From Rhodospirillaceae bacterium MC! (lineage in GTDB: Bacteria; Pseudomonadota; Alphaproteobacteria; MC1), in the NCBI GenBank assembly GCA_002632265.1, contig NQOV01000011.1, forward strand, positions 38,566-102,565: a DNA stretch of 64,000 nt, read 5' to 3'. Of this stretch, positions 1 through 64,000 are shown piece after piece. The position numbers and the translations under genes are program-made. The notes below the pieces were generated by a model. The model saw only the letters and a list, made by a program, of their open reading frames with translations, ran no database searches and was not told the origin of the DNA. The number at the start of each line of letters is the position of its first letter. The first letter of the stretch is position 1.

Positions 1-100
1 ATCTCCCATACTGTAAATTCACAATCTTTAGTTTATTATTATATCACAAACCATATTCAAATACAACCCAACAATCTCACAACCTGCGAAATTACCATTC

Positions 101-772
101 TTAACTACTAGAATGAATTCTGTGATATTCGTCAAATAGTTGGTAAATTTTAGTGGGATCTTTTAAGCCTGGTTTGACTTCTACGGATGAGGAGATGTCA
201 AAAGCGTAGATGTTTTTCCATAGGCTGTAGAATTCTTTTAGATTTTGTTGTGAGATTCCGCCTGCTATTAAGAGATTTAGTTTGTTTCTTGAGCAGATTA
301 TTAAAGCTTGATCTATTATGTTTCTTTCCACTCGGATTCCTGTACCGCCAAAATCTTTACTGGAGAATGCGTCGAGCAGGATACCTCGGCAGTTGGGGTC
401 GCCTTTGTATTCTTCTATTATGGCGATGTCGCTTAATTCTCTTACTCGGATTGCTTTAATGTAAGGCAGATTTAACGAATGGGCGAAGTTTTCGGTTTCT
501 TCGCCGTGCAGTTGGATCACATCTAGGTTAGATTTTTCGTATACTTCTTTGATTTCACTGATAGAGGCGTTAACAAAGACGCCAACTTTTTCTACATTTT
601 CGTATAATTCTTCTGATATTTCTAGGATCTGTTCAGGAGTTACGTATCTTTTGGATTCTTCGAAACAGATAAAGCCTATGTAATCTGCACCTGATGACGA
701 AACCACTCGAGCATCTTCTTTGTTAGTGATTCCACATATTTTTATTTTAGGGCGTTCTAATAGTGTATCCAT
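101..772 (-). CDS. trpF: phosphoribosylanthranilate isomerase
   Basis: 223-aa ORF with N-terminal KICGIT motif and PRAI-like sequence throughout. It is last in the trpE(G)-D-C-F order, and its start overlaps the trpC stop (TAATG). Confidence 0.9.
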   Translation of the reverse strand: MDTLLERPKIKICGITNKEDARVVSSSGADYIGFICFEESKRYVTPEQILEISEELYENVEKVGVFVNASISEIKEVYEKSNLDVIQLHGEETENFAHSLNLPYIKAIRVRELSDIAIIEEYKGDPNCRGILLDAFSSKDFGGTGIRVERNIIDQALIICSRNKLNLLIAGGISQQNLKEFYSLWKNIYAFDISSSVEVKPGLKDPTKIYQLFDEYHRIHSSS

Positions 773-1719
773 TATTGTTTTTTTCCTTTGATAAAATATT
801 CTAGTTCTGTTTTTGGATCTGGAGTTTTCATGAATGTTGTACCTACTAGAAAGGCGTCGTATCCGCTGGCTTGTAGCTCTTTTGCTTCACTTGTTGATTG
901 GATTCCGCTTTCTGATAGAGTGATTATCTGTAAATCATTTAACTTGCTTATGTTGATATTTTTTGATATCCCAAGATCTACCTTGAAAGTTGTTAGGTCT
1001 CTGTTATTTACTCCGACAACCTTAATGACATCAGGATAAGTTTTTTGATATTCTATTACAAGATCCAATTCTTGGTTGTTGTGAATCTCTATAAGTGGGA
1101 CGATGTTTAACTCTCTTGCGGTTGTGAGTAATTCCACCAATTGATCCTTACTCACAAGGGATATGATAATTAAAAAAGTGCTTGCTCCTGCCAGTCGCCC
1201 CTCATATACTTGATACTTATTTAAGAGAAAATCCTTTTGTAGCAAACAGGCTTGGGGCATGCTTTTACGTATCTCACTTAGATAGGCAAGAGATCCACCG
1301 AATCCGATTTCTTCGCAGAGTACGGAAATGGCTTTTGCTCCTACTTCCATGTATCCCTTGGCTACATTTTCAGGGGTTAAGTGGGCGGGGGCTATCCGTC
1401 CTGCTGACGGACTGGCGAATTTAACTTCTGCTAAAGCTTGAATCTCGTTTGTTTTATTCTTTATATTTTTAGTAAAAACAGAATCGAGAGTGGCTAGCTT
1501 ATTATAGGGCGTGCTTTCCAATTGGGATTTTACCAGATCTAAGGGCTTATGTTCTTCCCTTTTACTTGCTTGAGCTTTGGAAATTGCTCCTAATACTTCT
1601 AGGATGTCATTTTCAGGATCTTGCATTTTATCTAAAATAAGGCCTGCTTGTTGTGCTTTATCTTGAAGAGTTTGGCAGACTGCTCGAACTTTCTTTGATG
1701 ATCTTTGAGTATTAGACAT
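772..1719 (-). CDS. trpC: indole-3-glycerol-phosphate synthase
   Basis: 315-aa ORF with IGPS-like blocks (EVKFASPSAG, VGVNNRDL, LSESGI). About 35 aa of N-terminal extension, so an internal start (MQDPEND) is possible. Confidence 0.88.
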   Translation of the reverse strand: MSNTQRSSKKVRAVCQTLQDKAQQAGLILDKMQDPENDILEVLGAISKAQASKREEHKPLDLVKSQLESTPYNKLATLDSVFTKNIKNKTNEIQALAEVKFASPSAGRIAPAHLTPENVAKGYMEVGAKAISVLCEEIGFGGSLAYLSEIRKSMPQACLLQKDFLLNKYQVYEGRLAGASTFLIIISLVSKDQLVELLTTARELNIVPLIEIHNNQELDLVIEYQKTYPDVIKVVGVNNRDLTTFKVDLGISKNINISKLNDLQIITLSESGIQSTSEAKELQASGYDAFLVGTTFMKTPDPKTELEYFIKGKKQ

Positions 1720-1758
1720 TTGTTAATCCTTATAACTTCAATCTTTAAAATTTAGCCT

Positions 1759-2790
1759 TTATAATTTATGTTGGGCGATAAATTTTTTAATTTTTTGCAT
1801 GGTGAATTCGATTTCGCCTTTTTCGATAGTCTGGCGTGCTAACTCAATTCCCTTTTGCCAACTTTCTACCATACCAGCAATGTATAAGCCTAAACCTGTA
1901 TTCATCAAGACAGTATCAAAACAAGAATCATGACGTTTATTGGTTAGAACTTCTTTGATGATCTCTACGCTTTGTTCTTTGGTGGCCACTTGCAATTCCT
2001 TTAGCTCGCACCTTTTAAAGCCCAGATCTTCAGGAGTAACAACTTCTTTTCTTTTTTCGCCGTTCTCTATGAATATTAGATCACATGGAGCGGTTGGCGA
2101 AACTTCGTCCAAGCCGTCTTGAGATCTTAGAACTACCGCATGTTCGTATTTTTGTTCCAAGAGAACATCTGCTATTAGTTCTGTTCTTTCGGCAAATGGT
2201 GTACCTAGTACGATTCTTTTAACCTTAGCAGGATTTAAAAGAGGTCCTAAAATATTAAAAAATGTTGGAACTTTCAAGCCTGCACGAGTTTTCGCCACAT
2301 TGGCAAAGGACGGGTGAAAGCTCGGAGCATTTAAAAATGTTAAGCCGAATTCCGCCAGCATTCTTTCGTTCGATCTGGGATTCATACGTGCAGATAAACC
2401 TAAAAGCGTCATAGCGTCAGCAGATCCTGTAGTCCCTGTAACGGCTTTATTGCCGTGTTTGGCTACCACTGCCCCACAAGCTGACATTAAAATCGCTGAT
2501 GCCGATGAAATATTAAAGGTACTCCCACCATCTCCACCAGTGCCGACGATATCCACAACCTTTTTATCATCAGGGGTATTAACTGGCACAGCGTGAGACA
2601 TTGCCTCTTCAATAAAGGCTATCATTTCCACCACCGTTTCGCCTTTTACTGCTAAAGCACAACAGAAACCCGCTATTTCTTCTGTTGTAAGATTATTTGT
2701 AACAATATCGTTAAATACGGTTTTTGCTTCTTCATGAGTTAGATCTGCTTTGTGCAGTACTAATTTTCTAATAATTTCTTGTGAATTCAT
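1759..2790 (-). CDS. trpD: anthranilate phosphoribosyltransferase
   Basis: 343-aa ORF with GTGGDG and KHGNKA motifs; sits in the trp cluster. Confidence 0.92.
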   Translation of the reverse strand: MNSQEIIRKLVLHKADLTHEEAKTVFNDIVTNNLTTEEIAGFCCALAVKGETVVEMIAFIEEAMSHAVPVNTPDDKKVVDIVGTGGDGGSTFNISSASAILMSACGAVVAKHGNKAVTGTTGSADAMTLLGLSARMNPRSNERMLAEFGLTFLNAPSFHPSFANVAKTRAGLKVPTFFNILGPLLNPAKVKRIVLGTPFAERTELIADVLLEQKYEHAVVLRSQDGLDEVSPTAPCDLIFIENGEKRKEVVTPEDLGFKRCELKELQVATKEQSVEIIKEVLTNKRHDSCFDTVLMNTGLGLYIAGMVESWQKGIELARQTIEKGEIEFTMQKIKKFIAQHKL

Positions 2791-3139
2791 AATGCTTCTC
2801 CTTGCTATGTTTCTTTTAGAATTGATAGGGTGGTTGATGATAAATGATTAATATGGTTAATGCGGTTAATATATTATGTTATGAAATTATATTCATTATA
2901 GTATTATAGTATGGGTTTTACAATATTAAAGTTTATAGATTTTTTTATTTTACGATCTTCTCCATTAAAAAACTCTAAAATATACAGCCTAAAAGAAGTA
3001 TACGGCTTAGATAGTTAGAGTTTTAAACTTTTATATTGTTACAATTTTATAATATTACAATTTATTACAACTTTATGGTTTACTCTTTATATAGCCTAGA
3101 TTATATGACTTGCACCTTTATAAATGGACTTTTATCAAT

Positions 3140-3216
3140 ACACATTAAATACACATTAAATACACATTAAATACACATTAAATACATATTAAAGACACCT
3201 TAAATATAAGCTAAAG
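3140..3216. repeat. 11-bp tandem repeat (ACACATTAAAT), about 6-7 copies
   Basis: Read directly: four perfect units followed by three degenerating units, inside the 500-bp trpE(G)-trpD spacer. Confidence 0.9.
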
Positions 3217-3291
3217 ATCTATAACCTACATATTAATATAACTTAAAAGCTTAAGAGCTTACATTTTAATATAATTTAGAGCTTATCCCTT

Positions 3292-5421
3292 TTACAACTT
3301 ACACAGTGTTTTTACCACATTAAATATTAAACGTAAACCCACTTTATTTTCTAAGGTCAGTATAGATTCGGGATGAAATTGGACCGCTTGGATTGGTAAG
3401 CTCTTATGAGCGATTGCCATAATGTGTCCGCTTTCTTTTTCCTTTGCGGTTATGATTAGATCCTTAGGGATGTTGCTTGGATCTCCTATGATAGCATGAT
3501 AACCCGCTCCTGTAAATTCCCTTTCCATACCCTTAAAGATTCCTTGATCCGTATGATTAATTAGCCAGCGTTTTCCTTGATGTGGTTCATCTAAGTACTT
3601 TAAAGATCCGCCAAAAGCCTCAAAGATACCTTGCAAACCTAAACAGATACCAAATTGTGGGATATTGTGTTTACTTACCTCAAGAATCTTTTCTAGCATA
3701 TGGAAATCTTTAGGCATTTGCGGACCTGGTGAATATACTATTAAATCAGGCTTTAACTCGATAATTTTTTTAATATCAATATCACTTCTAAAGGTTTCAA
3801 CCTTAGCTCCTGTTTGACGGAAATAATTGGCTAAAGTGTGAACGAAAGAATCTTCATGATCTAAAAAGATGATTCTTTTATCTTGAGCAAAAGGAGTAAA
3901 ATCATAGGCAGAAATTTTATCTACATCCTTATGGGAATCCTTATATTGTCCCATAACCTTAAAGAATGTGTTGGATTTTAGGCGAGTTTCTTTTGTTTCG
4001 CTTTCTGGATCACTATCATAAACCAAAGACGCCCCTGCTCCATAATACGCTATCTTGTTTTTAACATGAACTGTACGAATGGCAATTCCTGTATTCACAT
4101 CGCCATTGGCAAGAATCGCTCCCACTGCTCCACCGTAGTATCCCCTAGGGCTTACTTCATACTTTTCGATGAGTCTTGAGGCGATAGGTTTAGGTGCTCC
4201 CATTAGGGTAACCGCCCACATGTGCGATAGGAAACCGTCCAAACCGTCAAAGCCCTCTCGCAATGTTCCTTCCACATGATCCACCGTATGAAATAAACCT
4301 TGATAAGCTTCTATCTGACGGCGACTCAATAACTTAACAGATCCCGCCTTACACACTCGTGATTTATCGTTACGGTCCACATCCGTACACATGGTTAATT
4401 CTATTTCATCCTTATCGGAATTAAGTAAGTCCTTAATGCGATCAATATCCACCATAACATCATGAGATCGAGCAATCGTCCCACTAATAGGACAGCTTTC
4501 TATACGCTTACCTGTAACACGCACGAACATTTCAGGCGACGCCCCAATCACTTGCTCATCGCCAAACTGCACAAGATACATATAAGGCGACGGATTCATC
4601 TCTTGCATTTTCTTAAATAATGTTGTCGGCTTTGCTTTATATTCTGTACTAAAAGTACGACGCAATACTAATTCAACAATATTACCTTTCGCCATATGAT
4701 CCTTAGCTTGCACTACCAATTTACTATAATCTTCATCGGACATATCAGAAACAATCGGAGAAGATTTAAAATTCTCATCATATGTGTTATTCACAGGATT
4801 AAAGGGAGTAGTATCGGTTTCAGACACTCCAACATATTCAAACTCATAACTAAAAGCTTGATCTCTTTGGCGGTCCACCTTAAAGACATTATCAGGAAAC
4901 ATCAAGCGATAAAGATAATTACTATCATTTCTTGCATGGCGTAATTCTTGTGCATCGAACTCAAATAAAAGATCGTAACCGAAAACACCGTAAGCTCCCA
5001 AAGTTGGCACATTATCAGGCAACGCCTGTAAAAGATAACGCAAAACACTAAAGGCAGACGGTTGGTGCGAGCGTTCTTCTTCACTAAATATCTTGCTAGA
5101 TTTTATTACCTTATAGCTAATTTTTCGCTCTTCTATGGCTTGTGTTTCTATTTCCTTATGATCTTTGATCTCATTATGTAAGAGTTTAATGATCTCCACA
5201 CCTTTTTTATTAAAGGCCTCAAGAGTAACTCCATTGGCTGTGGCATTTAAACCAAAAGGCGGATTTAAAAAGCCAATATCCCAACGACTGTATCTGTTAG
5301 GATACTCTGTACCAGAACTTAAGAATATTCCTTGGTTTTCATTTAATCTATCGATAAACTCTTCAGATACTCTGTGGATATCTATTTCTTTTATTGTGTG
5401 CTTTATATTTAACATTAACAA
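3292..5421 (-). CDS. trpE(G): fused anthranilate synthase, component I plus glutamine amidotransferase component II
   Basis: 709-aa ORF. The N-terminal chorismate-binding TrpE-like region is fused to a C-terminal class I amidotransferase (FGICLGLQG, HPES). Confidence 0.9.
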   Translation of the reverse strand: MLMLNIKHTIKEIDIHRVSEEFIDRLNENQGIFLSSGTEYPNRYSRWDIGFLNPPFGLNATANGVTLEAFNKKGVEIIKLLHNEIKDHKEIETQAIEERKISYKVIKSSKIFSEEERSHQPSAFSVLRYLLQALPDNVPTLGAYGVFGYDLLFEFDAQELRHARNDSNYLYRLMFPDNVFKVDRQRDQAFSYEFEYVGVSETDTTPFNPVNNTYDENFKSSPIVSDMSDEDYSKLVVQAKDHMAKGNIVELVLRRTFSTEYKAKPTTLFKKMQEMNPSPYMYLVQFGDEQVIGASPEMFVRVTGKRIESCPISGTIARSHDVMVDIDRIKDLLNSDKDEIELTMCTDVDRNDKSRVCKAGSVKLLSRRQIEAYQGLFHTVDHVEGTLREGFDGLDGFLSHMWAVTLMGAPKPIASRLIEKYEVSPRGYYGGAVGAILANGDVNTGIAIRTVHVKNKIAYYGAGASLVYDSDPESETKETRLKSNTFFKVMGQYKDSHKDVDKISAYDFTPFAQDKRIIFLDHEDSFVHTLANYFRQTGAKVETFRSDIDIKKIIELKPDLIVYSPGPQMPKDFHMLEKILEVSKHNIPQFGICLGLQGIFEAFGGSLKYLDEPHQGKRWLINHTDQGIFKGMEREFTGAGYHAIIGDPSNIPKDLIITAKEKESGHIMAIAHKSLPIQAVQFHPESILTLENKVGLRLIFNVVKTLCKL

Positions 5422-5794
5422 CTCTCTTTTATATTTTGTCTATATTGTATATTTTTACCATATGCCTTGCTATATAATTTACTATACAATCTTATATTTA
5501 AATTTTTACTTAGCGTTTTCTTATATTGTTACTTATATTTCGACTTATATTTTTATTTAGCTTTTACTTAACTAAAGTAATTTGCTTGATGTATCATGTA
5601 TTTAGATAAAATAACATACCTATAGGTCTAATTTTCTCAATTAAATTTTACTTTATTTAGTCAATATTTGAACCGAAGTTCTATTAAACTAAATAATTGT
5701 ATTATAAACTCTTTTAATCTTAACTTTAGACCTTTGCCATCGGTTATAATATAAAGGCATATGGAAATTCCTTACGATAAAATAAATTTTTCAT

Positions 5795-5823
5795 TTGACT
5801 TTTAGTATAACAGGTACTAGAAT
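5795..5823 (+). promoter_or_regulatory. sigma70-like promoter
   Basis: TTGACT, 17-nt spacer, TAGAAT; about 97 nt upstream of the 5920 start. Confidence 0.45.
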
Positions 5824-5919
5824 TAATGTCAAATAATTAATATCATAATTAATATCAAAATCATTTAATCTTAACTTTAACCACATTACAAATATATTAC
5901 AATAAGGATTATCTCTACC

Positions 5920-7878
5920 ATGTTTACAAGATACAGAACCCTAATATCGTTTAATATCTTTATGATCGTCATGTATACCGCTTTAAGATTTTTTTTACTG
6001 ATACATTCTCATATTGCATCAGGAATATCTTTTGCGGATATTATGCGTGTATTTGGTTTTGGTTTCATGTTTGATATGAGCTTTATCTTATATTTTAACA
6101 TTATCTTTTCTCTATTGTTTTTTATTATTCCTGATTTCCTATGGCAAACAAAAGTTATCCGTGGATTTATTCAGCTTCTATTATTTATCATGACATTTTG
6201 CATTGGTTTGGGCATGATCGCCGAAATCTTATTCTGGAATGAATTCCATGCAAGATTTAACTTTATTACAATCGATTCTTTAATATATACCAATACAGTA
6301 TTAAAAGATGTTTGGCACAACTATCATATCATATGGATTACTGCTATCCTTTTAGCTGTGGTTATTGTAGTATATTATCTGCTACAAAAGATATTTTTTA
6401 AGGTTTACAATCAACGCTCAACCTATATTTCAAGATTTCCCTATTTACTTATTTATATCATTCTCATAGGCGGATGTTTCCTGCTTGTGGATCAAGACGT
6501 ACGAGACGTTGTATCAGATGACTCTTATATATGTGAATTGGCGTCAAATGGTCCCTATCAACTCTTTTCGGCATTTAGAAACAACACAATTAACTTCTCT
6601 AAATTTTATAACACTTTAGATCCTAAACAAGCTAAAACCATAGTAGCTAAAGATATCATGGAATACAATTCCACCGATGTGGATTCATCTAGATTTGGGG
6701 TAGAGCGTAAAATCATAAATAATCCAAAACACTTACGTAAACCCAATTATAACGTGGTACTTATAACCGTTGAAAGCCTAAGTGCAAAGGATATGACATA
6801 CGCAGGACAAAAAGAAAACATCACTCCCTTTTTAGATACAGTATCTAAACAAAGTTACTTTTTCAACAACTTCTACGCCACAGGCACAAGAACAGTACGA
6901 GGCTTGGAAGCCATAACCCTTTCCATGCCCCCAACTCCAGGACGTTCCATTATTAAGCGAATCGGTTACCAATCAAAATGGAACTCTCTAGGGGGAATCT
7001 TACATGATAGGGGATACGATAGTGTCTTTTTCTACGGTGGCAAAGGCTTTTTCGATAATCTGAACGCTTTCTTTTTAGGCAACAAATATCGCAAATTCGA
7101 CGCAAATGACATGCCAGATAGTGAACCAGAAAATGCAAAAACATCATGGGGATATGCTGATGAATTCGTCTTTAAGCACATGATCAATCAAGCAAATAAC
7201 GATTATAAAAAGCACAAGCCTTTCTTTTTCCATATCATGACAACTTCCAATCATAAACCTTACACCATTCCATCAGGGCGGATCTCTCAAAAGGCTCGCT
7301 ATGATGCAGGTGGCGTCCTTAACCCTAGACACAGCACAGTAAAATATACAGATTGGGTCATTCATAACTTCATGGATAACGCCAAAAAACAACCGTGGTT
7401 TAAAAATACTATTTTCCTTATTCTAGCCGACCATACCAACCACGCATCAGGACACACAACTTTACCTATTTGGCGTTATCATATTCCTTTCATTATTTAC
7501 GCTCCAAGTATCATAAAACATCCTAGAACCATTAAGACCCTATCATCTCAAGTGGACGTAGCCCCAACCCTTTTAGGAATTCTAGGCTTTAACTACAATT
7601 CTACCTTTTTTGGTAAAAATATCCTAAACATGTCCAACCAACAAGGACGTGCTTTCATCTCCACATATCAAAAACTAGGATACATAGATCACAACAACAA
7701 CCTATCCGTACTAATGCCCAACTTCCACAACATAATCCACCTAACCCCCACCCCCCACCACCCTCTCACCAAACCCCAACAAAAATCCCTCCTAAACCTA
7801 ACCATATCCTACTACCAAAACGCCAGCGAAGTCTACACCCAACACAAAAAAGACACCAACAACCGCCTACTAAAATAA
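5920..7878 (+). CDS. LTA synthase / phosphoglycerol-transferase family membrane sulfatase-fold protein
   Basis: 652-aa ORF with several N-terminal hydrophobic helices, then an alkaline-phosphatase/sulfatase-type domain (VVLITVESLS, ILADHTNH). The last ~60 codons are a low-complexity P/T/H/Q tail in a strongly A/C-rich tract. Confidence 0.75.
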   Translation: MFTRYRTLISFNIFMIVMYTALRFFLLIHSHIASGISFADIMRVFGFGFMFDMSFILYFNIIFSLLFFIIPDFLWQTKVIRGFIQLLLFIMTFCIGLGMIAEILFWNEFHARFNFITIDSLIYTNTVLKDVWHNYHIIWITAILLAVVIVVYYLLQKIFFKVYNQRSTYISRFPYLLIYIILIGGCFLLVDQDVRDVVSDDSYICELASNGPYQLFSAFRNNTINFSKFYNTLDPKQAKTIVAKDIMEYNSTDVDSSRFGVERKIINNPKHLRKPNYNVVLITVESLSAKDMTYAGQKENITPFLDTVSKQSYFFNNFYATGTRTVRGLEAITLSMPPTPGRSIIKRIGYQSKWNSLGGILHDRGYDSVFFYGGKGFFDNLNAFFLGNKYRKFDANDMPDSEPENAKTSWGYADEFVFKHMINQANNDYKKHKPFFFHIMTTSNHKPYTIPSGRISQKARYDAGGVLNPRHSTVKYTDWVIHNFMDNAKKQPWFKNTIFLILADHTNHASGHTTLPIWRYHIPFIIYAPSIIKHPRTIKTLSSQVDVAPTLLGILGFNYNSTFFGKNILNMSNQQGRAFISTYQKLGYIDHNNNLSVLMPNFHNIIHLTPTPHHPLTKPQQKSLLNLTISYYQNASEVYTQHKKDTNNRLLK

Positions 7879-8101
7879 CTCTCCCTATCATAGATCATGA
7901 TACAAGTATTTATAACATGTTAGACACTAGATTCTAGACACTAGATATTAAAATAAAACAAGATCTTAATGTGAAAAGACTATTCTCATTGAATAATCTG
8001 TAATATATAAAGAGCGAATCATGTGGGATAAGGATTCGTATGGGTGTTTATTTGTAATAGTTGAAAATAATCTTGTATTTCAAAGGTTTATAACATTGGG
8101 G

Positions 8102-8131
8102 TTGACAAATATATATACGTTATTGTATAAT
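8102..8131 (+). promoter_or_regulatory. near-consensus sigma70-like promoter with no long ORF downstream
   Basis: TTGACA, 18-nt spacer, TATAAT. The next ORF of 60 aa or more starts at 8504. Confidence 0.4.
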
Positions 8132-8503
8132 AAAAAATGAAGGATGTGGAATACATTCTAAATACGAATATTATATGTATTTTAATCATACGTGTATCAA
8201 CAAATAACCCAATTTATGGGAACGGATACTTTGCATATGAACTTAATTTATTATATGAAAGATCTTTTTGATAAACTCTTCTTGATCCCCATATTGCATA
8301 TGCTAATTAATTAATGTCTGTCCATAAATGATTTATTAAAAGTACTGATAAAACATATTTTAGCTTGTATTTAGGAATCCACATCCTTACTTTTTTGTTA
8401 AATTAATTACTCTTTATCCTTAAAACGGGATGTTAGATGATTAGTTTTTTTTACCAACTAAGTATATAAATGAACAACATATAAATAAAAAAAGGATCAC
8501 AAA

Positions 8504-9178
8504 ATGCATTTTGATTTTTACTACTATAGATCTCCAAATAGTCAAAGAGTAATGATGGTTCTTGATAAACTTAATAAGTTATATCCTGGCGAAGGACCAA
8601 CATACGATGTTAAACATATTGACCTTAGAAAAGGCGATAAGGTTGACATGTTATATTCGCCAAAAGGCTATTGCCCTGCTCTATTTGATACTAACGGCTC
8701 TAGATACTTTGAAAGTGGAGCGATAATATTACGTCTGTGCGAAATATTTGATGTAAACGGTGCTCTTTTACCACTTGATGACACTAATCCCCATGCCAAG
8801 CGTTCGGAAGCTTTATCATGGTTTTTCAACATCACTGCAGATTTCGCCATGAAGTTACAAGGATTAATCATCCCTGCTATCCACGCCAAAAAGGATGAAA
8901 AAAGCCAAGTTGCCGAATTCTTAATCCAGACAATTAAAGATACCCTTAAGGAATTCGCCGAATTCTATAACGATCGCCTAGAAGAAACAGGATCATATAT
9001 TATGGATTCGCCACATCCTACAATTTGCGATTTATCTCTAATGCCATTACTACATACTTTTCTCACCATGGATATGTTAGAAATTAACTTCTCCATTGAA
9101 GATTATGAATATCTTAACACTTGGTATAAAAGAATGTTAGAAAACTCATCAGTACAAAAAACATTAGCTTTTAAATAA
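8504..9178 (+). CDS. glutathione S-transferase-like protein
   Basis: 224-aa ORF with a thioredoxin-like N-terminus (SPNSQRV) and CPALFD...FESGAII resembling the GST cis-Pro/ES block. Confidence 0.6.
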   Translation: MHFDFYYYRSPNSQRVMMVLDKLNKLYPGEGPTYDVKHIDLRKGDKVDMLYSPKGYCPALFDTNGSRYFESGAIILRLCEIFDVNGALLPLDDTNPHAKRSEALSWFFNITADFAMKLQGLIIPAIHAKKDEKSQVAEFLIQTIKDTLKEFAEFYNDRLEETGSYIMDSPHPTICDLSLMPLLHTFLTMDMLEINFSIEDYEYLNTWYKRMLENSSVQKTLAFK

Positions 9179-9280
9179 CATTCGTTAGTTAATACAGTAT
9201 CATAAAACTTTCTACCTTTAGAGCTTTTAGGGTTCTAAGGGTAAAAATATATAAATATATTGAGTTTTTGTTGTTTTATA

Positions 9281-9309
9281 TTGACTACAAAAAATATATA
9301 TGTTAAAAT
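9281..9309 (+). promoter_or_regulatory. sigma70-like promoter
   Basis: TTGACT, 17-nt spacer ending in TGT, TAAAAT; 41 nt upstream of 9350. Confidence 0.45.
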
Positions 9310-9349
9310 TTCATTAATTTCATAAATCATAGATACAGGACAAAAAAAC

Positions 9350-9796
9350 ATGGAACAAAACAAAAGCATTTTAACAATTTTTTCCGTATATAAAGCACTA
9401 ACGATCCTAGCGTATATATATATTACGCTTAAATATTTTCCTTATGGCCATATTATTGCTCTATTGGTATCTGTTGTTTTAGTATTGGTAAAAGTTTGGT
9501 TTTTAGATAAGCCATTTTTGAAAAAAAGAAGCGAAATTACAAAAATTACCAAAGCGTCGTTAATGTTTTTAGTAATTGCTGATATTAATCTTATTATGAT
9601 CATTCCTGCGATTTTCGATCTAATAAAAGATGTGATTGTAGCGGGGCTTGTGCAAGATCATTCGGCTAAATCCCATTATGGTACTTATGATATTGTAGCA
9701 GCTCACAGTATCGGAATGTTTAGCTCGTGCGTTCTTGTATTATATATTATAGAACAACAGTTTATGAAATATATTAACTTTGAAACCTTTAACTAA
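9350..9796 (+). CDS. hypothetical integral membrane protein
   Basis: 148-aa ORF with about four hydrophobic segments; no recognisable motif. Confidence 0.55.
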   Translation: MEQNKSILTIFSVYKALTILAYIYITLKYFPYGHIIALLVSVVLVLVKVWFLDKPFLKKRSEITKITKASLMFLVIADINLIMIIPAIFDLIKDVIVAGLVQDHSAKSHYGTYDIVAAHSIGMFSSCVLVLYIIEQQFMKYINFETFN

Positions 9797-9900
9797 TATC
9801 AAACATTAACACTAAGAAACGACAAGACAAGACACAATATAATACAACGCAACACAACACAACAGATAAATATACACATCTAAAAAATAGGAAAACTACC

Positions 9901-10224
9901 ATGAGAAAAATCCTTATTAGCACAGTAGCCATTCTTTCTTTATCCTCTCTTGGGGCTTGTGATATTCAAATTGAATCATACACTCCTGAAAATCCGCCAC
10001 CTAGAGCCTTACAATTTTCTCTTCGAGAAGTGGCTCACTATTGTGGCATGAGTAGACGTCAGCTGAAACGCATTCAAACACCATACGGCAATGATTTCAA
10101 CTGTGTTAAAATGTACGCCGATCAGGGACACGTATCAGCAATGACAATTGTGGGCAAAGCCTATCGCCATGAGGGAATGAGACGCAAAGCTCGATATTAT
10201 TTATCTCTAGCAAGGCAATACTAA
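9901..10224 (+). CDS. small lipoprotein with a single Sel1-like repeat
   Basis: 107-aa ORF with a signal peptide and lipobox (LGAC). The CVKMYADQGHVSAM...GKAY block is shared with neighbouring Sel1-like genes. Confidence 0.55.
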   Translation: MRKILISTVAILSLSSLGACDIQIESYTPENPPPRALQFSLREVAHYCGMSRRQLKRIQTPYGNDFNCVKMYADQGHVSAMTIVGKAYRHEGMRRKARYYLSLARQY

Positions 10225-10313
10225 TCATATATTTAACTAACTTACATCAAGTAACACCTAAGAATCTAATATAAGAATTTAATATAACAATTTAAGAAGT
10301 CATCTAACGAATT

Positions 10314-10892
10314 ATGAAGAAAATACTCACTCTAACCCTATCACTATTATTTGCTATCACATTAACATCTTGCCAACCTGAAGTTCAAGGAGAGTTAACT
10401 ACTTTTAATCCTGCAGGCAAGATCACACTTTTATCCTTAGTCGAGCAAATGACTCCTAAGGACGTTATGGAAATCTGCAAAATCAAAAAGGGCGATAAAC
10501 GAGCAACATATTTATATGATCCGCAATTAACATGCCTTAGAGATTTAGCCGATCAAGGAAACATCATCCCGATGTTTACTGTAGCAAATACCGATATGGC
10601 CATATACAATAAAACAAAAAATCCCAATGCTCTCCAAGAGGCCGTTTTATATTTAAAGGTTATTGTAGCATTTAGCAAGCTTCCTGAATTCGATTTTAAT
10701 AATATATCGCAACAAGATAAACTTATCCATAAATATAATCTGCAAAAATTAATACGTATAGTAAATGTGGCATCGCAACTTTTATTTAAAAATAAAAATG
10801 CCAACCAAGCCCAACTTTTAAATCTTGACATCAAAGAACTAAAAAGACATATATTAATAACTAAAACCCCAACTAATATCCCACAAAGCTAA
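10314..10892 (+). CDS. lipoprotein, Sel1-like N-terminal motif
   Basis: 192-aa ORF with lipobox LTSC and a CLRDLADQGN block paralogous to 9901 and 10976. Confidence 0.55.
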   Translation: MKKILTLTLSLLFAITLTSCQPEVQGELTTFNPAGKITLLSLVEQMTPKDVMEICKIKKGDKRATYLYDPQLTCLRDLADQGNIIPMFTVANTDMAIYNKTKNPNALQEAVLYLKVIVAFSKLPEFDFNNISQQDKLIHKYNLQKLIRIVNVASQLLFKNKNANQAQLLNLDIKELKRHILITKTPTNIPQS

Positions 10893-10975
10893 CATAATAG
10901 AAGAGAAAGTAATAGAAGACAAGAGAAAATAATACAAGAGCTAAACCAATAACAAACTAAAAATAAGGCTGAATT

Positions 10976-11938
10976 ATGAAACAATATATTACAATAATAA
11001 CAATAGCATGCTCGTTCTTTATCACTAATGCGTATGCCAACAGCAAGCCACATCAGATATCTAATCAACAGCTAAAAGAACAATGCGGAATCGGTGCTTC
11101 GGATCTTAAAACTCAAGTGGCTTGTGTTAAATCCTTTGCCAATAAAGGACAAGAAAAAGCCCAACTAACTTTAGGCTTACTATATTTCACAGGGAGCGGA
11201 GTCGATAAAAATTTAACTATCGGCTTAAAATGGTGGCTCAAAGCAGGATCGTACGGAAATTCACAAACAGAATATAATATCGGTCTTTTACTATTTAAAG
11301 GATCGTACGGCATTAAAAAGGATTATAAACAAGCCTTTAAATGGTGGAAAAAGTCCGCAGATCAAAACTTCGCCCCAGCCCAAAACGCTCTAGGTACTCT
11401 TTATCAACAAGGATACGGCGTTAAAAAAGATCTTCGCCAATCAGCCATATACTACACAAAAGCCTCTCGCCAAAGATATCCCGAAGCTCAAAACAATATC
11501 GGCGTTATGTATATGAAAGGTATAGGCGTTAAACAAGATGATAAAATAGCCTTTAAAGTGCTATTACAATCGGCATATGGTGGCTTTAGTCTTGGAGCTT
11601 ATAATGTCGGTTATATGTATGCTAACGGTCGTGGTGTGGCTAAAAGCCTAATACGTGCCTATGCGTGGTGGATGGTTGCCGTTAATAGCGGAGCAAGAAA
11701 CCTAAAACAAGACGATTTCAACACTCTAGCAAAAAACTTCTCAAAAAATCAACTGGAACAAGCGAAAATGCTAGCAGGAACTATCGAACGCCAAATCCAA
11801 AAAAATCTTACTTCCAAAAATTATCAACAACAACAAAAACAAAGCCAAAAACAAATCCAACGCCAAAAGATCCAACAAAATAAACCAACAAAAGATCTAG
11901 ACATAAATTCCGACTATGAAGAACCATACGATGGTTAA
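10976..11938 (+). CDS. secreted Sel1-repeat (SLR/TPR-like) protein
   Basis: 320-aa ORF with a signal peptide and repeated A-x-GxxxAQxxLGxxYxxGxGVxKD units. The Q-rich C-terminal tail lies in an A/C-rich tract. Confidence 0.8.
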   Translation: MKQYITIITIACSFFITNAYANSKPHQISNQQLKEQCGIGASDLKTQVACVKSFANKGQEKAQLTLGLLYFTGSGVDKNLTIGLKWWLKAGSYGNSQTEYNIGLLLFKGSYGIKKDYKQAFKWWKKSADQNFAPAQNALGTLYQQGYGVKKDLRQSAIYYTKASRQRYPEAQNNIGVMYMKGIGVKQDDKIAFKVLLQSAYGGFSLGAYNVGYMYANGRGVAKSLIRAYAWWMVAVNSGARNLKQDDFNTLAKNFSKNQLEQAKMLAGTIERQIQKNLTSKNYQQQQKQSQKQIQRQKIQQNKPTKDLDINSDYEEPYDG

Positions 11939-11996
11939 ACCACACAACCCCGCCTTATATAAGGGGCATATACAGGAAAATATAACGCATACATAT

Positions 11997-12431
11997 ATGG
12001 ATATGGCCATAAAACAAGCACAAAAAGGATCAGCTCAAGAAGAAGTTCCCATAGGTGCAATCATTGTCCACAATCCAACAAATACAATCATAGCCCAAGC
12101 CCACAACACATGTAACCAAGAACAAAACCCCACAAAACACGCCGAAATATTAGCCATAGATCAAGCTTGTAAACATTTAAATAGCACATATCTAACAAAC
12201 TGTACAATATACGTAACCTTAGAACCATGTGCCATGTGTGCCATGGCTCTATCCTACACAAAAATACACAAAATAATATTCGGTGCTTACGATCCCAAAA
12301 GTGGCGGAATCGAACACGGTGCCCAAATCTACACCCACCCCCAAACCCACCACAAACCCGAAACCATCGGCGGTATCCAAGAACAAACCTGCAAAACCCT
12401 CCTAACCTCCTTCTTCCAATCCAAACGCTAA
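11997..12431 (+). CDS. tadA: tRNA adenosine(34) deaminase
   Basis: Deaminase zinc motifs HAE and PCAMC. The ORF opens at 11916 overlapping the upstream gene, and the ATG at 11997 gives a typical TadA N-terminus (start uncertain). Confidence 0.85.
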   Translation: MDMAIKQAQKGSAQEEVPIGAIIVHNPTNTIIAQAHNTCNQEQNPTKHAEILAIDQACKHLNSTYLTNCTIYVTLEPCAMCAMALSYTKIHKIIFGAYDPKSGGIEHGAQIYTHPQTHHKPETIGGIQEQTCKTLLTSFFQSKR

Positions 12432-12436
12432 CTTTA

Positions 12437-12504
12437 CCCCCTAACATGTGATCGAACAGACTTTCTACAACATCGCTATGTTCGAGCCGTCTCTCAAGAC
12501 AACC
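12437..12504 (-). repeat. core-family dispersed repeat, copy A (reverse orientation)
   Basis: The reverse complement reads GTCTTGAGAGACGGCTCGAACATAGCGATGTTGTAGAAAG...TTAGGGGG, aligning with copies B, C, D, F and I. Confidence 0.85.
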
Positions 12505-12691
12505 ATCCCAAAAAGGTCGACCAGTTTGATAAGATAGAAAGCGAATGTTTTTGTTTAGAATTCATTATATATGAAAACTATATAGTTAAATTAATCTTTA
12601 GATTATATGGGTAAAATATGAAGTCTGCAATTTTTTATCGGTTAAAAATCGCTATAAATTAAGTTCTTAGGAGAATTTATATGATATTAAC

Positions 12692-12720
12692 TTGACAAAA
12701 AAGTTAACCAATGTTAAAAT
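12692..12720 (+). promoter_or_regulatory. near-consensus sigma70-like promoter
   Basis: TTGACA, 17-nt spacer ending in TGT (extended -10), TAAAAT; 130 nt upstream of 12850. Confidence 0.5.
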
Positions 12721-12849
12721 TAATTTTAAAAAGAGATTGGGATAATTTTATTAACGGTTTGCGAATGCCAATAGCATATTAAATAAGAATAATCACATTT
12801 AAAATTTAATTATCAAATAAGTTCATTAGTAATAAAGGGAAAAAACAAA

Positions 12850-13587
12850 ATGGCTAAATATAACTATAAAGAAGGACAACAAAGAATCCAACAGATTTTA
12901 AACGCAACTGATCCAATCGAAGAAGATGACAGCATGTCTAAAGAGAGCGGGTCAACTTGTATTAATGGTCATTATTGTTGGATTAGTAGTGTTTTTGTTA
13001 ATGTGCGAGATTCTTCAAGTCTTTTTCAAAGTAAAGACGCTTTGCAACTAACTAAAATCATGAGAAGTTTCACATCGGAAGTAATAGAAATATTACGTGG
13101 AAATGAAAGTGATAATCTAGTTAAAGAGTTGGGCGTAAGAAATGACTGCGTATATGCAGTCTACTCAACACCTTCAAAATACGATATAGAAGAAGTAGTA
13201 GATAGAGTATTTTACGTAAATACCTACATAAAAATGCTTAACACATTACTTTATAGAAATAAAATCAACCATATATTATCTGTTGGCGTCGGCGTTGCTT
13301 CTGCTAGGGAATTAGTGGTAAACGCCGAAAGAAAAGGCAACGGCAAAACCAATGCCGTATGGATCGGCGGAACTGTAGAAGACGCTTTCTCCCTTTCAAA
13401 TATCGGCTCTAGAGATGATGTTTATCCCATAGTAATATCAAACAAAACATACTCAAATATCGGACACGATCACAAAAAACTCTTTAATAGCAACATAACA
13501 TCCACAGGAAAATTCTACACATCCAACGCCGTATTTGATGAATTTAAAGATTGGATAGATCGTGATATGAAAGTAGAAATAAAATAA
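12850..13587 (+). CDS. orphan protein with divergent class III nucleotidyl-cyclase-like sequence pattern
   Basis: 245-aa ORF. SSVFVNVRDSSSLF resembles FxDIxGFT, GVRNDCVYAVY resembles IGDxxMAVF, and SVGVGVASARELVV...AVWIGGTVEDAFSLSNIG resembles RIGIHxGxVxxG...GDxVNxAxRLE. Several catalytic positions are substituted. Homology is by eye only. Confidence 0.35.
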   Translation: MAKYNYKEGQQRIQQILNATDPIEEDDSMSKESGSTCINGHYCWISSVFVNVRDSSSLFQSKDALQLTKIMRSFTSEVIEILRGNESDNLVKELGVRNDCVYAVYSTPSKYDIEEVVDRVFYVNTYIKMLNTLLYRNKINHILSVGVGVASARELVVNAERKGNGKTNAVWIGGTVEDAFSLSNIGSRDDVYPIVISNKTYSNIGHDHKKLFNSNITSTGKFYTSNAVFDEFKDWIDRDMKVEIK

Positions 13588-13709
13588 AATCCCACCCCAT
13601 ATTAAGATTAAGATGTGAGAAGTTTTATATGTCCACATGTTCCTAGGATAAACATGTTAATAACCCTGTGAACAATTCTTATAACTCTCTATTTTTATTA
13701 ATATTTGTA

Positions 13710-13745
13710 ACCATTGATTCTTTTTGAATCAATGGTACTTTTATC
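13710..13745 (+). terminator. intrinsic terminator candidate
   Basis: ACCATTGATTC, TTTTT loop, GAATCAATGGT (11-bp perfect stem), followed by ACTTTTAT. Confidence 0.55.
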
Positions 13746-13754
13746 CCTTTCTCC

Positions 13755-13859
13755 TGCCTATCAGACTCCTAGCGTGAAGTCTTGACAGACGGTCCGAACA
13801 TAGCGATGTTGTAGAAAGTTTGTTTGATTCTACTTTAGGGGTGGGGGTGGGTAGGTGTG
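13755..13859 (+). repeat. core-family dispersed repeat, copy B (forward)
   Basis: A degenerate half unit, then GTCTTGACAGACGGTCCGAACATAGCGATGTTGTAGAAAGTTTG...TTTAGGGGTGGGGGTGGGTAGGTGTG. Confidence 0.85.
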
Positions 13860-14241
13860 TTTTATATTGGTATGGATAATGTTGATGTTGTATGTTATTG
13901 CCATTCCACATTATAGTAGAACATCACATCACAAAGAAAATATGATTGTGTTATATTGTGTTTATTTTTATAGTTGCTGGCCTAAGGTAGGCATGTAATT
14001 AGTATATCTAACGATACTTTAAATATGTTTTAATAAAGTGGCTATTTGTAGATATGACATTAGTTTGTTATAATACACCTAAAGTAACATTATATATACT
14101 TACATTATACATATTTTAGGCCTGTAAAAATGAATAGTAGCAATTATATATAATGATCTTTTCTATTTGTAGGAGAAGATATAATATGGATTGAGAGAAA
14201 TGAGCTAAGATATGTTTTAAATTAGCTCATTTAATGAGTTA

Positions 14242-14802
14242 TTATTCTTCTTGTACTTCTCGTACGACTGTAACTCCGTAGCTTTTTTCTAGGGAGATGA
14301 TTTTGTCGATGAATAAGTCGTGTAAATCGGCACATTTGAAGTTGTATTTTTCCATTAAAGCGTCTAAATCTAGTTCGTATTTGTCGTGTAGAGCTTGTTC
14401 TTTTTTGGAGATTTTTTTCACTTCTTCGGGTTTTGGAGCTGGTTCTTTTTTAGGTTTTTTGTTTTTCTTTAATTTTTGTTCTTCCCTAATTTTTTCCAAC
14501 TGTTCCAATTTTTCTTCATCGCTCATCTCTCTTGTAGGTTGAGATTCTGCAACTTCTTCTTCTTCCTCTTCTTCTTTTTTATCTAACTTATCGATTTTAA
14601 AGAACTTTGTAAGAGTTGACATTTTATCTTTTTGTGCTTGCTCTTTTTGTGCTAGCTCTTCCAGATTTGTTTTATACTCCTGTCTTAACTCTGCTACAAC
14701 TCCAGCAAATTCGCCATCTAATCTTCTAATATGACCGTCATACTGTTCTTTTAAGGCAACAGTTTTTGCAGTCAATTCGTCCATTAATTTTCCTTTAAGC
14801 AT
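14242..14802 (-). CDS. hypothetical charged coiled-coil protein
   Basis: 186-aa ORF, very E/K-rich with an EEEEEEE run and heptad-like stretches; no recognisable domain. Confidence 0.55.
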   Translation of the reverse strand: MLKGKLMDELTAKTVALKEQYDGHIRRLDGEFAGVVAELRQEYKTNLEELAQKEQAQKDKMSTLTKFFKIDKLDKKEEEEEEEVAESQPTREMSDEEKLEQLEKIREEQKLKKNKKPKKEPAPKPEEVKKISKKEQALHDKYELDLDALMEKYNFKCADLHDLFIDKIISLEKSYGVTVVREVQEE

Positions 14803-15182
14803 TTATATACTCTCCAACTAAAAAATATTGTCATTTGGTTAATGATAACATTAAATATTTAATTTTGTTTTAATTTCTTATAAATAAAATTAGCTTTGTT
14901 AAAATCTCAATAAAACATTGATTTCCCCAATAACAACCCTAATTCAAAAAGAAATAATAGCACATTTTTACAAACATAGCAACCAATAAATATTTAATCT
15001 CTCCTTTTTTTTATCCCTCCTTAAAGAAATACGAAACACCAACCAATAATTCTTATAAACATACTTACTATATGCCCATTTAAGGCCTAAATAGTTGGCC
15101 TGTAATAGTAGGTTAAAGATGAATAAAACAAGAAATAAAAAAGAATATAAAACACATCAACACTATCCATACCGACATTATG

Positions 15183-15266
15183 CACATTTACCCATCCCCA
15201 CCCATAAAGTGGGATCGAATAAGCCTTGTGCAACACCGCTATGTTCGGATCGTCTATCAAGACAAC
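15183..15266 (-). repeat. core-family dispersed repeat, copy C (reverse)
   Basis: The reverse complement reads GTCTTGATAGACGATCCGAACATAGCGGTGTTGCACAAGG...CTTTATGGGTGGGGATGGGTAAATGTG. It begins 31 nt past the M16 peptidase stop. Confidence 0.85.
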
Positions 15267-15296
15267 CAAACTAAAAAGATATATAAAAGCTATGTT

Positions 15297-16511
15297 TTAT
15301 CGTAAGATGACTTCTACGGTTGGGTGGGAAAGCATGTCGTGGGCTAGGGATTTTATGTCGGGGGGGGTTACGTTGTTTACCATTTGTAAGATTTCTTGGG
15401 TGGAGAAGATTTTGTTGTGGTGGGTCCATTGGCGGACGATTTGTTCACAGCGAGATCCTGTTGATTCTAGAGCCATGACGATGGCGGATTGGGCTTGTTT
15501 TTTTGCTCGTTCTAGTTCTTCGGTGGTTGGTTCTTTTTCGGCGATTTTTTCTAGTTCGTTTTTCATGGAAGATAGGATTGTGTGGCTTTGTTGGGTTTCA
15601 CATCCTGCATACATTCCGAAGACGCCAAGATCTTCCCAAGCCCATATGAAAGAGTACACACTATAAGCCAAGCCTTGGACTTCTCGGATTTCTTGAAATA
15701 TACGAGAAGACATTCCTCCACCAAGAATACTACTAAGTAAGGATTGAGCATAAAATTCGCTCTGACGGTATGAATATCCTTTAAAGCCAATGAGAGAGTG
15801 GGCTTGTTCTAAGCCTTGTTTTTCTTTTATTAGCTTTCCACCGTTATATATGGCAGGATCTACCGCATGTTTTTTAGTTGTTGAAAGACCAGCGAATTTA
15901 TTTTCTACCATTGAGACTAAAAGATCATGATCAACATTACCAGTGGCTACCACCACCGCATTATTGGTATTATAATGATCTTCCATATAGCTTTTAATGT
16001 GATCTTTAGTAAAGCTTTCTACGGTTTCCTTTATTCCTAGAATTGATCTGCCTATGGGCTGATTATTAAAGGCCTGTTGAGCGAAAAGATCATAAACATA
16101 ATCGTCAGGATCGTCTATGGATTGCATGATCTCTTGAATAACGACCTTTTGTTCTCTTTCAAGTTCGCTATCTTCAAAGGTGGAGTTTAATAGGATATCT
16201 GCCAATAGATCGATTCCAATGTGAAGATCTTCCTTTAAAAGACGCACATAAAAGGCGGTGTTATCTCTTGATGTATAAGCGTTAATATAACCGCCTGTAT
16301 TTTCAATTTCGTCAACTATTTGTTTGGGAGATCTGCTTTTTGTTCCCTTAAATACCATGTGTTCAACAAAATGAGAAATGCCGTTATATTCTTTTGTCTC
16401 ACTACGAGAGCCGACATCAAACCATATGCCAGCACTTACGGTTTCTAGAGCTGGCATGTTATGAGAAATAATTGTTAAGCCAGTGTTTAGGCTTGTGATT
16501 TGTATACTCAT
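15297..16511 (-). CDS. M16 family zinc metallopeptidase (pitrilysin/processing-peptidase-like)
   Basis: 404-aa ORF with the inverted zinc motif HFVEH and M16 N- and C-domain-like sequence. Confidence 0.85.
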   Translation of the reverse strand: MSIQITSLNTGLTIISHNMPALETVSAGIWFDVGSRSETKEYNGISHFVEHMVFKGTKSRSPKQIVDEIENTGGYINAYTSRDNTAFYVRLLKEDLHIGIDLLADILLNSTFEDSELEREQKVVIQEIMQSIDDPDDYVYDLFAQQAFNNQPIGRSILGIKETVESFTKDHIKSYMEDHYNTNNAVVVATGNVDHDLLVSMVENKFAGLSTTKKHAVDPAIYNGGKLIKEKQGLEQAHSLIGFKGYSYRQSEFYAQSLLSSILGGGMSSRIFQEIREVQGLAYSVYSFIWAWEDLGVFGMYAGCETQQSHTILSSMKNELEKIAEKEPTTEELERAKKQAQSAIVMALESTGSRCEQIVRQWTHHNKIFSTQEILQMVNNVTPPDIKSLAHDMLSHPTVEVILR

Positions 16512-16553
16512 TTAAAATTTTTCCCTTTAATTTTTCAATTTAGTTTTTTCAGT

Positions 16554-17309
16554 TTAATTTTTCAGTTTATAGCCTGTTTTTAACATGATATACGCCAAAA
16601 CAAAAAGAAATATATTACATGCTACCAAAATGATAACTCCCATTATTTGGTTGAATTCAGGATCTCCTATCATGCCGTATCTAAAGCCGTTAATGGCATA
16701 GTATACGGGATCAGCATGCACAAGAACACGCCATTTTTCAGGTAATTTATTGATGGAATAAAATGTACATGATAAAAAGGTTAAAGGCGTAATCACAAAG
16801 TTACTAATTAAAGATAATCTATCGATTTTATTTGCCCAAATAGCTCCTATTAATCCCAATGTGGACATGGCGAATGATCCTGCTAGGGTAAAAAATATTA
16901 GGTATCCTAAATGTTCCACGTGAAAATCAAAGTATATTCCTTGGATGATGTAAAAAATAATCGCAATCCCCACTCCTCGAGATGTGGCCCCTAAAACATA
17001 AGCAAGTAAAACTTCTAAAGGGGTAAGGGGCGACATTAAAACATCAACAATACTACCTTGCATTTTAGATATCAACATGGAAGATGACGAATTGGCAAAG
17101 CTATTTTGTAACATGGACATGGACGCTATCCCAGGAATGATAAATAACGCATATTCACGACTCCCACCTAAAGCAAAAGTAAATACTATCAGATAAAGCA
17201 ATGATGAAACTATGGGAGCTAAAAATGTTTGACCCCATACTTTTATGTATCTTCTAATTTCCTTTAGTAGTAGCGTATAAAAAGATGTGCCGAAATATGA
17301 TGTTTTCAT
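16554..17309 (-). CDS. ABC-2 type transporter permease
   Basis: 251-aa ORF with six hydrophobic segments and an ABC-2 permease-like pattern. No adjacent ATPase gene. Confidence 0.7.
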   Translation of the reverse strand: MKTSYFGTSFYTLLLKEIRRYIKVWGQTFLAPIVSSLLYLIVFTFALGGSREYALFIIPGIASMSMLQNSFANSSSSMLISKMQGSIVDVLMSPLTPLEVLLAYVLGATSRGVGIAIIFYIIQGIYFDFHVEHLGYLIFFTLAGSFAMSTLGLIGAIWANKIDRLSLISNFVITPLTFLSCTFYSINKLPEKWRVLVHADPVYYAINGFRYGMIGDPEFNQIMGVIILVACNIFLFVLAYIMLKTGYKLKN

Positions 17310-17394
17310 TTAGATGATGTTTCCTTGTTAGTAGTTTTCTCTATGAAGATAATTATTAGTTATAATGATCTATTGTAAGTTAAAAAAGAGTAAT

Positions 17395-20300
17395 TTACAA
17401 GTGTTTTGATATTTCATCGCTTAAGCCTTCAATGAATTTCTTATCTGATTTGGGGGTTTTCACTAGATAGAAGTTATCAGAATCATACTCATTGGCAAGA
17501 TTTTTATATTGCATGCCTAATTCAACTAGATTTTCAATATTATCGCTAACAAAAGATATGGGAACAACAATCACAGGGGTTTTATCTTCGCATAGGGTTT
17601 TAATAACATCTTTAGTGGCAGGGGCTAGCCAATGCTTGCCTACTGCACTTTGATAACAGTTTTTATAATTTATCTTGTCATTAAATTCAGGGTGTAAAGA
17701 TAAAACCTTGTTCATTATGGCTTTTGTTGAGCCTATTACTTCTTTTTCATAAGGATCATGACGCTTTTCCACTAGCTTAATAGGTAAACTATGGGCAGAA
17801 AATAACACAACTGGATAGGTGCTTTTTTCTTCTAAACATTTGTTAATATTATGAATAACTTCATCAGCATAGAAGTTGACAAACTCTCGGTTTGTGTAGA
17901 AACTCTCAATACAATCGATTTTAACATCTTTAATTGATGAATCTGTTATTTGGCGGTTAAATTCATCAACAAAACTACCCGTAGTAGTGGTTGAATAATG
18001 TGGATAAAGTGGGAAAACAATCACATGATCAGGCTCAAACTCTGCCAATTCTTCAATCGCTTCTGCTATGGACGGGGTTAGATATCTCATGGCTGTAACA
18101 ACTTTGAATTCACAATCTTCATGTTTATTTATTAAAGCATCGTGGATGTTGGTTGCTTGCTCTAAGGTTTGTTCAATGTGTGGACTATGACCATCAACCT
18201 GCTCGTAAATCGCTTGGGATTTTTCCAGTCGCTTACCTGTGGTCGCAATTTTAGAAACGAACATTCTACCTAATTTGTTTAATCCTGTAACCGCCGAATC
18301 CGCAAACATCTCAAGCAAAAAGGCCTTAACATCATCCATACCCTTAGGCGAACCAAAACCACCTACAACAATGGCTATTTTTTTAGATTCTTGATCTATC
18401 GATACGTGCTTTTTCATTTCTTCCTCATTGTATTTTGCTTTCATAAATCCCGACCAAAGACTCGGATTTATACTCGCCTGCTGATAAACTTCCCCACCTT
18501 GAGACGGTTCTTCTATCTCGCTAGGCTGTGGGTCGGTAGATTGAATCTCGCTAGATTCTGGCTCGCTAGATTCTTGATTGTCTTTCTTGCTTAAACTGTC
18601 ATCCCCATTATTTAAAAGACTCTCAATCTCTTCCATAGCCACAACCTCAAACGGCTTTTCCTCTGGCTCTTCAGGTGCTGGCGGTTGTTCTGTTGGGATT
18701 TCATCAGCTGATGTTGGGTCATCGTCGGCTAGAGCCATTTCTGGGGCGTCTTCTAGGGGTGGCATTTCATCCATAGGGATTTCGTCGGCTGGGGTTGGGT
18801 CATCAGCTAGGGCGATTTCTGGGTCATCTTCTAGAGCTGGCATTTCTTCCATAGGGATTTCTTCGGATGATGTTGGGTCATCGGCTAGGGCCATTTCTGG
18901 GGTGTCTTCTAGGGGTGGCATTTCGTCCATAGGGATTTCGTCAGCTGGTGCTATATCATCAGTTAGGGCGATTTCTGGGGCGTCTTCTAGAATTGGCGAT
19001 TCATCCACAGGGATTTCGTCAGCTGGTGTTGGGTCATCAGCTAGGGCCATTTCTGGGGCGTCTTCTAGAGCTGGCATTTCATCCATAGGGATTTCGTCGG
19101 CTGGTGTTAGGTCATCAGCTAGAGCGATTTCTGATTCGTCTTCTAGAGCTGGCGATTCGTCCATTGGGGTTTCGTCAGCTGGTGCTATGTCATCAGTTAG
19201 GGCGATTTCTGGAGCGTCTTCTAGGATTGGCGATTCGTCCATTGGGATTTCGTCGGCTGGTGTTGGGTCATCAGCTAGAGCGATTTCTGGAGCGTCTTCT
19301 AGGGTTGGAACTTCTTCCATTATCATATCATCAGACGCAACACTTTTATTTAAAACCATTTCTGATTCTTCTTCTATTTCTGGCATTTCGTCCATTGGGG
19401 TTTCGTCGGCTGGTGTTAGGTCATCAGCTAGAGCGATTTCTGATTCGTCTTCTAGAGCTGGCGATTCGTCCATTGGGGTTTCATCGGATGATGTTAGGTC
19501 GTCGGCTAGGGCGATTTCTGATTCGTCTTCGGAGAATGGGGGGTCTTCGGGTAGGTATAGTTTCATGGTGTTTGATGAAACGGATTTTTGGAATTCTAGG
19601 GCTTCTTCTGTGATTGGGGCGTTGTGTTTTTCGATTCTTTCTTGTAGTTTTTGAATTATGTTTTCGCTAACTGTTGAGGTTTCATCATCTGATGTTATGT
19701 CATCATCGAGAGCAATTTCTTGGTCATCTTCTAGGATTGGAGATTCGTCCATAGGAATTTCGTCGGATGATGTTAGGTCGTCATCGAGAGACATTTCTGG
19801 GGCGTCTTCTAGAGCTGGCATTTCTTCCATAGGAATTTCATCGGCTGATGTTAGGTCATCATCGAGAGCGATTTCTGGATCGTCTTCTAGGATTGGGGAT
19901 TCGTCCATAGGAATTTCGTCGGCTGGTGTTAGGTCATCATCGAGAGCGATTTCTGGATCGTCTTCTAGGATTGGCATTTCATCCATAGGGATTTCGTCAG
20001 CTGGTGTTAGATCCTCATCGAGAGCGATTTCTGATTCGTCTTCTAGAGCTGGCATTTCTTCCATAGGGATTTCGTCAGCTGGTGTTAGGTCGTCATCGAG
20101 AGCCATTTCTGATTCATCTTCTAGAGCTGGCATTTCATCCATAGGGATTTCGTCGGCTGGTGTTAGGTCATCGTCGAGAGACATTTCTGGGGCGTCTTCT
20201 AGAGCTGGCATTTCATCCATAGGGATTTCGTCGGTTGGTGTTAGGTCATCGGCTAGGGCGATTTCTGGGGTGTCTTCTAGAGCTGGCATTTCATCCATAG

Positions 20301-22998
20301 GGATTTCTTCGTCTGATGTTAGGTCATCATCGAGAGACATTTCTGGGGCGTCTTCTAGAGCTGGCATTTCATCCATAGGGATTTCTTCGTCTGATGTTAG
20401 GTCATCATCGAGAGACATTTCTGGGGCGTCTTCTAGGGGTGGCATTTCATCCATAGGGATTTCTTCGGATAATGTTAGGTCATCGTCGAGAGCGATTTCT
20501 GATTCGTCTTCTAGAGCTGGCATTTCGTCCATAGGGATTTCTTCGGCTGGTGTTGGGTCATCGTCGAGAGCGATTTCTGATTCGTCTTCTAGAGCTGGCA
20601 TTTCATCCATTGGGATTTCGTCGGCTGGGGTTAGGTCATCGTCGAGAGACATTTCTGGGGCGTCTTCTAGGGGTGGCATTTCATCCATTGGGATTTCGTC
20701 GGCTGATGTTAGGTCGTCATCGAGAGACATTTCTGGGGCGTCTTCTAGAGCTGGCATTTCATCCATAGGGGTTTCGTCGGCTGATGTTGGGTCATCATCA
20801 AGAGCGATTTCTTGATCATCTTCTAGAGCTGGCGATTCGTCCATAGGGATTTCGTCGGTTGGTGTTGGGTCATCATCGAGAGACATTTCTGAAGCGTCTT
20901 CTAGAGCTGGCATTTCGTCCATAGAGATTTCTTCGGCTGATGTTAGGTCGTCATCGAGAACCATTTCTGATTCGTCTTCTAGAGCTGGCATTTCATCCAT
21001 TGGGATTTCGTCGGCTGGTGTTAGGTCATCGTCGAGAGACATTTCTTGGTCATCTTCTAGGATTGGAGATTCATCCATTGGGATTTCGTCGGGTGGGGTT
21101 AGGTTTTCGATGTCGGTTGCTAGTTCGTCTGCGGTTGGGGGTGTTGAGTCTAGGATTTGGTTTTGTAGGGCTTGGATTGTGTCGTCGCTTGCGAATGGGG
21201 TTAAGCTTTCGATTTCGTTGGCTTGGGCGTCGTCGCTTAATGGGATCGAATCTTCTAGAATTTTATTTTGTAAGGCTTGGATTGTGTCATCGCTTACGAA
21301 TGGAGTTAGGTTCTCTATTTCGTTGGCTTGTTCGTATTCGCTTAATAGAGCTGAATCTTCTAGGATTTGGTTTTGTAAAGATTGGATTGTGTCATCGCTT
21401 ACGAATGGGGTTAAGCTTTCGATTTCGTTGGCTTGGGCGTCGTCGCTTAATGGGATAGAATCTTCTAGAATTTTATTTTGTAGGGCTTGGATTGTGTCAT
21501 CGCTTACGAATGGGGTTAGGTTTTCGATTTCATTGGCTTGTTCGTATTCGCTTAATGGAGCTGAATCTTCTAGGATTTGGTTTTGTAAAGATTGGATTAC
21601 ATCATCGCTTACGAATGGGGTTAGGTTTTCGATTTCATTGGCTTGTTCGTATTCGCTTAATGGAGCTGAATCTTCTAGAATTTGGTTTTGTAAAGATTGG
21701 ATTACATCGTCGCTTACGAATGGAGTTAGGTTTTCGATTTCGTTGGCTTGTTCGTATTCGCTTAATGGAGCTGAATCTTCTAGGATTTGGTTTTGTAAGG
21801 CTTGGATTGTGTCATCGCTTACGAATGGAGTTAGGTTCTCTATTTCGCTGGCTTGTTCGTATTCGCTTAATGGGGCTGAATCTTCTAGAATTTGGTTTTG
21901 TAAAGATTGGATTACATCATCGCTTACGAATGGAGTTAGGTTCTCTATTTCGCTGGCTTGTTCGTATTCACTTAATGGGGCTGAATCTTCTAGGATTTGG
22001 TTTTGTAAGGCTTGGATTGTGTCATCGCTTACGAATGGAGTTAGGTTTTCGATTTCGTTGGCTTGTTCGTATTCGCTTAATGGGGCTGAATCTTCTAGGA
22101 TTTGGTTTTGTAAAGATTGGATTACATCATCGCTTACGAATGGAGTTAGGTTCTCTATTTCGCTGGCTTGTTCGTATTCGCTTAATGGGGCTGAATCTTC
22201 TAGGATTTGGTTTTGTAAAGATTGGATTACATCATCGCTTACGAATGGAGTTAGGTTCTCTATTTCGTTGGCTTGTTCGTATTCGCTTAATGGAGTGTCG
22301 CCTTGGGTTGGGGTGGTGGAGTATACTATGTTTTTGAATTTATCTGCAAGGTTGTTTTCGGCGGTGGTTTTTTGTTGGGCGTGTTGTTTTACCGCCTGAT
22401 CTAAAAGGTGCATGTGTTTATCGGCAAGAGTGCTTTCTTTACCTGTGTGGGCGATATCGTGAACATTGGTTTCAAGATAAGCTTTGATTTTTGATATTAT
22501 GGTATCTATTTTTTTATCGGAAATTGGTTTTTCTTCGTAAACTATTTCTACTGGCGGTTTAGCTGGTTGGGGCTGTGGAGCAGGTGCAGGATCTGCAGAT
22601 TGTGCAGATTGTTTTAATTCTTCGGCTTGTAATTTACGTGCTTGTAGTTCGGCTTTTACCAGGGCTATTTCCGCTTGATAACGTCTATCACGGACGATAC
22701 CGTCGTGAACTTTTTGTGATAAGGCTGGGTTGCTATCGATAATATGGGTAACTTCTTCTATGGTTTCCTTATGAAGTAATTTTTTTTCTTCTTCTTCGAT
22801 TTTGCCTGCTAGGGGTTTGTAGGCGTCGTAATAATTGTTGATGTTAACATCAGAGGCCTCCAAAGCCTCTTCTAGGACTGGAGTATCTACGTTAAGATCG
22901 TAAAAATGGACTCCTGCTTCAATATTTTCAGGAGCTTTTTCTTTAGGTTCTACTTCTAAATCATAGAAATCATCAATATTTACTTTTTTATCAGTCAT
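17395..22998 (-). CDS. hemH: giant acidic tandem-repeat protein fused in frame to ferrochelatase
   Basis: 1867-aa uninterrupted ORF. The C-terminal ~340 aa is ferrochelatase-like (KKIAIVVGGFGSPKG...VKAFL, SAHSLP). An internal ATG at 18417-18415 preceded by GAGGAAGAA could yield free HemH. Confidence 0.75.
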   Translation of the reverse strand: MTDKKVNIDDFYDLEVEPKEKAPENIEAGVHFYDLNVDTPVLEEALEASDVNINNYYDAYKPLAGKIEEEEKKLLHKETIEEVTHIIDSNPALSQKVHDGIVRDRRYQAEIALVKAELQARKLQAEELKQSAQSADPAPAPQPQPAKPPVEIVYEEKPISDKKIDTIISKIKAYLETNVHDIAHTGKESTLADKHMHLLDQAVKQHAQQKTTAENNLADKFKNIVYSTTPTQGDTPLSEYEQANEIENLTPFVSDDVIQSLQNQILEDSAPLSEYEQASEIENLTPFVSDDVIQSLQNQILEDSAPLSEYEQANEIENLTPFVSDDTIQALQNQILEDSAPLSEYEQASEIENLTPFVSDDVIQSLQNQILEDSAPLSEYEQASEIENLTPFVSDDTIQALQNQILEDSAPLSEYEQANEIENLTPFVSDDVIQSLQNQILEDSAPLSEYEQANEIENLTPFVSDDVIQSLQNQILEDSAPLSEYEQANEIENLTPFVSDDTIQALQNKILEDSIPLSDDAQANEIESLTPFVSDDTIQSLQNQILEDSALLSEYEQANEIENLTPFVSDDTIQALQNKILEDSIPLSDDAQANEIESLTPFASDDTIQALQNQILDSTPPTADELATDIENLTPPDEIPMDESPILEDDQEMSLDDDLTPADEIPMDEMPALEDESEMVLDDDLTSAEEISMDEMPALEDASEMSLDDDPTPTDEIPMDESPALEDDQEIALDDDPTSADETPMDEMPALEDAPEMSLDDDLTSADEIPMDEMPPLEDAPEMSLDDDLTPADEIPMDEMPALEDESEIALDDDPTPAEEIPMDEMPALEDESEIALDDDLTLSEEIPMDEMPPLEDAPEMSLDDDLTSDEEIPMDEMPALEDAPEMSLDDDLTSDEEIPMDEMPALEDTPEIALADDLTPTDEIPMDEMPALEDAPEMSLDDDLTPADEIPMDEMPALEDESEMALDDDLTPADEIPMEEMPALEDESEIALDEDLTPADEIPMDEMPILEDDPEIALDDDLTPADEIPMDESPILEDDPEIALDDDLTSADEIPMEEMPALEDAPEMSLDDDLTSSDEIPMDESPILEDDQEIALDDDITSDDETSTVSENIIQKLQERIEKHNAPITEEALEFQKSVSSNTMKLYLPEDPPFSEDESEIALADDLTSSDETPMDESPALEDESEIALADDLTPADETPMDEMPEIEEESEMVLNKSVASDDMIMEEVPTLEDAPEIALADDPTPADEIPMDESPILEDAPEIALTDDIAPADETPMDESPALEDESEIALADDLTPADEIPMDEMPALEDAPEMALADDPTPADEIPVDESPILEDAPEIALTDDIAPADEIPMDEMPPLEDTPEMALADDPTSSEEIPMEEMPALEDDPEIALADDPTPADEIPMDEMPPLEDAPEMALADDDPTSADEIPTEQPPAPEEPEEKPFEVVAMEEIESLLNNGDDSLSKKDNQESSEPESSEIQSTDPQPSEIEEPSQGGEVYQQASINPSLWSGFMKAKYNEEEMKKHVSIDQESKKIAIVVGGFGSPKGMDDVKAFLLEMFADSAVTGLNKLGRMFVSKIATTGKRLEKSQAIYEQVDGHSPHIEQTLEQATNIHDALINKHEDCEFKVVTAMRYLTPSIAEAIEELAEFEPDHVIVFPLYPHYSTTTTGSFVDEFNRQITDSSIKDVKIDCIESFYTNREFVNFYADEVIHNINKCLEEKSTYPVVLFSAHSLPIKLVEKRHDPYEKEVIGSTKAIMNKVLSLHPEFNDKINYKNCYQSAVGKHWLAPATKDVIKTLCEDKTPVIVVPISFVSDNIENLVELGMQYKNLANEYDSDNFYLVKTPKSDKKFIEGLSDEISKHL
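18690..21095 (-). repeat. 78-bp (26-aa) coding tandem repeat, roughly 29 units, one unique interruption near 19515-19700
   Basis: Period measured directly (GGCATTTC.TCCATAGGG at 18761 and 18839). The unit encodes DDDLTPADEIPMDEMPALEDAPEMSL. Confidence 0.9.
21150..22293 (-). repeat. 102-bp (34-aa) coding tandem repeat, about 11 units
   Basis: The unit encodes PLSEYEQANEIENLTPFVSDDVIQSLQNQILEDSA. Two alternating variants (VIQSL and TIQAL) are visible. Confidence 0.9.
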
Positions 22999-23026
22999 AT
23001 AGCCAACTATCTTTTTACACCTTTAA

Positions 23027-23572
23027 CTATTTTTTAAAGCCAAAGATACCTTTTATGCCACTAAAGAACCCAAAGCCTTTTTTTGCTTTGTGTTCTAAAG
23101 CTTCATTCACATCGGCAGTAAATATATTAGTGTTAAAAAGATCAACACCAACGTTATCCACCACCGTTTCAACAGGATTATTTTTCATTGTATCATTAAT
23201 TGACGCATTTTCCAACAAGTTTTTATAACGAACTATTTTTTCTTTAGCGTCCTTACTTAAATGTGATAGATCTACAGACGGTTTTTCATCGGCTATTCCA
23301 TACATTGGCACAGAAATACTCTGCGAATTTTCTAGGGGTAGAATGGGGTTGTTAATGTTTTCGTCGTCAGATAACTCTTCAGTATATTTAATTTGTTTTA
23401 CTCCTAAAACTTTCTTAAATCTAAAGCCGATTTTTTCTCTCACATGAGTGTTTGATCTAATGTTGCGTTTTTGCGAGTAGAAATCAATTTTTTCTTTACG
23501 GGTGTTTTCTTTTTCGTAATTTACGATAATTTCATCGTTGTAAAAATCATCTATTAGGCTTGCTTTTGTCAT
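23027..23572 (-). CDS. hypothetical protein
   Basis: 181-aa ORF immediately upstream of the giant ORF. It shares the N-terminal IDDFY...FY module with it. Confidence 0.55.
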   Translation of the reverse strand: MTKASLIDDFYNDEIIVNYEKENTRKEKIDFYSQKRNIRSNTHVREKIGFRFKKVLGVKQIKYTEELSDDENINNPILPLENSQSISVPMYGIADEKPSVDLSHLSKDAKEKIVRYKNLLENASINDTMKNNPVETVVDNVGVDLFNTNIFTADVNEALEHKAKKGFGFFSGIKGIFGFKK

Positions 23573-23662
23573 TTTATGTTACTTTCTTCCATATAAAATT
23601 GTAAGTGTTAAGATTGTTGGTTGTGGAGTGTGATGTGGCGTGAAATACGTGATATGTGATAA

Positions 23663-24445
23663 CTAAAATTTCTTTTTAGCCCAATCGATAGGACCATCGG
23701 CACAACCTTGGTAAAACTGTTGGATGTAGGGATTATCTGTGTTTTCGACATCTTGAGAAGTGCCTTGCCATATGATTCTCCCATCCCACAACATGGCGAC
23801 TCTATCGGCGATCTTTAGGGCGGAATTCATATCATGGGTGATCGTTATTGCAGATGAGCCTAAGTCTTTTGTAACCGAGATGATCAAGTCATTAATCACA
23901 TTTGCCATGATAGGATCAAGGCCGGTTGTGGGTTCGTCAAACAAGATCACTTCTGGGTTGGTGGCAATGGCTCGAGCAAGGCCTGCTCTTTTTTGCATAC
24001 CACCCGATAATTCTGACGGATAACTATTGGCTACCAAAGGATCAAGCCCAACTTTTTCCAAGCATTCTATGGCTAATTTCTTAGCGGTAGATTGGGTTAC
24101 TTGCTTTTTGGCTAACGCTCCAAAGGAAATATTCTCCCAAATGGATAAACTATCAAATAAAGCTCCGCCTTGGAAAAGCATGCCTATTTTTGAGTTGACA
24201 TCTTCTCGTTTGCGTAAGGATAAATGATCAATACGTTGACCGTCATATAAAATTTCGCCACTGGTGGGTTTTAGTAAACCTAAGATACATTTTAATGTTA
24301 CTGATTTCCCTGTACCTGATCCGCCAATGATAACTAGAGATTCTCCCTTGTTTACCTTAAGATCAATTCCTTGGAGAATCTTCTTTGAGCCGAAGTGTTT
24401 TTTTACGTCTCGTAATTCTATTAGTGGGTTTGTGTTATCTAACAT
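23663..24445 (-). CDS. mlaF: phospholipid ABC transporter ATP-binding protein
   Basis: 260-aa ORF with Walker A GGSGTGKS, signature LSGGMQKR and Walker B ILFDEP; downstream of mlaE. Confidence 0.85.
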   Translation of the reverse strand: MLDNTNPLIELRDVKKHFGSKKILQGIDLKVNKGESLVIIGGSGTGKSVTLKCILGLLKPTSGEILYDGQRIDHLSLRKREDVNSKIGMLFQGGALFDSLSIWENISFGALAKKQVTQSTAKKLAIECLEKVGLDPLVANSYPSELSGGMQKRAGLARAIATNPEVILFDEPTTGLDPIMANVINDLIISVTKDLGSSAITITHDMNSALKIADRVAMLWDGRIIWQGTSQDVENTDNPYIQQFYQGCADGPIDWAKKKF

Positions 24446-24467
24446 GTTGTGTTACTTCCTTTCATTT

Positions 24468-25280
24468 TTATACCATAAAGCCAGTAACTATATAGTTACA
24501 AAATAATATGGAAATGGAAGAGGCTACAACGGCGTTAGTTGTGGCCTTACCTACACCTTTCGCTCCACCGCTGGAAGATAAACCATGATAACAACTAAGA
24601 ACAGTAATGATAAAACCAAAACATAATCCCTTTACTATACCAATGGAAAGATCAAGCATAACTAAATTGGAAAGGGTGGCTTGTAAGTATAAACCGATGT
24701 TCATATGTAATCTGTAAATTGATACTAAATATCCCCCAAGAACGCCGATGATATCGCCAATGATGATCAAAAGCGGTAGGGCGATAGTTCCTGCTATCAC
24801 ACGTGGGCGGATTAGATACTTCATGGGATTAGTAGAAAGAGTAACTAAAGCGTCAACCTGTTCGGTAACTTTCATTGTTCCTAACTCGGCGGCCATGGAT
24901 GCTCCGACACGTCCTGCAACCATTAAGCCCGCAAGTACAGGCGATAGCTCTCTAAGTATACCAATGGATACTATGGGAGCTACTAAGCTTTCTGAAGACA
25001 TACTGCCCATGCCTGATCGTATTTGTAAGGCTAACACCATTCCCGCAAATACAGTAGTTAGGGCTACTACAGGGAGAGAGAAATAACCTATTTCCATAAA
25101 TTGTGATACTATTTGACGTGGATAATAAGGTGGTATCACTATGCTTAATAATAAATTGGTTAAAAATACCGCAAACTTACCCATACTTTCTAAAAAGCTG
25201 ATAACAACTTTGCCTATGGTCGCTACAACCACTAGGAAGACGTAAAAAATATTTTTTCTTTGTTTGCTCATTGCTGACAT
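24468..25280 (-). CDS. mlaE: phospholipid ABC transporter permease
   Basis: 270-aa ORF with the MlaE-type block ELSPVLAGLMVAGRVGASMAAELGTMKVTEQVDAL. Confidence 0.85.
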   Translation of the reverse strand: MSAMSKQRKNIFYVFLVVVATIGKVVISFLESMGKFAVFLTNLLLSIVIPPYYPRQIVSQFMEIGYFSLPVVALTTVFAGMVLALQIRSGMGSMSSESLVAPIVSIGILRELSPVLAGLMVAGRVGASMAAELGTMKVTEQVDALVTLSTNPMKYLIRPRVIAGTIALPLLIIIGDIIGVLGGYLVSIYRLHMNIGLYLQATLSNLVMLDLSIGIVKGLCFGFIITVLSCYHGLSSSGGAKGVGKATTNAVVASSISILFCNYIVTGFMV

Positions 25281-25377
25281 ATGTATTTAACCTTTATTCT
25301 TTATCTGCGTTGGTATGAATTAACTTGCTTGTGAGAGTTCTCTTCTCACTTGTGAGCGTTCTCACTTATATACTTTC

Positions 25378-26094
25378 TCACTTATATACTATGATTGTAA
25401 AATCGTTTTGTAAATAACTGTGGTTGAGAATCACCTTGTATCCGTAATTTTGTTGGCACATGCTGAAGATCTTTGAAGGATCGGCATAATAAAATCTTTC
25501 GTCGTATGTTCGAGATTTGTTAGATAAGAAATTTATCGCAAATCCTAAACGTCCCCATGTGTGAAAATCCTTTAAGGTGTTTTCAATGTAACGTTCCCAA
25601 GATTTATTGTCATTTTCGCCCTTAAAGCCAAATAAACCCGATGCAATGATGTAATCTGCATAGCTTTCTATTTTGCCCTTATTCTCAAAGGAAATATTTT
25701 TCTCGTTTTGAAAAATATGTTGTGCCTTTGATATGGCTAGCGAGTTGATATCAAGGCCCGTATATGATTGTAAATTCGTCCCTAACTTTTCCTTTAGTGT
25801 GTGAACAATATGACCATAAGCACAACCCATTTCCATTACAGATACCTTATTATCTATGTTGGAAAGATTAGAAAAAATATCAAGTAGTGCGTTGTAACGT
25901 AATTCTTGAGTTCTCGGATCTCGCCAGCCAACCCCTTGAGCTGTCGAGCCTTTTTTTTTGAATTCTTCCGTAAACCACTCTGTAATATGATCTAAATCTA
26001 CAGGGGGATTATCATCTTCAGATAAAATCTTACTTAAGATATTCTTCTTTTCTAAAAAGTTTAAATTAAATTTATTCAATGTGGCTTCTTCCAA
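25378..26094 (-). CDS. class I SAM-dependent methyltransferase
   Basis: 238-aa ORF with motif I-like VMEMGCAYG; substrate unknown. Confidence 0.6.
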   Translation of the reverse strand: MEEATLNKFNLNFLEKKNILSKILSEDDNPPVDLDHITEWFTEEFKKKGSTAQGVGWRDPRTQELRYNALLDIFSNLSNIDNKVSVMEMGCAYGHIVHTLKEKLGTNLQSYTGLDINSLAISKAQHIFQNEKNISFENKGKIESYADYIIASGLFGFKGENDNKSWERYIENTLKDFHTWGRLGFAINFLSNKSRTYDERFYYADPSKIFSMCQQNYGYKVILNHSYLQNDFTIIVYK

Positions 26095-26344
26095 TTAAAC
26101 TATACTCAATTCCTATGGTAATATTTTATTAATAAATATTAAAAACTAAGTATACCATTATATTATGTCATTTACAATAATATTAATTATTTTTTTATTA
26201 TTTGTGTGATAGGGGTTGATAGCAATAGTTAAATGAATTCCATAACAACCCAATTCCACACAAAATTCCCACCCTAAAGGATTCTTTTCACTCATAAAAT
26301 CCCTCCCCCTTTCTAAATAATAATTTAACCTCCCTTATATCCTA

Positions 26345-26640
26345 CCGTTATGGTTTTCCTTTGTGGTTGCCGTTATAAGTTTACCGTTGTAGATTTCCGT
26401 GATAGCTTTCCGTGATAGCTTTCCGTTATAGATTTCCGTGATAGCTTTCCGTTATAGATTTCCGTTGTAGCTTTCCTTTATAGTTTTCCGTTATAGATTT
26501 CCGTTGTAGTTTTACGTTGTAGATTTCCGTTGTAGTTTTACGTTGTAGATTTCCGTTATAGCTTTCCGTTATAGCTTTCCGTTATAAGTTTACTGTTATG
26601 GTTTTCCGTTGTGGTTTATCTTTATGGTTACTGTTCTATC
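26345..26640. repeat. 13-bp tandem repeat array (CCGTTATAGMTTT), about 23 units
   Basis: Unit starts counted at 13-nt spacing from 26397 to 26592, with 12/14-nt irregular units at both edges. Confidence 0.9.
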
Positions 26641-26740
26641 TTATCATCCTATTTTGTTATGCTGGCCTAAATATTAAGCCAGCACAACAAAAAAAACCTA
26701 AAAATAACCCCTTTATCACAAACCGCAAACCCTTAAAATT

Positions 26741-27062
26741 GAGAGAAATGTAGTGAGATGTGCTTATAAACGGTATGCCGTGTACTTAATACCTACACTA
26801 GTACCGCTTACAAGTGCAGATAGCCCACCTATCACAATCCTGTAGGATTGGGAGAAATGGGCTAAGGTGTGCCTTAACTTAGGGCGACGTGTACTCACGT
26901 CTACATAAGCCCTAAAGTAAGGTACAGATAACCCACCTATCACAATCCGCAAGCTTTAAGATTGGGAGAAATGGGATAAGGTGTGCCTTACCTTAGGGCG
27001 ACGTGTACTCACGTCTACATAAGCCCTAAGGTAAGGTGCAGATTAGCCCATTTATCCCAATC
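26741..27062. repeat. three tandem ~100-bp long imperfect palindromes
   Basis: Units at 26741-26839 (diverged), 26845-26947 and 26960-27062. Arms GATTGGGAGAAATGGG...CCTTAGGGC and GCCCTAAGG...CCCATTTATCCCAATC flank a GACGTGTACTCACGTC centre. The last base abuts the surA stop codon. Confidence 0.9.
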
Positions 27063-28370
27063 TTAATTGTAGGAAATTATTGCGGATGAATATAACTCAT
27101 TTAAGGTATCGGTTGAATTTTGGGTTAGTAGGGCGGTGAATACTTCTTTTTGCATGTTGTTTACGTCTGTGGTTTTGGAAACTGGGGGGATCATTTTTCC
27201 TCTTTTGCAGACCATTATTATCATTACGCCATCTGTTATGTTTACTGGTTGGGCTTGGGCTACTTTCATGTTTTGTAGTAGGTTTCTGTATTGGGGTGAT
27301 AGGCTTGCTATTGGAGTTTCTGGGGCGTATGCTGATTGTTTGCTATTAAGCTTTTTGGCGTAGGAGTCTAGATCGCTACAATTTAGGGAGAAGTTTGTAA
27401 CTTGGCTTGTTAGTTCTTGTATGGAAGATGCTCCTGATTTTGCTAGCTCTGGCGATTGCATTATTAGGCGATAAAATTGAATGGAATCTACTTTGGTTTT
27501 GCTGTTTGATACTGTTGGTTTGGTTGTATCTGTATTTCTTTTGAAGATTGCTATACTATTTTCCAATTGAATTGGTTGGGAAATGCCACCAACTTTTAAA
27601 TTCTTAACGTCTTGTTTGTAGGATTTTGCTAGGGAATCTAAATGAACTAAGCCTAGATTTCCTTCAAATGCTGATGTGGACGCTTGGGAAAATTTTAAGG
27701 CGTACGCTCCAAACTCTCCTTTATGTGATTGTAATTTTGAACGTAATGTTCTGGCGAAACTTAAGGTTGCTTGTTTATCCTTTTCCGATTTAAATTGAAG
27801 AACTATTTCGCTTAAATTATAGCGATCTTTTGATTTTGCTAGATCTAACATTTTTTGTTGCATTAGGGTCTTATTTTGCATTATATCGGCTTTAGTTTTT
27901 AAGGTCATTACCTTTTCCCATAGGAGTTTTGCGTAAGCTTTTTGTCGGAATGTTTTCATTTTTACATTGTGAGAATTTAAGAATGATCTTATGCCGTTTT
28001 TGTATCTTAACTTCTTTACTGTAGATACTAGAAAGTTATCTAAATCCTTTCTTGTGATTGTTATCCCTTTTGATTTCGCATATTGTATTTGTAGATTCTC
28101 TACTATTAATGTACGTGTGGTATTTTTTATTAACATACTTTGATTACTGGCAAAGCTGATACCTAACTCTCCTGCGGTGAGTTTTGCTCTGTCTAGAATG
28201 TCGGTATTGGTTATGGCTGTGCTATTCACATACACCGCAACTCCCACATGAGTCGATGCTGACGATCTGCCGACAATTAAAATATTTAACGACGCTCCCA
28301 AAAAAAGAGATAAAAATGTTGGGATAACTATCTTGTTTATTAATCTTAACTTTGTTTTACTGTGATTCAT
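27063..28370 (-). CDS. surA: SurA-like periplasmic chaperone / parvulin-type peptidylprolyl isomerase
   Basis: 435-aa ORF with a signal anchor and a parvulin-like block (GNLGLVHLDSL...GGISQPIQLENSIAIFK); located after lptFG. Confidence 0.6.
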   Translation of the reverse strand: MNHSKTKLRLINKIVIPTFLSLFLGASLNILIVGRSSASTHVGVAVYVNSTAITNTDILDRAKLTAGELGISFASNQSMLIKNTTRTLIVENLQIQYAKSKGITITRKDLDNFLVSTVKKLRYKNGIRSFLNSHNVKMKTFRQKAYAKLLWEKVMTLKTKADIMQNKTLMQQKMLDLAKSKDRYNLSEIVLQFKSEKDKQATLSFARTLRSKLQSHKGEFGAYALKFSQASTSAFEGNLGLVHLDSLAKSYKQDVKNLKVGGISQPIQLENSIAIFKRNTDTTKPTVSNSKTKVDSIQFYRLIMQSPELAKSGASSIQELTSQVTNFSLNCSDLDSYAKKLNSKQSAYAPETPIASLSPQYRNLLQNMKVAQAQPVNITDGVMIIMVCKRGKMIPPVSKTTDVNNMQKEVFTALLTQNSTDTLNELYSSAIISYN

Positions 28371-28521
28371 CTTGTTTACCTTACTTTGATATCTTATAAA
28401 TGGTTAATGTTGTTGTATATAATCTTGTTTTGTTAGCTTATGGTTTGTTAATTCGTAGTTTTGTAAAGGATAGTATCTAACCCTATTTAAAGTGCTACAT
28501 TAGCTCATTTTCACGCTCTTA

Positions 28522-29613
28522 TTATACTGACGAATCTTCGTTTTGGATTATTATGGCGAGGCATATGAGAATTGACATGACTGGTATGACGAGAACTCCT
28601 AAGGTAATAGGTACGCCTGTGGTAAAAACCATGGCTAAAATGATGTTATTAGAAAAGTATGTTATAAATCCAAATAAAATGCAACCTACAATTGTATAAA
28701 ATACCGTTCCTTGACGTAAACTCTTACGAGAAAAAGCTCCCGCAACAAATATCATCGACGCATATAAAATCGGCTCTGTGAGCATTTTATAATAATATAC
28801 TTCGTGTTTACGTGAGGAAAAGCCTGATTTCTTTAAATTGTGGATGAAATCTGGCAATTGCCATAAATTCATAGTTTCAGGATCGGCAAATGCTCCCCTA
28901 ACTCGAGAAATATTAAAGCTTGTGTCTACTTTTAAGGTTTTGTAAAATCTCTTTCTTTTGGTGGCTGATAACTTATAAGCGTTCTTAAATATCCAAGTTT
29001 GTTTTAATAACACCGAACTATCTGCCCCTATCCACTTTGTGATCTTACCATTGTTTACATAAATCATTTCTGGATGTGATAAGGTTAACTTATTATGACG
29101 TTGTAAATAATGACGGGCGTGTAAAATAATCAATCCGCCTGCAACATTTCTTTGACGCAACCATAAACCTTTCTCCCCCACATCTAAAGTATCGGATGTT
29201 TTATTGATATACTTGAAATTTAAATAGGATCTATACTCTTGTGAAGAAGAAATTAAAACACTAAGTAAAGTTATTTTAAAAATCCCTATTAAAACAGATA
29301 TTATCAAAATAGGCGAAATAATCTGCCAAATACTCTTGCCAACCGCTCGAGCTATGATCAATTCTGACGTTTTTGTTAGATTATACAAACTTGTAATCGC
29401 CGATAACAACACTATAAATGGTAATGTTTGTTGAATTAATACAGGTAAATGAACTCCTACGAATCTCATGGTTAAGGTAATCCCACCGCCTGCTCTTGAT
29501 ACTCGGCGATACTGTTCCATAAAATCAATCATCGACATTAAAAATGTCATAATCAAAAAGCCTATCATAAGATGAAGTAAAAACTTTTTTGCTATGTATA
29601 AGTAAAGTTTCAT
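28522..29613 (-). CDS. lptG: LPS export ABC permease, LptF/LptG family
   Basis: 363-aa ORF with YjgP/YjgQ-like topology; second of a tandem pair. Confidence 0.75.
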   Translation of the reverse strand: MKLYLYIAKKFLLHLMIGFLIMTFLMSMIDFMEQYRRVSRAGGGITLTMRFVGVHLPVLIQQTLPFIVLLSAITSLYNLTKTSELIIARAVGKSIWQIISPILIISVLIGIFKITLLSVLISSSQEYRSYLNFKYINKTSDTLDVGEKGLWLRQRNVAGGLIILHARHYLQRHNKLTLSHPEMIYVNNGKITKWIGADSSVLLKQTWIFKNAYKLSATKRKRFYKTLKVDTSFNISRVRGAFADPETMNLWQLPDFIHNLKKSGFSSRKHEVYYYKMLTEPILYASMIFVAGAFSRKSLRQGTVFYTIVGCILFGFITYFSNNIILAMVFTTGVPITLGVLVIPVMSILICLAIIIQNEDSSV

Positions 29614-29615
29614 TT

Positions 29616-30746
29616 TTATTTCTCCTTGATCTTTTTATATCGGTTAGATATATTTATGGCAAAAATAAAAACCGTAAAGGAAATAAAATAAAAAATATCC
29701 ATGGCGATAACCATATTATATCTTCCTGATTGCGATTTGTTAATAAAAAACAACGATCCCATAAGAAATAATACCATAAAAGAAGAGGAAATTAAAGCCT
29801 CGGTTAATTTTCCTCGTCTGTTAAATCCTGTGCTTATCATAAAATAGACAATCACCAAGCCAAATAATAAAGGTAAAGACGAAGTTATTATCCTTTGATT
29901 TATTTCAGCAATGTATTTTCCTCTTTTTTCTGTTTTATCATGTAAAACCCCCTGTATAACCTCCTTTGTTGAAAGCTCTCGCATGGCATGAGACCAGCCA
30001 CTTACTTTTTTAGATCCTAAAAATGTACTCGTATCAAATACCAATTCCTTAAAAACCGCATAGCGTACCGTATTTGTCGTTTTATCGATGAAATCTGCTG
30101 TGCCGTCTTGGGCTATTAACTTTAAGGCGTTATCTTCAGAAACTAAAATGCCGTTTTTAGCCGTATAATAAGTGGGCTTGTTTAAATCTTTAGTATCGGC
30201 GATAAATAAATCTTTCATGTTGCCATTGTTATCTACCTTTTTAACATACACAACTAGAGAATTATTTATCACGTTAAAAACACCAACCTTTAAGACCGCC
30301 TTGGATAAATTATATCTAATCTCCAATTCCAAATCCCTAAACGCTCGAGAAGAATGCGGAGCTCCCCACAAATTCAAAGCCAAAATTAAAAATGAAGTGA
30401 AAACTCCAAAGGCTAAAACTGGCTTGCCACGTTGCCAAATGCTCATGCCAATGGCTTGCATTATAACTAATTCCCTATCTTGATTGAACTTGTTATACAA
30501 AAATAACGAAACCAAAAACGTCGAAATAGGAAGAATTAAAGACAAAAATCTAGGCATCATAAAAAGTGTTAGCTTTAAAAAAATACTAACAGGAATCCCT
30601 CGGTTTACAATATATTGAACAAACCTTAAGGATTGAGACAACCAAACCACCAACAATAATAACAACGTTATACTTAAAAAAAGTAATACCATCTGTTTGG
30701 TTAAATGTTTTTGTAATAAATTCATCTGTCTTAATTTAAATTCCAC
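29616..30746 (-). CDS. lptF: LPS export ABC permease, LptF/LptG family
   Basis: 376-aa ORF with YjgP/YjgQ-like topology; first of the pair. Confidence 0.75.
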   Translation of the reverse strand: MEFKLRQMNLLQKHLTKQMVLLFLSITLLLLLVVWLSQSLRFVQYIVNRGIPVSIFLKLTLFMMPRFLSLILPISTFLVSLFLYNKFNQDRELVIMQAIGMSIWQRGKPVLAFGVFTSFLILALNLWGAPHSSRAFRDLELEIRYNLSKAVLKVGVFNVINNSLVVYVKKVDNNGNMKDLFIADTKDLNKPTYYTAKNGILVSEDNALKLIAQDGTADFIDKTTNTVRYAVFKELVFDTSTFLGSKKVSGWSHAMRELSTKEVIQGVLHDKTEKRGKYIAEINQRIITSSLPLLFGLVIVYFMISTGFNRRGKLTEALISSSFMVLFLMGSLFFINKSQSGRYNMVIAMDIFYFISFTVFIFAINISNRYKKIKEK

Positions 30747-30841
30747 TCTCTATAATATAATCAGACATTATTACACAAAATACAACAAAATACAACAATA
30801 AAGTTTATTGTTGTATTTTTTATTGGTTTATACTGCTGGTT

Positions 30842-30956
30842 CTCTTTTGTTTGGTCTGATTGTCTTGACAGACGGTCATACTCTTTGGGTTTGTCTTGAC
30901 ATACGGTCGTACTCTATTGGCTTTGACTCTTTGGCTTTGATTGTCTATCAAGACAA
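30842..30956. repeat. core-family repeats, short subtype (three cores)
   Basis: GTCTTGACAGACGGTCATACTCTTTGGG, then GTCTTGACATACGGTCGTACTCTATTGG, then the palindromic TTGTCTATCAAGACAA. Confidence 0.8.
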
Positions 30957-31041
30957 ATAAGCAGAGAGTAAAAAAATGTTATTCCAAAAATGTTAATAAG
31001 TATGATATAATCTAGGGATAAAGTTAGAAATAAGAAAAACA

Positions 31042-31050
31042 TGTGGATAA
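31042..31050 (-). promoter_or_regulatory. perfect DnaA box (TTATCCACA on the complement)
   Basis: TGTGGATAA read directly. It is followed after one base by TATTCACA, an inverted 7/9 box. Confidence 0.4.
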
Positions 31051-31305
31051 GTATTCACATGAGATCATAAAAAGTATAAAGTTATTAACAACTAAAATCA
31101 AAATTTTTAGAATAGTTACAAAAGGTTAAAAGTCTTTAATCACTTACAAACACCGCAACAAAAAACAACAAAAAATAATATATTAAAATATATTATTTTA
31201 TCTTTAGCAACATTTTATCTTTGTAAAACATCTTTAATTCATATATACTCATATAATCATTTTACATTCAAATAACCACTTTTTTTTAAGGATTAACAAA
31301 ATATT

Positions 31306-32316
31306 ATGAAATTATTACTTGAAACATTATCTAATAAGCAAGGATTACCAACGCCCATATGGTTCATGAGGCAAGCAGGCAGATATTTACCAGAATATTT
31401 AGAGCTAAGAAAAACCACTCCCAACTTCTTAGATTTTTGTTACGATCCTAAAAAAGCGTGCGAAGCTGCATTACAACCTTTAAGAAGATTTGATCTTGAC
31501 GCATCAATTTTATTTTCCGATATCTTAGTAATTCCCCACGCTTTAGGGCAAGAGGTTACATTCGAAAAAAATATTGGTCCCAAACTTAAGCCCATAACAA
31601 AAATAGAAGATTTAAAAAGTTTAAGAAAAAACGAATCCATATTAAATCCCATATTTGAAACAGTATCAAACATCAAGCATAATTTAAAAGATCATCAAGC
31701 ATTAATCGGCTTCAGCGGTAGTCCATGGACCTTAGCTTGTTATATGATCAACGGTCAAGGTTCAAGAGATTATGCAAATGTTCGAGAAATAGCCCTAAAA
31801 GATCCAAACTTTTTTGATTATCTAATGAATACCCTTATTGAAATCATATGTAATTATCTTTCACAGCAAATTCAAGCAGGAGCAGAAGTCATTCAACTAT
31901 TCGACAGTTGGGCAGGAGTATTAAGCGAAAAATTATTTTTAAAATATTCCTTAGAACCCAATAAGAAAATCATCGCATATCTAAAGAATCGTCATCCGCA
32001 AATCCCCATAATCGGATTCCCAAAAGGTGTAGGACAAAATATCCTAGAATTCACAAACCAAACCCAAGCCGACGCCGTAGGATTAGATAGCTCTTTCTCC
32101 ATAAATTGGATAAACCAAAACCTAAACCACACAGTAACCCAAGGCAATCTAGATAACATAAGCCTACTAGTAGGTGGCGAACAAATGGAACAAGATATCA
32201 TAAATATCAAAAAAATCAAATCCCCTCACATCTTTAACCTAGGACACGGAATCCTACCAACAACCCCAATAAAAAATGTCGAAAAAATGATTGAAATGGT
32301 TAAGGGAATTATATAA
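31306..32316 (+). CDS. hemE: uroporphyrinogen decarboxylase
   Basis: 336-aa ORF with the signature PIWFMRQAGRYLPEY. Confidence 0.92.
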   Translation: MKLLLETLSNKQGLPTPIWFMRQAGRYLPEYLELRKTTPNFLDFCYDPKKACEAALQPLRRFDLDASILFSDILVIPHALGQEVTFEKNIGPKLKPITKIEDLKSLRKNESILNPIFETVSNIKHNLKDHQALIGFSGSPWTLACYMINGQGSRDYANVREIALKDPNFFDYLMNTLIEIICNYLSQQIQAGAEVIQLFDSWAGVLSEKLFLKYSLEPNKKIIAYLKNRHPQIPIIGFPKGVGQNILEFTNQTQADAVGLDSSFSINWINQNLNHTVTQGNLDNISLLVGGEQMEQDIINIKKIKSPHIFNLGHGILPTTPIKNVEKMIEMVKGII

Positions 32317-32973
32317 ATGATTATTTGTTACGGAGATTCTAACACTTGGGGTTATAATCCTTTAGTGGTTAATAGTAGATACAAGGTAGAAGATATTTAC
32401 ACTACCATTTTAAAGAATATATTTATGGAAGAGGGTTTTAAAAGGGTTAAGGTTTTAAACAGGGGGATGCCTGCTCGTTGTGCTAGTTCTGATGTTCTAG
32501 AGCCATATAAAGACGGTTACACGCCATTTAAAAACGAGTTTAGCGATTATAACAAGGAAGTTAACTTATTTATTATTATGCTAGGAACAAACGACGTAAA
32601 ACTCAACAAAACAGCCAAAGAGATTTCGGCAGATATTAAAAAGCTTATGGATATAATCATCGATAATAGTAAGATTAAGAATATTTTAATAATATCGCCG
32701 TCGCCATTGAAGAAGTTGGATTACGATAATTTACCGCAAGGTCAGATTCCTTATGATCTTTTTTATAATGATGAAAGCCATGTTCAGACATCGCAAGATT
32801 TAGCAAATGAGCTAGAAAATTTATGTGAAAGTTATCAAGATAAAGTACATTTTTTAAACGGTGCTAATTTATGGGAAACCTCCAACCAAGACGGTATTCA
32901 TTTAGAACCCCATTCCCATAGAAAAATCGCACAAGAGATATATAATTTTTGTATATCTAATAGTATCATTTAG
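32317..32973 (+). CDS. SGNH/GDSL-family hydrolase
   Basis: 218-aa ORF with block I YGDSNTWG and block V DGIHL; starts at the base after the hemE stop. Confidence 0.7.
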   Translation: MIICYGDSNTWGYNPLVVNSRYKVEDIYTTILKNIFMEEGFKRVKVLNRGMPARCASSDVLEPYKDGYTPFKNEFSDYNKEVNLFIIMLGTNDVKLNKTAKEISADIKKLMDIIIDNSKIKNILIISPSPLKKLDYDNLPQGQIPYDLFYNDESHVQTSQDLANELENLCESYQDKVHFLNGANLWETSNQDGIHLEPHSHRKIAQEIYNFCISNSII

Positions 32974-33166
32974 CTTATAATTTAGCCTAAGATTCTTTCC
33001 AATAATAAAAATACGTTGTAAATTTAAAGTTAAAGAATCCTTATTTGTTTATATAACATGAAAATAAATAATAAAGATTCTCTAAAAAAAATATATTACA
33101 CATACGAGCTAAGCCCCCATACACAATCAAAAAAAAGACAACTAAAGGGCAAATAAATAAAATCTA

Positions 33167-33195
33167 TTGACTTTAGTTCTAGAAAGTATTATATT
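33167..33195 (+). promoter_or_regulatory. sigma70-like promoter
   Basis: TTGACT, 17-nt spacer, TATATT; about 105 nt upstream of 33302. Confidence 0.4.
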
Positions 33196-33301
33196 TATAT
33201 TATGATTTAAAATAACAAAAGGAATTATGACAAATAATTTTACATATATTTAATACATAAATGGGAGTATGTATTGAGTTATATTCATTCAAGGATTTAT
33301 T

Positions 33302-33814
33302 ATGAATACACATAGGACCCTACATAAAAAAGCTTATCTAATATTTATGATGATGTTAGGTTTAAGCTTAGGATCTTTAACCGCTTGTAGCAGTGGTAAC
33401 AACAACGTAGAAACAACTAACACATCTGAAATTACGATGGTGAGTAGTGATACCACAAAGACCGCTAGCACAAAAACAGATGAAAACACACAAAAAATAG
33501 AACCTGTAAACAAGCATGCAAACTTAAATTATCAATCAAAGAAATTTCATAGTAATAACAAAATGGTATTGCTAGATTCTAAAACGTCAAAAGTTTCTAT
33601 TCCGATGATAAAACAAGAGTATCTTTATAAGGATGTATCAAAGCTAATTAGCAATAAAGGCAAGCCTGATTATTTTTTAAGAGAAATAAATAGTGGCGTT
33701 TTAAGATACACAATTAACAATTGTCCTGTGATATTCTTTGTGGTTCGTGAAAAGCAAAGCAACAGAATTGACAACATAAAATCAGTTTGCGAAAACGAAG
33801 AACGAACCGAATAA
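33302..33814 (+). CDS. hypothetical lipoprotein
   Basis: 170-aa ORF with a signal peptide and lipobox LTAC. Confidence 0.55.
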   Translation: MNTHRTLHKKAYLIFMMMLGLSLGSLTACSSGNNNVETTNTSEITMVSSDTTKTASTKTDENTQKIEPVNKHANLNYQSKKFHSNNKMVLLDSKTSKVSIPMIKQEYLYKDVSKLISNKGKPDYFLREINSGVLRYTINNCPVIFFVVREKQSNRIDNIKSVCENEERTE

Positions 33815-33824
33815 AACAAATCTA

Positions 33825-33853
33825 TTGACAAACGGATAGATTTTGTTTATAGT
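33825..33853 (+). promoter_or_regulatory. sigma70-like promoter for tRNA-Leu
   Basis: TTGACA, 17-nt spacer, TATAGT; about 23 nt upstream of the tRNA 5' end. Confidence 0.5.
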
Positions 33854-33875
33854 GTTACTTATACTAGTTTTATAT

Positions 33876-33961
33876 GCCTCTATGGTGAAATTGGTAGACA
33901 CGTCAGACTCAAAATCTGATGCTCTTAGAGCGTACCTGTTCGAGTCAGGTTAGAGGCACCA
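33876..33961 (+). tRNA. tRNA-Leu (anticodon CAA), long variable arm, CCA encoded
   Basis: Acceptor GCCTCTA pairs with TAGAGGC. Anticodon stem TCAGA/TCTGA carries loop CTCAAAA. T-arm is GTTCGAGTC, and the 3' end is ACCA. Confidence 0.9.
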
Positions 33962-33969
33962 TAATTTAT

Positions 33970-34008
33970 GTCATTAGTTATTTTTTAAAATAGTTAATGA
34001 CTTTTTTT
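33970..34008 (+). terminator. intrinsic terminator
   Basis: GTCATTAGTTATTTT pairs with AAAATAGTTAATGAC (two internal mismatches), followed by TTTTTTT. Confidence 0.6.
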
Positions 34009-34043
34009 ATACATTTCCCATAAAAAGATCATTTTTATTTAGG

Positions 34044-34715
34044 ATGTACTATAATATGACAGATATAACAAGAAATATCAAAAACTTATTAAGCAATATA
34101 GCTGAAGTTTGTAAGGCAAATAACATCGATTCTAACCATATTAAAATAATGGCTGTTTCTAAATATCATTCAACGGAAAAAATAAAAATCGCATACGATA
34201 ATGGATTAAGATTATTTGGCGAAAATAAAGTCCAAGAATATGAAAGTAAATATGACGATTTTAAAAAACATTGTAAAGATGCCAAAATGTATTTAACAGG
34301 GAATTTACAATCAAATAAAGTAAAAAAAGCCGTGGATTTATTCGATGGAATAATGTCAATTAATAGTATAAAGTTGGCAAATAAAATTAACTCTCACGCT
34401 AGGGATATAAACAAAAAAATAATCGCTTACATTCAAATTAATATAGCTAACGAACAACAAAAAAATGGAGTCTCATTAAATGATTTTGAAAGCTTGTACA
34501 ACGAAATAAAAACCATGAAAAATATTATTTTACAAGGTATTATGTGCATACCGCCAGCAAAGGAAAATCCACGAGAATACTTTTTACAAATGAACGAAAT
34601 TAAACAAAAATATAAACTAAAAGAAGTGTCCCAAGGCATGAGCCAAGACTATCAACAAGCCATAACATGTGGTACAAATATGTTACGAATCGGATCTGCA
34701 ATTTTTGTCTCGTGA
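34044..34715 (+). CDS. yggS: YggS-family pyridoxal-phosphate homeostasis protein
   Basis: 223-aa ORF with MAVSKYH (PLP lysine) and FGENKVQE blocks. Confidence 0.85.
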   Translation: MYYNMTDITRNIKNLLSNIAEVCKANNIDSNHIKIMAVSKYHSTEKIKIAYDNGLRLFGENKVQEYESKYDDFKKHCKDAKMYLTGNLQSNKVKKAVDLFDGIMSINSIKLANKINSHARDINKKIIAYIQINIANEQQKNGVSLNDFESLYNEIKTMKNIILQGIMCIPPAKENPREYFLQMNEIKQKYKLKEVSQGMSQDYQQAITCGTNMLRIGSAIFVS

Positions 34716-34794
34716 AAATAGTATAATAAATTAGATAGATCTAAATAATACACAGGAATATAAAATAGTGTCATAAGACACTTTAGGGATAAAA

Positions 34795-35418
34795 ATGACA
34801 CCTTTAAAAGATGATGAAGATCAAGAAGTTGATTACATGGCAAAAATGTGGAGACCTGAAACAATTAAGGATTCTTCCGTAAAAATTCGTGAAAAAAAAT
34901 GCCATAATCACGCCTGCTCAAAAAAAGGAAAGTATAAAGCACCAAAAAAACGTAACCCAACAACCAGCGACGATTATTATTATTTCTGTAAAAAACATGT
35001 GGATGAATACATCGAAAATTGGGACTATATGGCAGGATTCGACGAAAACGCCTTTCGCCAATCAAAATTTAGCGACCCGTACGGCCACCGCCCATCATGG
35101 CAATTCGGTAGCAGAGAAAAAAGAAAAAAAATGTACGATAAATACACTAAACAAAATTTCGAAGATCATGCCGACTTCTTCAGTAAAGATAAACACTACC
35201 AAGAAACAAGACGAGCAACAACAAGAGATAATAAAACCGTAAAAGCCTGCGAAACCATGGAAATTAAATACCCATTCACAAAAGAAGAAATAAAAATCCA
35301 ATACAAAAAAATGGTAAAAAAGAAACACCCCGACCTAAACCAATCAAACCCCAACGCCGACATAGAATTTAAAGAACTCCAAGAAGCCTACGAATTCTTA
35401 ACATCATTTTTTATCTAA
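34795..35418 (+). CDS. J-domain protein (C-terminal DnaJ domain, N-terminal Cys-rich region)
   Basis: 207-aa ORF with an HPD motif in KKKHPDLN...FKELQEAYEFL, and an N-terminal CHNHAC...FCKKHVDEY block. Confidence 0.75.
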   Translation: MTPLKDDEDQEVDYMAKMWRPETIKDSSVKIREKKCHNHACSKKGKYKAPKKRNPTTSDDYYYFCKKHVDEYIENWDYMAGFDENAFRQSKFSDPYGHRPSWQFGSREKRKKMYDKYTKQNFEDHADFFSKDKHYQETRRATTRDNKTVKACETMEIKYPFTKEEIKIQYKKMVKKKHPDLNQSNPNADIEFKELQEAYEFLTSFFI

Positions 35419-35423
35419 TGTTT

Positions 35424-35513
35424 ATCTTGTTTTAACAGACAGACGCTCCGAGCATAGCGATGTTGCACAAAGTTTCTTCGATCCCACTTTAGGGATGTGG
35501 ATAGGTAAGTGTG
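35424..35513 (+). repeat. core-family dispersed repeat, copy D (forward)
   Basis: TTTTAACAGACAGACGCTCCGAGCATAGCGATGTTGCACAAAGTTTCTTCGATCCCACTTTAGGGATGTGGATAGGTAAGTGTG; starts 6 nt after the J-protein stop. Confidence 0.85.
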
Positions 35514-36183
35514 TATTTTTTATTTTGTGGTATTGTAATTGGTTGGATTCATATGAATCATAAAATATGATTTTATAAAAAAATAAATGCTAAGAAGTCA
35601 TTTTTACTATTTTATTGTATACAATTGTAGATTCTTGAAATTGGAGATATCTTATAATTTTTTTTAATTTGATATTTTCATAATATTATCGTTATAAGAT
35701 TCGCAAAAAAAATATTTTAAATTTTAAAAGACAAATTTTTTAGCAAAAGAAAATTATTAAATTCGCACTTAGAATAAAAATAAAAAATTACTCCGTTAAA
35801 TTATTTTTAAAAATCAAAATCAAAAACGCCTTAATAACAAAATTAAAAAAATCTATTTGTAAGTCAAATAAATTTTCTCATATTATAATCGTATAAATAA
35901 TAAAATTAAAAATCTCCAACCAAAATCAAAAAAAATTTTTATCATTAAAACCGCTCCACCAATAAAAATTAAAAAACACCAATAATTAAAATCGTACCAA
36001 CAACAAATAAAAAATATTTATCCCTACTCCCCCTACAAAAATAAAATTTTTCTTTTTTTAATTACCCACATAACAACCATCCCACAACTTTATCCGACAA
36101 TAAAATAAATCCCAGCAACCAGTATAAAATATTACACCACACTAAATCAAAATCCTTAACAAACATTCGCATTTTTTTTATTA

Positions 36184-36430
36184 TCTTATCAGACGGTCGC
36201 TCTCTTTGGTTTGGTTGTTGCCCTGCTCGAGCGGAGGTCTTGACAGACGGTCGCCCTGCTCGAGCGGAGGTCTTGACAGACGGTCGCTCTACTCGAGCGT
36301 AGGTCTTAACAGACGGTTGCCCTACTCGGGCGTAGGTCTTAACAGACGGTTGCCCTGCTCGGGCGGAGGTCTTGACAGACGGTCCAAACATAGCATGTTT
36401 GATCGCATGTTAGAGTTAGGATTTAGGCTG
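36184..36430 (+). repeat. tandem amplification of the core-family repeat (33-bp unit, four copies, plus flanking partial and full copies)
   Basis: GTCTTGACAGACGGTCGCCCTGCTCGAGCGGAG and variants at 36237, 36270, 36303 and 36336. A terminal long-form copy starts at 36369. Confidence 0.92.
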
Positions 36431-36458
36431 TTTTTTTATAATATATGGTTGTTTTGTA

Positions 36459-36653
36459 TGGTATTTATGAAGATTTTTAGAATGAAAAATAAGATGTACA
36501 TAAAAAAATATATACATCTTTATTGTTATTTTATATGGTATTTATAAAGATTTTTAGAATGAGAAATAAGATGTACATAAAAAATACATATATCTTTATT
36601 GTTATTTTATATGGTATTTATGAAGATTTTTAGAATGAGAAATACATATACCT
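36459..36653 (+). repeat. ~76-bp tandem repeat, 2.5 units
   Basis: ATGGTATTTATGAAGATTTTTAGAATGA.AAATAAGATGTACATAAAAAA... repeats at 36459, 36536 and 36612. A related sequence follows copy G at 42660-42730. Confidence 0.85.
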
Positions 36654-36680
36654 TAAGCTCATAACTACATCAAAATTATA

Positions 36681-36775
36681 CATACTTACTTATCTACATC
36701 CCTAATGTGATCGAAGAAGCTTTGTGCAACATCGCTATGGCCGTCTGTTATAGACAAGGGAACCAAAGAGAGTGA
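36681..36775 (-). repeat. core-family dispersed repeat, copy F (reverse)
   Basis: The reverse complement reads CTCTCTTTGGTTCCCTTGTCTATAACAGACGGCCATAGCGATGTTGCACAAAGCTTCTTCGATCACATTAGGGATGTAGATAAG. It lies just past the mnmG stop. Confidence 0.85.
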
Positions 36776-36799
36776 ATGTTTATTAAGGTAATGTAAGAG

Positions 36800-38722
36800 T
36801 TATCTTTTTTTTAGGTATGCTAGTAGTAGGGTTAGGGAAGCTGGGGTTACTCCGCTGATTCGCCCTGCTTCGCCTAGGGTTGTTGGGCGGATTTTTTCGA
36901 GTTTTGAGACGATTTCGTTAGATAGTCCGCTAACAATTTTATAGTTAAAGTTTTGTGGTATTTTGTGATTTTCTTCTTTTCGGAAGCGTTCTACGTCTCG
37001 TATTTGGCGTTCTAAATACCCGGCATATTTGCCTTCTATTTCTATTTGTTCTAGGGTTTTTTTGTCGATATTATTTAATTCTTGCCACATATTTTTTAGA
37101 CTATCTATGGTAACGCCGTTATAGCTTAGGAGTTCGAAAGCACTACGGCGGACGCCATCGAGTTTTACATTTATATTGAACTTTTGCAGTTGGTTTGGAG
37201 TTGCGTTTAGGGATTTTGTTAAGTTTCGAGCTTGAGATATTTTTTCTTTTTTCTCAAGGTATAGCTCCAGACGTTTTTGAGATATCAAGTTGTATTTATT
37301 ACCTATTTCCGTAAGGCGTTGATCGGCATTATCGGAGCGTAAGAGCAATCTATATTCGGCTCTACTTGTGAACATTCTGTATGGTTCTTTTGTTCCTTTT
37401 AGGATAAGATCGTCGACCATAACGCCCATGTACGAGCTTGCACGATCGAGAACGAATATTTTTTCGGATTTTTGAGCTTTTAGGCTAGCGTTTACGCCCG
37501 CCCATAATCCTTGGGCGGCTGCTTCTTCGTACCCTGTAGACCCGTTGATCTGACCGGCGAAAAAGAGATTTTTCACGGCTGAAGTTTCTAGTGTTTTTCT
37601 TAAACATTGGGGATCAAAGAAATCGTATTCTATGGCATATCCATATGTTTCGATTTCCACATTTTCCAATCCTTTTATGGTTTTGAAAAATTGATCTTGC
37701 ACATCTTCAGGCAGGGAAGTACTCATGCCGTTGGGATAGATTAGGTTACTATTTAAGCCTTCGGGTTCTAGAAATATTTGGTGGCGGTCTTTATCGGCAA
37801 AGCGTGTAATTTTATCTTCGATACTTGGGCAGTAGCGAGGGCCGATTCCTTTTATTTGCCCTGTATATACTCCTGCTTGGTGTAGATTATCTTGAATAAT
37901 TTTATGGGATTTTTCGTTGGTATAGGTGATATAGCAGGAAATTTGGGGAGTAGTTATTTTATTGGTTAGAAAAGAGAAAGGGGTAATTTCCTCGTCGCCT
38001 TTTTGTTCGTCGAGAACGTCCCAATTGATAGAATCTTTTTTTAATCTTGCAGGCGTTCCAGTTTTAAGACGAGCCACAGGCAATCCTAAGCTTTCCAAGG
38101 TTTTCGCTAAAGATATTGACGGCTCATCACCCATACGTCCTGCTGGAGTGATTTTTTTCCCCATATGAATTTCCCCACGCAAGAAAGTACCAGCAGTAAT
38201 TATTACTGATTTCGCATGTATTTTGCCACCGCCTTTTAATATAATTCCTGTTACTTGCTTGGTGGATATTCCATTGGTAGATGTGTCGTTGAGAGATGTT
38301 CCATTGGTAGATGTGTCATTGGTAGATGTTTCATCTATAATGAGATCGTCGACACTAGATTCCAGAATATCGAGATTTTCATAATTGCTTAAAATATCTT
38401 GCACGGCATTTTTATATAAATCTCTGTCGGCTTGTGCTCGAATACCTTGAACTGCTACGCCCTTTGACTTATTTAATACACGATATTGAATTCCAGCCTG
38501 ATCAATGGCGATCGACATAACACCGCCAAGAGCGTCAATTTCACGCACCAAATGTCCCTTACCCAATCCGCCAATCGCAGGATTACAAGACATTTCTCCA
38601 ATCGTGCTAAACTTATGAGTTACCAGTAAAGTTTTAGAACCCGATCTAGCACTCGAAGCACTAGCCTCACAACCTGCATGACCACCACCAACGACAATTA
38701 CATCATAATTATTTTCTACCAT
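36800..38722 (-). CDS. mnmG: tRNA uridine-5-carboxymethylaminomethyl synthesis enzyme
   Basis: 640-aa ORF with FAD motif VIVVGGGHAGCEA and GidA-family sequence throughout. Carries a ~20-aa low-complexity insert. Confidence 0.93.
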   Translation of the reverse strand: MVENNYDVIVVGGGHAGCEASASSARSGSKTLLVTHKFSTIGEMSCNPAIGGLGKGHLVREIDALGGVMSIAIDQAGIQYRVLNKSKGVAVQGIRAQADRDLYKNAVQDILSNYENLDILESSVDDLIIDETSTNDTSTNGTSLNDTSTNGISTKQVTGIILKGGGKIHAKSVIITAGTFLRGEIHMGKKITPAGRMGDEPSISLAKTLESLGLPVARLKTGTPARLKKDSINWDVLDEQKGDEEITPFSFLTNKITTPQISCYITYTNEKSHKIIQDNLHQAGVYTGQIKGIGPRYCPSIEDKITRFADKDRHQIFLEPEGLNSNLIYPNGMSTSLPEDVQDQFFKTIKGLENVEIETYGYAIEYDFFDPQCLRKTLETSAVKNLFFAGQINGSTGYEEAAAQGLWAGVNASLKAQKSEKIFVLDRASSYMGVMVDDLILKGTKEPYRMFTSRAEYRLLLRSDNADQRLTEIGNKYNLISQKRLELYLEKKEKISQARNLTKSLNATPNQLQKFNINVKLDGVRRSAFELLSYNGVTIDSLKNMWQELNNIDKKTLEQIEIEGKYAGYLERQIRDVERFRKEENHKIPQNFNYKIVSGLSNEIVSKLEKIRPTTLGEAGRISGVTPASLTLLLAYLKKR

Positions 38723-38845
38723 ATTATATTCTTTCGTGTATATACTTTTTACAGTTCTTGATTATATAGAGTATAGCATAGTTTTTACCTTTTTACCATA
38801 GATAAAAAGATAATAATCAGATTATTTTAGAGTTAGGATTTTAAG

Positions 38846-39205
38846 TTAAGATATGTCAAGGGTAACATGTTCTCCACCTAGGATGTGCATATGGAAATGT
38901 GGAACTTCTTGACCGCCGTCTTTTCCTAAGTTGGTAATGGCACGATAGCCACTATCAGCAACTCCAACTTGATTTGATATTAAATTTAATGATTTAAAGA
39001 AATCTACAATTTCTTTATCTGTTGCTTTTTCTGTAAAGTGGTTCACATCCACATAAGATCCCTTAGGAATTACCACGATATGGACTTTTTTTGCAGGATT
39101 AATATCTTTAAAAGCCAAAGTAAATTCACTTTCAAAAACCTTATCGCAAGGAATTTCTCCCCTTAAAATTTTAGCGAATATGTTTTGATTATCATAAGTT
39201 TTCAT
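38846..39205 (-). CDS. HIT-family (HinT-like) nucleotide hydrolase
   Basis: 119-aa ORF with the histidine triad HFHMHILGG. Confidence 0.85.
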   Translation of the reverse strand: MKTYDNQNIFAKILRGEIPCDKVFESEFTLAFKDINPAKKVHIVVIPKGSYVDVNHFTEKATDKEIVDFFKSLNLISNQVGVADSGYRAITNLGKDGGQEVPHFHMHILGGEHVTLDIS

Positions 39206-39314
39206 TTTATAAATCTCCTAGTTGTTTTGCTTTCCATTAAAAATGTTTTTCACATTCCTTTATTATATATAAAGACTATTAACAAACCATTAAAAATCTA
39301 TATTTTATAGAAAA

Positions 39315-39330
39315 TGATTCACGTGAAACA
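39315..39330. promoter_or_regulatory. parS: parS centromere-like site (15/16 match)
   Basis: TGATTCACGTGAAACA versus consensus TGTTTCACGTGAAACA. Confidence 0.8.
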
Positions 39331-39577
39331 TTTTGAGAATGGAGTGGCATAAGCTTAAATTTATAGCTGTGAAACTATGAAACATGTAAGGAGAATTTTG
39401 TGAGAATTATTAAAATCCATAGAGAAAATGTTTTTTATGAGCTAAAATATTTCTGTTATATTTATAGAAAGAAATCACAGATAAAATAATATATATGTAA
39501 ACTCATAAGAATAGTTCCATATGCTTGTTAAGATTTTTTCTATATTTTTCAAGATGATTTTAAGATCGTTACGCAAG

Positions 39578-39593
39578 TGTTTCACGTGAAACA
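39578..39593. promoter_or_regulatory. parS: parS centromere-like site (perfect palindrome)
   Basis: TGTTTCACGTGAAACA read directly. Confidence 0.88.
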
Positions 39594-39723
39594 ATTGCTA
39601 TTCCTTTTGATCTATTTTTGTAACGAATATATTATCAATGTCAGATATATAATATTTTTTGTTGGATAAAATATCAAGAACGCATAAGTATTATCAACAA
39701 CAATCTTTAAATCATTTCGTATA

Positions 39724-39739
39724 TGTTTCACGTGAAACA
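39724..39739. promoter_or_regulatory. parS: parS centromere-like site (perfect palindrome)
   Basis: TGTTTCACGTGAAACA read directly. Confidence 0.88.
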
Positions 39740-40064
39740 TTCCAAAATAACTACGCTTTTCTCTCTTTTAGAAGCTTAAAAGCGAGCTTTTTCCATGCTA
39801 CCCCTTAGGTTTCATCTTGATAATCTTAAGAGATCTTATAACTAAGAAAAAAAATCTTTTAAAATATAGAAAATACAAAAGGTTAAAGATGTATTAATTT
39901 TTTATAGTTGTTTTTGTTTTTCTTATGAAGTATATTTTATATATAAGAGTAAAATAGCATTTTTTCCCATTTTTATGGTTTGCTGTTTGTTTATTGGGGT
40001 GATTACAACTTAACTAAGTTCTTGTATATAATCCTTTTTTGAATAGATTGCGAAAGAATTTAAG

Positions 40065-40718
40065 ATGAATTTTGATGAATTTAGCGAAAAAATTAATTTA
40101 CCGTTGGCTGTCTACAACAATCTCGAATTGTATGTGGATTTATTGAAGAAGTGGCAAAAATCCATTAATTTAATATCGAAAAACACGATTGATGACATTT
40201 GGGATCGTCATATAATTGATAGTGTTCAGCTCGTCAAATGTATTCCGCAGAGTGTCAAGAGCATTTGCGATCTTGGGAGTGGTGGCGGATTTCCTGGGCT
40301 GGTTATTGCCATTTCTTGCCCGCAGATCCATATAACTCTTGTTGATTCAGACAAGCGAAAATGTGCTTTTTTAAAGGAAGTTACTCGTAAACTTTCCTTA
40401 AAAAATGTAAAAGTTCTTTCGGAGCGAATCCAAGATATAAACGATAATTATGACCTAATAACATCCAGAGCTTTAGCTAAGCTTTCCTTATTAATTGAGT
40501 TATCGGCTAATCTTATTCATGATGATTCGCTAGCGTTATTTTTAAAAGGCAACGGCTACAAAGATGAAATAAAAGAGCTGGAGAGCGAAAACCCACTCAT
40601 GGATCTTCCACTTATAATTGAAGAGATCATTCCAAGTATAACCCATAAGGAGTCGGTTATTATTAGGATGTCGGCAATTGGTTCGCTGGATAAGATTCAA
40701 AAAGCAATGGCAGATTAA
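40065..40718 (+). CDS. rsmG: 16S rRNA (guanine527-N7)-methyltransferase
   Basis: 217-aa ORF with the SAM motif DLGSGGGFPGLVIA; precedes parAB. Confidence 0.9.
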   Translation: MNFDEFSEKINLPLAVYNNLELYVDLLKKWQKSINLISKNTIDDIWDRHIIDSVQLVKCIPQSVKSICDLGSGGGFPGLVIAISCPQIHITLVDSDKRKCAFLKEVTRKLSLKNVKVLSERIQDINDNYDLITSRALAKLSLLIELSANLIHDDSLALFLKGNGYKDEIKELESENPLMDLPLIIEEIIPSITHKESVIIRMSAIGSLDKIQKAMAD

Positions 40719-40785
40719 GCCATATTTTACTCATATTAAATCATATAATATTTCTAAAGAATATAAAATAAAAGGATAGCATATA

Positions 40786-41577
40786 ATGACAAGAATTTTA
40801 GCGGTATCAAACCAAAAGGGCGGAGTGGGAAAGACCACAACTGCCATAAATCTAGCTACAACCTTGGCGGCGGTAGATAAAAAAGTTTTGCTTGTGGATT
40901 TAGATCCCCAAGGAAATGCTTCTACAGGATTGGGGTTGTCTTTAGCTAATAGGGAAAAGAATCTCTATCATCTGTTGGCGGATCTTGCCACTTTCGATGA
41001 AGTTCTCTTTAAAACAGACATACCTAACTTGGATCTTCTACCTGCAGGGCAAGATTTGGCAGCTTTGGAGGTGGAGCTTTCAACTTTAGATGATCCGCAA
41101 TTTCATGTTAAGAATGTTATCGAACCTTATGCAAACTCCGAAGGATATGATTTTGTTCTTGTGGATTGTCCCCCAGCTTTGGGATTGTTGACCATTAACG
41201 CTTTGGTCATGTCTACCGGGGTTTTAGTGCCGTTACAAACGGAATTTTTTGCTCTCGAAGGGGTGGCTCAATTGCTAAAAACCATTGAAGCGGTAAAAGA
41301 GAATTTTAATCAAAGACTCACATTACAAGGGATTGTTTTAACAATGTTTGACAAGCGTAATAGACTATCGGTGCAGGTGGAAAACGATGTGCGAAACACC
41401 TTTGGCGATCTCGTATATAAAACCGTCATTCCTCGTAATGTGCGAGTAAGCGAGGCCCCAAGCTTTGGTAAACCTGTAATTCTCTACGATATGAAATCTG
41501 CAGGAGCTAAAGCATATTTAGATCTCGCACGTGAGGCCATAGATAGAGAAGATGAGAATCTCGCTCATTCTCAATAA
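40786..41577 (+). CDS. parA: chromosome partitioning ATPase
   Basis: 263-aa ORF with the deviant Walker A NQKGGVGKTT. Confidence 0.92.
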   Translation: MTRILAVSNQKGGVGKTTTAINLATTLAAVDKKVLLVDLDPQGNASTGLGLSLANREKNLYHLLADLATFDEVLFKTDIPNLDLLPAGQDLAALEVELSTLDDPQFHVKNVIEPYANSEGYDFVLVDCPPALGLLTINALVMSTGVLVPLQTEFFALEGVAQLLKTIEAVKENFNQRLTLQGIVLTMFDKRNRLSVQVENDVRNTFGDLVYKTVIPRNVRVSEAPSFGKPVILYDMKSAGAKAYLDLAREAIDREDENLAHSQ

Positions 41578-41687
41578 CTGTATTCAATAACCATATTAAA
41601 CAACTGTATAAAGAGCGGTGAAAAACTACACCTTATTTTACACGCTCCTTTAATATCTAACAACAATCTTAAGTAGGAATAAATATA

Positions 41688-42614
41688 ATGTCTAATGAAA
41701 AACAAAAATTCGGATTAGGTCAAGGTTTGGGATCTTTATTGGGAAACACCACCACGCAAAAAGCTACGGTTGAGCATATTCAAAGTAGCGAAGTTGCGTC
41801 AGATAACAGCTATCCCCATACTCTGCCTTTATCCGCCTTAAGACCCAATCAATGGCAACCAAGAAAGCAAATTAACGACGAAGACATCGAAGAGTTAGCA
41901 GATTCCATTATCACAAAAGGAGTCTTGCAACCTATTTTAGTTCGTCCGATTACTGATAGTAATGATGAGTACGAAATTGTTGCAGGGGAACGCCGTTGGC
42001 GAGCGTCGCAAAAGGCGAATTTAGAAAATATCCCTGTGGTGGTTAAAGAGTTTGACGATAAACAATCAGCAGAAATCGCACTTGTGGAAAATCTCCAACG
42101 TGAGGATCTGTCGCCCCTAGATGAAGCTTTAGGATTCGATAAACTTATGAAAAACTTCGGCTATACTCAAGATGTTGTAGCTCAAGGGATTGGGAAATCA
42201 AGATCATATGTGGCGAATATGCTAAGACTCTTAACTCTGCCCGATGATGTGAAAGATCTTCTAGATTCAAAACAAATCTCAATGGGTCATGCCAGAGCTT
42301 TAATCTCGTCCGAAGATCCCATGGGTTTAGCTAAGGAAATCTTAGAAAACTCCCTAAATGTCCGTGAAACAGAAGAGTTAGTTAAAGCAGATAAGGAACA
42401 AAAAGAAAATCAACCCAGCAAAAAAAACACCCCACCAATAGAGGTAAAACTTCCAGAACCAGTACGCTACGCATCAGAAAAAATCTCAACATTCTTCAGT
42501 AAAGAAATCAAAATCTCTCACGGAAAAGGCAAAAACCAAGAAGGTGGAACTATCATCATCGAATATAAAACCATAGACGAGTTGGAAAATATCGTAAATA
42601 AGTTTGATTCTTAA
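41688..42614 (+). CDS. parB: chromosome partitioning protein, parS-binding
   Basis: 308-aa ORF with the ParB box GERRWRA and an HTH region. Confidence 0.92.
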   Translation: MSNEKQKFGLGQGLGSLLGNTTTQKATVEHIQSSEVASDNSYPHTLPLSALRPNQWQPRKQINDEDIEELADSIITKGVLQPILVRPITDSNDEYEIVAGERRWRASQKANLENIPVVVKEFDDKQSAEIALVENLQREDLSPLDEALGFDKLMKNFGYTQDVVAQGIGKSRSYVANMLRLLTLPDDVKDLLDSKQISMGHARALISSEDPMGLAKEILENSLNVRETEELVKADKEQKENQPSKKNTPPIEVKLPEPVRYASEKISTFFSKEIKISHGKGKNQEGGTIIIEYKTIDELENIVNKFDS

Positions 42615-42730
42615 GGTTCTTGCCTTGATCGGACGATCTAAGCATGGCATATTTAAGATAGGATTTAGGTTGTTTTGTATGATATCTATAGGAATTTTAG
42701 GATGTAAAAGTTAAGATCCATATAAAAAAT
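42615..42730 (+). repeat. core-family dispersed repeat, copy G (forward, diverged core, long tail)
   Basis: GGTTCTTGCCTTGATCGGACGATCTAAGCATGGCAT...GGATTTAGGTTGTTTTGTATG... aligns with 36369-36510; starts at the base after the parB stop. Confidence 0.7.
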
Positions 42731-42795
42731 AGGCTATAGTATCAAGTATATTGTGAGTAGAGTATTATATAAATAAAGGACCATAATAAAAGAAT

Positions 42796-42837
42796 ATGAG
42801 TAACAGAATATGAGTAACAGAACATGAGTAACAGAAA
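42796..42837 (+). repeat. 14-bp tandem repeat (ATGAGTAACAGAAN), three copies, abutting a start codon
   Basis: ATGs at 42796, 42810 and 42824, then the gene ATG at 42838. Confidence 0.9.
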
Positions 42838-44040
42838 ATGAAAAGAATCACAATCACAGCTTTAATATTATCCATATGCACACTGCCAAGTATAACCCTA
42901 GCTCATACGGATATAACACATATTGATAAAACACACATTAAAGATCAAGCCATAGAATCATGCTTAAAGGAGAAAACTCCAAATATATGTATGCACAATC
43001 TAGCCATAAAAAATAATATCCAAGCTCAAGCAGATTTGGGAATTATGTATTATCATGTTAAAGGTAAGGAAAAACAAAATTATAAACAGGCTTTATATTG
43101 GTTCAAAAAATCAGCACTAAAAGGGAATGCTCAAGCTCAAAATAATCTGGGAATTATGTATTATTATGGCTATGGAATAAAACAAGATTATAAAAAAGCC
43201 TTATATTGGTTTACAAAATCCCTAAAACAAAACAATTCAGACGCTCAAAATAATATGGGAGAAATGTATTATTTTGGCAATAATGCAGTAAAACAAAATT
43301 ATAAAACCTCTTTAGATTGGTATAGAAAATCAGCTAAGCAAAATAATTCGGATGCTCAATATCACATAGCTATAATGTATGATAACGGTAACGGAGTAAA
43401 ACAAGATGAAAAGATCGCTCTGGATTGGTATTTAAAATCTGCAAAAAATGGCAACGCCAACGCTCAATTTCAAATGGGTATTATCTATGATAATGGTAAC
43501 GGAGTAAAACAAGATTACGTCAAAGCCGCATCTTGGTATTTAAAATCAGCAAAACAAAACAACGCAAAAGCTCAAAATAATCTTGCGATCATCTATAAAA
43601 ACGGCAAAGGCAGAATAAAAAAAGATATGCTCTTTGCTTTGCAAATGTTTATGCAATCGGCAAAGCTCGGCAATATAACCGCTCAAATTAATTTAGCCAA
43701 TGAAGAATACAACGGTATAGATATGGAAATAAATTATAAACAAGCCTTATATTGGTATCTAAAAGCCGCTCAAAAAGGCAACGCAGACGCTCAAGCAAAC
43801 GTAGGATATATGTACAAAACCGCAAGAGGAACAAAACTCAATTATAAAAAAGCTTTCTATTGGTATCTAAAATCTGCAAAACAAGGCAATAAATATGCCG
43901 AATTCCACCTAGCCACCCTATACGATTACGGTAACGGCGTAAAACCCAACAAAAAACAAGCCTTATACTGGTACAAAAAATCCGCCAAGCAAGGTATAAA
44001 AGACGCTCAAGAGAATATATCTCTCTTAAATATAAACTAA
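42838..44040 (+). CDS. secreted Sel1-repeat protein (about 9 SLR units)
   Basis: 400-aa ORF with a signal peptide and repeated AQxNLGxMYxxGxGVKQDYxKAxxWYxKSAxQGN units. Confidence 0.85.
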   Translation: MKRITITALILSICTLPSITLAHTDITHIDKTHIKDQAIESCLKEKTPNICMHNLAIKNNIQAQADLGIMYYHVKGKEKQNYKQALYWFKKSALKGNAQAQNNLGIMYYYGYGIKQDYKKALYWFTKSLKQNNSDAQNNMGEMYYFGNNAVKQNYKTSLDWYRKSAKQNNSDAQYHIAIMYDNGNGVKQDEKIALDWYLKSAKNGNANAQFQMGIIYDNGNGVKQDYVKAASWYLKSAKQNNAKAQNNLAIIYKNGKGRIKKDMLFALQMFMQSAKLGNITAQINLANEEYNGIDMEINYKQALYWYLKAAQKGNADAQANVGYMYKTARGTKLNYKKAFYWYLKSAKQGNKYAEFHLATLYDYGNGVKPNKKQALYWYKKSAKQGIKDAQENISLLNIN

Positions 44041-44051
44041 TTTTCGCCAAT

Positions 44052-44135
44052 GTCTTATCAGAGCGTCTGAACAAAGCTTGTTCTATTTCATTCTATTCTA
44101 TTTCATTCCGTGTGGGGTATGTGGATAGCTGTGTG
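44052..44135 (+). repeat. core-family dispersed repeat, copy H (forward, diverged)
   Basis: GTCTTATCAGAGCGTCTGAACAAAGCTTG...GTGTGGGGTATGTGGATAGCTGTGTG. Confidence 0.65.
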
Positions 44136-44224
44136 TTTTACATCCTAAGCCTAAGTTAACAACTTAACACAGGTAATATATTTCACAAAGAGAGCAAGAG
44201 AGAAAAAAATAATATTTTTTACTC

Positions 44225-44253
44225 TTGATTATGTGAAAAGAATATTATATAAT
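44225..44253 (+). promoter_or_regulatory. sigma70-like promoter
   Basis: TTGATT, 17-nt spacer, TATAAT; about 75 nt upstream of the ATG at 44327. Confidence 0.45.
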
Positions 44254-44326
44254 ATATGACTTAAGATATAAGTACGTATAAAATACAAAATATATTAAAT
44301 ATAACAGTTTCTTGGAGTATAGTTTT

Positions 44327-45673
44327 ATGGGAAATAATTGGAATGTGGATAGTTGGCGTAACAAAGTAGGTTTACAAATGCCTACTTACACAGATGAAAA
44401 AGAGTTAAATGAAGTTTTAACAGAATTAAAGAGTTTACCGCCTTTGGCGTTTGCAGGTGAAGTCCGCTCTTTAAGGGCTGATCTGGCTAAGGTTGCACAT
44501 GGTAAAGCTTTTTTACTTCAAGGTGGCGATTGTGCGGAAAGTTTTAAGGAGTTTTCGGCGGAATATGTTAAAGGTACGGTATCTTTGATCTTTAAAATGG
44601 CGGTTGTCTTGATGTATGGTACGGGTTTACCTGTGGTTAAGGTTGGGCGTCTTGCTGGTCAGTTCTCAAAGCCGAGATCATCAGATACAGAAACACAAAA
44701 CGGCGTAGAACTTCCGTCATATCGTGGCGACATTATCAATAGTGTTCCTTTTTCTGCCGAGGCAAGAAAGAACGATCCACAAAGAATGTTACGAGCTTAC
44801 AATCAATCGGCACAATGTATGAATCTAATGCGTGCTTTTTGTACTGGCGGTTTTGCTGATATTCATAATATCCACAAGTGGAATTCTTCATTCGTTGACG
44901 GTCAAAATAACGAACGCTACAGAGATTTAGTAAACGATATTGATCGTGGTATTAAATTCATGGATAGTATGGGTTTAAATTCTTCTACTTCAAGTAATTT
45001 AGCGGTTACTACTTTGTACACATCTCATGAAGCTTTACTTCTTCCCTATGAAGAAGCACTAACTCGTAAGGATACCATTACATCAGAAGGTAAAGACTGG
45101 GTTAATACATCAGCTCATATGTTATGGATCGGCGAACGTACTCGCCAGTTGGACGGATCTCATTTGGAATTCATGCGTGGTATTATCAATCCTATCGGCT
45201 GTAAAATTAGTGATACGATGACTCCTGAAGATTTAATTACTCTTATTGATATCTTAAATCCTGATAATATCCCAGGTAAATTAACTTTAATTACTCGCTT
45301 TGGAGCAAATAAAATTGAAGATTATTTGCCTGCCTTAGTGGAAAAAGTTAAAACCGAAGGCAGACACGTTATATGGTCTTGTGATCCTATGCACGGTAAT
45401 ACGGAATCAGCTAGCGGTTATAAAACTCGTAAATTCGAAAACATCGTCAAAGAAATAGCGTCTTTTGTGAAAGTTCATAAGGAAAAAGGCACTCATCCAG
45501 GTGGTATCCATTTGGAAATGACTGGGGCAAATGTAACCGAATGTGTTGGCGGATCTTATCAAGTTACCGAGGGCGAGTTGTCTGATCGCTATCATACCCA
45601 TTGCGATCCACGTTTGAATCATAATCAAGCTTTGGAAATCGCTTTCTGGTTGGCTGAAGCGTTTAACTCTTAA
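44327..45673 (+). CDS. class II (plant-like) 3-deoxy-7-phosphoheptulonate synthase
   Basis: About 448 aa with the class II N-terminal block W..SWR.K...Q.P.Y and LLQGGDCAESF. The ATG at 44327 with GGAG 9 nt upstream is preferred over the TTG at 44312. Confidence 0.88.
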   Translation: MGNNWNVDSWRNKVGLQMPTYTDEKELNEVLTELKSLPPLAFAGEVRSLRADLAKVAHGKAFLLQGGDCAESFKEFSAEYVKGTVSLIFKMAVVLMYGTGLPVVKVGRLAGQFSKPRSSDTETQNGVELPSYRGDIINSVPFSAEARKNDPQRMLRAYNQSAQCMNLMRAFCTGGFADIHNIHKWNSSFVDGQNNERYRDLVNDIDRGIKFMDSMGLNSSTSSNLAVTTLYTSHEALLLPYEEALTRKDTITSEGKDWVNTSAHMLWIGERTRQLDGSHLEFMRGIINPIGCKISDTMTPEDLITLIDILNPDNIPGKLTLITRFGANKIEDYLPALVEKVKTEGRHVIWSCDPMHGNTESASGYKTRKFENIVKEIASFVKVHKEKGTHPGGIHLEMTGANVTECVGGSYQVTEGELSDRYHTHCDPRLNHNQALEIAFWLAEAFNS

Positions 45674-45821
45674 TTTTAATATGTAAGCTAATTATAGCAA
45701 GATAAATATAGTGAGTTATCTAAAACGTTCTTGTATCGTAATAAGGGGATATCTCTTGGCTTAAGTTAATTATATTATAAATTATTATTATAAATTATTA
45801 TTATAAAAGGTATCTATAAAG

Positions 45822-46454
45822 ATGATCGCTAAATTACGTGGAAAGCTTGACGAAGTGCTAGAAAATGCCGTTATCTTAGATGTTAATGGCGTAGGATATT
45901 TGGTTCATGCTTCATCGAAGACTTTGGCGTCCATGCCGAAAATTGACGAAGAGTTAGTATTGTGGGTGGAAACTATCGTGCGTGAAGATTCTATTACTTT
46001 ATACGGTTTTTCATCTAAGGCCGATAAGGTGTGGTTTAAGCTCTTAACCACCGTTCAAGGTGTTGGAGCTAAGGTTGGCTTGGCGATTCTTTCGGTTGCT
46101 GATTCCGATTCCATGGCTTTGGCGATCTCAAGTGAAGATATTGCCATATTTACCCAAGCTTCTGGAGTGGGGAAAAAGGTCGCAACTAGAATCGTTAGCG
46201 AATTAAAAGATAAAGTACAGAAATTATCCCTTGCCCCAACTGTGGGAGCTAAAATCGGCAATGCTACCGTTTTAAGTGCGAATACTAGAAGTATATCCGA
46301 TTCGGCGTCGGCCTTAATTAATTTGGGCTTTGGTAGAGCCGAAGCCTTAGAGGCTGTTTCTAAAATCGCCAGCGAAAGCGAAACAGATTTGAGCGTGTCC
46401 GAACTTATTACCCAAGGTTTATCTCGTTTATCATCCCACGCTAAAGGAGTGTGA
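45822..46454 (+). CDS. ruvA: Holliday junction DNA helicase subunit A
   Basis: 210-aa ORF with the typical MIAKLRGKL start and HhH motifs (GVGAKVGLAIL, GVGKKVATRI). Confidence 0.9.
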   Translation: MIAKLRGKLDEVLENAVILDVNGVGYLVHASSKTLASMPKIDEELVLWVETIVREDSITLYGFSSKADKVWFKLLTTVQGVGAKVGLAILSVADSDSMALAISSEDIAIFTQASGVGKKVATRIVSELKDKVQKLSLAPTVGAKIGNATVLSANTRSISDSASALINLGFGRAEALEAVSKIASESETDLSVSELITQGLSRLSSHAKGV

Positions 46455-46465
46455 GAAAGCTTTCA

Positions 46466-46570
46466 ATTATTTTTTTCATTCTTTTTCATTTTTTTTAACT
46501 CTTTTCCACTCTTTTCCACTCTTTTTTAAGCTTGTAAAGTTAAGTTTGTAAAGTTAAGTTTGTAAATTTC
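46466..46570. repeat. cluster of short tandem repeats (11-bp CTCTTTTCCA-type, two copies; 15-bp GTAAAGTTAAGTTT-type, 2.5 copies)
   Basis: Read directly in the ruvA-ruvB spacer. Confidence 0.8.
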
Positions 46571-46604
46571 TACCATATCTAAATCTTAAGGAATAATTAT
46601 ACCC

Positions 46605-47660
46605 ATGAGCGAAACTGTAGACGATAGCCAAGATATCTATGTAGAAGAGCAAAGCATACGCCCAGCGGTTATCGATGAGTTTATCGGTCAAAAACGTTTG
46701 AGAGATAATCTAAGCGTGGCAATTCAAGGATCTAAAGCACGCAATACGGTAATGGATCATGTGGTATTCTTTGGCCCGCCTGGATTGGGAAAAACCACCC
46801 TTTCACAAATAGTCGCTCGAGAATTGGGAGTTGGTTTTCGTTCCACAAGTGGTCCGGTTATCGCAAAATCAGGAGATTTAGCAGCTCTGCTAACGAACTT
46901 ACAGCCGAACGATGTTTTATTTATTGATGAAATTCATCGCCTTAACCCTGCGGTGGAAGAAATTTTGTATCCAGCAATGGAAGATTTCCAACTAGATATT
47001 ATTATCGGCGAAGGTCCGTCAGCTCGAAGCGTAAAAATCGATCTTCCACCCTTTACCTTGGTGGGAGCTACCACAAGAATGGGCTTGCTTACAACTCCCC
47101 TACGTGATCGATTCGGTATTCAAATGAGATTAAATTTCTACGAGGTGGAAGATCTTAAAAAAATCGTCATTCGTTCAGCTCATATTTTTGGGATCGCCGT
47201 ATCAGATGATGGAGCTATGGAAATCGCCAAACGCAGTAGGGGAACTCCACGTATAGCAGGGCGATTATTACGCCGAGTTTACGACTTCGCCCTAGTGGCA
47301 AAACAAGAAATTATCGACCTTAATATTACCAATATCGCCCTTGAAGCCCTAGATGTGGATAGGCTAGGCCTCGACGCCATGGACAGGAAATATATGGCGA
47401 TGATCGGCGAACACTATAGGGGCGGTCCTGTCGGTATCGACACAATATCCGCCGGCCTTTCCGAACAAAAAGACACCCTAGAAGAAGTTATCGAACCATA
47501 CCTAATTCAACAAGGCTTACTCAACCGCACCCCACGAGGTCGCATGATAACCGAAAAGGCCTTCAAACACCTAAACATCCCCATTCCTAAACACATCCTA
47601 GAGTTTAACAACACAAAACAAATCAATCTATTTAATACAGAAGACAACAAAGAAAATTGA
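46605..47660 (+). CDS. ruvB: Holliday junction DNA helicase subunit B
   Basis: 351-aa ORF with Walker [10 protein letters not shown], Walker B LFIDEIH and RuvB-type sequence. Confidence 0.93.
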
Positions 47661-47679
47661 TTCGCTTATGTAACTTATA

Positions 47680-47770
47680 TTAACAGGCAGTCGTTCAAAT
47701 AGAGCGACTGCCTGTTAAGGTATTATATCCAAAGAGTTATTATATCCAAAGAGTGCGAGTGTCTGTCAAG
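47680..47770. repeat. core-family repeats between convergent ruvB and gyrB (hairpin pair plus short-subtype reverse copy)
   Basis: TTAACAGGCAGTCG (47680-47693) pairs perfectly with CGACTGCCTGTTAA (47705-47718). CCAAAGAGTGCGAGTGTCTGTCAAG (47746-47770) is the reverse complement of CTTGACAGACACTCGCACTCTTTGG. Confidence 0.8.
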
Positions 47771-47806
47771 ATATCATGTTAAAGAGAGACAAATACATAA
47801 GCAAGA

Positions 47807-50299
<2,493 letters not shown>

Positions 50300-50689
50300 T
50301 TATAAAAAGCTTAAATTATAAAAATTAAGTGAAATGTTAAGTAAATGGGTTAAGGGGTGGAAAACTACTAAAATGAGTGCTTTTTCACATCCCTTAGGTT
50401 GTGTCTCTAACAACCTTTAGTTGTTAACATAATAATACTATTTGACACATTTTAAAAGTACTTTTTTTAATTTTCAAACAAAAAGATTTACTTATTCTTT
50501 TATGTTTTATGTATCTATTTGTATTGATTAAATATTTACCTACAAAGTTCTTGAAATATTTCTCTCTTAAAACTGGGATTTTATGGGTTTATATTTTTTA
50601 ATAAAAGATAGTAAAAAACAAGCCAATACAACACCCATACACAAGCCCCATTTAAGAAAGCTAAAATGAGTGCTTTTTCCCACCTTTTT

Positions 50690-51586
50690 TTAGTGTAGAG
50701 TTCTTTTTTGAGAGCGTATCAAGAGAACTTTATGTAAGTATTTTTCTGCGGATGTTGTGCGGATATTATCCCTTTGATCTCCGTCTTCTATGCGGAAGTA
50801 TTTGTATCTTAGTTTTAGATAATCAATATATATATCCAACTGTTCAGAATTTAGCTTTTTAATGATGTCAATGGGGATAATGTCGCCCTTTTGCAGATAT
50901 TCGTAGAAAGTTTGATCTCGCACTCCGCCAAAGTGATAATGACCGCCTGTGCTAGAGTTCTTTCTTGGATATAGGAAAATTTCTTGCTTAGTTCCGATAA
51001 ATTGGCGATATCTAGGAAGTTGAAGAATTATCTTTAGAGCCATGATTACCGCTTGATTGGTGGAATCGTATTTGCGTTTTAAAAGTAGATAGTCAATATA
51101 TGTTCTTAATTCATCATCGTCAAGAGCTTGGATCTCCTTATTGGGAATTAGCTTGTTAGAGCGTAATACGCCGTAGAAATAATCAATATTTAAGACCAAA
51201 CGTCTTTTTGTGCTAGGAGTTTTATTCTTAGCAAGCGGGCTAGTAGGACGGTCGCCAATGGGGTGCATGCGTTTTGATAAAGTATCAACCATAATCGAGA
51301 TGTGCGATCTTAAGGAGCTTAATTTCGGCATATCTCGGAGGATTCTTAAAGATGAGAGAGCGTTTTTATTTTGATTAGCCTGATACATACTCGCCAAATA
51401 AGTGGCGTATGTGTTGGCTTGATCTATGGTTAAATCGTGTAGATCGGTGGTTTTAATTAGTCCGTTTGTTTGCAAAACAGAATGAAATTTTAGTTCTGTC
51501 ATCGCCCATGTTGTTGATATGTTAGAACCATATCCCATAGTTAGCCCTAAAGTTAACCCTATAAGTAATTTTATTCCTTTGTTCAT
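50690..51586 (-). CDS. hypothetical secreted protein with three internal repeats
   Basis: 298-aa ORF with a signal peptide and three copies of a LIxxxxIxxLxxxQLxxYIDYLxLxYKY-like module. Confidence 0.55.
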   Translation of the reverse strand: MNKGIKLLIGLTLGLTMGYGSNISTTWAMTELKFHSVLQTNGLIKTTDLHDLTIDQANTYATYLASMYQANQNKNALSSLRILRDMPKLSSLRSHISIMVDTLSKRMHPIGDRPTSPLAKNKTPSTKRRLVLNIDYFYGVLRSNKLIPNKEIQALDDDELRTYIDYLLLKRKYDSTNQAVIMALKIILQLPRYRQFIGTKQEIFLYPRKNSSTGGHYHFGGVRDQTFYEYLQKGDIIPIDIIKKLNSEQLDIYIDYLKLRYKYFRIEDGDQRDNIRTTSAEKYLHKVLLIRSQKRTLH

Positions 51587-51600
51587 CTTCTTAAGAAATC

Positions 51601-51921
51601 CTACTTGTTTTTAGCTTGTTTGTCTTTTAATTGGGTAATAAATAGATCTATAAAATCACCCATGCCATTTTTTTCGCCGTCCTTTTTCGCTTGATCTGCG
51701 AGAGCGAAAGCCTTATCAAAGTCGCCCATTTCGGCGAATATCTTAGCTTTACCCACATAGGCGGTTATGATTGGTTTTATGCTTAAGGATGTATCGAAAA
51801 GTTTTAAGGCTTCATCGAGCTTTCCAGCGTTTGCTTTGGCGGTTGCTTCATCCACATAATCAAGAGCTTTTTCGTAAATTATTTCATTTTCACTTAAGTC
51901 TCTTTTAATCTTTTTGTTCAT
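51601..51921 (-). CDS. small TPR-like protein
   Basis: 106-aa ORF with two or three TPR-like helical hairpins (AKANAGKLDEALKLFD, KIFAEMGDFDKAFALAD). Confidence 0.55.
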   Translation of the reverse strand: MNKKIKRDLSENEIIYEKALDYVDEATAKANAGKLDEALKLFDTSLSIKPIITAYVGKAKIFAEMGDFDKAFALADQAKKDGEKNGMGDFIDLFITQLKDKQAKNK

Positions 51922-52214
51922 ATTAGTTAATATCCTTATAAATTTTAGAAAGTTTCACTAAATTAGTTATTTGAAAATAACACAAAATCAAGAAAAATAC
52001 AAGCTTTTATTATAATCATTGATTTTTACTTTTAAGATGTGTTATAATTTATCCCAACATACAATAATAGGCTTGTAAGTAAGGTGTTATATAAAGACTT
52101 ATGAACGGACTTGTAAAAACGGTTGTTTTTTCACATATCTCCAGTTACATAAGAAATTATATGACAAACTATTTTACAATCAATACTAATTTAAGGTTAG
52201 AGTTTTATATACAT

Positions 52215-53015
52215 ATGACAAAAAAAATAAAGATATTATCATTGCTTGTAACTATGGTTACAACTGTTGTTCTTTCTTCTTGTGTTACTCAAAGAGACTT
52301 CTCACAAATGAGCGAAGAAGAGTTATACGAAGGCGGATCTAGAAATTATACACATGGAGCTTATGATAAATCAGTAGACTATTTTAACGCCTTACAGAGA
52401 TTATATCCTTATTCGCCTTTGGCTGATCAATCCCTATTACTTTCTGCTGACGCTCGTTATTATGCGGGTAAATATCCGCTAGCGTTGGTTTTATATACCA
52501 GTTATAGCAAACTCAATCCAGAAAGTAAAAATACTCCTTATGCTTATTACATGCGTGGTATGTCTTACTACAATGTGGTAAGTGATATCTATAGAGATCA
52601 AACGGTAACAAGAACCGCCATTGACGCTTTTGAAGAAGTAATTCAACGTTTTCCCAATTCGGTATTTGCAAGAAAAGCCCATATTAAGGTAGATCTGTTG
52701 TTTGATATCTTAGCAGGGAAAGAATTATCTGTGGGCAGATACTATCAGAATCAGAAAAATTGCTTACCTGCCATTAATCGCTATAAGGAAATCGCAGAAA
52801 ATTATAGCTCAAGCATATACATTCCTGAAGCTTTATATAGAATGTCTGAATGTCAAATATATTTAGGATTAAATGATGAAGCTTTCAAAACCATTAAGGT
52901 TTTAGGCTATAATTATAACGATAGTTCGTGGTATAATAAGGCTTATAAATTATTAGTAGTGAAACATCTGTTGAATAAAACCGTAAAAAAACCCAAGAAT
53001 AAATCGCAATCATAA
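52215..53015 (+). CDS. bamD: outer membrane protein assembly factor BamD (YfiO-like lipoprotein)
   Basis: Lipoprotein signal MTKKIKILSLLVTMVTTVVLSSC and TPR-like BamD sequence. The ORF opens at 52101; the ATG at 52215 is preferred. Confidence 0.8.
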   Translation: MTKKIKILSLLVTMVTTVVLSSCVTQRDFSQMSEEELYEGGSRNYTHGAYDKSVDYFNALQRLYPYSPLADQSLLLSADARYYAGKYPLALVLYTSYSKLNPESKNTPYAYYMRGMSYYNVVSDIYRDQTVTRTAIDAFEEVIQRFPNSVFARKAHIKVDLLFDILAGKELSVGRYYQNQKNCLPAINRYKEIAENYSSSIYIPEALYRMSECQIYLGLNDEAFKTIKVLGYNYNDSSWYNKAYKLLVVKHLLNKTVKKPKNKSQS

Positions 53016-53104
53016 TAGCAATCGTAATCGTAACAATTTCCAACCAAGCCCATAATTACAAGACAAGATAGTTAAAACAAAAAAGTTAAGAGAGACATAA
53101 GTGT

Positions 53105-57137
<4,033 letters not shown>

Positions 57138-57149
57138 ATGATTGCTGAT

Positions 57150-57195
57150 CTCTTTAGTTGGTTTGTCCCTTGACAGACAGTCGCACGCTTTGGGC
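57150..57195 (+). repeat. core-family repeat, short subtype, copy J (forward)
   Basis: CTCTTTAGTTGGTTTGTCCCTTGACAGACAGTCGCACGCTTTGGG, 13 nt after the ligA stop. Confidence 0.8.
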
Positions 57196-57581
57196 AGAAC
57201 TCTTGATATACAGGCCAACTATTTAGGCCTGTAATAGTGAGATATGCAACGTAAAAACAATAGCTTAATGTAAAATAGGCATTTTGATTGATGGCCAACA
57301 TTATGAGTTAAAAATACAGCCTTTATAAAGGTTAGTATTGTATGTATATACACATAATATCCAGTACATTAAAAAACATCATAAATAGATGTTTATGATG
57401 TTTTTGTAAGCTAAAGTATATCTTGACACATAATTATTTTCAAGCATATAAAAACCAACTGGCATACAAGGTATATACGTATACTAATATACTTACACAT
57501 GGACATTTTATAAAGATAATGTCTGTTAAGTTAGAGTATATTATTAATTTTACAGATTGTTATAATTATGTTTAGTTTGAA

Positions 57582-58166
57582 TTATTTCTTTAATAATTCC
57601 AATAAAGTACTAATTATTAATTCTAGCATTTCCTTTGAAGAGATTTCTTCTGTGGTAACATGGTGAGAGTATAACGCCCCAATTGCCATAGAGATTACAA
57701 CTTCAATATTTTGAACAGATCTAAAAGTACCTTCGTCTATACCACGCAATATGATGGTTTCTAGGGTTTTTCTTCTAGGAACTAGTACATTACTTCTTAT
57801 GTGTCCTATAAGTTCAGGATTCTGTTTTTCTGCAGCACTTAAAATATTGTAGAATGATATAACCGACGAGGGAAATTCTTCAATATGAGTAGCAAGAGTA
57901 TTTACCCAAATAGCCAAATTTTCTTCAAGAGATTTATCTTCAGAATAGTAGTGAGTTTCTTGAATTGAAAAAACAGCATCATGGATTAAGTCTTTTTTAG
58001 TACTCCAACGTCTATAAATAGTTGGCTTAGTAATATGGCAACGTTTGGCAATAGCCTCAATATTACAACTTTTAAGACCTTTCTTAGTGATCTCAATAAT
58101 TGTAGATTTCAAAACCTTATCATTCAAGTGAGGATCTGTAGGGCGACCTCGTTTTCTTTTTTCCAT
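57582..58166 (-). CDS. TetR-family transcriptional regulator
   Basis: 194-aa ORF with an N-terminal HTH (IAKRCHITKPTIYRRWSTKKDLI). Confidence 0.85.
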   Translation of the reverse strand: MEKRKRGRPTDPHLNDKVLKSTIIEITKKGLKSCNIEAIAKRCHITKPTIYRRWSTKKDLIHDAVFSIQETHYYSEDKSLEENLAIWVNTLATHIEEFPSSVISFYNILSAAEKQNPELIGHIRSNVLVPRRKTLETIILRGIDEGTFRSVQNIEVVISMAIGALYSHHVTTEEISSKEMLELIISTLLELLKK

Positions 58167-58350
58167 AATTAATAGTATCCTTATGGTTTGTTTACTATAT
58201 TATAATGGATGTTACTAGCTAATATGATTTGCTCTACGCAATATATATACGCTCGTGTATCCTATTATATATATATGATAAAATAAACAGTTTTAAAAGT
58301 CAAGTTTTTTATTTAATATTATTCCAAATTTTTTATAATAAAAATAGTTT

Positions 58351-58380
58351 AAGAGCTAATAACTTAGCTTATTAGCTCTT
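58351..58380 (-). terminator. intrinsic terminator candidate downstream of uppP
   Basis: AAGAGCTAATAA, CTTAGC loop, TTATTAGCTCTT (12-bp perfect stem). The minus-strand T-tract is only partial. Confidence 0.4.
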
Positions 58381-58480
58381 GTTAGCCATAGTTATTTCGT
58401 GTTTTACATGCTATTGATATATGTTAATAAAACAAAGTTAAATAAATATTATGTTATATTTTTGTATTAGAGTGAATGAA

Positions 58481-59290
58481 TTACATCCCCAATTTAGTAT
58501 ATGCCAATGTTAGTAAGATGATTCCCAAAAGAACCCTATAGATTACAAATAAGGTAAAGTTTGATTTTTTTAGCCAATCCATTAGGAAATCCACCGCAAT
58601 AATTGCCACAATGAACGAAACTGCCACCCCTATTAGAGTTGTAGTATTTAGTAGCTCTTTGCCTTCTTGGTGTACGTGTATGCCCTCAAGCAAACCAGAG
58701 CCGATAATTGTAGGAATGGAAATCAACATGGAATACTTCGCCGATTCGTCTCTATCAACAGAAAGGAAGCGAGCCATGGTCATTGTTGTACCTGATCTTG
58801 AAGAGCCTGGGATAATGGCAAATACTTGAGCTATACCTATAAGAATCGCATCTTTAATACTAAAGTCTTTAATTTTGCGTTGGGATGAGAAAAATTTATC
58901 CGAAACCCACAATAAGATCCCAAAAATAATGCTAGTTGATCCGAGAATCTTTAAACTACTGGTACTTTCTGGATAGTAATGACTATATATATAGCCAAAT
59001 ATCACGATAGGGATAGTTGAAATTATAATCCAAATGGCTAGCAAACCCTCGGAGCTACGTTGTCCCACAAATAATTTAAAGAATCCTATGGTGATTTTTA
59101 TGCAATCCTTATGGAAATAAATGATAATAGCCAACAAAGTACCCATATGTAAAGCTACATCAAAGGCGAATCCTAAATTGGCATCTGCCCAATGAAATAT
59201 TTTAGGAACGAGAACAAGGTGAGCCGAACTACTAATAGGTAAAAATTCTGTAATACCTTGAATTATGCCTAGAACTATAGCGTGTAACAT
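58481..59290 (-). CDS. uppP: undecaprenyl-diphosphate phosphatase
   Basis: 269-aa ORF with BacA-family motifs (EFLPISSSAHL, PGSSRSG). Confidence 0.92.
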   Translation of the reverse strand: MLHAIVLGIIQGITEFLPISSSAHLVLVPKIFHWADANLGFAFDVALHMGTLLAIIIYFHKDCIKITIGFFKLFVGQRSSEGLLAIWIIISTIPIVIFGYIYSHYYPESTSSLKILGSTSIIFGILLWVSDKFFSSQRKIKDFSIKDAILIGIAQVFAIIPGSSRSGTTMTMARFLSVDRDESAKYSMLISIPTIIGSGLLEGIHVHQEGKELLNTTTLIGVAVSFIVAIIAVDFLMDWLKKSNFTLFVIYRVLLGIILLTLAYTKLGM

Positions 59291-59401
59291 AATAATTATT
59301 CTTTCAGTGATTTTTATACTTGTAAAAAAACGTTATATAATATATATTTCAAAGTATATAAAGAAAAGTTTAAAAAATTGTTAAAAATTTGTGTGAGAGT
59401 C

Positions 59402-60184
59402 ATGATTCAAGAGAATACCAAAAAGAAAAAAGATACCGCCCTAGTAAAAATGATATTAGATGCCATTCCTTCTGTCCTATTTTTTATAGTATATTTTAAG
59501 TTTGGTATCTATAAGGCCACTGGGGTTTTAGTTATATCCATAGTCATTACCACCATAGTAACCATAAAGGTAACAGGCAAGTTTTCCCCTTATGGATTCT
59601 TTATCGCCCTGATTGCTTTAGTGGGTGGCGGATTAACTCTCTATCTTAAGGATGAGACCTTTATTAAAATGAAAGTTACGGTAATCGAAACCTTTATGGC
59701 TTTAGTCTTACTGGGCGGATACGTGAGAAAAAAATATTTTATCCAATCCATTTTCTCCTTAATGGGCGACTTTACCGAATCAGAAGCAAGAAAACTAACA
59801 AGATCTGCCAGTATCGTCTTACTTTGTATTGCAGGATGTAACGAACTCATATGGCGAAACTTCTCAACCGACACATGGATAATGTTCAAAACTTTCGGCA
59901 TTCCCATTTGCACCATGCTTTTTATCATTCTTAACATAAAAACCATGCTCAAAGCAGGCGAACGCAAGGAGGCAAACAAAGAGCTAGGGTCAGCGAACCC
60001 CAAGGAGTTAGCGAACTCCAAGGAGTTAGCAGACCCCAAATCAGCAAAGACGCAAGAAACAGATTCCACAGAGACAAATAAAAAGGGAGATAATACTTCC
60101 GCTCATGAGTCTGTTAGTTCTGGCTCTGTTGGTCCTAGGAATCCGTGGGATGTTGATTCGGAAGAGTCTGACAATAACTCATAA
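59402..60184 (+). CDS. ispZ: intracellular septation protein A (YciB/IspZ family) with ~80-aa low-complexity C-terminal extension
   Basis: IspZ-like membrane core (PSVLFFIVYFKFGIYKAT, GGGLTLYLKDETFIKMK). The ATG at 59402 is preferred over the TTG at 59378. Confidence 0.8.
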   Translation: MIQENTKKKKDTALVKMILDAIPSVLFFIVYFKFGIYKATGVLVISIVITTIVTIKVTGKFSPYGFFIALIALVGGGLTLYLKDETFIKMKVTVIETFMALVLLGGYVRKKYFIQSIFSLMGDFTESEARKLTRSASIVLLCIAGCNELIWRNFSTDTWIMFKTFGIPICTMLFIILNIKTMLKAGERKEANKELGSANPKELANSKELADPKSAKTQETDSTETNKKGDNTSAHESVSSGSVGPRNPWDVDSEESDNNS

Positions 60185-60470
60185 AGCCGAGTTTTATAAA
60201 AGTCGTGTCTCATAAAGCCAAGACTTATAAAAGCCAAGATTCATAAAATCCGAAACTCATAAAAATCATAATATCTTGTAATTTATCATAGGAATAAAAA
60301 TAACATACTAAAATATAAAAATAATAATAACTTATAAAAGTTAATGTATTCAAGGTATTAGCCCAAGGGTTTAGAAAATAAAAAATTAACACTTGAAAAA
60401 ATGTATAATATTTAGTACACTACATAGCATAGTTGTAGTTTATAATCGTTTTGTGATTATTAGCTACTTA

Positions 60471-60520
60471 AATTGTTATTACAGGACATTTGTTTTGTAG
60501 TTTGTTTTGTAATAACAATT
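60471..60520 (+). promoter_or_regulatory. 13-bp perfect inverted repeat in the leader of the NifU-like gene
   Basis: AATTGTTATTACA (60471-60483) and TGTAATAACAATT (60508-60520) with a 24-nt loop, followed by TTTAATTTT; 46 nt before the start codon. Confidence 0.4.
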
Positions 60521-60566
60521 TTTAATTTTCATAACGAATTTAATCTAAGTGTAAACGAGGAAAGTA

Positions 60567-61259
60567 ATGGAATATACATCTGAAGTACAAAATATGTGCC
60601 CACTAACATTGGCAGAAGGTCATGGACCTTCGCCGATTCCTGAAGAAGGAAAGTGGGTTGAATCGAAACAAATCTCTGATATCTCTGGTTTATCTCATGG
60701 TGTTGGTGGTTGTGCACCACGTCAAGGTGCGTCAAAGTTAACTCTAAATGTTAAAAATGGTATTATTGAAGAAGCTCTAATCGAAACAATCGGTTGTTCT
60801 GGAATGACTCACTCGGCGGCTATGGCTGGCGAAATCTTACCAGGCAAAACTTTGTTAGAAGCTTTAAACACAGATTTAGTCTGTGATGCTATCATGGTAG
60901 CAATGAAAGACATTTTCCAACAATTGGCATATGGTCGTTCTCAAACCGCCTTTTCTGAAGGTGGTTTACCTATTGGTGCAGGTCTTGAAGATCTTGGTAA
61001 AGGTCTACGTTCTATGGTTGGTACAGTTCATTCAACACGTGAAAAAGGTGCTCGCTGGTTAGAATTAACAGATGGTTACATCGTTGAGCTTGGTCTTGAT
61101 AAGAATAAAGAAACTATCGGTTATAAATTCTTACGTATTGGCCCTATGCTTGAAGCTATCAAAGCGGGTAAAGATCCGAAAGAAGCTTACGAAAGTAACC
61201 TTGCAACATATGGTCAGTTCGACAACGCTGTTGAAACCATTGACCCACGTCATAAGTAA
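60567..61259 (+). CDS. NifU/IscU N-terminal-like Fe-S scaffold-domain protein
   Basis: 230-aa ORF. GVGGCAP...LTLNVKNGIIEEALIETIGCSGMTHSAAMAGEIL resembles the IscU Cys-containing blocks. Strong SD (GAGGAAAG). Confidence 0.6.
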   Translation: MEYTSEVQNMCPLTLAEGHGPSPIPEEGKWVESKQISDISGLSHGVGGCAPRQGASKLTLNVKNGIIEEALIETIGCSGMTHSAAMAGEILPGKTLLEALNTDLVCDAIMVAMKDIFQQLAYGRSQTAFSEGGLPIGAGLEDLGKGLRSMVGTVHSTREKGARWLELTDGYIVELGLDKNKETIGYKFLRIGPMLEAIKAGKDPKEAYESNLATYGQFDNAVETIDPRHK

Positions 61260-61277
61260 TAGAGGAGATTATATATT

Positions 61278-62288
61278 ATGTCTGATAATAAAGAATTGTT
61301 TGAATCTTACGGTCGTCGTATTTCTAAAATCGAACCAATTTTAAAAGAATTAGGATTCTCTTCTATCGAAGAAACTCTTGATTATTGTAAAGAAAAGGGC
61401 GTTGATCCTTATCAAATTACAGAAGAAACCCAAAATATTGCTTTTGAGAATGCTAAATGGGCTTACACATTAGGAGCGGCTATTGCTCTTAAATCTGGTG
61501 TAAAAACCGCAGCTGAAGCAGCAGAAAAAATCGGTGAAGGCTTACAAGCTTTTTGTATTCCAGGTTCTGTAGCTGATAGTCGTAAAGTTGGTATTGGTCA
61601 TGGTAATTTAGGTGCTATGTTACTTCGTGAAGAAGCAGAATGTTTCGCTTTCCTAGCTGGTCACGAATCTTTCGCTGCTGCCGAGGGTGCGATTAAAGTA
61701 GCTCTAAACGCTAACAAAGCACGTAAGCAACCATTACGTGTGGTTCTTAATGGTCTTGGTAAAGATGCCGCTTACATTATCGCTCGTGTTAACGGATTCA
61801 CATATGTGGAAACTAAATACGATTATACTACAGGCGTTTTAAGCGTAGTTAAAGAACGTAAATTCTCTGACGGTCCTCGTGCTGATATTAAATGTTACGG
61901 TGCTAAAGACGTTCGTGAGGGCGTTGCGATTATGCAAGAAGCTAAAGTTAATGTTTCTATTACTGGTAACTCAACAAACCCAACACGTTTCCAACATCCT
62001 GTTGCAGGTATTTACAAAAAGCTTTCTCAAGCAGACGGCTTTAAATACTTCTCTGTAGCATCAGGTGGCGGTACTGGTCGTACTCTACACCCTGATAACG
62101 TTGGTGCTGGTCCTTCTTCTTACGGTTTAACAGATACTATGGGTCGTATGCACTGCGACGCACAATTCGCTGGTTCATCTTCTGTACCTGCTCACGTGGA
62201 AATGATGGGCTTAATCGGTATGGGTAACAACCCAATGGTAGGTTGTACCGTAGCCGTAGCCGTAGCCGTAGAACAAGCAACTAAATAA
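61278..62288 (+). CDS. GGGtGRT-motif protein (uncharacterised family)
   Basis: 336-aa ORF containing SGGGTGRTLHP; strong SD (AGGAG). The family name is recalled from Pfam/NCBI naming and was not searched. Confidence 0.6.
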   Translation: MSDNKELFESYGRRISKIEPILKELGFSSIEETLDYCKEKGVDPYQITEETQNIAFENAKWAYTLGAAIALKSGVKTAAEAAEKIGEGLQAFCIPGSVADSRKVGIGHGNLGAMLLREEAECFAFLAGHESFAAAEGAIKVALNANKARKQPLRVVLNGLGKDAAYIIARVNGFTYVETKYDYTTGVLSVVKERKFSDGPRADIKCYGAKDVREGVAIMQEAKVNVSITGNSTNPTRFQHPVAGIYKKLSQADGFKYFSVASGGGTGRTLHPDNVGAGPSSYGLTDTMGRMHCDAQFAGSSSVPAHVEMMGLIGMGNNPMVGCTVAVAVAVEQATK

Positions 62289-62336
62289 TATAACAAACAT
62301 TAGTTTGTATTATTTATAACCTGTCTCTATGCAGAT

Positions 62337-62373
62337 AAAAAGATCATGATATTAATTTATCATGATCTTTTTT
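62337..62373 (+). terminator. intrinsic (bidirectional-type) terminator
   Basis: AAAAAGATCATGAT, ATTAATTT loop, ATCATGATCTTTTT, with an A-tract before and a T-tract after. Confidence 0.75.
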
Positions 62374-62500
62374 ATATATACTTTTAATATATAAAACCTA
62401 TTTAAAGTATATATAAAAGTAGGCCGAGAATAATAAAACACAATAGACTCTACACATAAAAACTTTTGCATATGAAAACTCTTGCATATGAAAATATGAA

Positions 62501-62604
62501 CATGACCCAAATAACTTGGGATCGAATAAGTTTTGTGCAACATCGCTATGTTTGGCCCGTCTGGCAAGACTTCCGCCCGAATAGGGCAACTGTCTGTTAA
62601 GACG
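62501..62604 (-). repeat. core-family dispersed repeat, copy I (reverse; one 33-bp unit plus a full copy)
   Basis: The reverse complement reads CGTCTTAACAGACAGTTGCCCTATTCGGGCGGAAGTCTTGCCAGACGGGCCAAACATAGCGATGTTGCACAAAACTTATTCGATCCC...; starts 19 nt past the tdk stop. Confidence 0.85.
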
Positions 62605-62622
62605 CTAAATCAATCAATCAAG

Positions 62623-63162
62623 CTATTCAGTAGGGGTAAAGGGTTTATAGCAGTCTTTACAAGCACATATGTAGAGGTTTTTGCCGACTTCAAAGCGACT
62701 GTTTCCGCCTTTGGTTCGCATGGTGTAGTCTGCCATTTTGTTGTTGCAGATTTGGCAACGGCGTTTGTAGTATATTTCATGGTCTATTAGGGGTAATAGG
62801 GCTTTGTAGGTTTCGAATTGTTCGGTCATGTAGTCGGTGTCTAGCATGCCTATATGGATGTTTTTATTTTGTTTTAGGTTGGTTATCCAGTGGATGAAGT
62901 CGTTGCCTGTGAAGAAGTGGGCTTCGTCGATTATTATGGTGTCGAATTTATCGGTGTCGAATTCGGTGGTGATTTCGCCAGTGGTGGGGATAAGGTTGGC
63001 GATTATTGATTGTCCATTTCTTGAGCTTATTTCGTTACTTTCTTCTTTTAGGTAGGGTTTTACGGCGGTAACTCTATGTTTTTGTAGGGCTTTTAAATGA
63101 TATAGATTTATTAATGCTGCCGATTTTCCTGATCCCATAGGGCCGATGTGTAAAGTTATCAT
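62623..63162 (-). CDS. tdk: thymidine kinase
   Basis: 179-aa ORF with P-loop GPMGSGKS, IIDEAHFF and a C-terminal Cys4 zinc ribbon. Confidence 0.9.
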   Translation of the reverse strand: MITLHIGPMGSGKSAALINLYHLKALQKHRVTAVKPYLKEESNEISSRNGQSIIANLIPTTGEITTEFDTDKFDTIIIDEAHFFTGNDFIHWITNLKQNKNIHIGMLDTDYMTEQFETYKALLPLIDHEIYYKRRCQICNNKMADYTMRTKGGNSRFEVGKNLYICACKDCYKPFTPTE

Positions 63163-63270
63163 AAGCTATTCTTCCTTGTGCTTTTGTAATTATTGGTTAT
63201 TGGTTATTAGATGTATATTACTATATAATAGATTAGATCTCAAGATATTTTTATAAATAATTACAGATAA

Positions 63271-63413
63271 AAGATTAAGAGAAAAATCGTAAGATGTACC
63301 TTGGGCGACGTGTACTCACGTCTACATAAGTTCTAGTTTAAAGTGCAGATTAGTTCTACTCACGTCTACATAAGCTCTAGTTTAAGGTGCAGATTAGTCC
63401 ATTTATCACAATC
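63271..63413. repeat. long-palindrome element (same family as 26741-27062) with duplicated right arm
   Basis: GATTAAGAGAAAAATCG...GGGCGACGTGTACTCACGTCTACATAAG...GTGCAGATTAG, then a repeat of CTACTCACGTCTACATAAGCTCTAG...GCAGATTAGTCCATTTATCACAATC. The last base abuts the dut stop codon. Confidence 0.85.
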
Positions 63414-63866
63414 CTATTTTGTGCCTGTACTGCCGAATCCTTGATCATTTCTAAGGGTTTCATTTAGGATGTTTACTTGTTTTATGTGGGCTTGGCTCAC
63501 TGGGGCGATGACCATTTGGGCGATGCGTTCGCCACGGTTTATGGTAAAATCTTGAGAGCCTAAATTAATGAGTATGATTTTGATTTCGCCACGATAATCG
63601 GCGTCGATTGTGCCTGGGGAATTGAGAACGGTAATGCCGTGCTTAAAGGCAAGGCCGGAGCGTGGGCGAATCTGTGCTTCGAATCCTTTGGGGATGGCTA
63701 CAGATAAACCAGTGGGAACGATGATTCGCTCCATGGGTTTGAGAAGAATCGGCTCGCTTTGAAGATTGGCGGATCTTAAATCCATACCTGCACTTAATTC
63801 CGTTTCATATTTGGGTAATTCCAAACCTATGGCATGTTCTAGGGTTTTGATTTCTAAAGTTAGCAT
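63414..63866 (-). CDS. dut: dUTP diphosphatase
   Basis: 150-aa ORF with dUTPase motifs ([41 protein letters not shown]). Confidence 0.92.
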
Positions 63867-64000
63867 GTGTTTTTTTCTCCTTATGATTTTTTATAAAATT
63901 AATTTTAATAACAAAACGGCGATTATTATTAATATGAGATTGGAAATAAAATTATTCTTGCCATATTTATGATGTTTACTTTTTTCGCTTAATTTTTTGT

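Follow-up and report, generated by a model that had tools for sequence, protein, structure and literature searches.

A stretch of DNA of 64,000 nucleotides (64 kb; the window) carries, between tadA and an M16 peptidase gene, a single gene whose product has the motif blocks of a class III nucleotidyl cyclase and which lies between inverted repeats. The locus raises the question of whether this gene is a working antiphage (Pycsar) signalling enzyme, the leftover of such a system, a protein with another role, or the cargo of a mobile unit. On the evidence presented here it is probably, at a moderate level of confidence, what is left, orphaned and crippled in its catalysis, of a PycTM-PycC system acquired by horizontal transfer.

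Family Membership and Fold

12850-13587, + strand: PycC-family (Pycsar cyclase) ORF, intact, 245 aa, with profile, family and structure matches

The 245-aa ORF with class III block motifs that had been noticed in the sequence is present on the plus strand together with the motifs quoted for it, and it runs full length without a frameshift or a stop. Its product is matched by the PADLOC PycC model PDLC02368 over the full length of the protein (E = 6e-68, residues 2-240) and by three further PADLOC PycC models. The family profile, when compared with solved structures, finds AnPycC (8JSZ, 3.5e-16), BcPycC (7R65, 8e-15) and EaPycC (8JSF, 3e-6). An AF2 model (pLDDT 80, pTM 0.79) was searched with Foldseek, as the earlier note had proposed; the best PDB match is the cUMP synthase 7R65 (TM 0.71/0.75), followed by 8JSZ and then by the class III cyclases Cya2, CyaB and CyaC, all with probability 1.00. 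The other proposed comparison, with the Pfam profile PF00211, gives no match to the protein even at E<=10, and the same profile matches some of its relatives weakly. Collectively, the PADLOC, profile and Foldseek results bear out the proposal of a minimal Pycsar-type cyclase domain: the ORF genuinely belongs to the Pycsar cyclase (PycC) family and has the class III cyclase fold. The word orphan does not apply to it if a protein without relatives is meant, as the family comprises 967 representative clusters at E<=1e-3.

The solved members of the family are BcPycC (7R65, clade B, cUMP), AnPycC (8JSZ, clade D, cUMP) and EaPycC (8JSF, clade E, cCMP). The protein resembles them in fold and in profile score (E of 1e-15 to 1e-16), and the second metal-binding Asp aligns with theirs, as do the aromatic and the basic residues of the pocket. 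It differs from them in that the structural alignment shows only 13-14% identity and in that the first metal-binding Asp is replaced; the zinc ribbon of clade D and the Y-shaped insertion of clade E are both absent.

The composition of the gene is ordinary for the window, with a G+C content of 34.7% and a GC3 of 29.3%, both within 1 SD of the other genes, and typical codon usage, so that no compositional sign of recent transfer is seen. This typicality does not discriminate transfer, since low-G+C donors would look alike. The intact reading frame is itself an argument against a relic, because stop codons arise easily in a genome of 35% G+C.

Canonical Relatives and the Missing Effector

The gene neighbourhoods of homologues, whose inspection the earlier note had recommended, are consistent for the canonical relatives. 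In all eight that were inspected, with 30-45% identity to the cyclase protein, a PycTM gene called by PF18967 or by a PycTM HMM (1e-25 to 1e-56) lies directly upstream, and both metal-binding Asp residues are kept. These eight are five metagenomic loci, the Lactococcus plasmid pUC06D, a Bacillus velezensis plasmid and a Ruminococcus phage; their settings are next to restriction-modification systems, on plasmids or in a phage, and the pUC06D neighbour is annotated as a "Pycsar system effector family protein". The closest known counterparts of the protein are thus single-domain cyclases paired with PycTM, as represented by PDLC02368 and by WP_021463127.1 of L. lactis pUC06D, which is encoded next to the effector WP_081213850.1 and is about 245 aa long, as here. 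The likeness extends to the full-length profile match, to an identity of 37-45%, and to an N-terminal helix followed by the class III core with the motif order FV[D]xRxS, RGDCVY, WIG...A. Unlike these cyclases, the gene analysed here has no PycTM upstream, carries Asn at the first metal-binding position along with the changes G98N, K158N and G160E, and lies amid housekeeping genes rather than in a defence island, on a plasmid or in a phage.

The effector was sought by tblastn with three PycTM proteins, by a five-sequence PycTM HMM run with filters off against every stop-free segment, and by Pfam searches of 12432-12852 and 13585-14245, translated in all frames and X-masked. Neither PycTM nor another effector, intact or decayed, was found in any of the six frames of the 64 kb. 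The best PycTM match anywhere in the window reaches only E = 0.67 and the scores of the upstream spacer are negative, by which a decayed PycTM up- or downstream of the gene was rejected; between the repeat and the cyclase ATG there is no ORF of at least 30 aa. PADLOC gives no match for nine neighbouring proteins. The earlier statement that no effector is adjacent is therefore upheld by all of these searches. A second cyclase paralogue, as occurs in the three-gene loci L005 and L006, is likewise absent from the 64 kb. A complete Pycsar system has its effector gene (PycTM, PycTIR or a further effector activated by a cNMP) in the same operon, which is the case in 8/8 canonical relatives and is not the case here within 64 kb. 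In a tested Pycsar system, either deletion of PycTM or mutation of the PycC active site abolishes the Pycsar contribution (PMC13069673).

Active-Site Residues

13000-13002, + strand: codon AAT of Asn51, at the site of the first catalytic metal-binding Asp (EaPycC D102) by alignment
13141-13146, + strand: codons AAT GAC of Asn98-Asp99; Asp99 is the second metal-binding Asp (EaPycC D146), retained, and the preceding Gly is replaced by Asn98
13321-13329, + strand: codons of Asn158-Ala159-Glu160, where the family motif is K-A-G (K in 87% and G in 92% of canonical members)

The metal ligands of EaPycC are D102 and D146 (PMC11224242). In alignments with homologues and with the solved PycC structures they correspond to N51 and D99 of the cyclase protein, which confirms the earlier observation that the first metal Asp reads Asn. 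PycC enzymes require two conserved metal-coordinating Asp residues, and here only Asp99 is kept. Class III cyclases are catalytically crippled when one or the other metal Asp is lost. In a homodimer Asn51 would be present in both active sites, and the first of the two Asp residues needed for two-metal catalysis would be gone from each. The AAT codon of Asn51 is one G-to-A transition away from GAT.

The replacement is not isolated. Further near-invariant active-site positions are changed by G98N, K158N and G160E, the Gly before the second metal Asp being 96% conserved in canonical members. Of the 22 columns that reach at least 85% conservation across 102 canonical members, seven deviate in the protein, including these three and D51N, as against a canonical mean of 1.7. 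The 15 other columns are retained, and F49, R97 and Y102, the equivalents of the nucleotide-pocket residues F60, K104 and F109 of AnPycC, are counted as kept. The Asn/Arg transition-state pair had been described as reading Glu/Ser; the alignment confirms this for positions 177 and 181, where the canonical pair is absent, but both columns vary within the family, about 95 canonical members including 34 with N and 38 with K.

Across the family, 110 of 127 representatives have Asp at position 51 and 11 have Asn. This recurrence of Asn at the metal site in deeply diverged members suggests that selection can maintain it, and it speaks against a relic. So do the retained pocket residues and conserved columns, together with the extent of the effector search, which covered 64 kb of the genome. 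The deviations of the protein fall preferentially on columns that the degenerate members of the family also lose; the trend is weak, and the corresponding relaxed-constraint (relative-rate) statistic was not relied on.

Transcription Signals and Neighbourhood

12692-12720, + strand: promoter-like TTGACA-17-TAAAAT site, its -10 element extended by a TG; the ATG follows 130 nt downstream
13710-13736, + strand: intrinsic-terminator-like hairpin with a T-rich tail, -15.8 kcal/mol, z = -6.8
14242-14802, - strand: ORFan of 186 aa, Glu/Lys-rich, in convergent orientation to the cyclase gene and located between repeat copies B and C; context, not a part of a Pycsar system

The near-consensus promoter and the terminator attributed to the gene are both present, the former with its upstream TG and the latter as a strong hairpin. 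Sites with at least 11 of 12 promoter matches are rare, only five being found on both strands of the whole 64 kb, and another of the five lies just upstream of a tRNA gene; shuffling the 345-nt spacer yields such a site in 2.5% of cases. The cyclase gene can probably be transcribed. A promoter among the best in the window and a strong terminator fit a gene that is still used, an observation that counts against a relic.

The flanking genes (tadA, a Sel1-repeat protein, the M16 peptidase, an ABC-2 permease and hemH) are of the housekeeping kind and place the gene in neither a defence island nor a mobile element, and no transposase or integrase is found near it. The site is probably a formerly convergent junction of tadA and the M16 peptidase gene. 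The closest relatives of the M16 peptidase are 47-49% identical (gut and rumen alphaproteobacterial MAGs) and show no synteny, and the closest TadA other than the protein itself, among 5.8 billion proteins, shares 56% identity. A second assembly of the same organism shows zero mismatches over 16 kb, the sole difference being one 23-nt indel elsewhere; as the sequence is practically identical, it is uninformative on selection. The 186-aa ORFan was considered as an effector and rejected: it belongs to no Pfam, PADLOC, PHROG or NCBIfam family, has no evident TM segment and has no homologue among the 5.8 billion proteins.

The Repeats around the Gene

12438-12515 (end approximate), - strand: repeat copy A, starting 6 nt past the tadA stop, with a degenerate G-rich tail into the tadA 3' end
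13779-13888, + strand: repeat copy B, in the opposite orientation to copies A and C
15154-15278, - strand: repeat copy C, a direct counterpart of copy A (77% identity), 19 nt past the M16 peptidase stop codon

The claim that inverted repeats bracket the gene is correct in substance, as the arms 12438-12500 and 13779-13841 (63 nt) are 84% complementary; the limits given for the copies were slightly off, copy A extending to about 12515 and copy B spanning 13779-13888 instead of 13755-13859. The 32-nt repeat core, at no more than three mismatches, occurs exactly twice in the 64 kb, where none is expected. With copy C a further 1.3 kb on, the bracket becomes part of a three-copy cluster within a dispersed family of repeats of about 100 nt, which has seven copies in the window, three of them near the cyclase gene. 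Other copies lie at a junction of convergent genes that holds no cargo (62511-62573) and around non-coding, AT-rich DNA (35438-36757). The copies are 77-84% alike and their ends are ill-defined, the repeat consensus shows no RNA or DNA structure and no covariation, Rfam gives no match, and a scan of metagenomes returned 20-nt chance matches only, so that a known RNA or a widespread element was rejected. The repeats are a resident, lineage-specific family that is found at cargo-free convergent junctions as well. The description of the locus as an autonomous unit thus applies as far as its own promoter and terminator are concerned, and is not supported in the sense of a mobile cassette.

That the repeats and the gene form a composite or MITE-flanked mobile cassette, which would have brought the cyclase here, is quite improbable. 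Complementary arms that enclose one gene, complete with promoter and terminator, and the clustering of three of the seven copies at this place, are what such a cassette would show. However, neither a transposase nearby nor another copy of the unit is found, and the repeat itself is resident and occurs elsewhere without cargo, in copies that share neither a consensus structure nor an Rfam match. Moreover, the relatives of the gene are found on plasmids of Firmicutes and Actinobacteria and in a phage, unlike the repeat.

Degenerate Family Members and AbiL Operons

Among about 124 representatives of the family, 22 (about 17%) lack one or both metal-binding Asp residues, Asn being the commonest replacement. 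Where the context of such a degenerate member can be used, the gene stands alone or takes the third place in an AbiL operon. All four usable loci without a PycTM link (the gene in the window, P0237, P0194 and P0174) have Asn at the first metal position, and P0174 lacks the second metal Asp too. P0237 is a solitary Asn variant found on 11 contigs, and P0194 and P0174 each occupy the third position of an AbiLi-AbiLii operon whose reading frames overlap or abut. Such a degenerate PycC-like third gene of an AbiLi-AbiLii (AAA_21 + RloB) operon is exemplified by KFZ27430.1 of Candidatus Izimaplasma HR2. The AbiL-linked members resemble the protein analysed here in matching the same PADLOC model (E of 1e-48 to 1e-63), in having lost a metal Asp, mostly to Asn, and in an altered K-A-G motif; N51, N158 and a non-Gly residue at 160 are common to the protein and the degenerate group. 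In contrast to them, the gene here has no AbiL neighbours and is closer in sequence to the canonical enzymes: its closest relatives, at about 40-45% identity, are all canonical and PycTM-linked, and the degenerate clade reaches no more than 33%. It has also lost 7 of the 22 conserved columns as against the 9-11 typical of the degenerate group. Its neighbour in an NJ tree, P0157, has no encoding contig on record.

A parallel exists in pseudo-heterodimeric class III cyclases, in which the degenerate site keeps the fold and loses the metal-binding residues. The protein is like these dead cyclase-homology domains in both respects; they, however, work within a heterodimer whose other half is active, and here no second cyclase gene is present in the 64 kb.

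Origin and Possible Role of the Gene

The absence of the partner gene and the change of a catalytic residue make it most likely that the gene is a leftover and not a working defence. The proposed course of events begins with the two-gene operon of the nearest relatives, PycTM followed by PycC, in which, upon infection, the cyclase synthesises a cyclic pyrimidine nucleotide and PycTM, a membrane effector, kills the cell. A horizontally acquired module of this kind most likely lost its effector, after which the cyclase would have been freed from catalytic constraint and would confer no antiphage protection; the gene now sits between copies of a resident repeat, in the company of an ORFan unrelated to it. 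Family membership and fold, the lack of an effector in the window, the residue changes and the gene order of relatives are shown by the data; the horizontal origin and the order of these events are inferred, as is the loss of activity, for which homology is the basis.

A rather unlikely alternative, still to be taken seriously, is that the protein belongs to a recurrent, unrecognised class of PycC-derived pseudo-cyclases acting outside Pycsar as non-catalytic nucleotide-binding sensors or regulators. Such proteins would have Asn at the first metal position and an altered K-A-G hairpin, would keep the fold and the pocket, and would serve as a third AbiL subunit or solitarily; the gene here would act alone or with an unlinked partner. 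The frequency of representatives without a metal Asp and the prevalence of Asn among them are consistent with this possibility, as are the residues shared with the degenerate group, the 11 contigs carrying the solitary P0237, and the kept pocket, ORF, promoter and terminator; the overlapping or abutting frames in the AbiL operons argue for a selected role of P0194 and P0174. The identity ranking speaks against it, and neither AbiL genes nor another partner occur nearby. Furthermore, D-to-N is the likeliest single mutation in an AT-biased genome and therefore need not have been selected. It is improbable that the cyclase is active, with Asn51 tolerated as a ligand and with its effector elsewhere in the genome or its cNMP used for another purpose. 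The retained D99 and base-pocket residues, the apparent expressibility of the gene and the 64 kb scope of the effector search would allow it. Nevertheless, Asp occupies the first metal site in every PycTM-linked relative, its loss is crippling in class III enzymes, three further conserved active-site positions are altered, and Pycsar genes are operonic in 8/8 canonical loci. The secretion of the cyclase into a eukaryotic host cell is extremely improbable: its sole support is the presence in the genome of several Sel1-repeat proteins, which are common in host-associated bacteria, and against it stand the lack of any secretion signal or secretion-system context, the lost catalytic residue, and the occurrence of this antiphage family in free-living and gut bacteria, on their plasmids and in a phage. 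Thus, of the three options in the earlier note, a pseudo-cyclase or relic is favoured, and a single-gene system or a host-directed effector finds no support.

Read as a remnant, the gene would illustrate the decay of an antiphage system, in which an intact and apparently expressible signalling enzyme outlasts its suicide effector, and the Asp-to-Asn change by a single transition is the one expected once catalysis no longer matters. Annotation by profile only would call it a Pycsar cyclase or a defence system, which would be misleading. Perhaps the weightier by-product is that about one-sixth of the PycC-subfamily representatives lack metal ligands and that some of them reside in AbiL operons, an arrangement with a degenerate PycC-like third gene that was not found described in the literature searched. 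These loci hint that other defence systems have taken up cyclase folds as modules without a catalytic function.

Family and fold of the cyclase-like protein

The 245-residue protein of the window has no match in Pfam, and its affiliation emerges from more specific comparisons. The PADLOC PycC model PDLC02368 covers residues 2-240 with E=6e-68, and three other PADLOC PycC models likewise match. A profile of close relatives, compared with solved structures, retrieves AnPycC (8JSZ, 3.5e-16), BcPycC (7R65, 8e-15) and EaPycC (8JSF, 3e-6), with classical class III cyclases ranking after these three Pycsar enzymes. The AlphaFold2 model (pLDDT 80, pTM 0.79) is most similar to 7R65 (TM 0.71/0.75) and 8JSZ, followed by Cya2, CyaB and CyaC. 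Collectively, these findings settle that the protein belongs to the PycC family and adopts the class III cyclase fold, bearing out the earlier description of a minimal Pycsar-type class III cyclase. Among 5.8 billion proteins, a word-indexed search picks up only 13 relatives (38-50% identity); when 1.84 billion cluster representatives are searched exhaustively by HMM, 967 score E≤1e-3, 145 of them reaching E≤1e-30.

Active site

The catalytic-metal ligands of EaPycC are D102 and D146 (PMC11224242). These residues align to Asn51 (codon AAT, 13000-13002) and Asp99 of the window protein, which confirms the replacement of the first metal Asp by Asn; Asp occupies position 51 in 110 of 127 family representatives. 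The alignment also reproduces the Glu/Ser found at the canonical Asn/Arg positions, a change to be given little weight because both columns vary within the PycC family. At 22 columns conserved at ≥85% in 102 canonical members (Asp at both metal positions), the window protein departs seven times (P30S, D51N, I96V, G98N, I147V, K158N and G160E), four of these changes falling in the catalytic motifs. Canonical members show a mean of 1.7 deviations, with six or fewer in 84 of 86. The nucleotide pocket is retained, F60, K104 and F109 of AnPycC corresponding to F49, R97 and Y102.

Canonical relatives and the missing effector

All eight canonical relatives with genomic context carry a PycTM (PF18967) gene directly upstream of the cyclase, at a spacing of 0-13 nt or overlapping. 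In this small sample, both metal Asp residues accompany PycTM in 8/8, and each of the four cyclases that lack a PycTM link has Asn at the first metal position. Five of the eight loci are metagenomic, and several adjoin restriction-modification genes. The other three lie on a Bacillus velezensis plasmid, in a Ruminococcus phage and on the Lactococcus lactis plasmid pUC06D, where the gene upstream is named "Pycsar system effector family protein" in RefSeq. PycTM followed by PycC is the typical gene order, and either PycTM deletion or PycC active-site mutation abolished the Pycsar contribution in the system studied (PMC13069673).

For the window gene, the 345-nt spacer from the nearest upstream repeat copy to the ATG contains no ORF of ≥30 aa. 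Searches with PycTM proteins and the PycTM HMM give no match in any frame of the spacer or of the whole 64-kb window, and the nine neighbouring proteins, products of housekeeping genes, have no match in PADLOC. The reported absence of an adjacent effector is therefore upheld across the 64 kb.

Two further arrangements were observed among the relatives. In Ruminococcus phage NatCom_28274 (PV036439.1, L107:1900-3214), both genes of a complete PycTM-PycC pair are annotated merely as hypothetical proteins; the cyclase has the two catalytic Asp residues. Three loci combine two different cyclase genes with one PycTM, in the order PycC-PycTM-PycC (L006:3660-5747 and L007:2128-4215) or PycTM-PycC-PycC (L005:3575-5759), with the catalytic aspartates kept in both cyclases.

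Degenerate members of the family

One or both metal Asp residues are missing in 22 representatives, the window protein included, with Asn as the commonest replacement; genomic context is recoverable for only a few. P0237 (L093:1700-2452; GCA_035399285.1, DAOPIS010000191.1) is another solitary PycC-like gene whose product has Asn as its first metal residue; seen on 11 contigs, it has sugar-kinase/LacI genes (pfkB/lacI-type) on one side and a serine-dehydratase gene on the other. P0194 (L098:2072-4744) and P0174 (L099:2175-4732; Ca. Izimaplasma HR2 KFZ27430.1) lack the metal aspartates and form the third gene of AbiLi-AbiLii (AAA_21 + RloB) operons, in which the reading frames abut or overlap. 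No description of this three-gene arrangement was found in the literature searched. The gene before P0211 is truncated and encodes a hydrophobic C-terminus, and P0170 begins at the edge of its contig. Judged by identity, canonical enzymes are the closest to the window protein (~40%, against ≤33% for the degenerate clade); a poorly resolved NJ tree places it beside other partly degenerate sequences. Recurrent degenerate PycC-like proteins, some in AbiL operons, are a more novel lead than the window gene.

Genomic setting and repeats

Features of the cyclase locus and repeat copies in the window
11916-12431, + strand, tadA, flanking the cyclase ORF upstream
12438-12515, - strand, repeat copy A
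12692-12720, promoter site TTGACA-17-TAAAAT with TG
12850-13587, + strand, cyclase ORF, 245 aa
13710-13736, terminator hairpin, -15.8 kcal/mol, z = -6.8
13779-13888, + strand, repeat copy B
14242-14802, - strand, 186-aa Glu/Lys-rich ORF between copies B and C
15154-15278, - strand, repeat copy C
15297-16511, - strand, M16 peptidase gene, beyond the 186-aa ORF
35438-35524, + strand, repeat copy
36366-36399, + strand, partial repeat copy
36671-36757, - strand, repeat copy
62511-62573, - strand, repeat copy

Just five sites in the whole window reach ≥11/12 matches, among them this promoter site and one a short way upstream of the tRNA gene at 33876; shuffling the 345-nt spacer yields such a site in only 2.5% of cases. 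Together with the hairpin, this supports the proposal that the ORF has its own promoter and terminator. The composition of the gene does not mark it as foreign, which is non-discriminating because likely donors are also AT-rich. For the 186-aa protein, a search of 5.8 billion proteins gives no homologue, and none of the libraries assigns it to a family.

The inverted arms around the cyclase ORF (12438-12500 and 13779-13841) span 63 nt and are 84% complementary; the bracket described in the earlier note is present, and its coordinates needed small corrections. A 32-nt core is present at two places in the window, where none is expected. The arms belong to a dispersed family of ~100 nt with seven copies in 64 kb, which has no match in Rfam, no conserved fold or covariation among its copies, and, in JGI metagenomes, only chance matches of 20 nt. 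All seven copies lie in convergent-gene junctions, provided that the cyclase gene and the 186-aa ORFan are counted as inserts in an ancestral tadA-> <-M16 junction; with that junction taken as one, three of five in the window carry repeats. Most copies are 6-50 nt from a stop codon, in sense orientation relative to the preceding gene. In one repeat-bearing junction a single copy stands alone; in a second, three copies lie around tandem arrays and 1.1 kb of non-coding, AT-rich DNA. No transposase or integrase was seen near the cyclase gene. These features point to resident elements at "safe" 3'-3' junctions rather than the ends of an imported element, and a mobile cassette, with repeats and cyclase gene as the moving unit, finds little or no support.

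Within the 1.1-kb stretch, bracketed by inverted repeat copies, two tandem arrays lie in succession: a 33-bp x 5 array (36220-36384) made up of the dispersed repeat's 5' part (GGTCTTGACAGACGGTC...), and then an AT-rich 76-bp x 2.6 array (36444-36644).

Interpretation

The window gene adds a new, solitary and probably inactive protein to the known PycC family. The earlier reading is confirmed in its observation and correct in its interpretation as regards the PycC family, the lack of an effector in the window and Asn51. In the most economical account, a Pycsar module would have been acquired horizontally; the family occurs on plasmids and in a phage, with mostly Gram-positive hosts. The suicide effector would have been lost, or would never have arrived along with the cyclase, which alone could not carry out abortive infection. 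Released from selection for catalysis, the cyclase may then have taken on the single-transition GAT -> AAT change, plus others.

A functional pseudo-cyclase, although judged unlikely, is kept as a serious rival because the ORF is intact with a good promoter and terminator, fold-defining and pocket residues are kept, and the Asn change turns up again in deeply diverged proteins, some of them encoded in operons that clearly function. A minor and distinctly improbable rival is an active enzyme whose effector is unlinked, and a host-directed effector has little or no support. A relic that has probably lost catalysis is the preferred reading.

Organism and other features of the window

The best M16 peptidase matches suggest that the organism is alphaproteobacterial, and the best non-self TadA reaches 56% identity, no close relative of the organism being sequenced. 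No synteny is found in the nearest genomes. The two public assemblies show zero mismatches over 16.3 kb, the sole difference being a 23-nt indel at 7764-7786, where a sulfatase-family gene is C-rich (CCCACC...) near its 3' end. A similar C-rich, Pro/His/Thr-coding tail is present at the tadA 3' end (12330-12400). At 17395-22998 (-), an 1867-aa ORF contains a ferrochelatase domain at residues 1539-1865 only; no known domain is found in the long N-terminal region, which consists of tandem repeats (78-bp x 30, 105-bp x 11), and the opposite strand likewise has long open reading frames.

Follow-up and report, generated by a model that had tools for sequence, protein, structure and literature searches.

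A ferrochelatase gene in frame with a giant acidic tandem-repeat ORF in an alphaproteobacterium

The window analyzed here, a 64,000-nt stretch from an AT-rich bacterium that GTDB places in the Alphaproteobacteria, carries a 5.6-kb gene that is free of stop codons throughout and ends in hemH (Table 1). The hemH product, ferrochelatase, catalyzes the final step of haem synthesis. Our ORF scan, together with the Pfam and TIGR00109 matches, bears out the claim of the first-pass annotation that one uninterrupted ORF joins a repeat-rich region in frame to a complete ferrochelatase. Its four-part layout was also correct, and unit parsing now resolves it into seven parts, which are, from the N- to the C-terminus, a unique region of 235 aa, 11 units of 35 aa, 18 units of 26 aa, a 67-aa insert, 11 further units of 26 aa, a 78-aa linker, and HemH. 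The unit length of 34 aa given there for the first array was one residue short, as the parsed protein holds 11 units of 35 aa (residues 236-620). The number of about 29 repeats of 26 aa stands, and the 67-aa insert splits them into two blocks. With 40 repeat units in total, Asp and Glu make up 30% of the full protein, and the 1527-aa appendage that precedes the enzyme is four times its size and has a net charge of -421. The codon usage of the ORF is native, with a GC3 of 0.36 compared to 0.33 +/- 0.03 for the 22 other genes in the window; its raised GC content is due to the first codon positions, i.e., to the amino-acid composition.

Table 1. Features of the giant ORF and its upstream neighbor (window coordinates; residues are those of the 1867-aa product)
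Feature	Position	Strand	Remarks
Giant ORF, hemH fusion	17395..22998	-	1867 aa + stop, 207 kDa, pI 4.05
HemH module, residues 1528-1867 + stop	17395..18417	-	PF00762, TIGR00109
SD-like GAGGAAGAA before internal ATG	18418..18426	-	GAGG core 5 nt from ATG
Acidic 78-aa linker, residues 1450-1527	18418..18651	-	30-nt duplication at 18515-18572
26-aa block II, residues 1164-1449, 11 units, LADD... type	18652..19509	-	net charge -101
Unique 67-aa insert, residues 1097-1163	19510..19710	-	stop-free vs 4 and 5 stops in other sense frames
Transition unit + 26-aa block I, residues 621-1096, 18 units, LDDDLTPADEIPMDEMPALEDAPEMS type	19711..21138	-	net charge -192
11 tandem 35-aa units, residues 236-620	21139..22293	-	consensus PLSEYEQANEIENLTPFVSDDTIQSLQNQILEDSA; net charge -85
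Unique N-terminal region, residues 1-235	22294..22998	-	acidic; frame open; no Pfam/NCBIfam family
Upstream 181-aa orphan ORF	23027..23572	-	stop 28 nt before giant ORF's ATG

When started at M1528, HemH comprises 340 aa (38.5 kDa), and its homologues usually have 311-370 aa. A Pfam scan of all 1867 aa returns only Ferrochelatase (PF00762) above threshold, at residues 1540-1866 (E 9.5e-78; 261.8 bits for a cut-off of 27; profile positions 1-316 of 317), and the equivalog model TIGR00109 (hemH) scores 230.2 bits against a cut-off of 124.6. In an alignment to human FECH, the catalytic His (human H263, FSAHSLP) and Glu (human E343, SDNIENL) are kept, while the position of human H341 is occupied by Asn, likewise in Ehrlichia canis (SENSETL). 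On these alignments, the module is complete and predicted to be catalytically competent. Its identity to the nearest homologues is only 36-40%, and the nearest named ones include Anaplasmataceae. The Anaplasmataceae sequences retrieved have a Cys-rich C-terminal tail, whereas the module here lacks the Cys-rich [2Fe-2S] tail.

At the other end of the protein, the N-terminal region has a long predicted helix (about residues 91-134), after which comes a stretch rich in Pro, Ala, and Gln; the AlphaFold model of these 235 aa is unusable (pLDDT 43.6). The first array is detected by TRF as a 105-nt period at 21149-22295 (10.9 copies, 89-90% matches). It folds as a helical-hairpin solenoid in one of five AlphaFold models (pLDDT 86), and the best matches of this model in a Foldseek search against the PDB are TPR and mitoribosomal helical-repeat proteins, none of which is significant (E >= 0.048, TM <= 0.37). 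The repeats match no TPR, Sel1, PPR, or HEAT family of Pfam at E <= 1. Nor does the TAL_effector profile match at E <= 1; TALE and TALE-like repeats of 33-35 aa are basic and DNA-binding, whereas the 35-aa units here are acidic, with a net charge of about -8 each. We rejected the sub-threshold Pfam/NCBIfam matches to this array (DUF3475, Tim44, SHLD1_C, PTS IIB, and others) as weak scores summed across repeats, given that, one weak exception aside, no stretch passes alone.

An exhaustive phmmer search with residues 1-305 returned two candidates. One, P0122, was rejected as a coiled-coil, low-complexity repeat protein, and the other, the metagenomic protein P0123, was retained as a lead. P0123 has an HTH_3 domain and, C-terminal to it, helical-looking repeats of 28 and 35 aa (EIxxLAPFLSxExLxxL), so that its 35-aa unit has the same period as the unit here and the same motif, E-I-x-x-L-x-P-F-x-S-x-x-x-L/I-x-x-L. 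The likeness is found library-wide (E 1.4e-5), in pairwise BLASTP (1e-21), and with unit-profile hhalign (probability 94.5%). Unlike the appendage, P0123 is small, non-acidic, and unannotated, and its source is one 1.4-kb contig. This likeness points to a kind of repeat rather than to a function.

The 26-aa repeats are detected by TRF as a 78-nt period at 18693-21104 (30.3 copies), and parsing of the protein yields 29 units of about 26 aa, which form one block at residues 629-1096 and another at 1164-1449. Block I is 40% Asp plus Glu and 13% Pro, and block II includes a 27-aa unit as well as a decayed one of 25 aa. Across the whole 26-aa array, Asp accounts for 20%, Glu for 18%, and Met for 8% of residues, M-x-x-M motifs occur 19 times, and the net charge is near -300. 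Within the 67-aa insert, the stretch TVSENIIQKLQERIEKHNAP resembles a decayed unit of the 35-aa type. Shuffling gives no significant evidence that the 35-aa and 26-aa units share an origin (p 0.07 for DNA, 0.27 for protein).

Comparison of the units with one another reveals constraint on the encoded protein. In the ORF frame, pN/pS between units is 0.25 for the 35-aa and 0.49 for the 26-aa array, compared to 0.83-1.43 in the shifted sense frames; the wobble-matched antisense frame gives 0.34/0.51, as expected. Differences between units fall on codon position 3 about twice as often, and units of identical protein have 2-5 silent nucleotide differences. The first-pass annotation had described the units as near-identical and took this to imply recent expansion or ongoing homogenization. 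In their DNA, however, the 35-aa units differ from one another at 1-26 of 105 nt and the 26-aa units at 3-23 of 78 nt (mean 12.8), which refutes near-identity at that level, and a synonymous divergence of 0.24-0.29 between units, compared to a non-synonymous divergence of 0.07-0.15, does not fit the implied recency, nor do the silent differences. Because differences concentrate at third positions and protein-identical units have accumulated silent changes, the arrays have been kept by selection rather than newly expanded. The pattern is that of older arrays under purifying selection on the protein, and this coding constraint indicates that the repeats are translated. The unique segments agree: the two other sense frames hold 18 and 22 stops in the N-terminal region, 4 and 5 in the insert, and 5 and 8 in the linker, with none in the ORF frame of any segment, and the chance of staying open is about 0.001 for the linker and about 1e-9 for the N-terminus.

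The internal ATG at 18417-18415 encodes M1528 and lies at the usual HemH N-terminus. We could confirm that it is preceded by an SD-like site (GAGGAAGAA), as had been proposed. Such a site precedes only 2 of the 72 in-frame ATGs, the other being M1455 (18636-18634), which lies inside the linker with GAGG 8 nt upstream. The GAGG before M1528 falls in a Glu-rich stretch (NEEE) of GAG/GAA codons, and therefore a chance SD-like site is likelier there. M1 itself has no well-placed SD upstream. Between 23187 and 18417, the minus strand has no promoter-like or terminator-like site; a promoter-like site is found at 23627-23598, 5' of the 181-aa ORF, which is probably co-transcribed with the giant ORF. 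Since no stop codon separates the repeats from hemH, ribosomes that start at M1 must reach the hemH stop. A second, free HemH product initiated at M1528 is plausible.

The two neighboring ORFs have an N-terminal motif in common, IDDFY.xE with a further FY 21 residues on (BLASTP E 0.14, shuffle p about 0.013), which is only suggestive of kinship. The C-terminal tail of the 181-aa protein is amphipathic and made of Gly, Phe, and Lys. At the loci of the nearest HemH homologues (L082, L083), the gene order is hemE-hemH-hemJ-rho, and in the window a GDSL lipase gene, not hemH, comes after hemE (31306-32316). Gene order thus indicates that hemH has left an ancestral hemE-hemH-hemJ operon and been relocated. 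The organism is a deep-branching alphaproteobacterium that is probably host-associated, with an AT-rich genome and Sel1-repeat proteins as signs of host association.

An independent draft contig (GCA_002632305.1, NQOW01000013.1; L001) matches the window from 19170 to 6531, the sole difference being a 23-nt indel at about 7786. It reproduces the repeat-hemH junction exactly: about seven 26-aa units and the linker, together 251 residues with no stop, lead in frame into hemH. The contig stops within the repeat region, so only the window's assembly gives the number of units and joins 19170 to the N-terminal part. In the draft assembly, both halves of the giant ORF are partial genes, and the annotation of L001 has a partial 591-aa call. 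The hemH half from the draft is absent from the protein collection, and the other half presumably is as well. Exact look-ups returned no gene record for the full ORF, for its 340-, 350-, and 413-aa variants, or for the draft partial product, and the same was true of MlaF, MlaE, HemE, and GyrB.

In a search of 5.8 billion proteins, in which scoring was limited to the 8000 candidates with the most shared words, we found no homologue of the 1527-aa appendage at E <= 1e-3 save P0121, which we rejected as an extensin-like compositional match. No Pfam or NCBIfam family is found in the appendage segments, scans of genome contigs (HemH) and of metagenome contigs (N-terminus and HemH) returned no relative, and the literature yielded nothing on ferrochelatases with acidic repeats. 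A survey of 482 ferrochelatases covers lengths of 270-683 aa, the longest being a HemH-ChdC fusion (PMC8529089), and the 120 homologues that we listed have 271-587 aa; at 1867 aa, the ORF lies outside the single-domain size. That no comparable ferrochelatase had been documented, as first supposed, is in keeping with both length ranges. The layout has not been described before for a ferrochelatase, and, within the searches above, the appendage repeats occur in no other sequenced organism.

Taken together, these results make it fairly probable, in our judgment, that the locus is a genuine and intact fusion gene, in which a selected, lineage-specific polyacidic repeat protein and a complete HemH form one 207-kDa product, with HemH probably also made from an internal start. 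The 1527 N-terminal residues would then consist of a helical-hairpin array of 35-aa units and, after it, a probably disordered array of 26-aa units rich in Pro, Asp, Glu, and Met. In its present place hemH follows the repeats, and neither a stop codon nor a promoter-like or terminator-like site separates the two. Initiation at M1 would yield the 207-kDa protein, presumably cytoplasmic and with a pI of 4, and the retained SD-like site and ATG at M1528 probably give a normal 340-aa HemH off the same mRNA as well. As for its role, the appendage is most likely a helical scaffold plus a polyanionic spacer, where the scaffold would bind proteins and the acidic tract would serve as a spacer or bind cations, rather than a classical secretion substrate. 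The composition of the 26-aa array suggests a further reading, which we consider distinctly unlikely: the array would be an antenna for metals, attached to the ferrochelatase, that captures, buffers, or selects Fe2+ or excludes competing metals and hands the iron to the active site, while the 35-aa array docks the complex to a partner.

The ORF might instead cover two genes, such that the working HemH is the 340-aa (M1528) or 413-aa (M1455) product, the repeat protein has a separate role of its own, and the fusion is incidental, tolerated, and maybe cleaved or degraded; the stop codon would have been lost, or never acquired once hemH landed downstream. We regard this as possible but rather unlikely. 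An ATG with a rare SD-like site exactly at the canonical HemH N-terminus, the relocation of hemH, the size range of other ferrochelatases (271-587 aa among the 120 listed, 270-683 aa in the survey; PMC8529089), and, as context, a gene for an M16 processing-type peptidase two genes downstream of the giant ORF are all consistent with it. However, the chance that the 78-codon linker stays open is about 0.001, and the linker shares the acidity of the repeats and is not intergenic in composition. Moreover, no internal promoter-like site is found, and ribosomes on the selected repeats must enter hemH, which makes a fusion protein unavoidable. Still less would be expressed if the upstream 4.6 kb were an untranslated satellite or dead gene, open by chance, with hemH as the only expressed part. 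The repeat arrays are indeed open in other frames too, with plus-strand ORFs of 358-429 aa, but the third-position excess and the low pN/pS (0.25-0.49) are limited to the ORF frame and its wobble-matched antisense frame, protein-identical units differ silently, and the unique segments are stop-free in the ORF frame only, so that we give this hardly any credence.

A partial assembly artefact, in which the arrays are mis-joined or collapsed so that the N-terminal part and the hemH-proximal block come from different genes, or the copy number is off, is very improbable. It would fit the break of the draft assembly within the 26-aa array at 19170, the position of the ORF's upstream neighbor on another draft contig, of 167 kb, and the higher-order periods of 156, 234, and 315 nt reported by TRF, which make the arrays hard to assemble. 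Against this, the draft contig by itself gives the in-frame residues before hemH, blocks I and II belong to one 26-aa family and are anchored by the unique insert and the unique 35-to-26 transition unit, and all units are multiples of 3 nt, and therefore copy-number errors would leave the frame intact. We judge it quite improbable, too, that the protein is a secreted, effector-like tandem-repeat protein resembling the acidic TRPs of Ehrlichia, with the ferrochelatase as cargo or carrier. The repeats are acidic (pI about 4) and lineage-specific, as in the TRPs secreted by the type 1 system (PMC3417381), the genome looks host-associated, and Anaplasmataceae are among the nearest named HemH homologues. 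Yet neither a signal peptide nor a transmembrane segment is present in the giant ORF (over 19 residues, its Kyte-Doolittle mean peaks at 1.27, inside HemH), and its C-terminus is the folded enzyme. The last 50 aa, all HemH, contain 50% LDAVTSIF residues, at the window background of 52 +/- 9% in the 22 other proteins, which makes the measure non-discriminating. The appendage, with 9 Gly in 1527 aa, is unlike Gly-rich RTX repeats, none of the 8000 top word-sharing candidates scored from the 5.8 billion proteins showed similarity to any TRP, and no secretion-system genes were found among the ORFs scanned in the 64-kb window. Secretion or surface display of the fusion therefore has no support from the sequence.

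If the intact fusion gene is what we take it to be, a selected polyanionic repeat domain of 1527 residues would be the largest and oddest extension recorded on a ferrochelatase, an enzyme otherwise seen with no more than short tails, targeting peptides, or a single pathway partner. An active fusion would constitute a natural test of iron delivery to the enzyme and of its N-terminal loading limit, and an antenna, if real, would amount to a functional counterpart of frataxin's acidic ridge that is part of the protein itself. Should the internal start be the source of HemH, the locus would represent a clear bacterial case of an essential enzyme translated inside a giant ORF, and also a caution for annotation, as a 207-kDa repeat protein would be labeled just "ferrochelatase." Short-read assembly breaks genes of this kind at the ends of contigs, as seen here, and the number of comparable fusions may thus be underestimated.

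Among known systems, the acidic repeats of the appendage can be compared to those of MamJ of Magnetospirillum, a cytoplasmic and iron-linked adaptor that connects magnetosomes to their filament and has Glu/Pro/Ala-rich acidic tandem repeats. The central acidic repetitive domain of MamJ resembles the appendage in this respect, but MamJ is not fused to an enzyme, and the same protein search found no homology between the two. Type 4 secretion signals, like type 1 signals, are C-terminal. The latter are uncleaved, occupy the last 27-50 aa, and are LDAVTSIF-rich (PMC3417381), and the Ehrlichia TRPs (TRP32/47/75/120) are lineage-specific proteins with a pI of about 4 and no signal peptide (PMC3417381, PMC8112483). 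These TRPs have acidic tandem repeats in common with the protein here and come from bacteria of the same broad group; in contrast, they bear a C-terminal secretion signal without an enzyme domain, where the giant ORF has HemH. Extensions of ferrochelatase itself include HemH-ChdC of Cutibacterium acnes, the C-terminal CAB domain of plants and cyanobacteria, and the N-terminal targeting peptides of eukaryotes (PMC8529089), to which we can add P0068, a 587-aa metagenomic HemH with a hydrophobic N-terminal extension. The likeness to these fusions is that the enzyme tolerates added N- or C-terminal segments, whereas here the partner belongs neither to the haem-pathway enzymes nor to the membrane anchors and targeting peptides, and neither a ChdC nor a CAB domain is present. 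With respect to canonical HemH, the C-terminal 340 aa are alike, and it is the 1527-aa N-terminal appendage and the location outside the operon that set the gene apart.

A single open reading frame (ORF) of 1867 codons, with zero internal stops, occupies window positions 17395-22998 (-), and its predicted product has a mass of 207 kDa and a pI of 4.05. Together with a full-length Pfam domain at its C-terminal end, this ORF bears out the proposal of the first-pass annotation that the repeats are fused in frame, without a stop, to a complete ferrochelatase (HemH). The annotation's 11 repeats were counted correctly but made one residue too short (34 aa, against 35 aa by protein parsing), and its estimate of about 29 units of 26 aa agrees with the 18 (block I, transition unit included) and 11 (block II) that we obtained. 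At the nucleotide level, Tandem Repeats Finder picks up two arrays, one of 105-nt units (21149-22295) and one of 78-nt units (18693-21104), along with higher-order periodicity at 156, 234, and 315 nt.

Layout of the giant ORF product, obtained by parsing the protein sequence
Segment	Residues	Strand
Unique N-terminus	1-235	(-)
35-aa array, 11 units	236-620	(-)
Transition unit and 26-aa block I, 18 units in all	621-1096	(-)
Unique insert	1097-1163	(-)
26-aa block II, 11 units including 1 decayed	1164-1449	(-)
Acidic linker	1450-1527	(-)
HemH, from M1528	1528-1867	(-)

Four lines of evidence (unique segments, variation, codon usage, and a draft assembly) indicate that the giant ORF is real and coding. 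The three unique segments contain no in-frame stops, while the other two sense frames contain 18/22 (N-terminus), 4/5 (insert), and 5/8 (linker); at the stop frequencies of those frames, the chance of a stop-free linker is ~0.001 and that of a stop-free N-terminus ~1e-9. Among the repeat units, codon position 3 carries about twice as many between-unit differences as elsewhere, and Nei-Gojobori pN/pS values in the ORF frame are 0.25 (35-aa units) and 0.49 (26-aa units), versus 0.83-1.43 in shifted frames. A low pN/pS otherwise appears only in the antisense frame that shares its wobble positions with the ORF frame, as is expected from that overlap. Moreover, four protein-identical pairs of 35-aa units differ from each other by 2-5 silent nucleotides. 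The GC3 of the appendage (residues 1-1527) is 0.36, compared with 0.33 +/- 0.03 for 22 other window genes, and the local rise in GC to 45-48% traces to codon position 1, reflecting codons for Asp, Glu, Ala, and Pro; therefore, the sequence is native rather than a recent foreign insert.

The same variation contradicts the earlier description of near-identical, recently expanded units. Specifically, the 35-aa units differ at 1-26 positions per 105 nt and the 26-aa units at 3-23 positions per 78 nt, with a synonymous divergence of 0.24-0.29; the arrays appear to be of moderate age, maintained by selection acting on the protein.

An independent draft contig (NQOW01000013.1, assembly GCA_002632305.1) agrees with window 19170-6531, which confirms that hemH shares one frame with the linker and about seven 26-aa units; the product called there is a partial one of 591 aa that runs off the contig end. 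Since the gene upstream of the giant ORF lies on a separate 167-kb draft contig, the draft assembly splits the ORF; its hemH-side partial product is absent from the protein collection, as presumably is the other half. The exact unit count and the continuity from 19170 into the N-terminal part are supported by the window's assembly alone. The sole difference between window and draft contig is a 23-nt indel at about 7763-7786, a G-rich site at the 3' end of a sulfatase-family gene (ORF 5920-7878 (+)), which alters the predicted C-terminus (652 aa in the window versus 664 aa in the draft call).

By its profile matches and conserved catalytic residues, the C-terminal module belongs to the HemH family, from which the ORF departs in size; its catalysis is predicted. 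Residues 1540-1866 form a complete Pfam Ferrochelatase domain (positions 1-316 of the 317 in the profile; E 9.5e-78), and the last 340 aa score 230 bits against the NCBIfam hemH equivalog cut-off of 124.6. Alignment with human ferrochelatase structures shows that the catalytic His (FSAHSLP) and Glu (SDNIENL) are kept, with Asn in place of human H341, as in Ehrlichia canis. The nearest homologues among the matches listed (36-40% identity) belong to uncultured Alphaproteobacteria and Anaplasmataceae; unlike the Anaplasmataceae sequences retrieved, HemH here carries no Cys-rich C-terminal tail.

Residues 1-1527 are highly acidic (net charge -421), with 30% Asp+Glu, 3% Lys+Arg, 10% Pro, 9 Gly, and no Cys. 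In the 26-aa units, Asp accounts for 20% of residues, Glu for 18%, Pro for 14%, and Met for 8%, and M-x-x-M motifs number 19; on this composition, a speculative and less likely reading is that the appendage would capture metal. The appendage has no family match in Pfam or NCBIfam, and no homologue was found in a search of 5.8 billion proteins that scored the 8000 candidates with the most shared words. An exhaustive search of 1.84 billion representatives with residues 1-305 gave a single credible lead, a 346-aa metagenomic protein (P0123) with an HTH_3 domain and EIxxLAPFLSxExLxxL repeats of 28 and 35 aa, whose repeat profile matches the 35-aa unit with an hhalign probability of 94.5%. Since this protein is unannotated and comes from one 1.4-kb contig, the resemblance names a repeat type, not a function. 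AlphaFold without an alignment folded seven 35-aa units into a confident helical-hairpin solenoid in one of five models (pLDDT 86, helices of 11 and 15 residues), with which Foldseek found generic helical-repeat proteins only, at non-significant scores; for the first 235 aa, the model was not usable.

Tentatively, then, the 35-aa array would form a cytoplasmic helical scaffold, followed by a long disordered polyanionic tract made of the 26-aa arrays, and the appendage would be either joined to the enzyme or produced alongside it. A role in secretion is disfavoured. No hydrophobic segment occurs in residues 1-1527, and hence no signal peptide or membrane helix, so that an N-terminal signal is absent; the C-terminus, where type 1 secretion signals reside (PMC3417381), is an enzyme fold with background composition. 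The full-length fusion should be made: the repeat region is under protein-level selection with no stop after it, so that ribosomes translating it would run on into hemH. No promoter-like or terminator-like sites were found on the - strand from 23187 to 18417; candidate promoters lie upstream of and inside a 181-aa ORF. A second product started internally is also plausible, since the M1528 ATG (18417-18415), directly preceded by GAGGAAGAA, would yield HemH of canonical length, as the first-pass annotation had noted. Only 2 of the 72 in-frame ATGs (M1455 and M1528) have an upstream AGGA/GGAG/GAGG site, which about half of the window genes possess, but the Glu-rich stretch around the GAGG of M1528 raises the odds of its chance occurrence.

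The 181-aa ORF, an orphan at 23027-23572 (-) with no family match, stops 28 nt upstream of the giant ORF. Their N-termini show a suggestive likeness (MTKASLIDDFYNDE...IDFY versus MTDKKVNIDDFYDLE...VHFY), with a second FY 21 residues past the first in both (shuffle p ~0.013), and the 181-aa ORF has an amphipathic tail, KKGFGFFSGIKGIFGFKK. Two genes downstream of the fusion lies an M16 (insulinase/processing-peptidase family) gene (15297-16511 (-)); the peptidase that cleaves the N-terminal presequence off mitochondrial ferrochelatase belongs to this family.

Comparison of hemH loci, as earlier proposed, was possible with the nearest homologues, close relatives being without sequence. GyrB shares no more than 67% identity with any other sequence (best: Terasakiella, Magnetospirillum, and Thalassospira), which makes the organism a deep-branching alphaproteobacterium. 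The nearest HemH homologues (loci L082 and L083) sit in a hemE-hemH-hemJ-rho cluster. Here, hemE (uroporphyrinogen decarboxylase, 31306-32316 (+)) is directly followed by a GDSL-lipase gene (region to 32973) instead of hemH or hemJ, while hemH lies 8 kb away on the opposite strand, flanked by the 181-aa ORF and an ABC-2 permease. Therefore, this genome no longer has the ancestral haem operon intact, hemH has moved, and the fusion is derived. The window is AT-rich (GC ~35%) and keeps tryptophan, folate-branch, and shikimate enzymes; two Sel1-repeat proteins (10976-11938 (+), 4 repeats; 42838-44040 (+), 8 repeats detected) fit a host-associated lifestyle, which we infer for this organism.

Repeats also occur elsewhere in the window. 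The NAD-dependent DNA ligase ORF (54741-57137 (+), whose true start is probably downstream of the listed TTG) has two in-frame low-complexity inserts of 19 and 15 residues, notably at 55286-55337, the longer built from 3.5 copies of a 15-nt unit; this suggests that the genome may be generally prone to in-frame repeat growth within essential genes. A 15-nt motif containing TTGACA, TCTTGACAGACGGTC, occurs six times (13780, 30863, 30894, 36238, 36271, and 36370; chance expectation none), always on the + strand and apparently outside listed ORFs, and at 36220-36384 is a component of a five-copy 33-nt array; it could be a promoter/operator element or a small dispersed repeat. A dispersed element with TACTCACGTCTACATAAGC (4 copies, none expected) forms tandem pairs at two distant intergenic sites, 26817-27062 and 63313-63398 (+), the first beside a 20-copy 13-nt array at 26345-26610. 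At 36800-42614, mnmG (-) and rsmG-parA-parB (+) diverge around a gene-poor stretch of 26% GC (38.7-40.1 kb), an arrangement typical near a replication origin. A GGGtGRT-family gene (60567-62288 (+), Pfam E 8.6e-185), preceded by a weakly NifU-like ORF, forms a conserved pair with it.

Among known repeat proteins, the appendage tested negative for the RTX, TALE, TPR, and Sel1 classes, and it resembles the Ehrlichia TRP effectors and the acidic repeats of MamJ in style only, without homology. Among ferrochelatases, the 120 homologues listed span 271-587 aa, and the lone long outlier, the metagenomic P0068, has an N-terminal extension that is hydrophobic, not acidic; a survey of 482 sequences spans 270-683 aa, the longest being the C. 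acnes HemH-ChdC fusion (PMC8529089). Both sets agree with the earlier statement that no ferrochelatase with such an appendage is known. Enzyme fusion and lineage-specific acidic tandem repeats are known as kinds, and what is new is the acidic-repeat partner, which is absent from known ferrochelatase fusions and seen so far in one organism.

Follow-up and report, generated by a model that had tools for sequence, protein, structure and literature searches.

A modular non-coding repeat family located mostly in sense orientation behind stop codons in a 64-kb window of an alphaproteobacterial genome

Introduction

A tandemly repeated sequence at positions 36184-36430 of the DNA analysed here (64,000 nucleotides in total, hereafter the window) raises the question of whether it stands alone or is the amplified form of an element dispersed among the surrounding genes and, in that case, what such an element does there. 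An earlier note on this DNA had proposed the second answer, with copies at 12 or more loci belonging to no family that it could name.

The window has a G+C content of about 35%, and its genes are, according to Pfam, ordinary chromosomal ones: trpFCD, trpEG, an M16 peptidase gene, mlaEF, surA, lptFG, hemE, mnmG, rsmG-parA-parB, a class II DAHP synthase gene, ruvAB, gyrB, bamD, recN, ligA, uppP, tdk, and dut. Placement was analysed against 51 features, namely one tRNA and 50 ORFs treated as protein-coding genes, and the intergenic fraction of the window was 19%. No transposase, recombinase, RAYT or reverse transcriptase was found among the Pfam matches of the 50 ORFs. The best outside match of GyrB showed 67% identity and came from Rhodospirillales-like alphaproteobacteria, and that of ParB showed 46% identity and lies on a contig of 55% G+C without any copy of the repeat. 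Because the best outside matches are no closer than this, the host appears to be a deep-branching alphaproteobacterium whose close relatives are absent from the collections. A second, unrelated palindromic repeat family is also present in the window, where it begins exactly at the surA and dut stop codons.

Results

A family of 13 intergenic loci

The 16-nt core of the element, GTCTTGACAGACGGTC, matched 16 times at three or fewer mismatches in the 64 kb, compared with 0.14 matches expected, and none of 100 shuffles reached that number. Similarly, a 30-nt pattern of the long form matched five times in the window (0.00 expected). The construction of an HMM from the copies had been suggested in the earlier note; an nhmmer profile built from six aligned long copies, run on the window, recovered all six full long copies with E-values of 1e-24 to 1e-30, and it also picked up a truncated variant at 36352-36417 (E=1.2e-8) and a weak tail at 44068-44134 (E=0.02). 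A separate profile made for the short form matched 30851-30919 (two units), 36169-36209, 47746-47786 (− strand) and 57153-57194 with E-values of 1e-7 to 1e-9, and each of the two forms described previously was thus recovered by its own profile. The short-form scan of the window gave no significant match beyond the known loci, and no significant match of either profile in the window fell inside an ORF.

The family consists of 13 loci within the window, all of them intergenic, in agreement with the dispersed family of at least 12 loci claimed before. Six of its members are full long forms (about 110 nt each), and in addition there are five short-form units and one tandem array of five 33-nt units; all counts and placement figures refer to 64 kb of one genome. 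Collectively, these results identify a genuine non-coding modular interspersed repeat. Its copies are the following, with distances running from the stop codon to the first core.

12409..12519, − strand: long form (nhmmer E=1.3e-24), antisense, directly after the tadA stop codon (12431)
12507-12545, − strand: degenerate extra core and short tail, 5' of the 12409-12519 copy, weak (E=0.5)
13761..13872, + strand: long form with a perfect core at 13779-13794 (nhmmer E=5.8e-26); it begins directly after the T-run of the terminator hairpin of the upstream gene (hairpin at +122..149, dG −14.4)
15170..15281, − strand: long form with the best fold of all copies (nhmmer E=1.2e-30; fold z=−4.0), 33 nt after the M16 stop codon
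30851..30965, + strand: three short-form units with cores at 30862, 30893 and ~30943 (short profile E=8e-9 and 8e-7; TRF period 31)
35421..35521, + strand: long form (nhmmer E=4e-28), 14 nt after the stop codon of the DnaJ-domain gene
36169..36219, + strand: leading short-form unit of the array locus (short profile E=3e-7)
36220..36384, + strand: five 33-nt units, each made of a 17-nt spacer GCCCTGCTCGAGCGGAG and a 16-nt core (TRF)
36385..36430, + strand: variant right end, with a shortened block hairpin CAAACAT-AGC-ATGTTTG and a second tail type (nhmmer 36352-36417, E=1.2e-8)
36668..36776, − strand: long form (nhmmer E=3.5e-24), 40 nt after the mnmG stop codon
42615..42730, + strand: degenerate copy with a core-like sequence, a block-like hairpin and the second tail type (tail 81% similar to 36447-36507), 17 nt after the parB stop codon
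44041..44147, + strand: degenerate long-like copy whose core has 4 mismatches (nhmmer E=0.02 over the tail), 11 nt after the stop codon of the Sel1-repeat gene
47680..47718, + strand: inverted doublet of the 3' part of the core, forming a 17-bp hairpin (terminator-like scan: 17 pairs, 8 G-C); it begins 19 nt after the ruvB stop codon
47696..47786, − strand: short form with its core at 47757-47772 (short profile E=7e-9 and 0.0017), 34 nt after the gyrB stop codon
57153..57237, + strand: short form (short profile E=1.1e-8), 29 nt after the ligA stop codon
62476..62612, − strand: composite of core, one 17-nt spacer, core and long form (nhmmer E=2.2e-24 for 62476-62587; short profile E=0.007), 19 nt after the tdk stop codon

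Several copies proposed earlier took a different shape on analysis. Those at 42615-42730 and 44052-44135 are real but degenerate. The one at 47680-47770 does contain the repeat, but as two opposite units, the ruvB inverted-core hairpin and the gyrB short form, and a supposed degenerate trace at 7879-8050 was recovered by neither profile.

Modular architecture and the 33-nt array

The left module of the element is a T-rich piece, CTCTTTGG-TTTGGTT, which can also be written (A)TCTCTTTGG-TTTGGTT. It is followed by the 16-nt core and then by one of three continuations: a short T-rich end, GYACTCTTTGG; a 17-nt spacer GCCCTGCTCGAGCGGAG and another core, which together make up the 33-nt unit; or a long tail of about 75 nt composed of CGAACATAGCGATGTTGYASAAAG, nTTnTTCGATCCCA, CTTTAGGG and a G/T-rich stretch ending in GTAAGTGTG. 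The long tail carries a strongly conserved 23-nt block, within which lies the sequence CATAGCGATGTTG. The order given in the earlier note for the long form (core, CGAACATAGCGATGTTGYASAAAG, TTCGATCMCA, TTAGGG and a G-rich tail) was found in six copies.

The number of internal units differs between loci. The 33-nt unit is present five times at 36220-36384 and once at 62571-62603, in a copy that is 89% identical to the array units, and a 31-nt unit occurs twice at 30860-30925. For the array, TRF reported a period of 33, 5.0 copies and 91% matches, with a degenerate sixth core at 36183, so that the tandem amplification proposed for 36184-36430 stands, with five units and not four. The leading unit of the locus contains this degenerate core, ATCTTATCAGACGGTC (36183-36198), followed by GCTCTCTTTGG and TTTGGTT. 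At its other end, the tail of 36385..36430 runs on into 36444-36644, where the second tail type is itself amplified as a 76-nt tandem repeat. This tail type is common to the array locus and the parB copy, in which the related sequence spans 42668-42729. Other local rearrangements include a duplicated ACTCTTTGG tail in the gyrB copy (TRF 17-nt x2 at 47721-47754) and palindromic derivatives of the core at two loci. One of them is the 17-bp hairpin after ruvB (47680-47718), and the other is a 7-bp hairpin after ligA, where a second degenerate core follows the first and pairs with an inverted partner (ACAGGCC/GGCCTGT).

No terminal inverted repeats of 9 nt or more were found spanning any of the six long copies. 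The previous claim that the element lacks such repeats thus holds for the long form, but not for the ruvB copy, which is a 17-bp inverted core doublet, nor entirely for the third unit of the lptF/hemE cluster (30939-30965), which is partly palindromic. As claimed, no flanking direct repeats indicative of target-site duplication were detected at the long copies, although the ends of the element are fuzzy and duplications of 2-4 nt could therefore exist. The absence of an associated ORF was also borne out, no reading frame being conserved between copies on either strand. Open frames run through the array only because 33 nt equals 11 codons, and neither the array nor one long-form open frame had a match among 5.8 billion proteins. 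A CRISPR array at 36220-36384 was rejected, since the 17-nt 'spacers' all have the same sequence and the 33-nt unit repeats at 91%; no Cas domains occur among the Pfam matches of the window.

Placement relative to genes

At nine of the 13 loci, the first core lies 11-40 nt past a stop codon on the same strand. Random placement and orientation within intergenic DNA would give 1.1 such loci, and in 100,000 permutations the maximum was seven and none reached nine (P<1e-5). The elements reported to read forward just after the stop codons of parB, the J-protein gene, ligA, the Sel1 gene, the M16 gene, mnmG, tdk and gyrB all behaved in this way, as did that of ruvB. Tabulation of distance and orientation relative to stop codons, also proposed in the earlier note, thus supported the rule in the window at 9/13 loci, the 12409-12519 copy being antisense. 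Ten loci abut a stop codon; the orientation is sense at nine of them and antisense at the other. The copy behind parB begins at the first base after the stop codon.

All five convergent spacers of the window are occupied by at least one copy. The DnaJ/mnmG and ruvB/gyrB spacers hold one copy per side, each facing away from its own gene, with the 36668 copy facing the 35421 copy across the first of them. In the ruvB/gyrB spacer, the orientation of the copies reverses with the gene strand within 100 nt and therefore tracks transcription, not replication; a replication-coupled orientation, like the strand bias of IS200/IS605-like elements, was rejected for the same reason.

Four of the 13 loci, one antisense, one in a divergent spacer and two far from stop codons, do not conform to a 3'-UTR picture. 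They are the 12500(−) copy, antisense just after tadA; the three-unit cluster 30862(+), in the divergent lptF/hemE spacer, whose third unit is partly palindromic; the 13779(+) core, which lies 191 nt after its gene, yet directly behind the strong terminator of that gene; and the array locus at 36183, which is 764 nt from any gene.

The explanation of this pattern that we favour, at a probability of roughly 0.45, is an orientation-dependent action of the element in 3' UTRs, either as transcription terminator, as protection of the 3' end or as both, with the conserved block as recognition site. It is less probable, and rather doubtful, that the family is a purely selfish non-autonomous mobile element without host function, whose placement would reflect insertion targeting or tolerance and whose orientation would come from the insertion mechanism or from selection against interfering antisense copies. 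A selfish element would agree with the occurrence of copies at unrelated loci, with the mosaic and truncated forms and multi-unit clusters, and with the start of the 13779 copy directly after the T-run of a canonical terminator. The second palindromic family at the surA and dut stop codons likewise suggests that 3' ends could be a general landing or safe zone within this genome, and enrichment of pneumococcal repeats between convergent genes has been interpreted as insertion tolerance (PMC3049150). However, tolerance alone does not account for a sense bias of 9:1, and the family shows neither terminal inverted repeats nor target duplications, has fuzzy ends and is accompanied by no transposase, RAYT or reverse transcriptase among the 50 window ORFs (Pfam).

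Uneven conservation and RNA structure

Pairwise identity between the long copies ranged from 52 to 77% and was distributed very unevenly along the element. In the 13-nt sequence CATAGCGNTGTTG, 12 of 13 positions are invariant in 6/6 long copies, and the eighth position is A in all but one copy, where it is G. Mean pairwise column identity by segment was as follows.

Left piece: 0.43
Core: 0.54
23-nt block: 0.87
Next 20 nt after the block: 0.74
G/T-rich tail: 0.53

We infer that the invariant block is a selected site which is read by something, because it would not have survived in this form under neutral decay acting uniformly along the element. A purely selfish origin meets the same difficulty, since neutral decay does not account for 12 invariant positions in 13 nt amid about 55-75% identity.

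We also analysed the folding of the copies as RNA. As whole molecules, five of the six long forms folded no better than shuffles (z between −0.7 and +0.8), with the 15170 copy as the exception (z=−4.0), and RNAalifold on the long forms gave 10 pairs and −1.8 kcal/mol. The short-form cluster 30851..30965 folded with z=−3.2 on the + strand versus −1.8 on the − strand, the array 36220..36384 with z=−2.9 (+) and −4.6 (−), and the spacer that holds the 47680..47718 hairpin with z=−8.1.

Three local hairpins were recognised on the forward strand of the element. The core can form a mini-hairpin, GTCT-TGAC-AGAC, which G.U pairs extend to 8-12 pairs in about 4 of 19 cores. The block hairpin AACAT-AGCG-ATGTT (about −2 kcal/mol) is kept in 8/9 copies with a loop of 3 or 4 nt, and its changes comprise four forward-strand G.T wobbles and one T-A to A-T swap, by which the hairpin is preserved in the 44041..44147 copy; the preference of four forward wobbles versus one reverse-type mismatch was not significant. 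The tail hairpin UGCACA...UGUGYA is long, imperfect and G.U-rich, with energies of −21.4 in the 15170 copy (z=−3.7) and −14.0 in the 35421 copy (z=−1.9), and it is marginal elsewhere. When the proposed forward structure was laid over the alignment, 76% of the cells paired, compared with 33-44% with slid partners, in a control biased by the derivation of the structure from one copy. Covariation showed no excess over a shuffle control with the few independent copies available, and linked changes between array units are explicable by common duplication history.

Among the terminator-like features behind the DnaJ-domain gene, the best is the tail hairpin of the 35421 copy (dG −13.2), which is followed by UUUUUUAU. 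A U-run after the tail hairpin is clear in this copy, weak in those at 36668 and 13761, and absent in that at 15170, and in one case the terminator-like scan picked out the short-form core hairpin with ACUCUUUGG behind it. Canonical AT-rich terminators were found behind genes that carry no element (the GGGtGRT gene, tRNA-Leu, and hyp186). Taken together, these predictions are suggestive of a role at the RNA level, not strong evidence for it.

Strong conservation of primary sequence combined with weak structure could also be expected of a double-stranded DNA site for a regulator or nucleoid-associated protein, with the 33-nt array as an iteron-like or centromere-like, origin-proximal structure. 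The period of 33 nt is close to three helical turns, AACAT-N4-ATGTT has dyad symmetry, and the window looks origin-proximal, with mnmG, rsmG, parA, parB, three parS sites and hemE with a DnaA box. Three repeat tails match the DnaA box TGTGGATAA at 8/9 positions, but sites of this quality are frequent throughout the window (42 versus 20 expected). Nevertheless, we consider this explanation improbable. Canonical parS sites are already present elsewhere in the window, at 39315, 39578 and 39724, and the core is therefore not the centromere. Moreover, a double-stranded site would not be expected to share the strand of the gene next to it, nor to lie 11-40 nt past stop codons. Furthermore, degenerate copies keep the block stem while its spacing changes from 4 to 3 nt, which fits a hairpin and not a dimer site.

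Even less probable is that the copies are independent small-RNA genes or outward promoters. The TTGACA hexamer and the GTCT/AGAC mini-palindrome attributed to the core are both present, and the hexamer is a perfect −35 element. The array lies too far from any gene (764 nt) for a 3' UTR and has a promoter-like site (TTAACA, 17 nt, TATTAT) just upstream, at 36156-36184, and the 23-nt block could serve as a seed region. However, TTGACA has no −10 partner, and the core was rejected as a promoter-like site: none of the three forms, long, short or array, carries a −10-like hexamer at a distance of 16-18 nt from TTGACA, and a scan of the window for promoter-like sites gave none based on the core. The window shows no enrichment of such sites (79 versus 73 expected), the block has no complementary target in the window and no Rfam match, and any promoter of this kind in a convergent spacer would drive antisense transcription of the gene opposite. 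Both this explanation and that of a double-stranded DNA site fit the orientation rule poorly.

Searches outside the window

A 19-nt pattern searched in 185,579 species genomes returned 16 singletons from unrelated taxa, which is the number estimated from chance, and these sequences agree with the profile only over the roughly 20 nt by which they were selected. Metagenome contigs gave no match to two 30-nt patterns. In viral contigs the block had no match and the core had eight single matches, each on a different contig. No copies were found on plasmids by blastn, and the repeat had no match in Rfam at either gathering or E-value thresholds. A full-text search of the literature for the motifs yielded nothing relevant, the sole results being one unrelated paper and the preprint of it. 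The two latter results agree with the previous statement that the element resembles no family that can be named. On the basis of these searches, the family appears to be lineage-restricted, with no copy in any collection searched.

Discussion

Comparison with known repeats

In kind, the family seems closest to the small intergenic repeats SPRITE, BOX and REP, with a modularity like that of BOX and a placement like that of SPRITE. Pneumococcal SPRITE elements are enriched near the 3' ends of coding sequences and between convergent genes, and have been proposed to be co-opted terminators (PMC3049150). The family described here is likewise a small non-coding interspersed repeat without a recognised mobilising gene, and its placement is similar (9/13 loci at no more than 40 nt from a co-oriented stop codon and 5/5 convergent spacers occupied). 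Nevertheless, there is no sequence relation between the two, the host is an alphaproteobacterium and not a firmicute, and SPRITE combines a duplex of 18 bp with a long U-rich tract behind it, whereas the stems found here are short, imperfect and G.U-rich, with a U-run in only some copies.

BOX elements are composed of boxA, a variable number of boxB in tandem and boxC (PMC3049150). The resemblance lies in the mosaic of modules and in an internal unit whose copy number varies by locus (five versus one for the 33-nt unit, two for the 31-nt unit). The boxA and boxC ends, however, form a stable stem with each other and are similar to the inverted repeats of IS elements, whereas our family lacks terminal inverted repeats and folds poorly, and no comparably strict sense orientation behind stop codons was apparent in the description of BOX. 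Homology to boxA, boxB or boxC is very unlikely, because the element was found in no other genome.

When present in 3' UTRs, REPs have a stabilising effect on mRNA and terminate transcription, at 15 nt or less from the stop codon they also stall ribosomes, and Br-REP1 and Br-REP2 of Bradyrhizobium occupy alphaproteobacterial 3' UTRs (PMC5082802). Like REPs and the mosaic BIMEs, the copies described here are extragenic and lie in putative 3' UTRs and in convergent spacers, and REPs are transcribed with the upstream gene; the Br-REPs also show that such families turn over fast among alphaproteobacteria. By contrast, REPs have a length of 20-40 nt and are imperfect palindromes rich in G+C that frequently alternate in orientation and are mobilised by RAYT transposases, whereas our core has only the 4-bp GTCT/AGAC dyad and its copies are single and in sense. 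Assignment to REP/REPIN was rejected in view of the lack of a stable palindrome (the dyad is extended in about 4/19 cores, and the long-form z is near 0). The sole REPIN-like inverted doublet is the ruvB copy, no GTAG was found at the start of the element, and no Y1-transposase/RAYT was found among the window ORFs.

Rickettsia palindromic elements (RPE) are, as their name says, palindromic, and their insertions often lie in frame within protein-coding genes. Compared by description, they resemble the present family in being dispersed repeats, about 100-150 nt long, of an alphaproteobacterium with an AT-rich genome, and were rejected because this family is not palindromic and all significant profile matches are intergenic. 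A MITE was rejected in view of the missing terminal inverted repeats and flanking direct repeats. Integron attC sites, remnants of group II introns, tRNA-derived elements and Tus/Ter-like sites were also discarded, as the features that define them are missing and neither ARAGORN nor Rfam gave a result at the copies.

A proposed mode of action and its meaning

If the family acts in 3' UTRs in an orientation-dependent manner, as we favour, the copies would be transcribed within the 3' UTR of the upstream gene. The hairpins of the forward strand, i.e., the core hairpin, the AACAT-AGCG-ATGTT hairpin and the long G.U-rich tail hairpin followed in some copies by a U-run, could then act as a terminator and/or as a barrier to 3'-to-5' exonucleases, and the conserved block would probably be read by a factor. 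Sense copies near stop codons would persist because the proposed hairpin action depends on orientation. The array at 36220-36384 may have arisen when the module of core and spacer was multiplied by slippage or by unequal exchange, as in boxB, and would not require a function of its own.

A more specific proposal, to which we give little credence, is that block and core together form a sequence-specific 3'-end signal for a dedicated trans-acting factor, and hence a portable factor-dependent terminator or 3'-processing cassette behind housekeeping genes. Polymerase pausing caused by the G-rich non-template tail might contribute. Such a cassette would differ from a REP or SPRITE model based on structure only.

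Small intergenic repeats are common to many bacteria; what is new here is a family without a match in the collections searched. It is usable as a lineage marker, and the array, as a likely site of copy-number variation, would be useful for strain typing, while the open frames that run through its 33-nt units carry a risk of gene miscalls. Should the family be only selfish, it would indicate, together with the family at surA and dut, that stop-codon-proximal DNA is a preferred home for repeats in this genome. If, on the other hand, the 3'-end function is real, the family would be a clean case of a repeat setting the transcript ends of core genes such as gyrB, ligA, ruvB, parB and mnmG, and its 23-nt block would provide a handle for finding the factor that reads it.

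parS sites and a possible replication origin

Upstream of the rsmG-parA-parB genes, the spacer contains three matches to the canonical parS sequence TGTTTCACGTGAAACA, compared to 0.4 expected by chance:

39315-39330, parS, one mismatch
39578-39593, parS, no mismatch
39724-39739, parS, no mismatch

The divergent lptF/hemE spacer (30747-31305, 559 nt) carries a perfect DnaA box, TGTGGATAA, at 31042, together with AT-rich stretches and a cluster of three short-form units of the main dispersed repeat family. In Caulobacter and Rickettsia, the replication origin adjoins hemE; by analogy, it is possible that the lptF/hemE spacer harbors an origin next to hemE here as well.

Repeats in open reading frames

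Repeats also lie within open reading frames:

10976-11938, first Sel1-repeat protein gene
17395-22998 (-), ORF of 1867 aa
42838-44040, second Sel1-repeat protein gene

About 1540 residues of the 1867-aa ORF correspond to tandem repeats with periods of 78/156/234 nt and 105/315 nt, in a region of about 45% G+C compared to about 35% in the whole window. A C-terminal ferrochelatase domain is in frame with these repeats. The ORF codes for a fused repeat protein, or else it is an open frame that continues into hemH. The two Sel1-repeat genes are paralogues with similarity at the nucleotide level, 59% identity across 364 nt, and the second one shows internal repeats with a 108-nt period.

Terminator, tandem arrays and a second repeat family

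A long-form copy of the main family, starting at 13761, lies directly behind a strong terminator hairpin of the hypothetical gene 12850-13587, located 122-149 nt past the stop codon of that gene. This hairpin and two spacer arrays are as follows:

13709-13735, terminator hairpin with a dG of -14.4 and a T-run after it
26345-26610, 13-nt unit CCGTTATAGTTTT, 20 copies
36444-36644, 76-nt unit, 2.6 copies

The 76-nt array prolongs the variant tail found to the right of the main family's 33-nt tandem array, and it has a relative behind parB, at 42668-42729. Two open frames cross the 33-nt array:

36062-36391 (-), 109 aa
36206-36547 (+), 113 aa

Both are artefacts of the repeat, whose unit is 11 codons long, and neither had a homologue in the protein collection. 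False "hypothetical protein" calls are likely to arise from them.

A second repeat family, unrelated to the main one, was found at two loci:

26817-27062, two tandem copies of the palindrome, first base 0 nt past the surA stop
63298-63419, related 44-nt piece, twice, beginning 0 nt past the dut stop

The palindrome spans about 111 nt, and its arms, each 44 nt long, match one another at 86% complementarity. The similarity extends across the stop codons themselves. Since this family also begins at stop codons, sense placement at the stop codon is common to two families.
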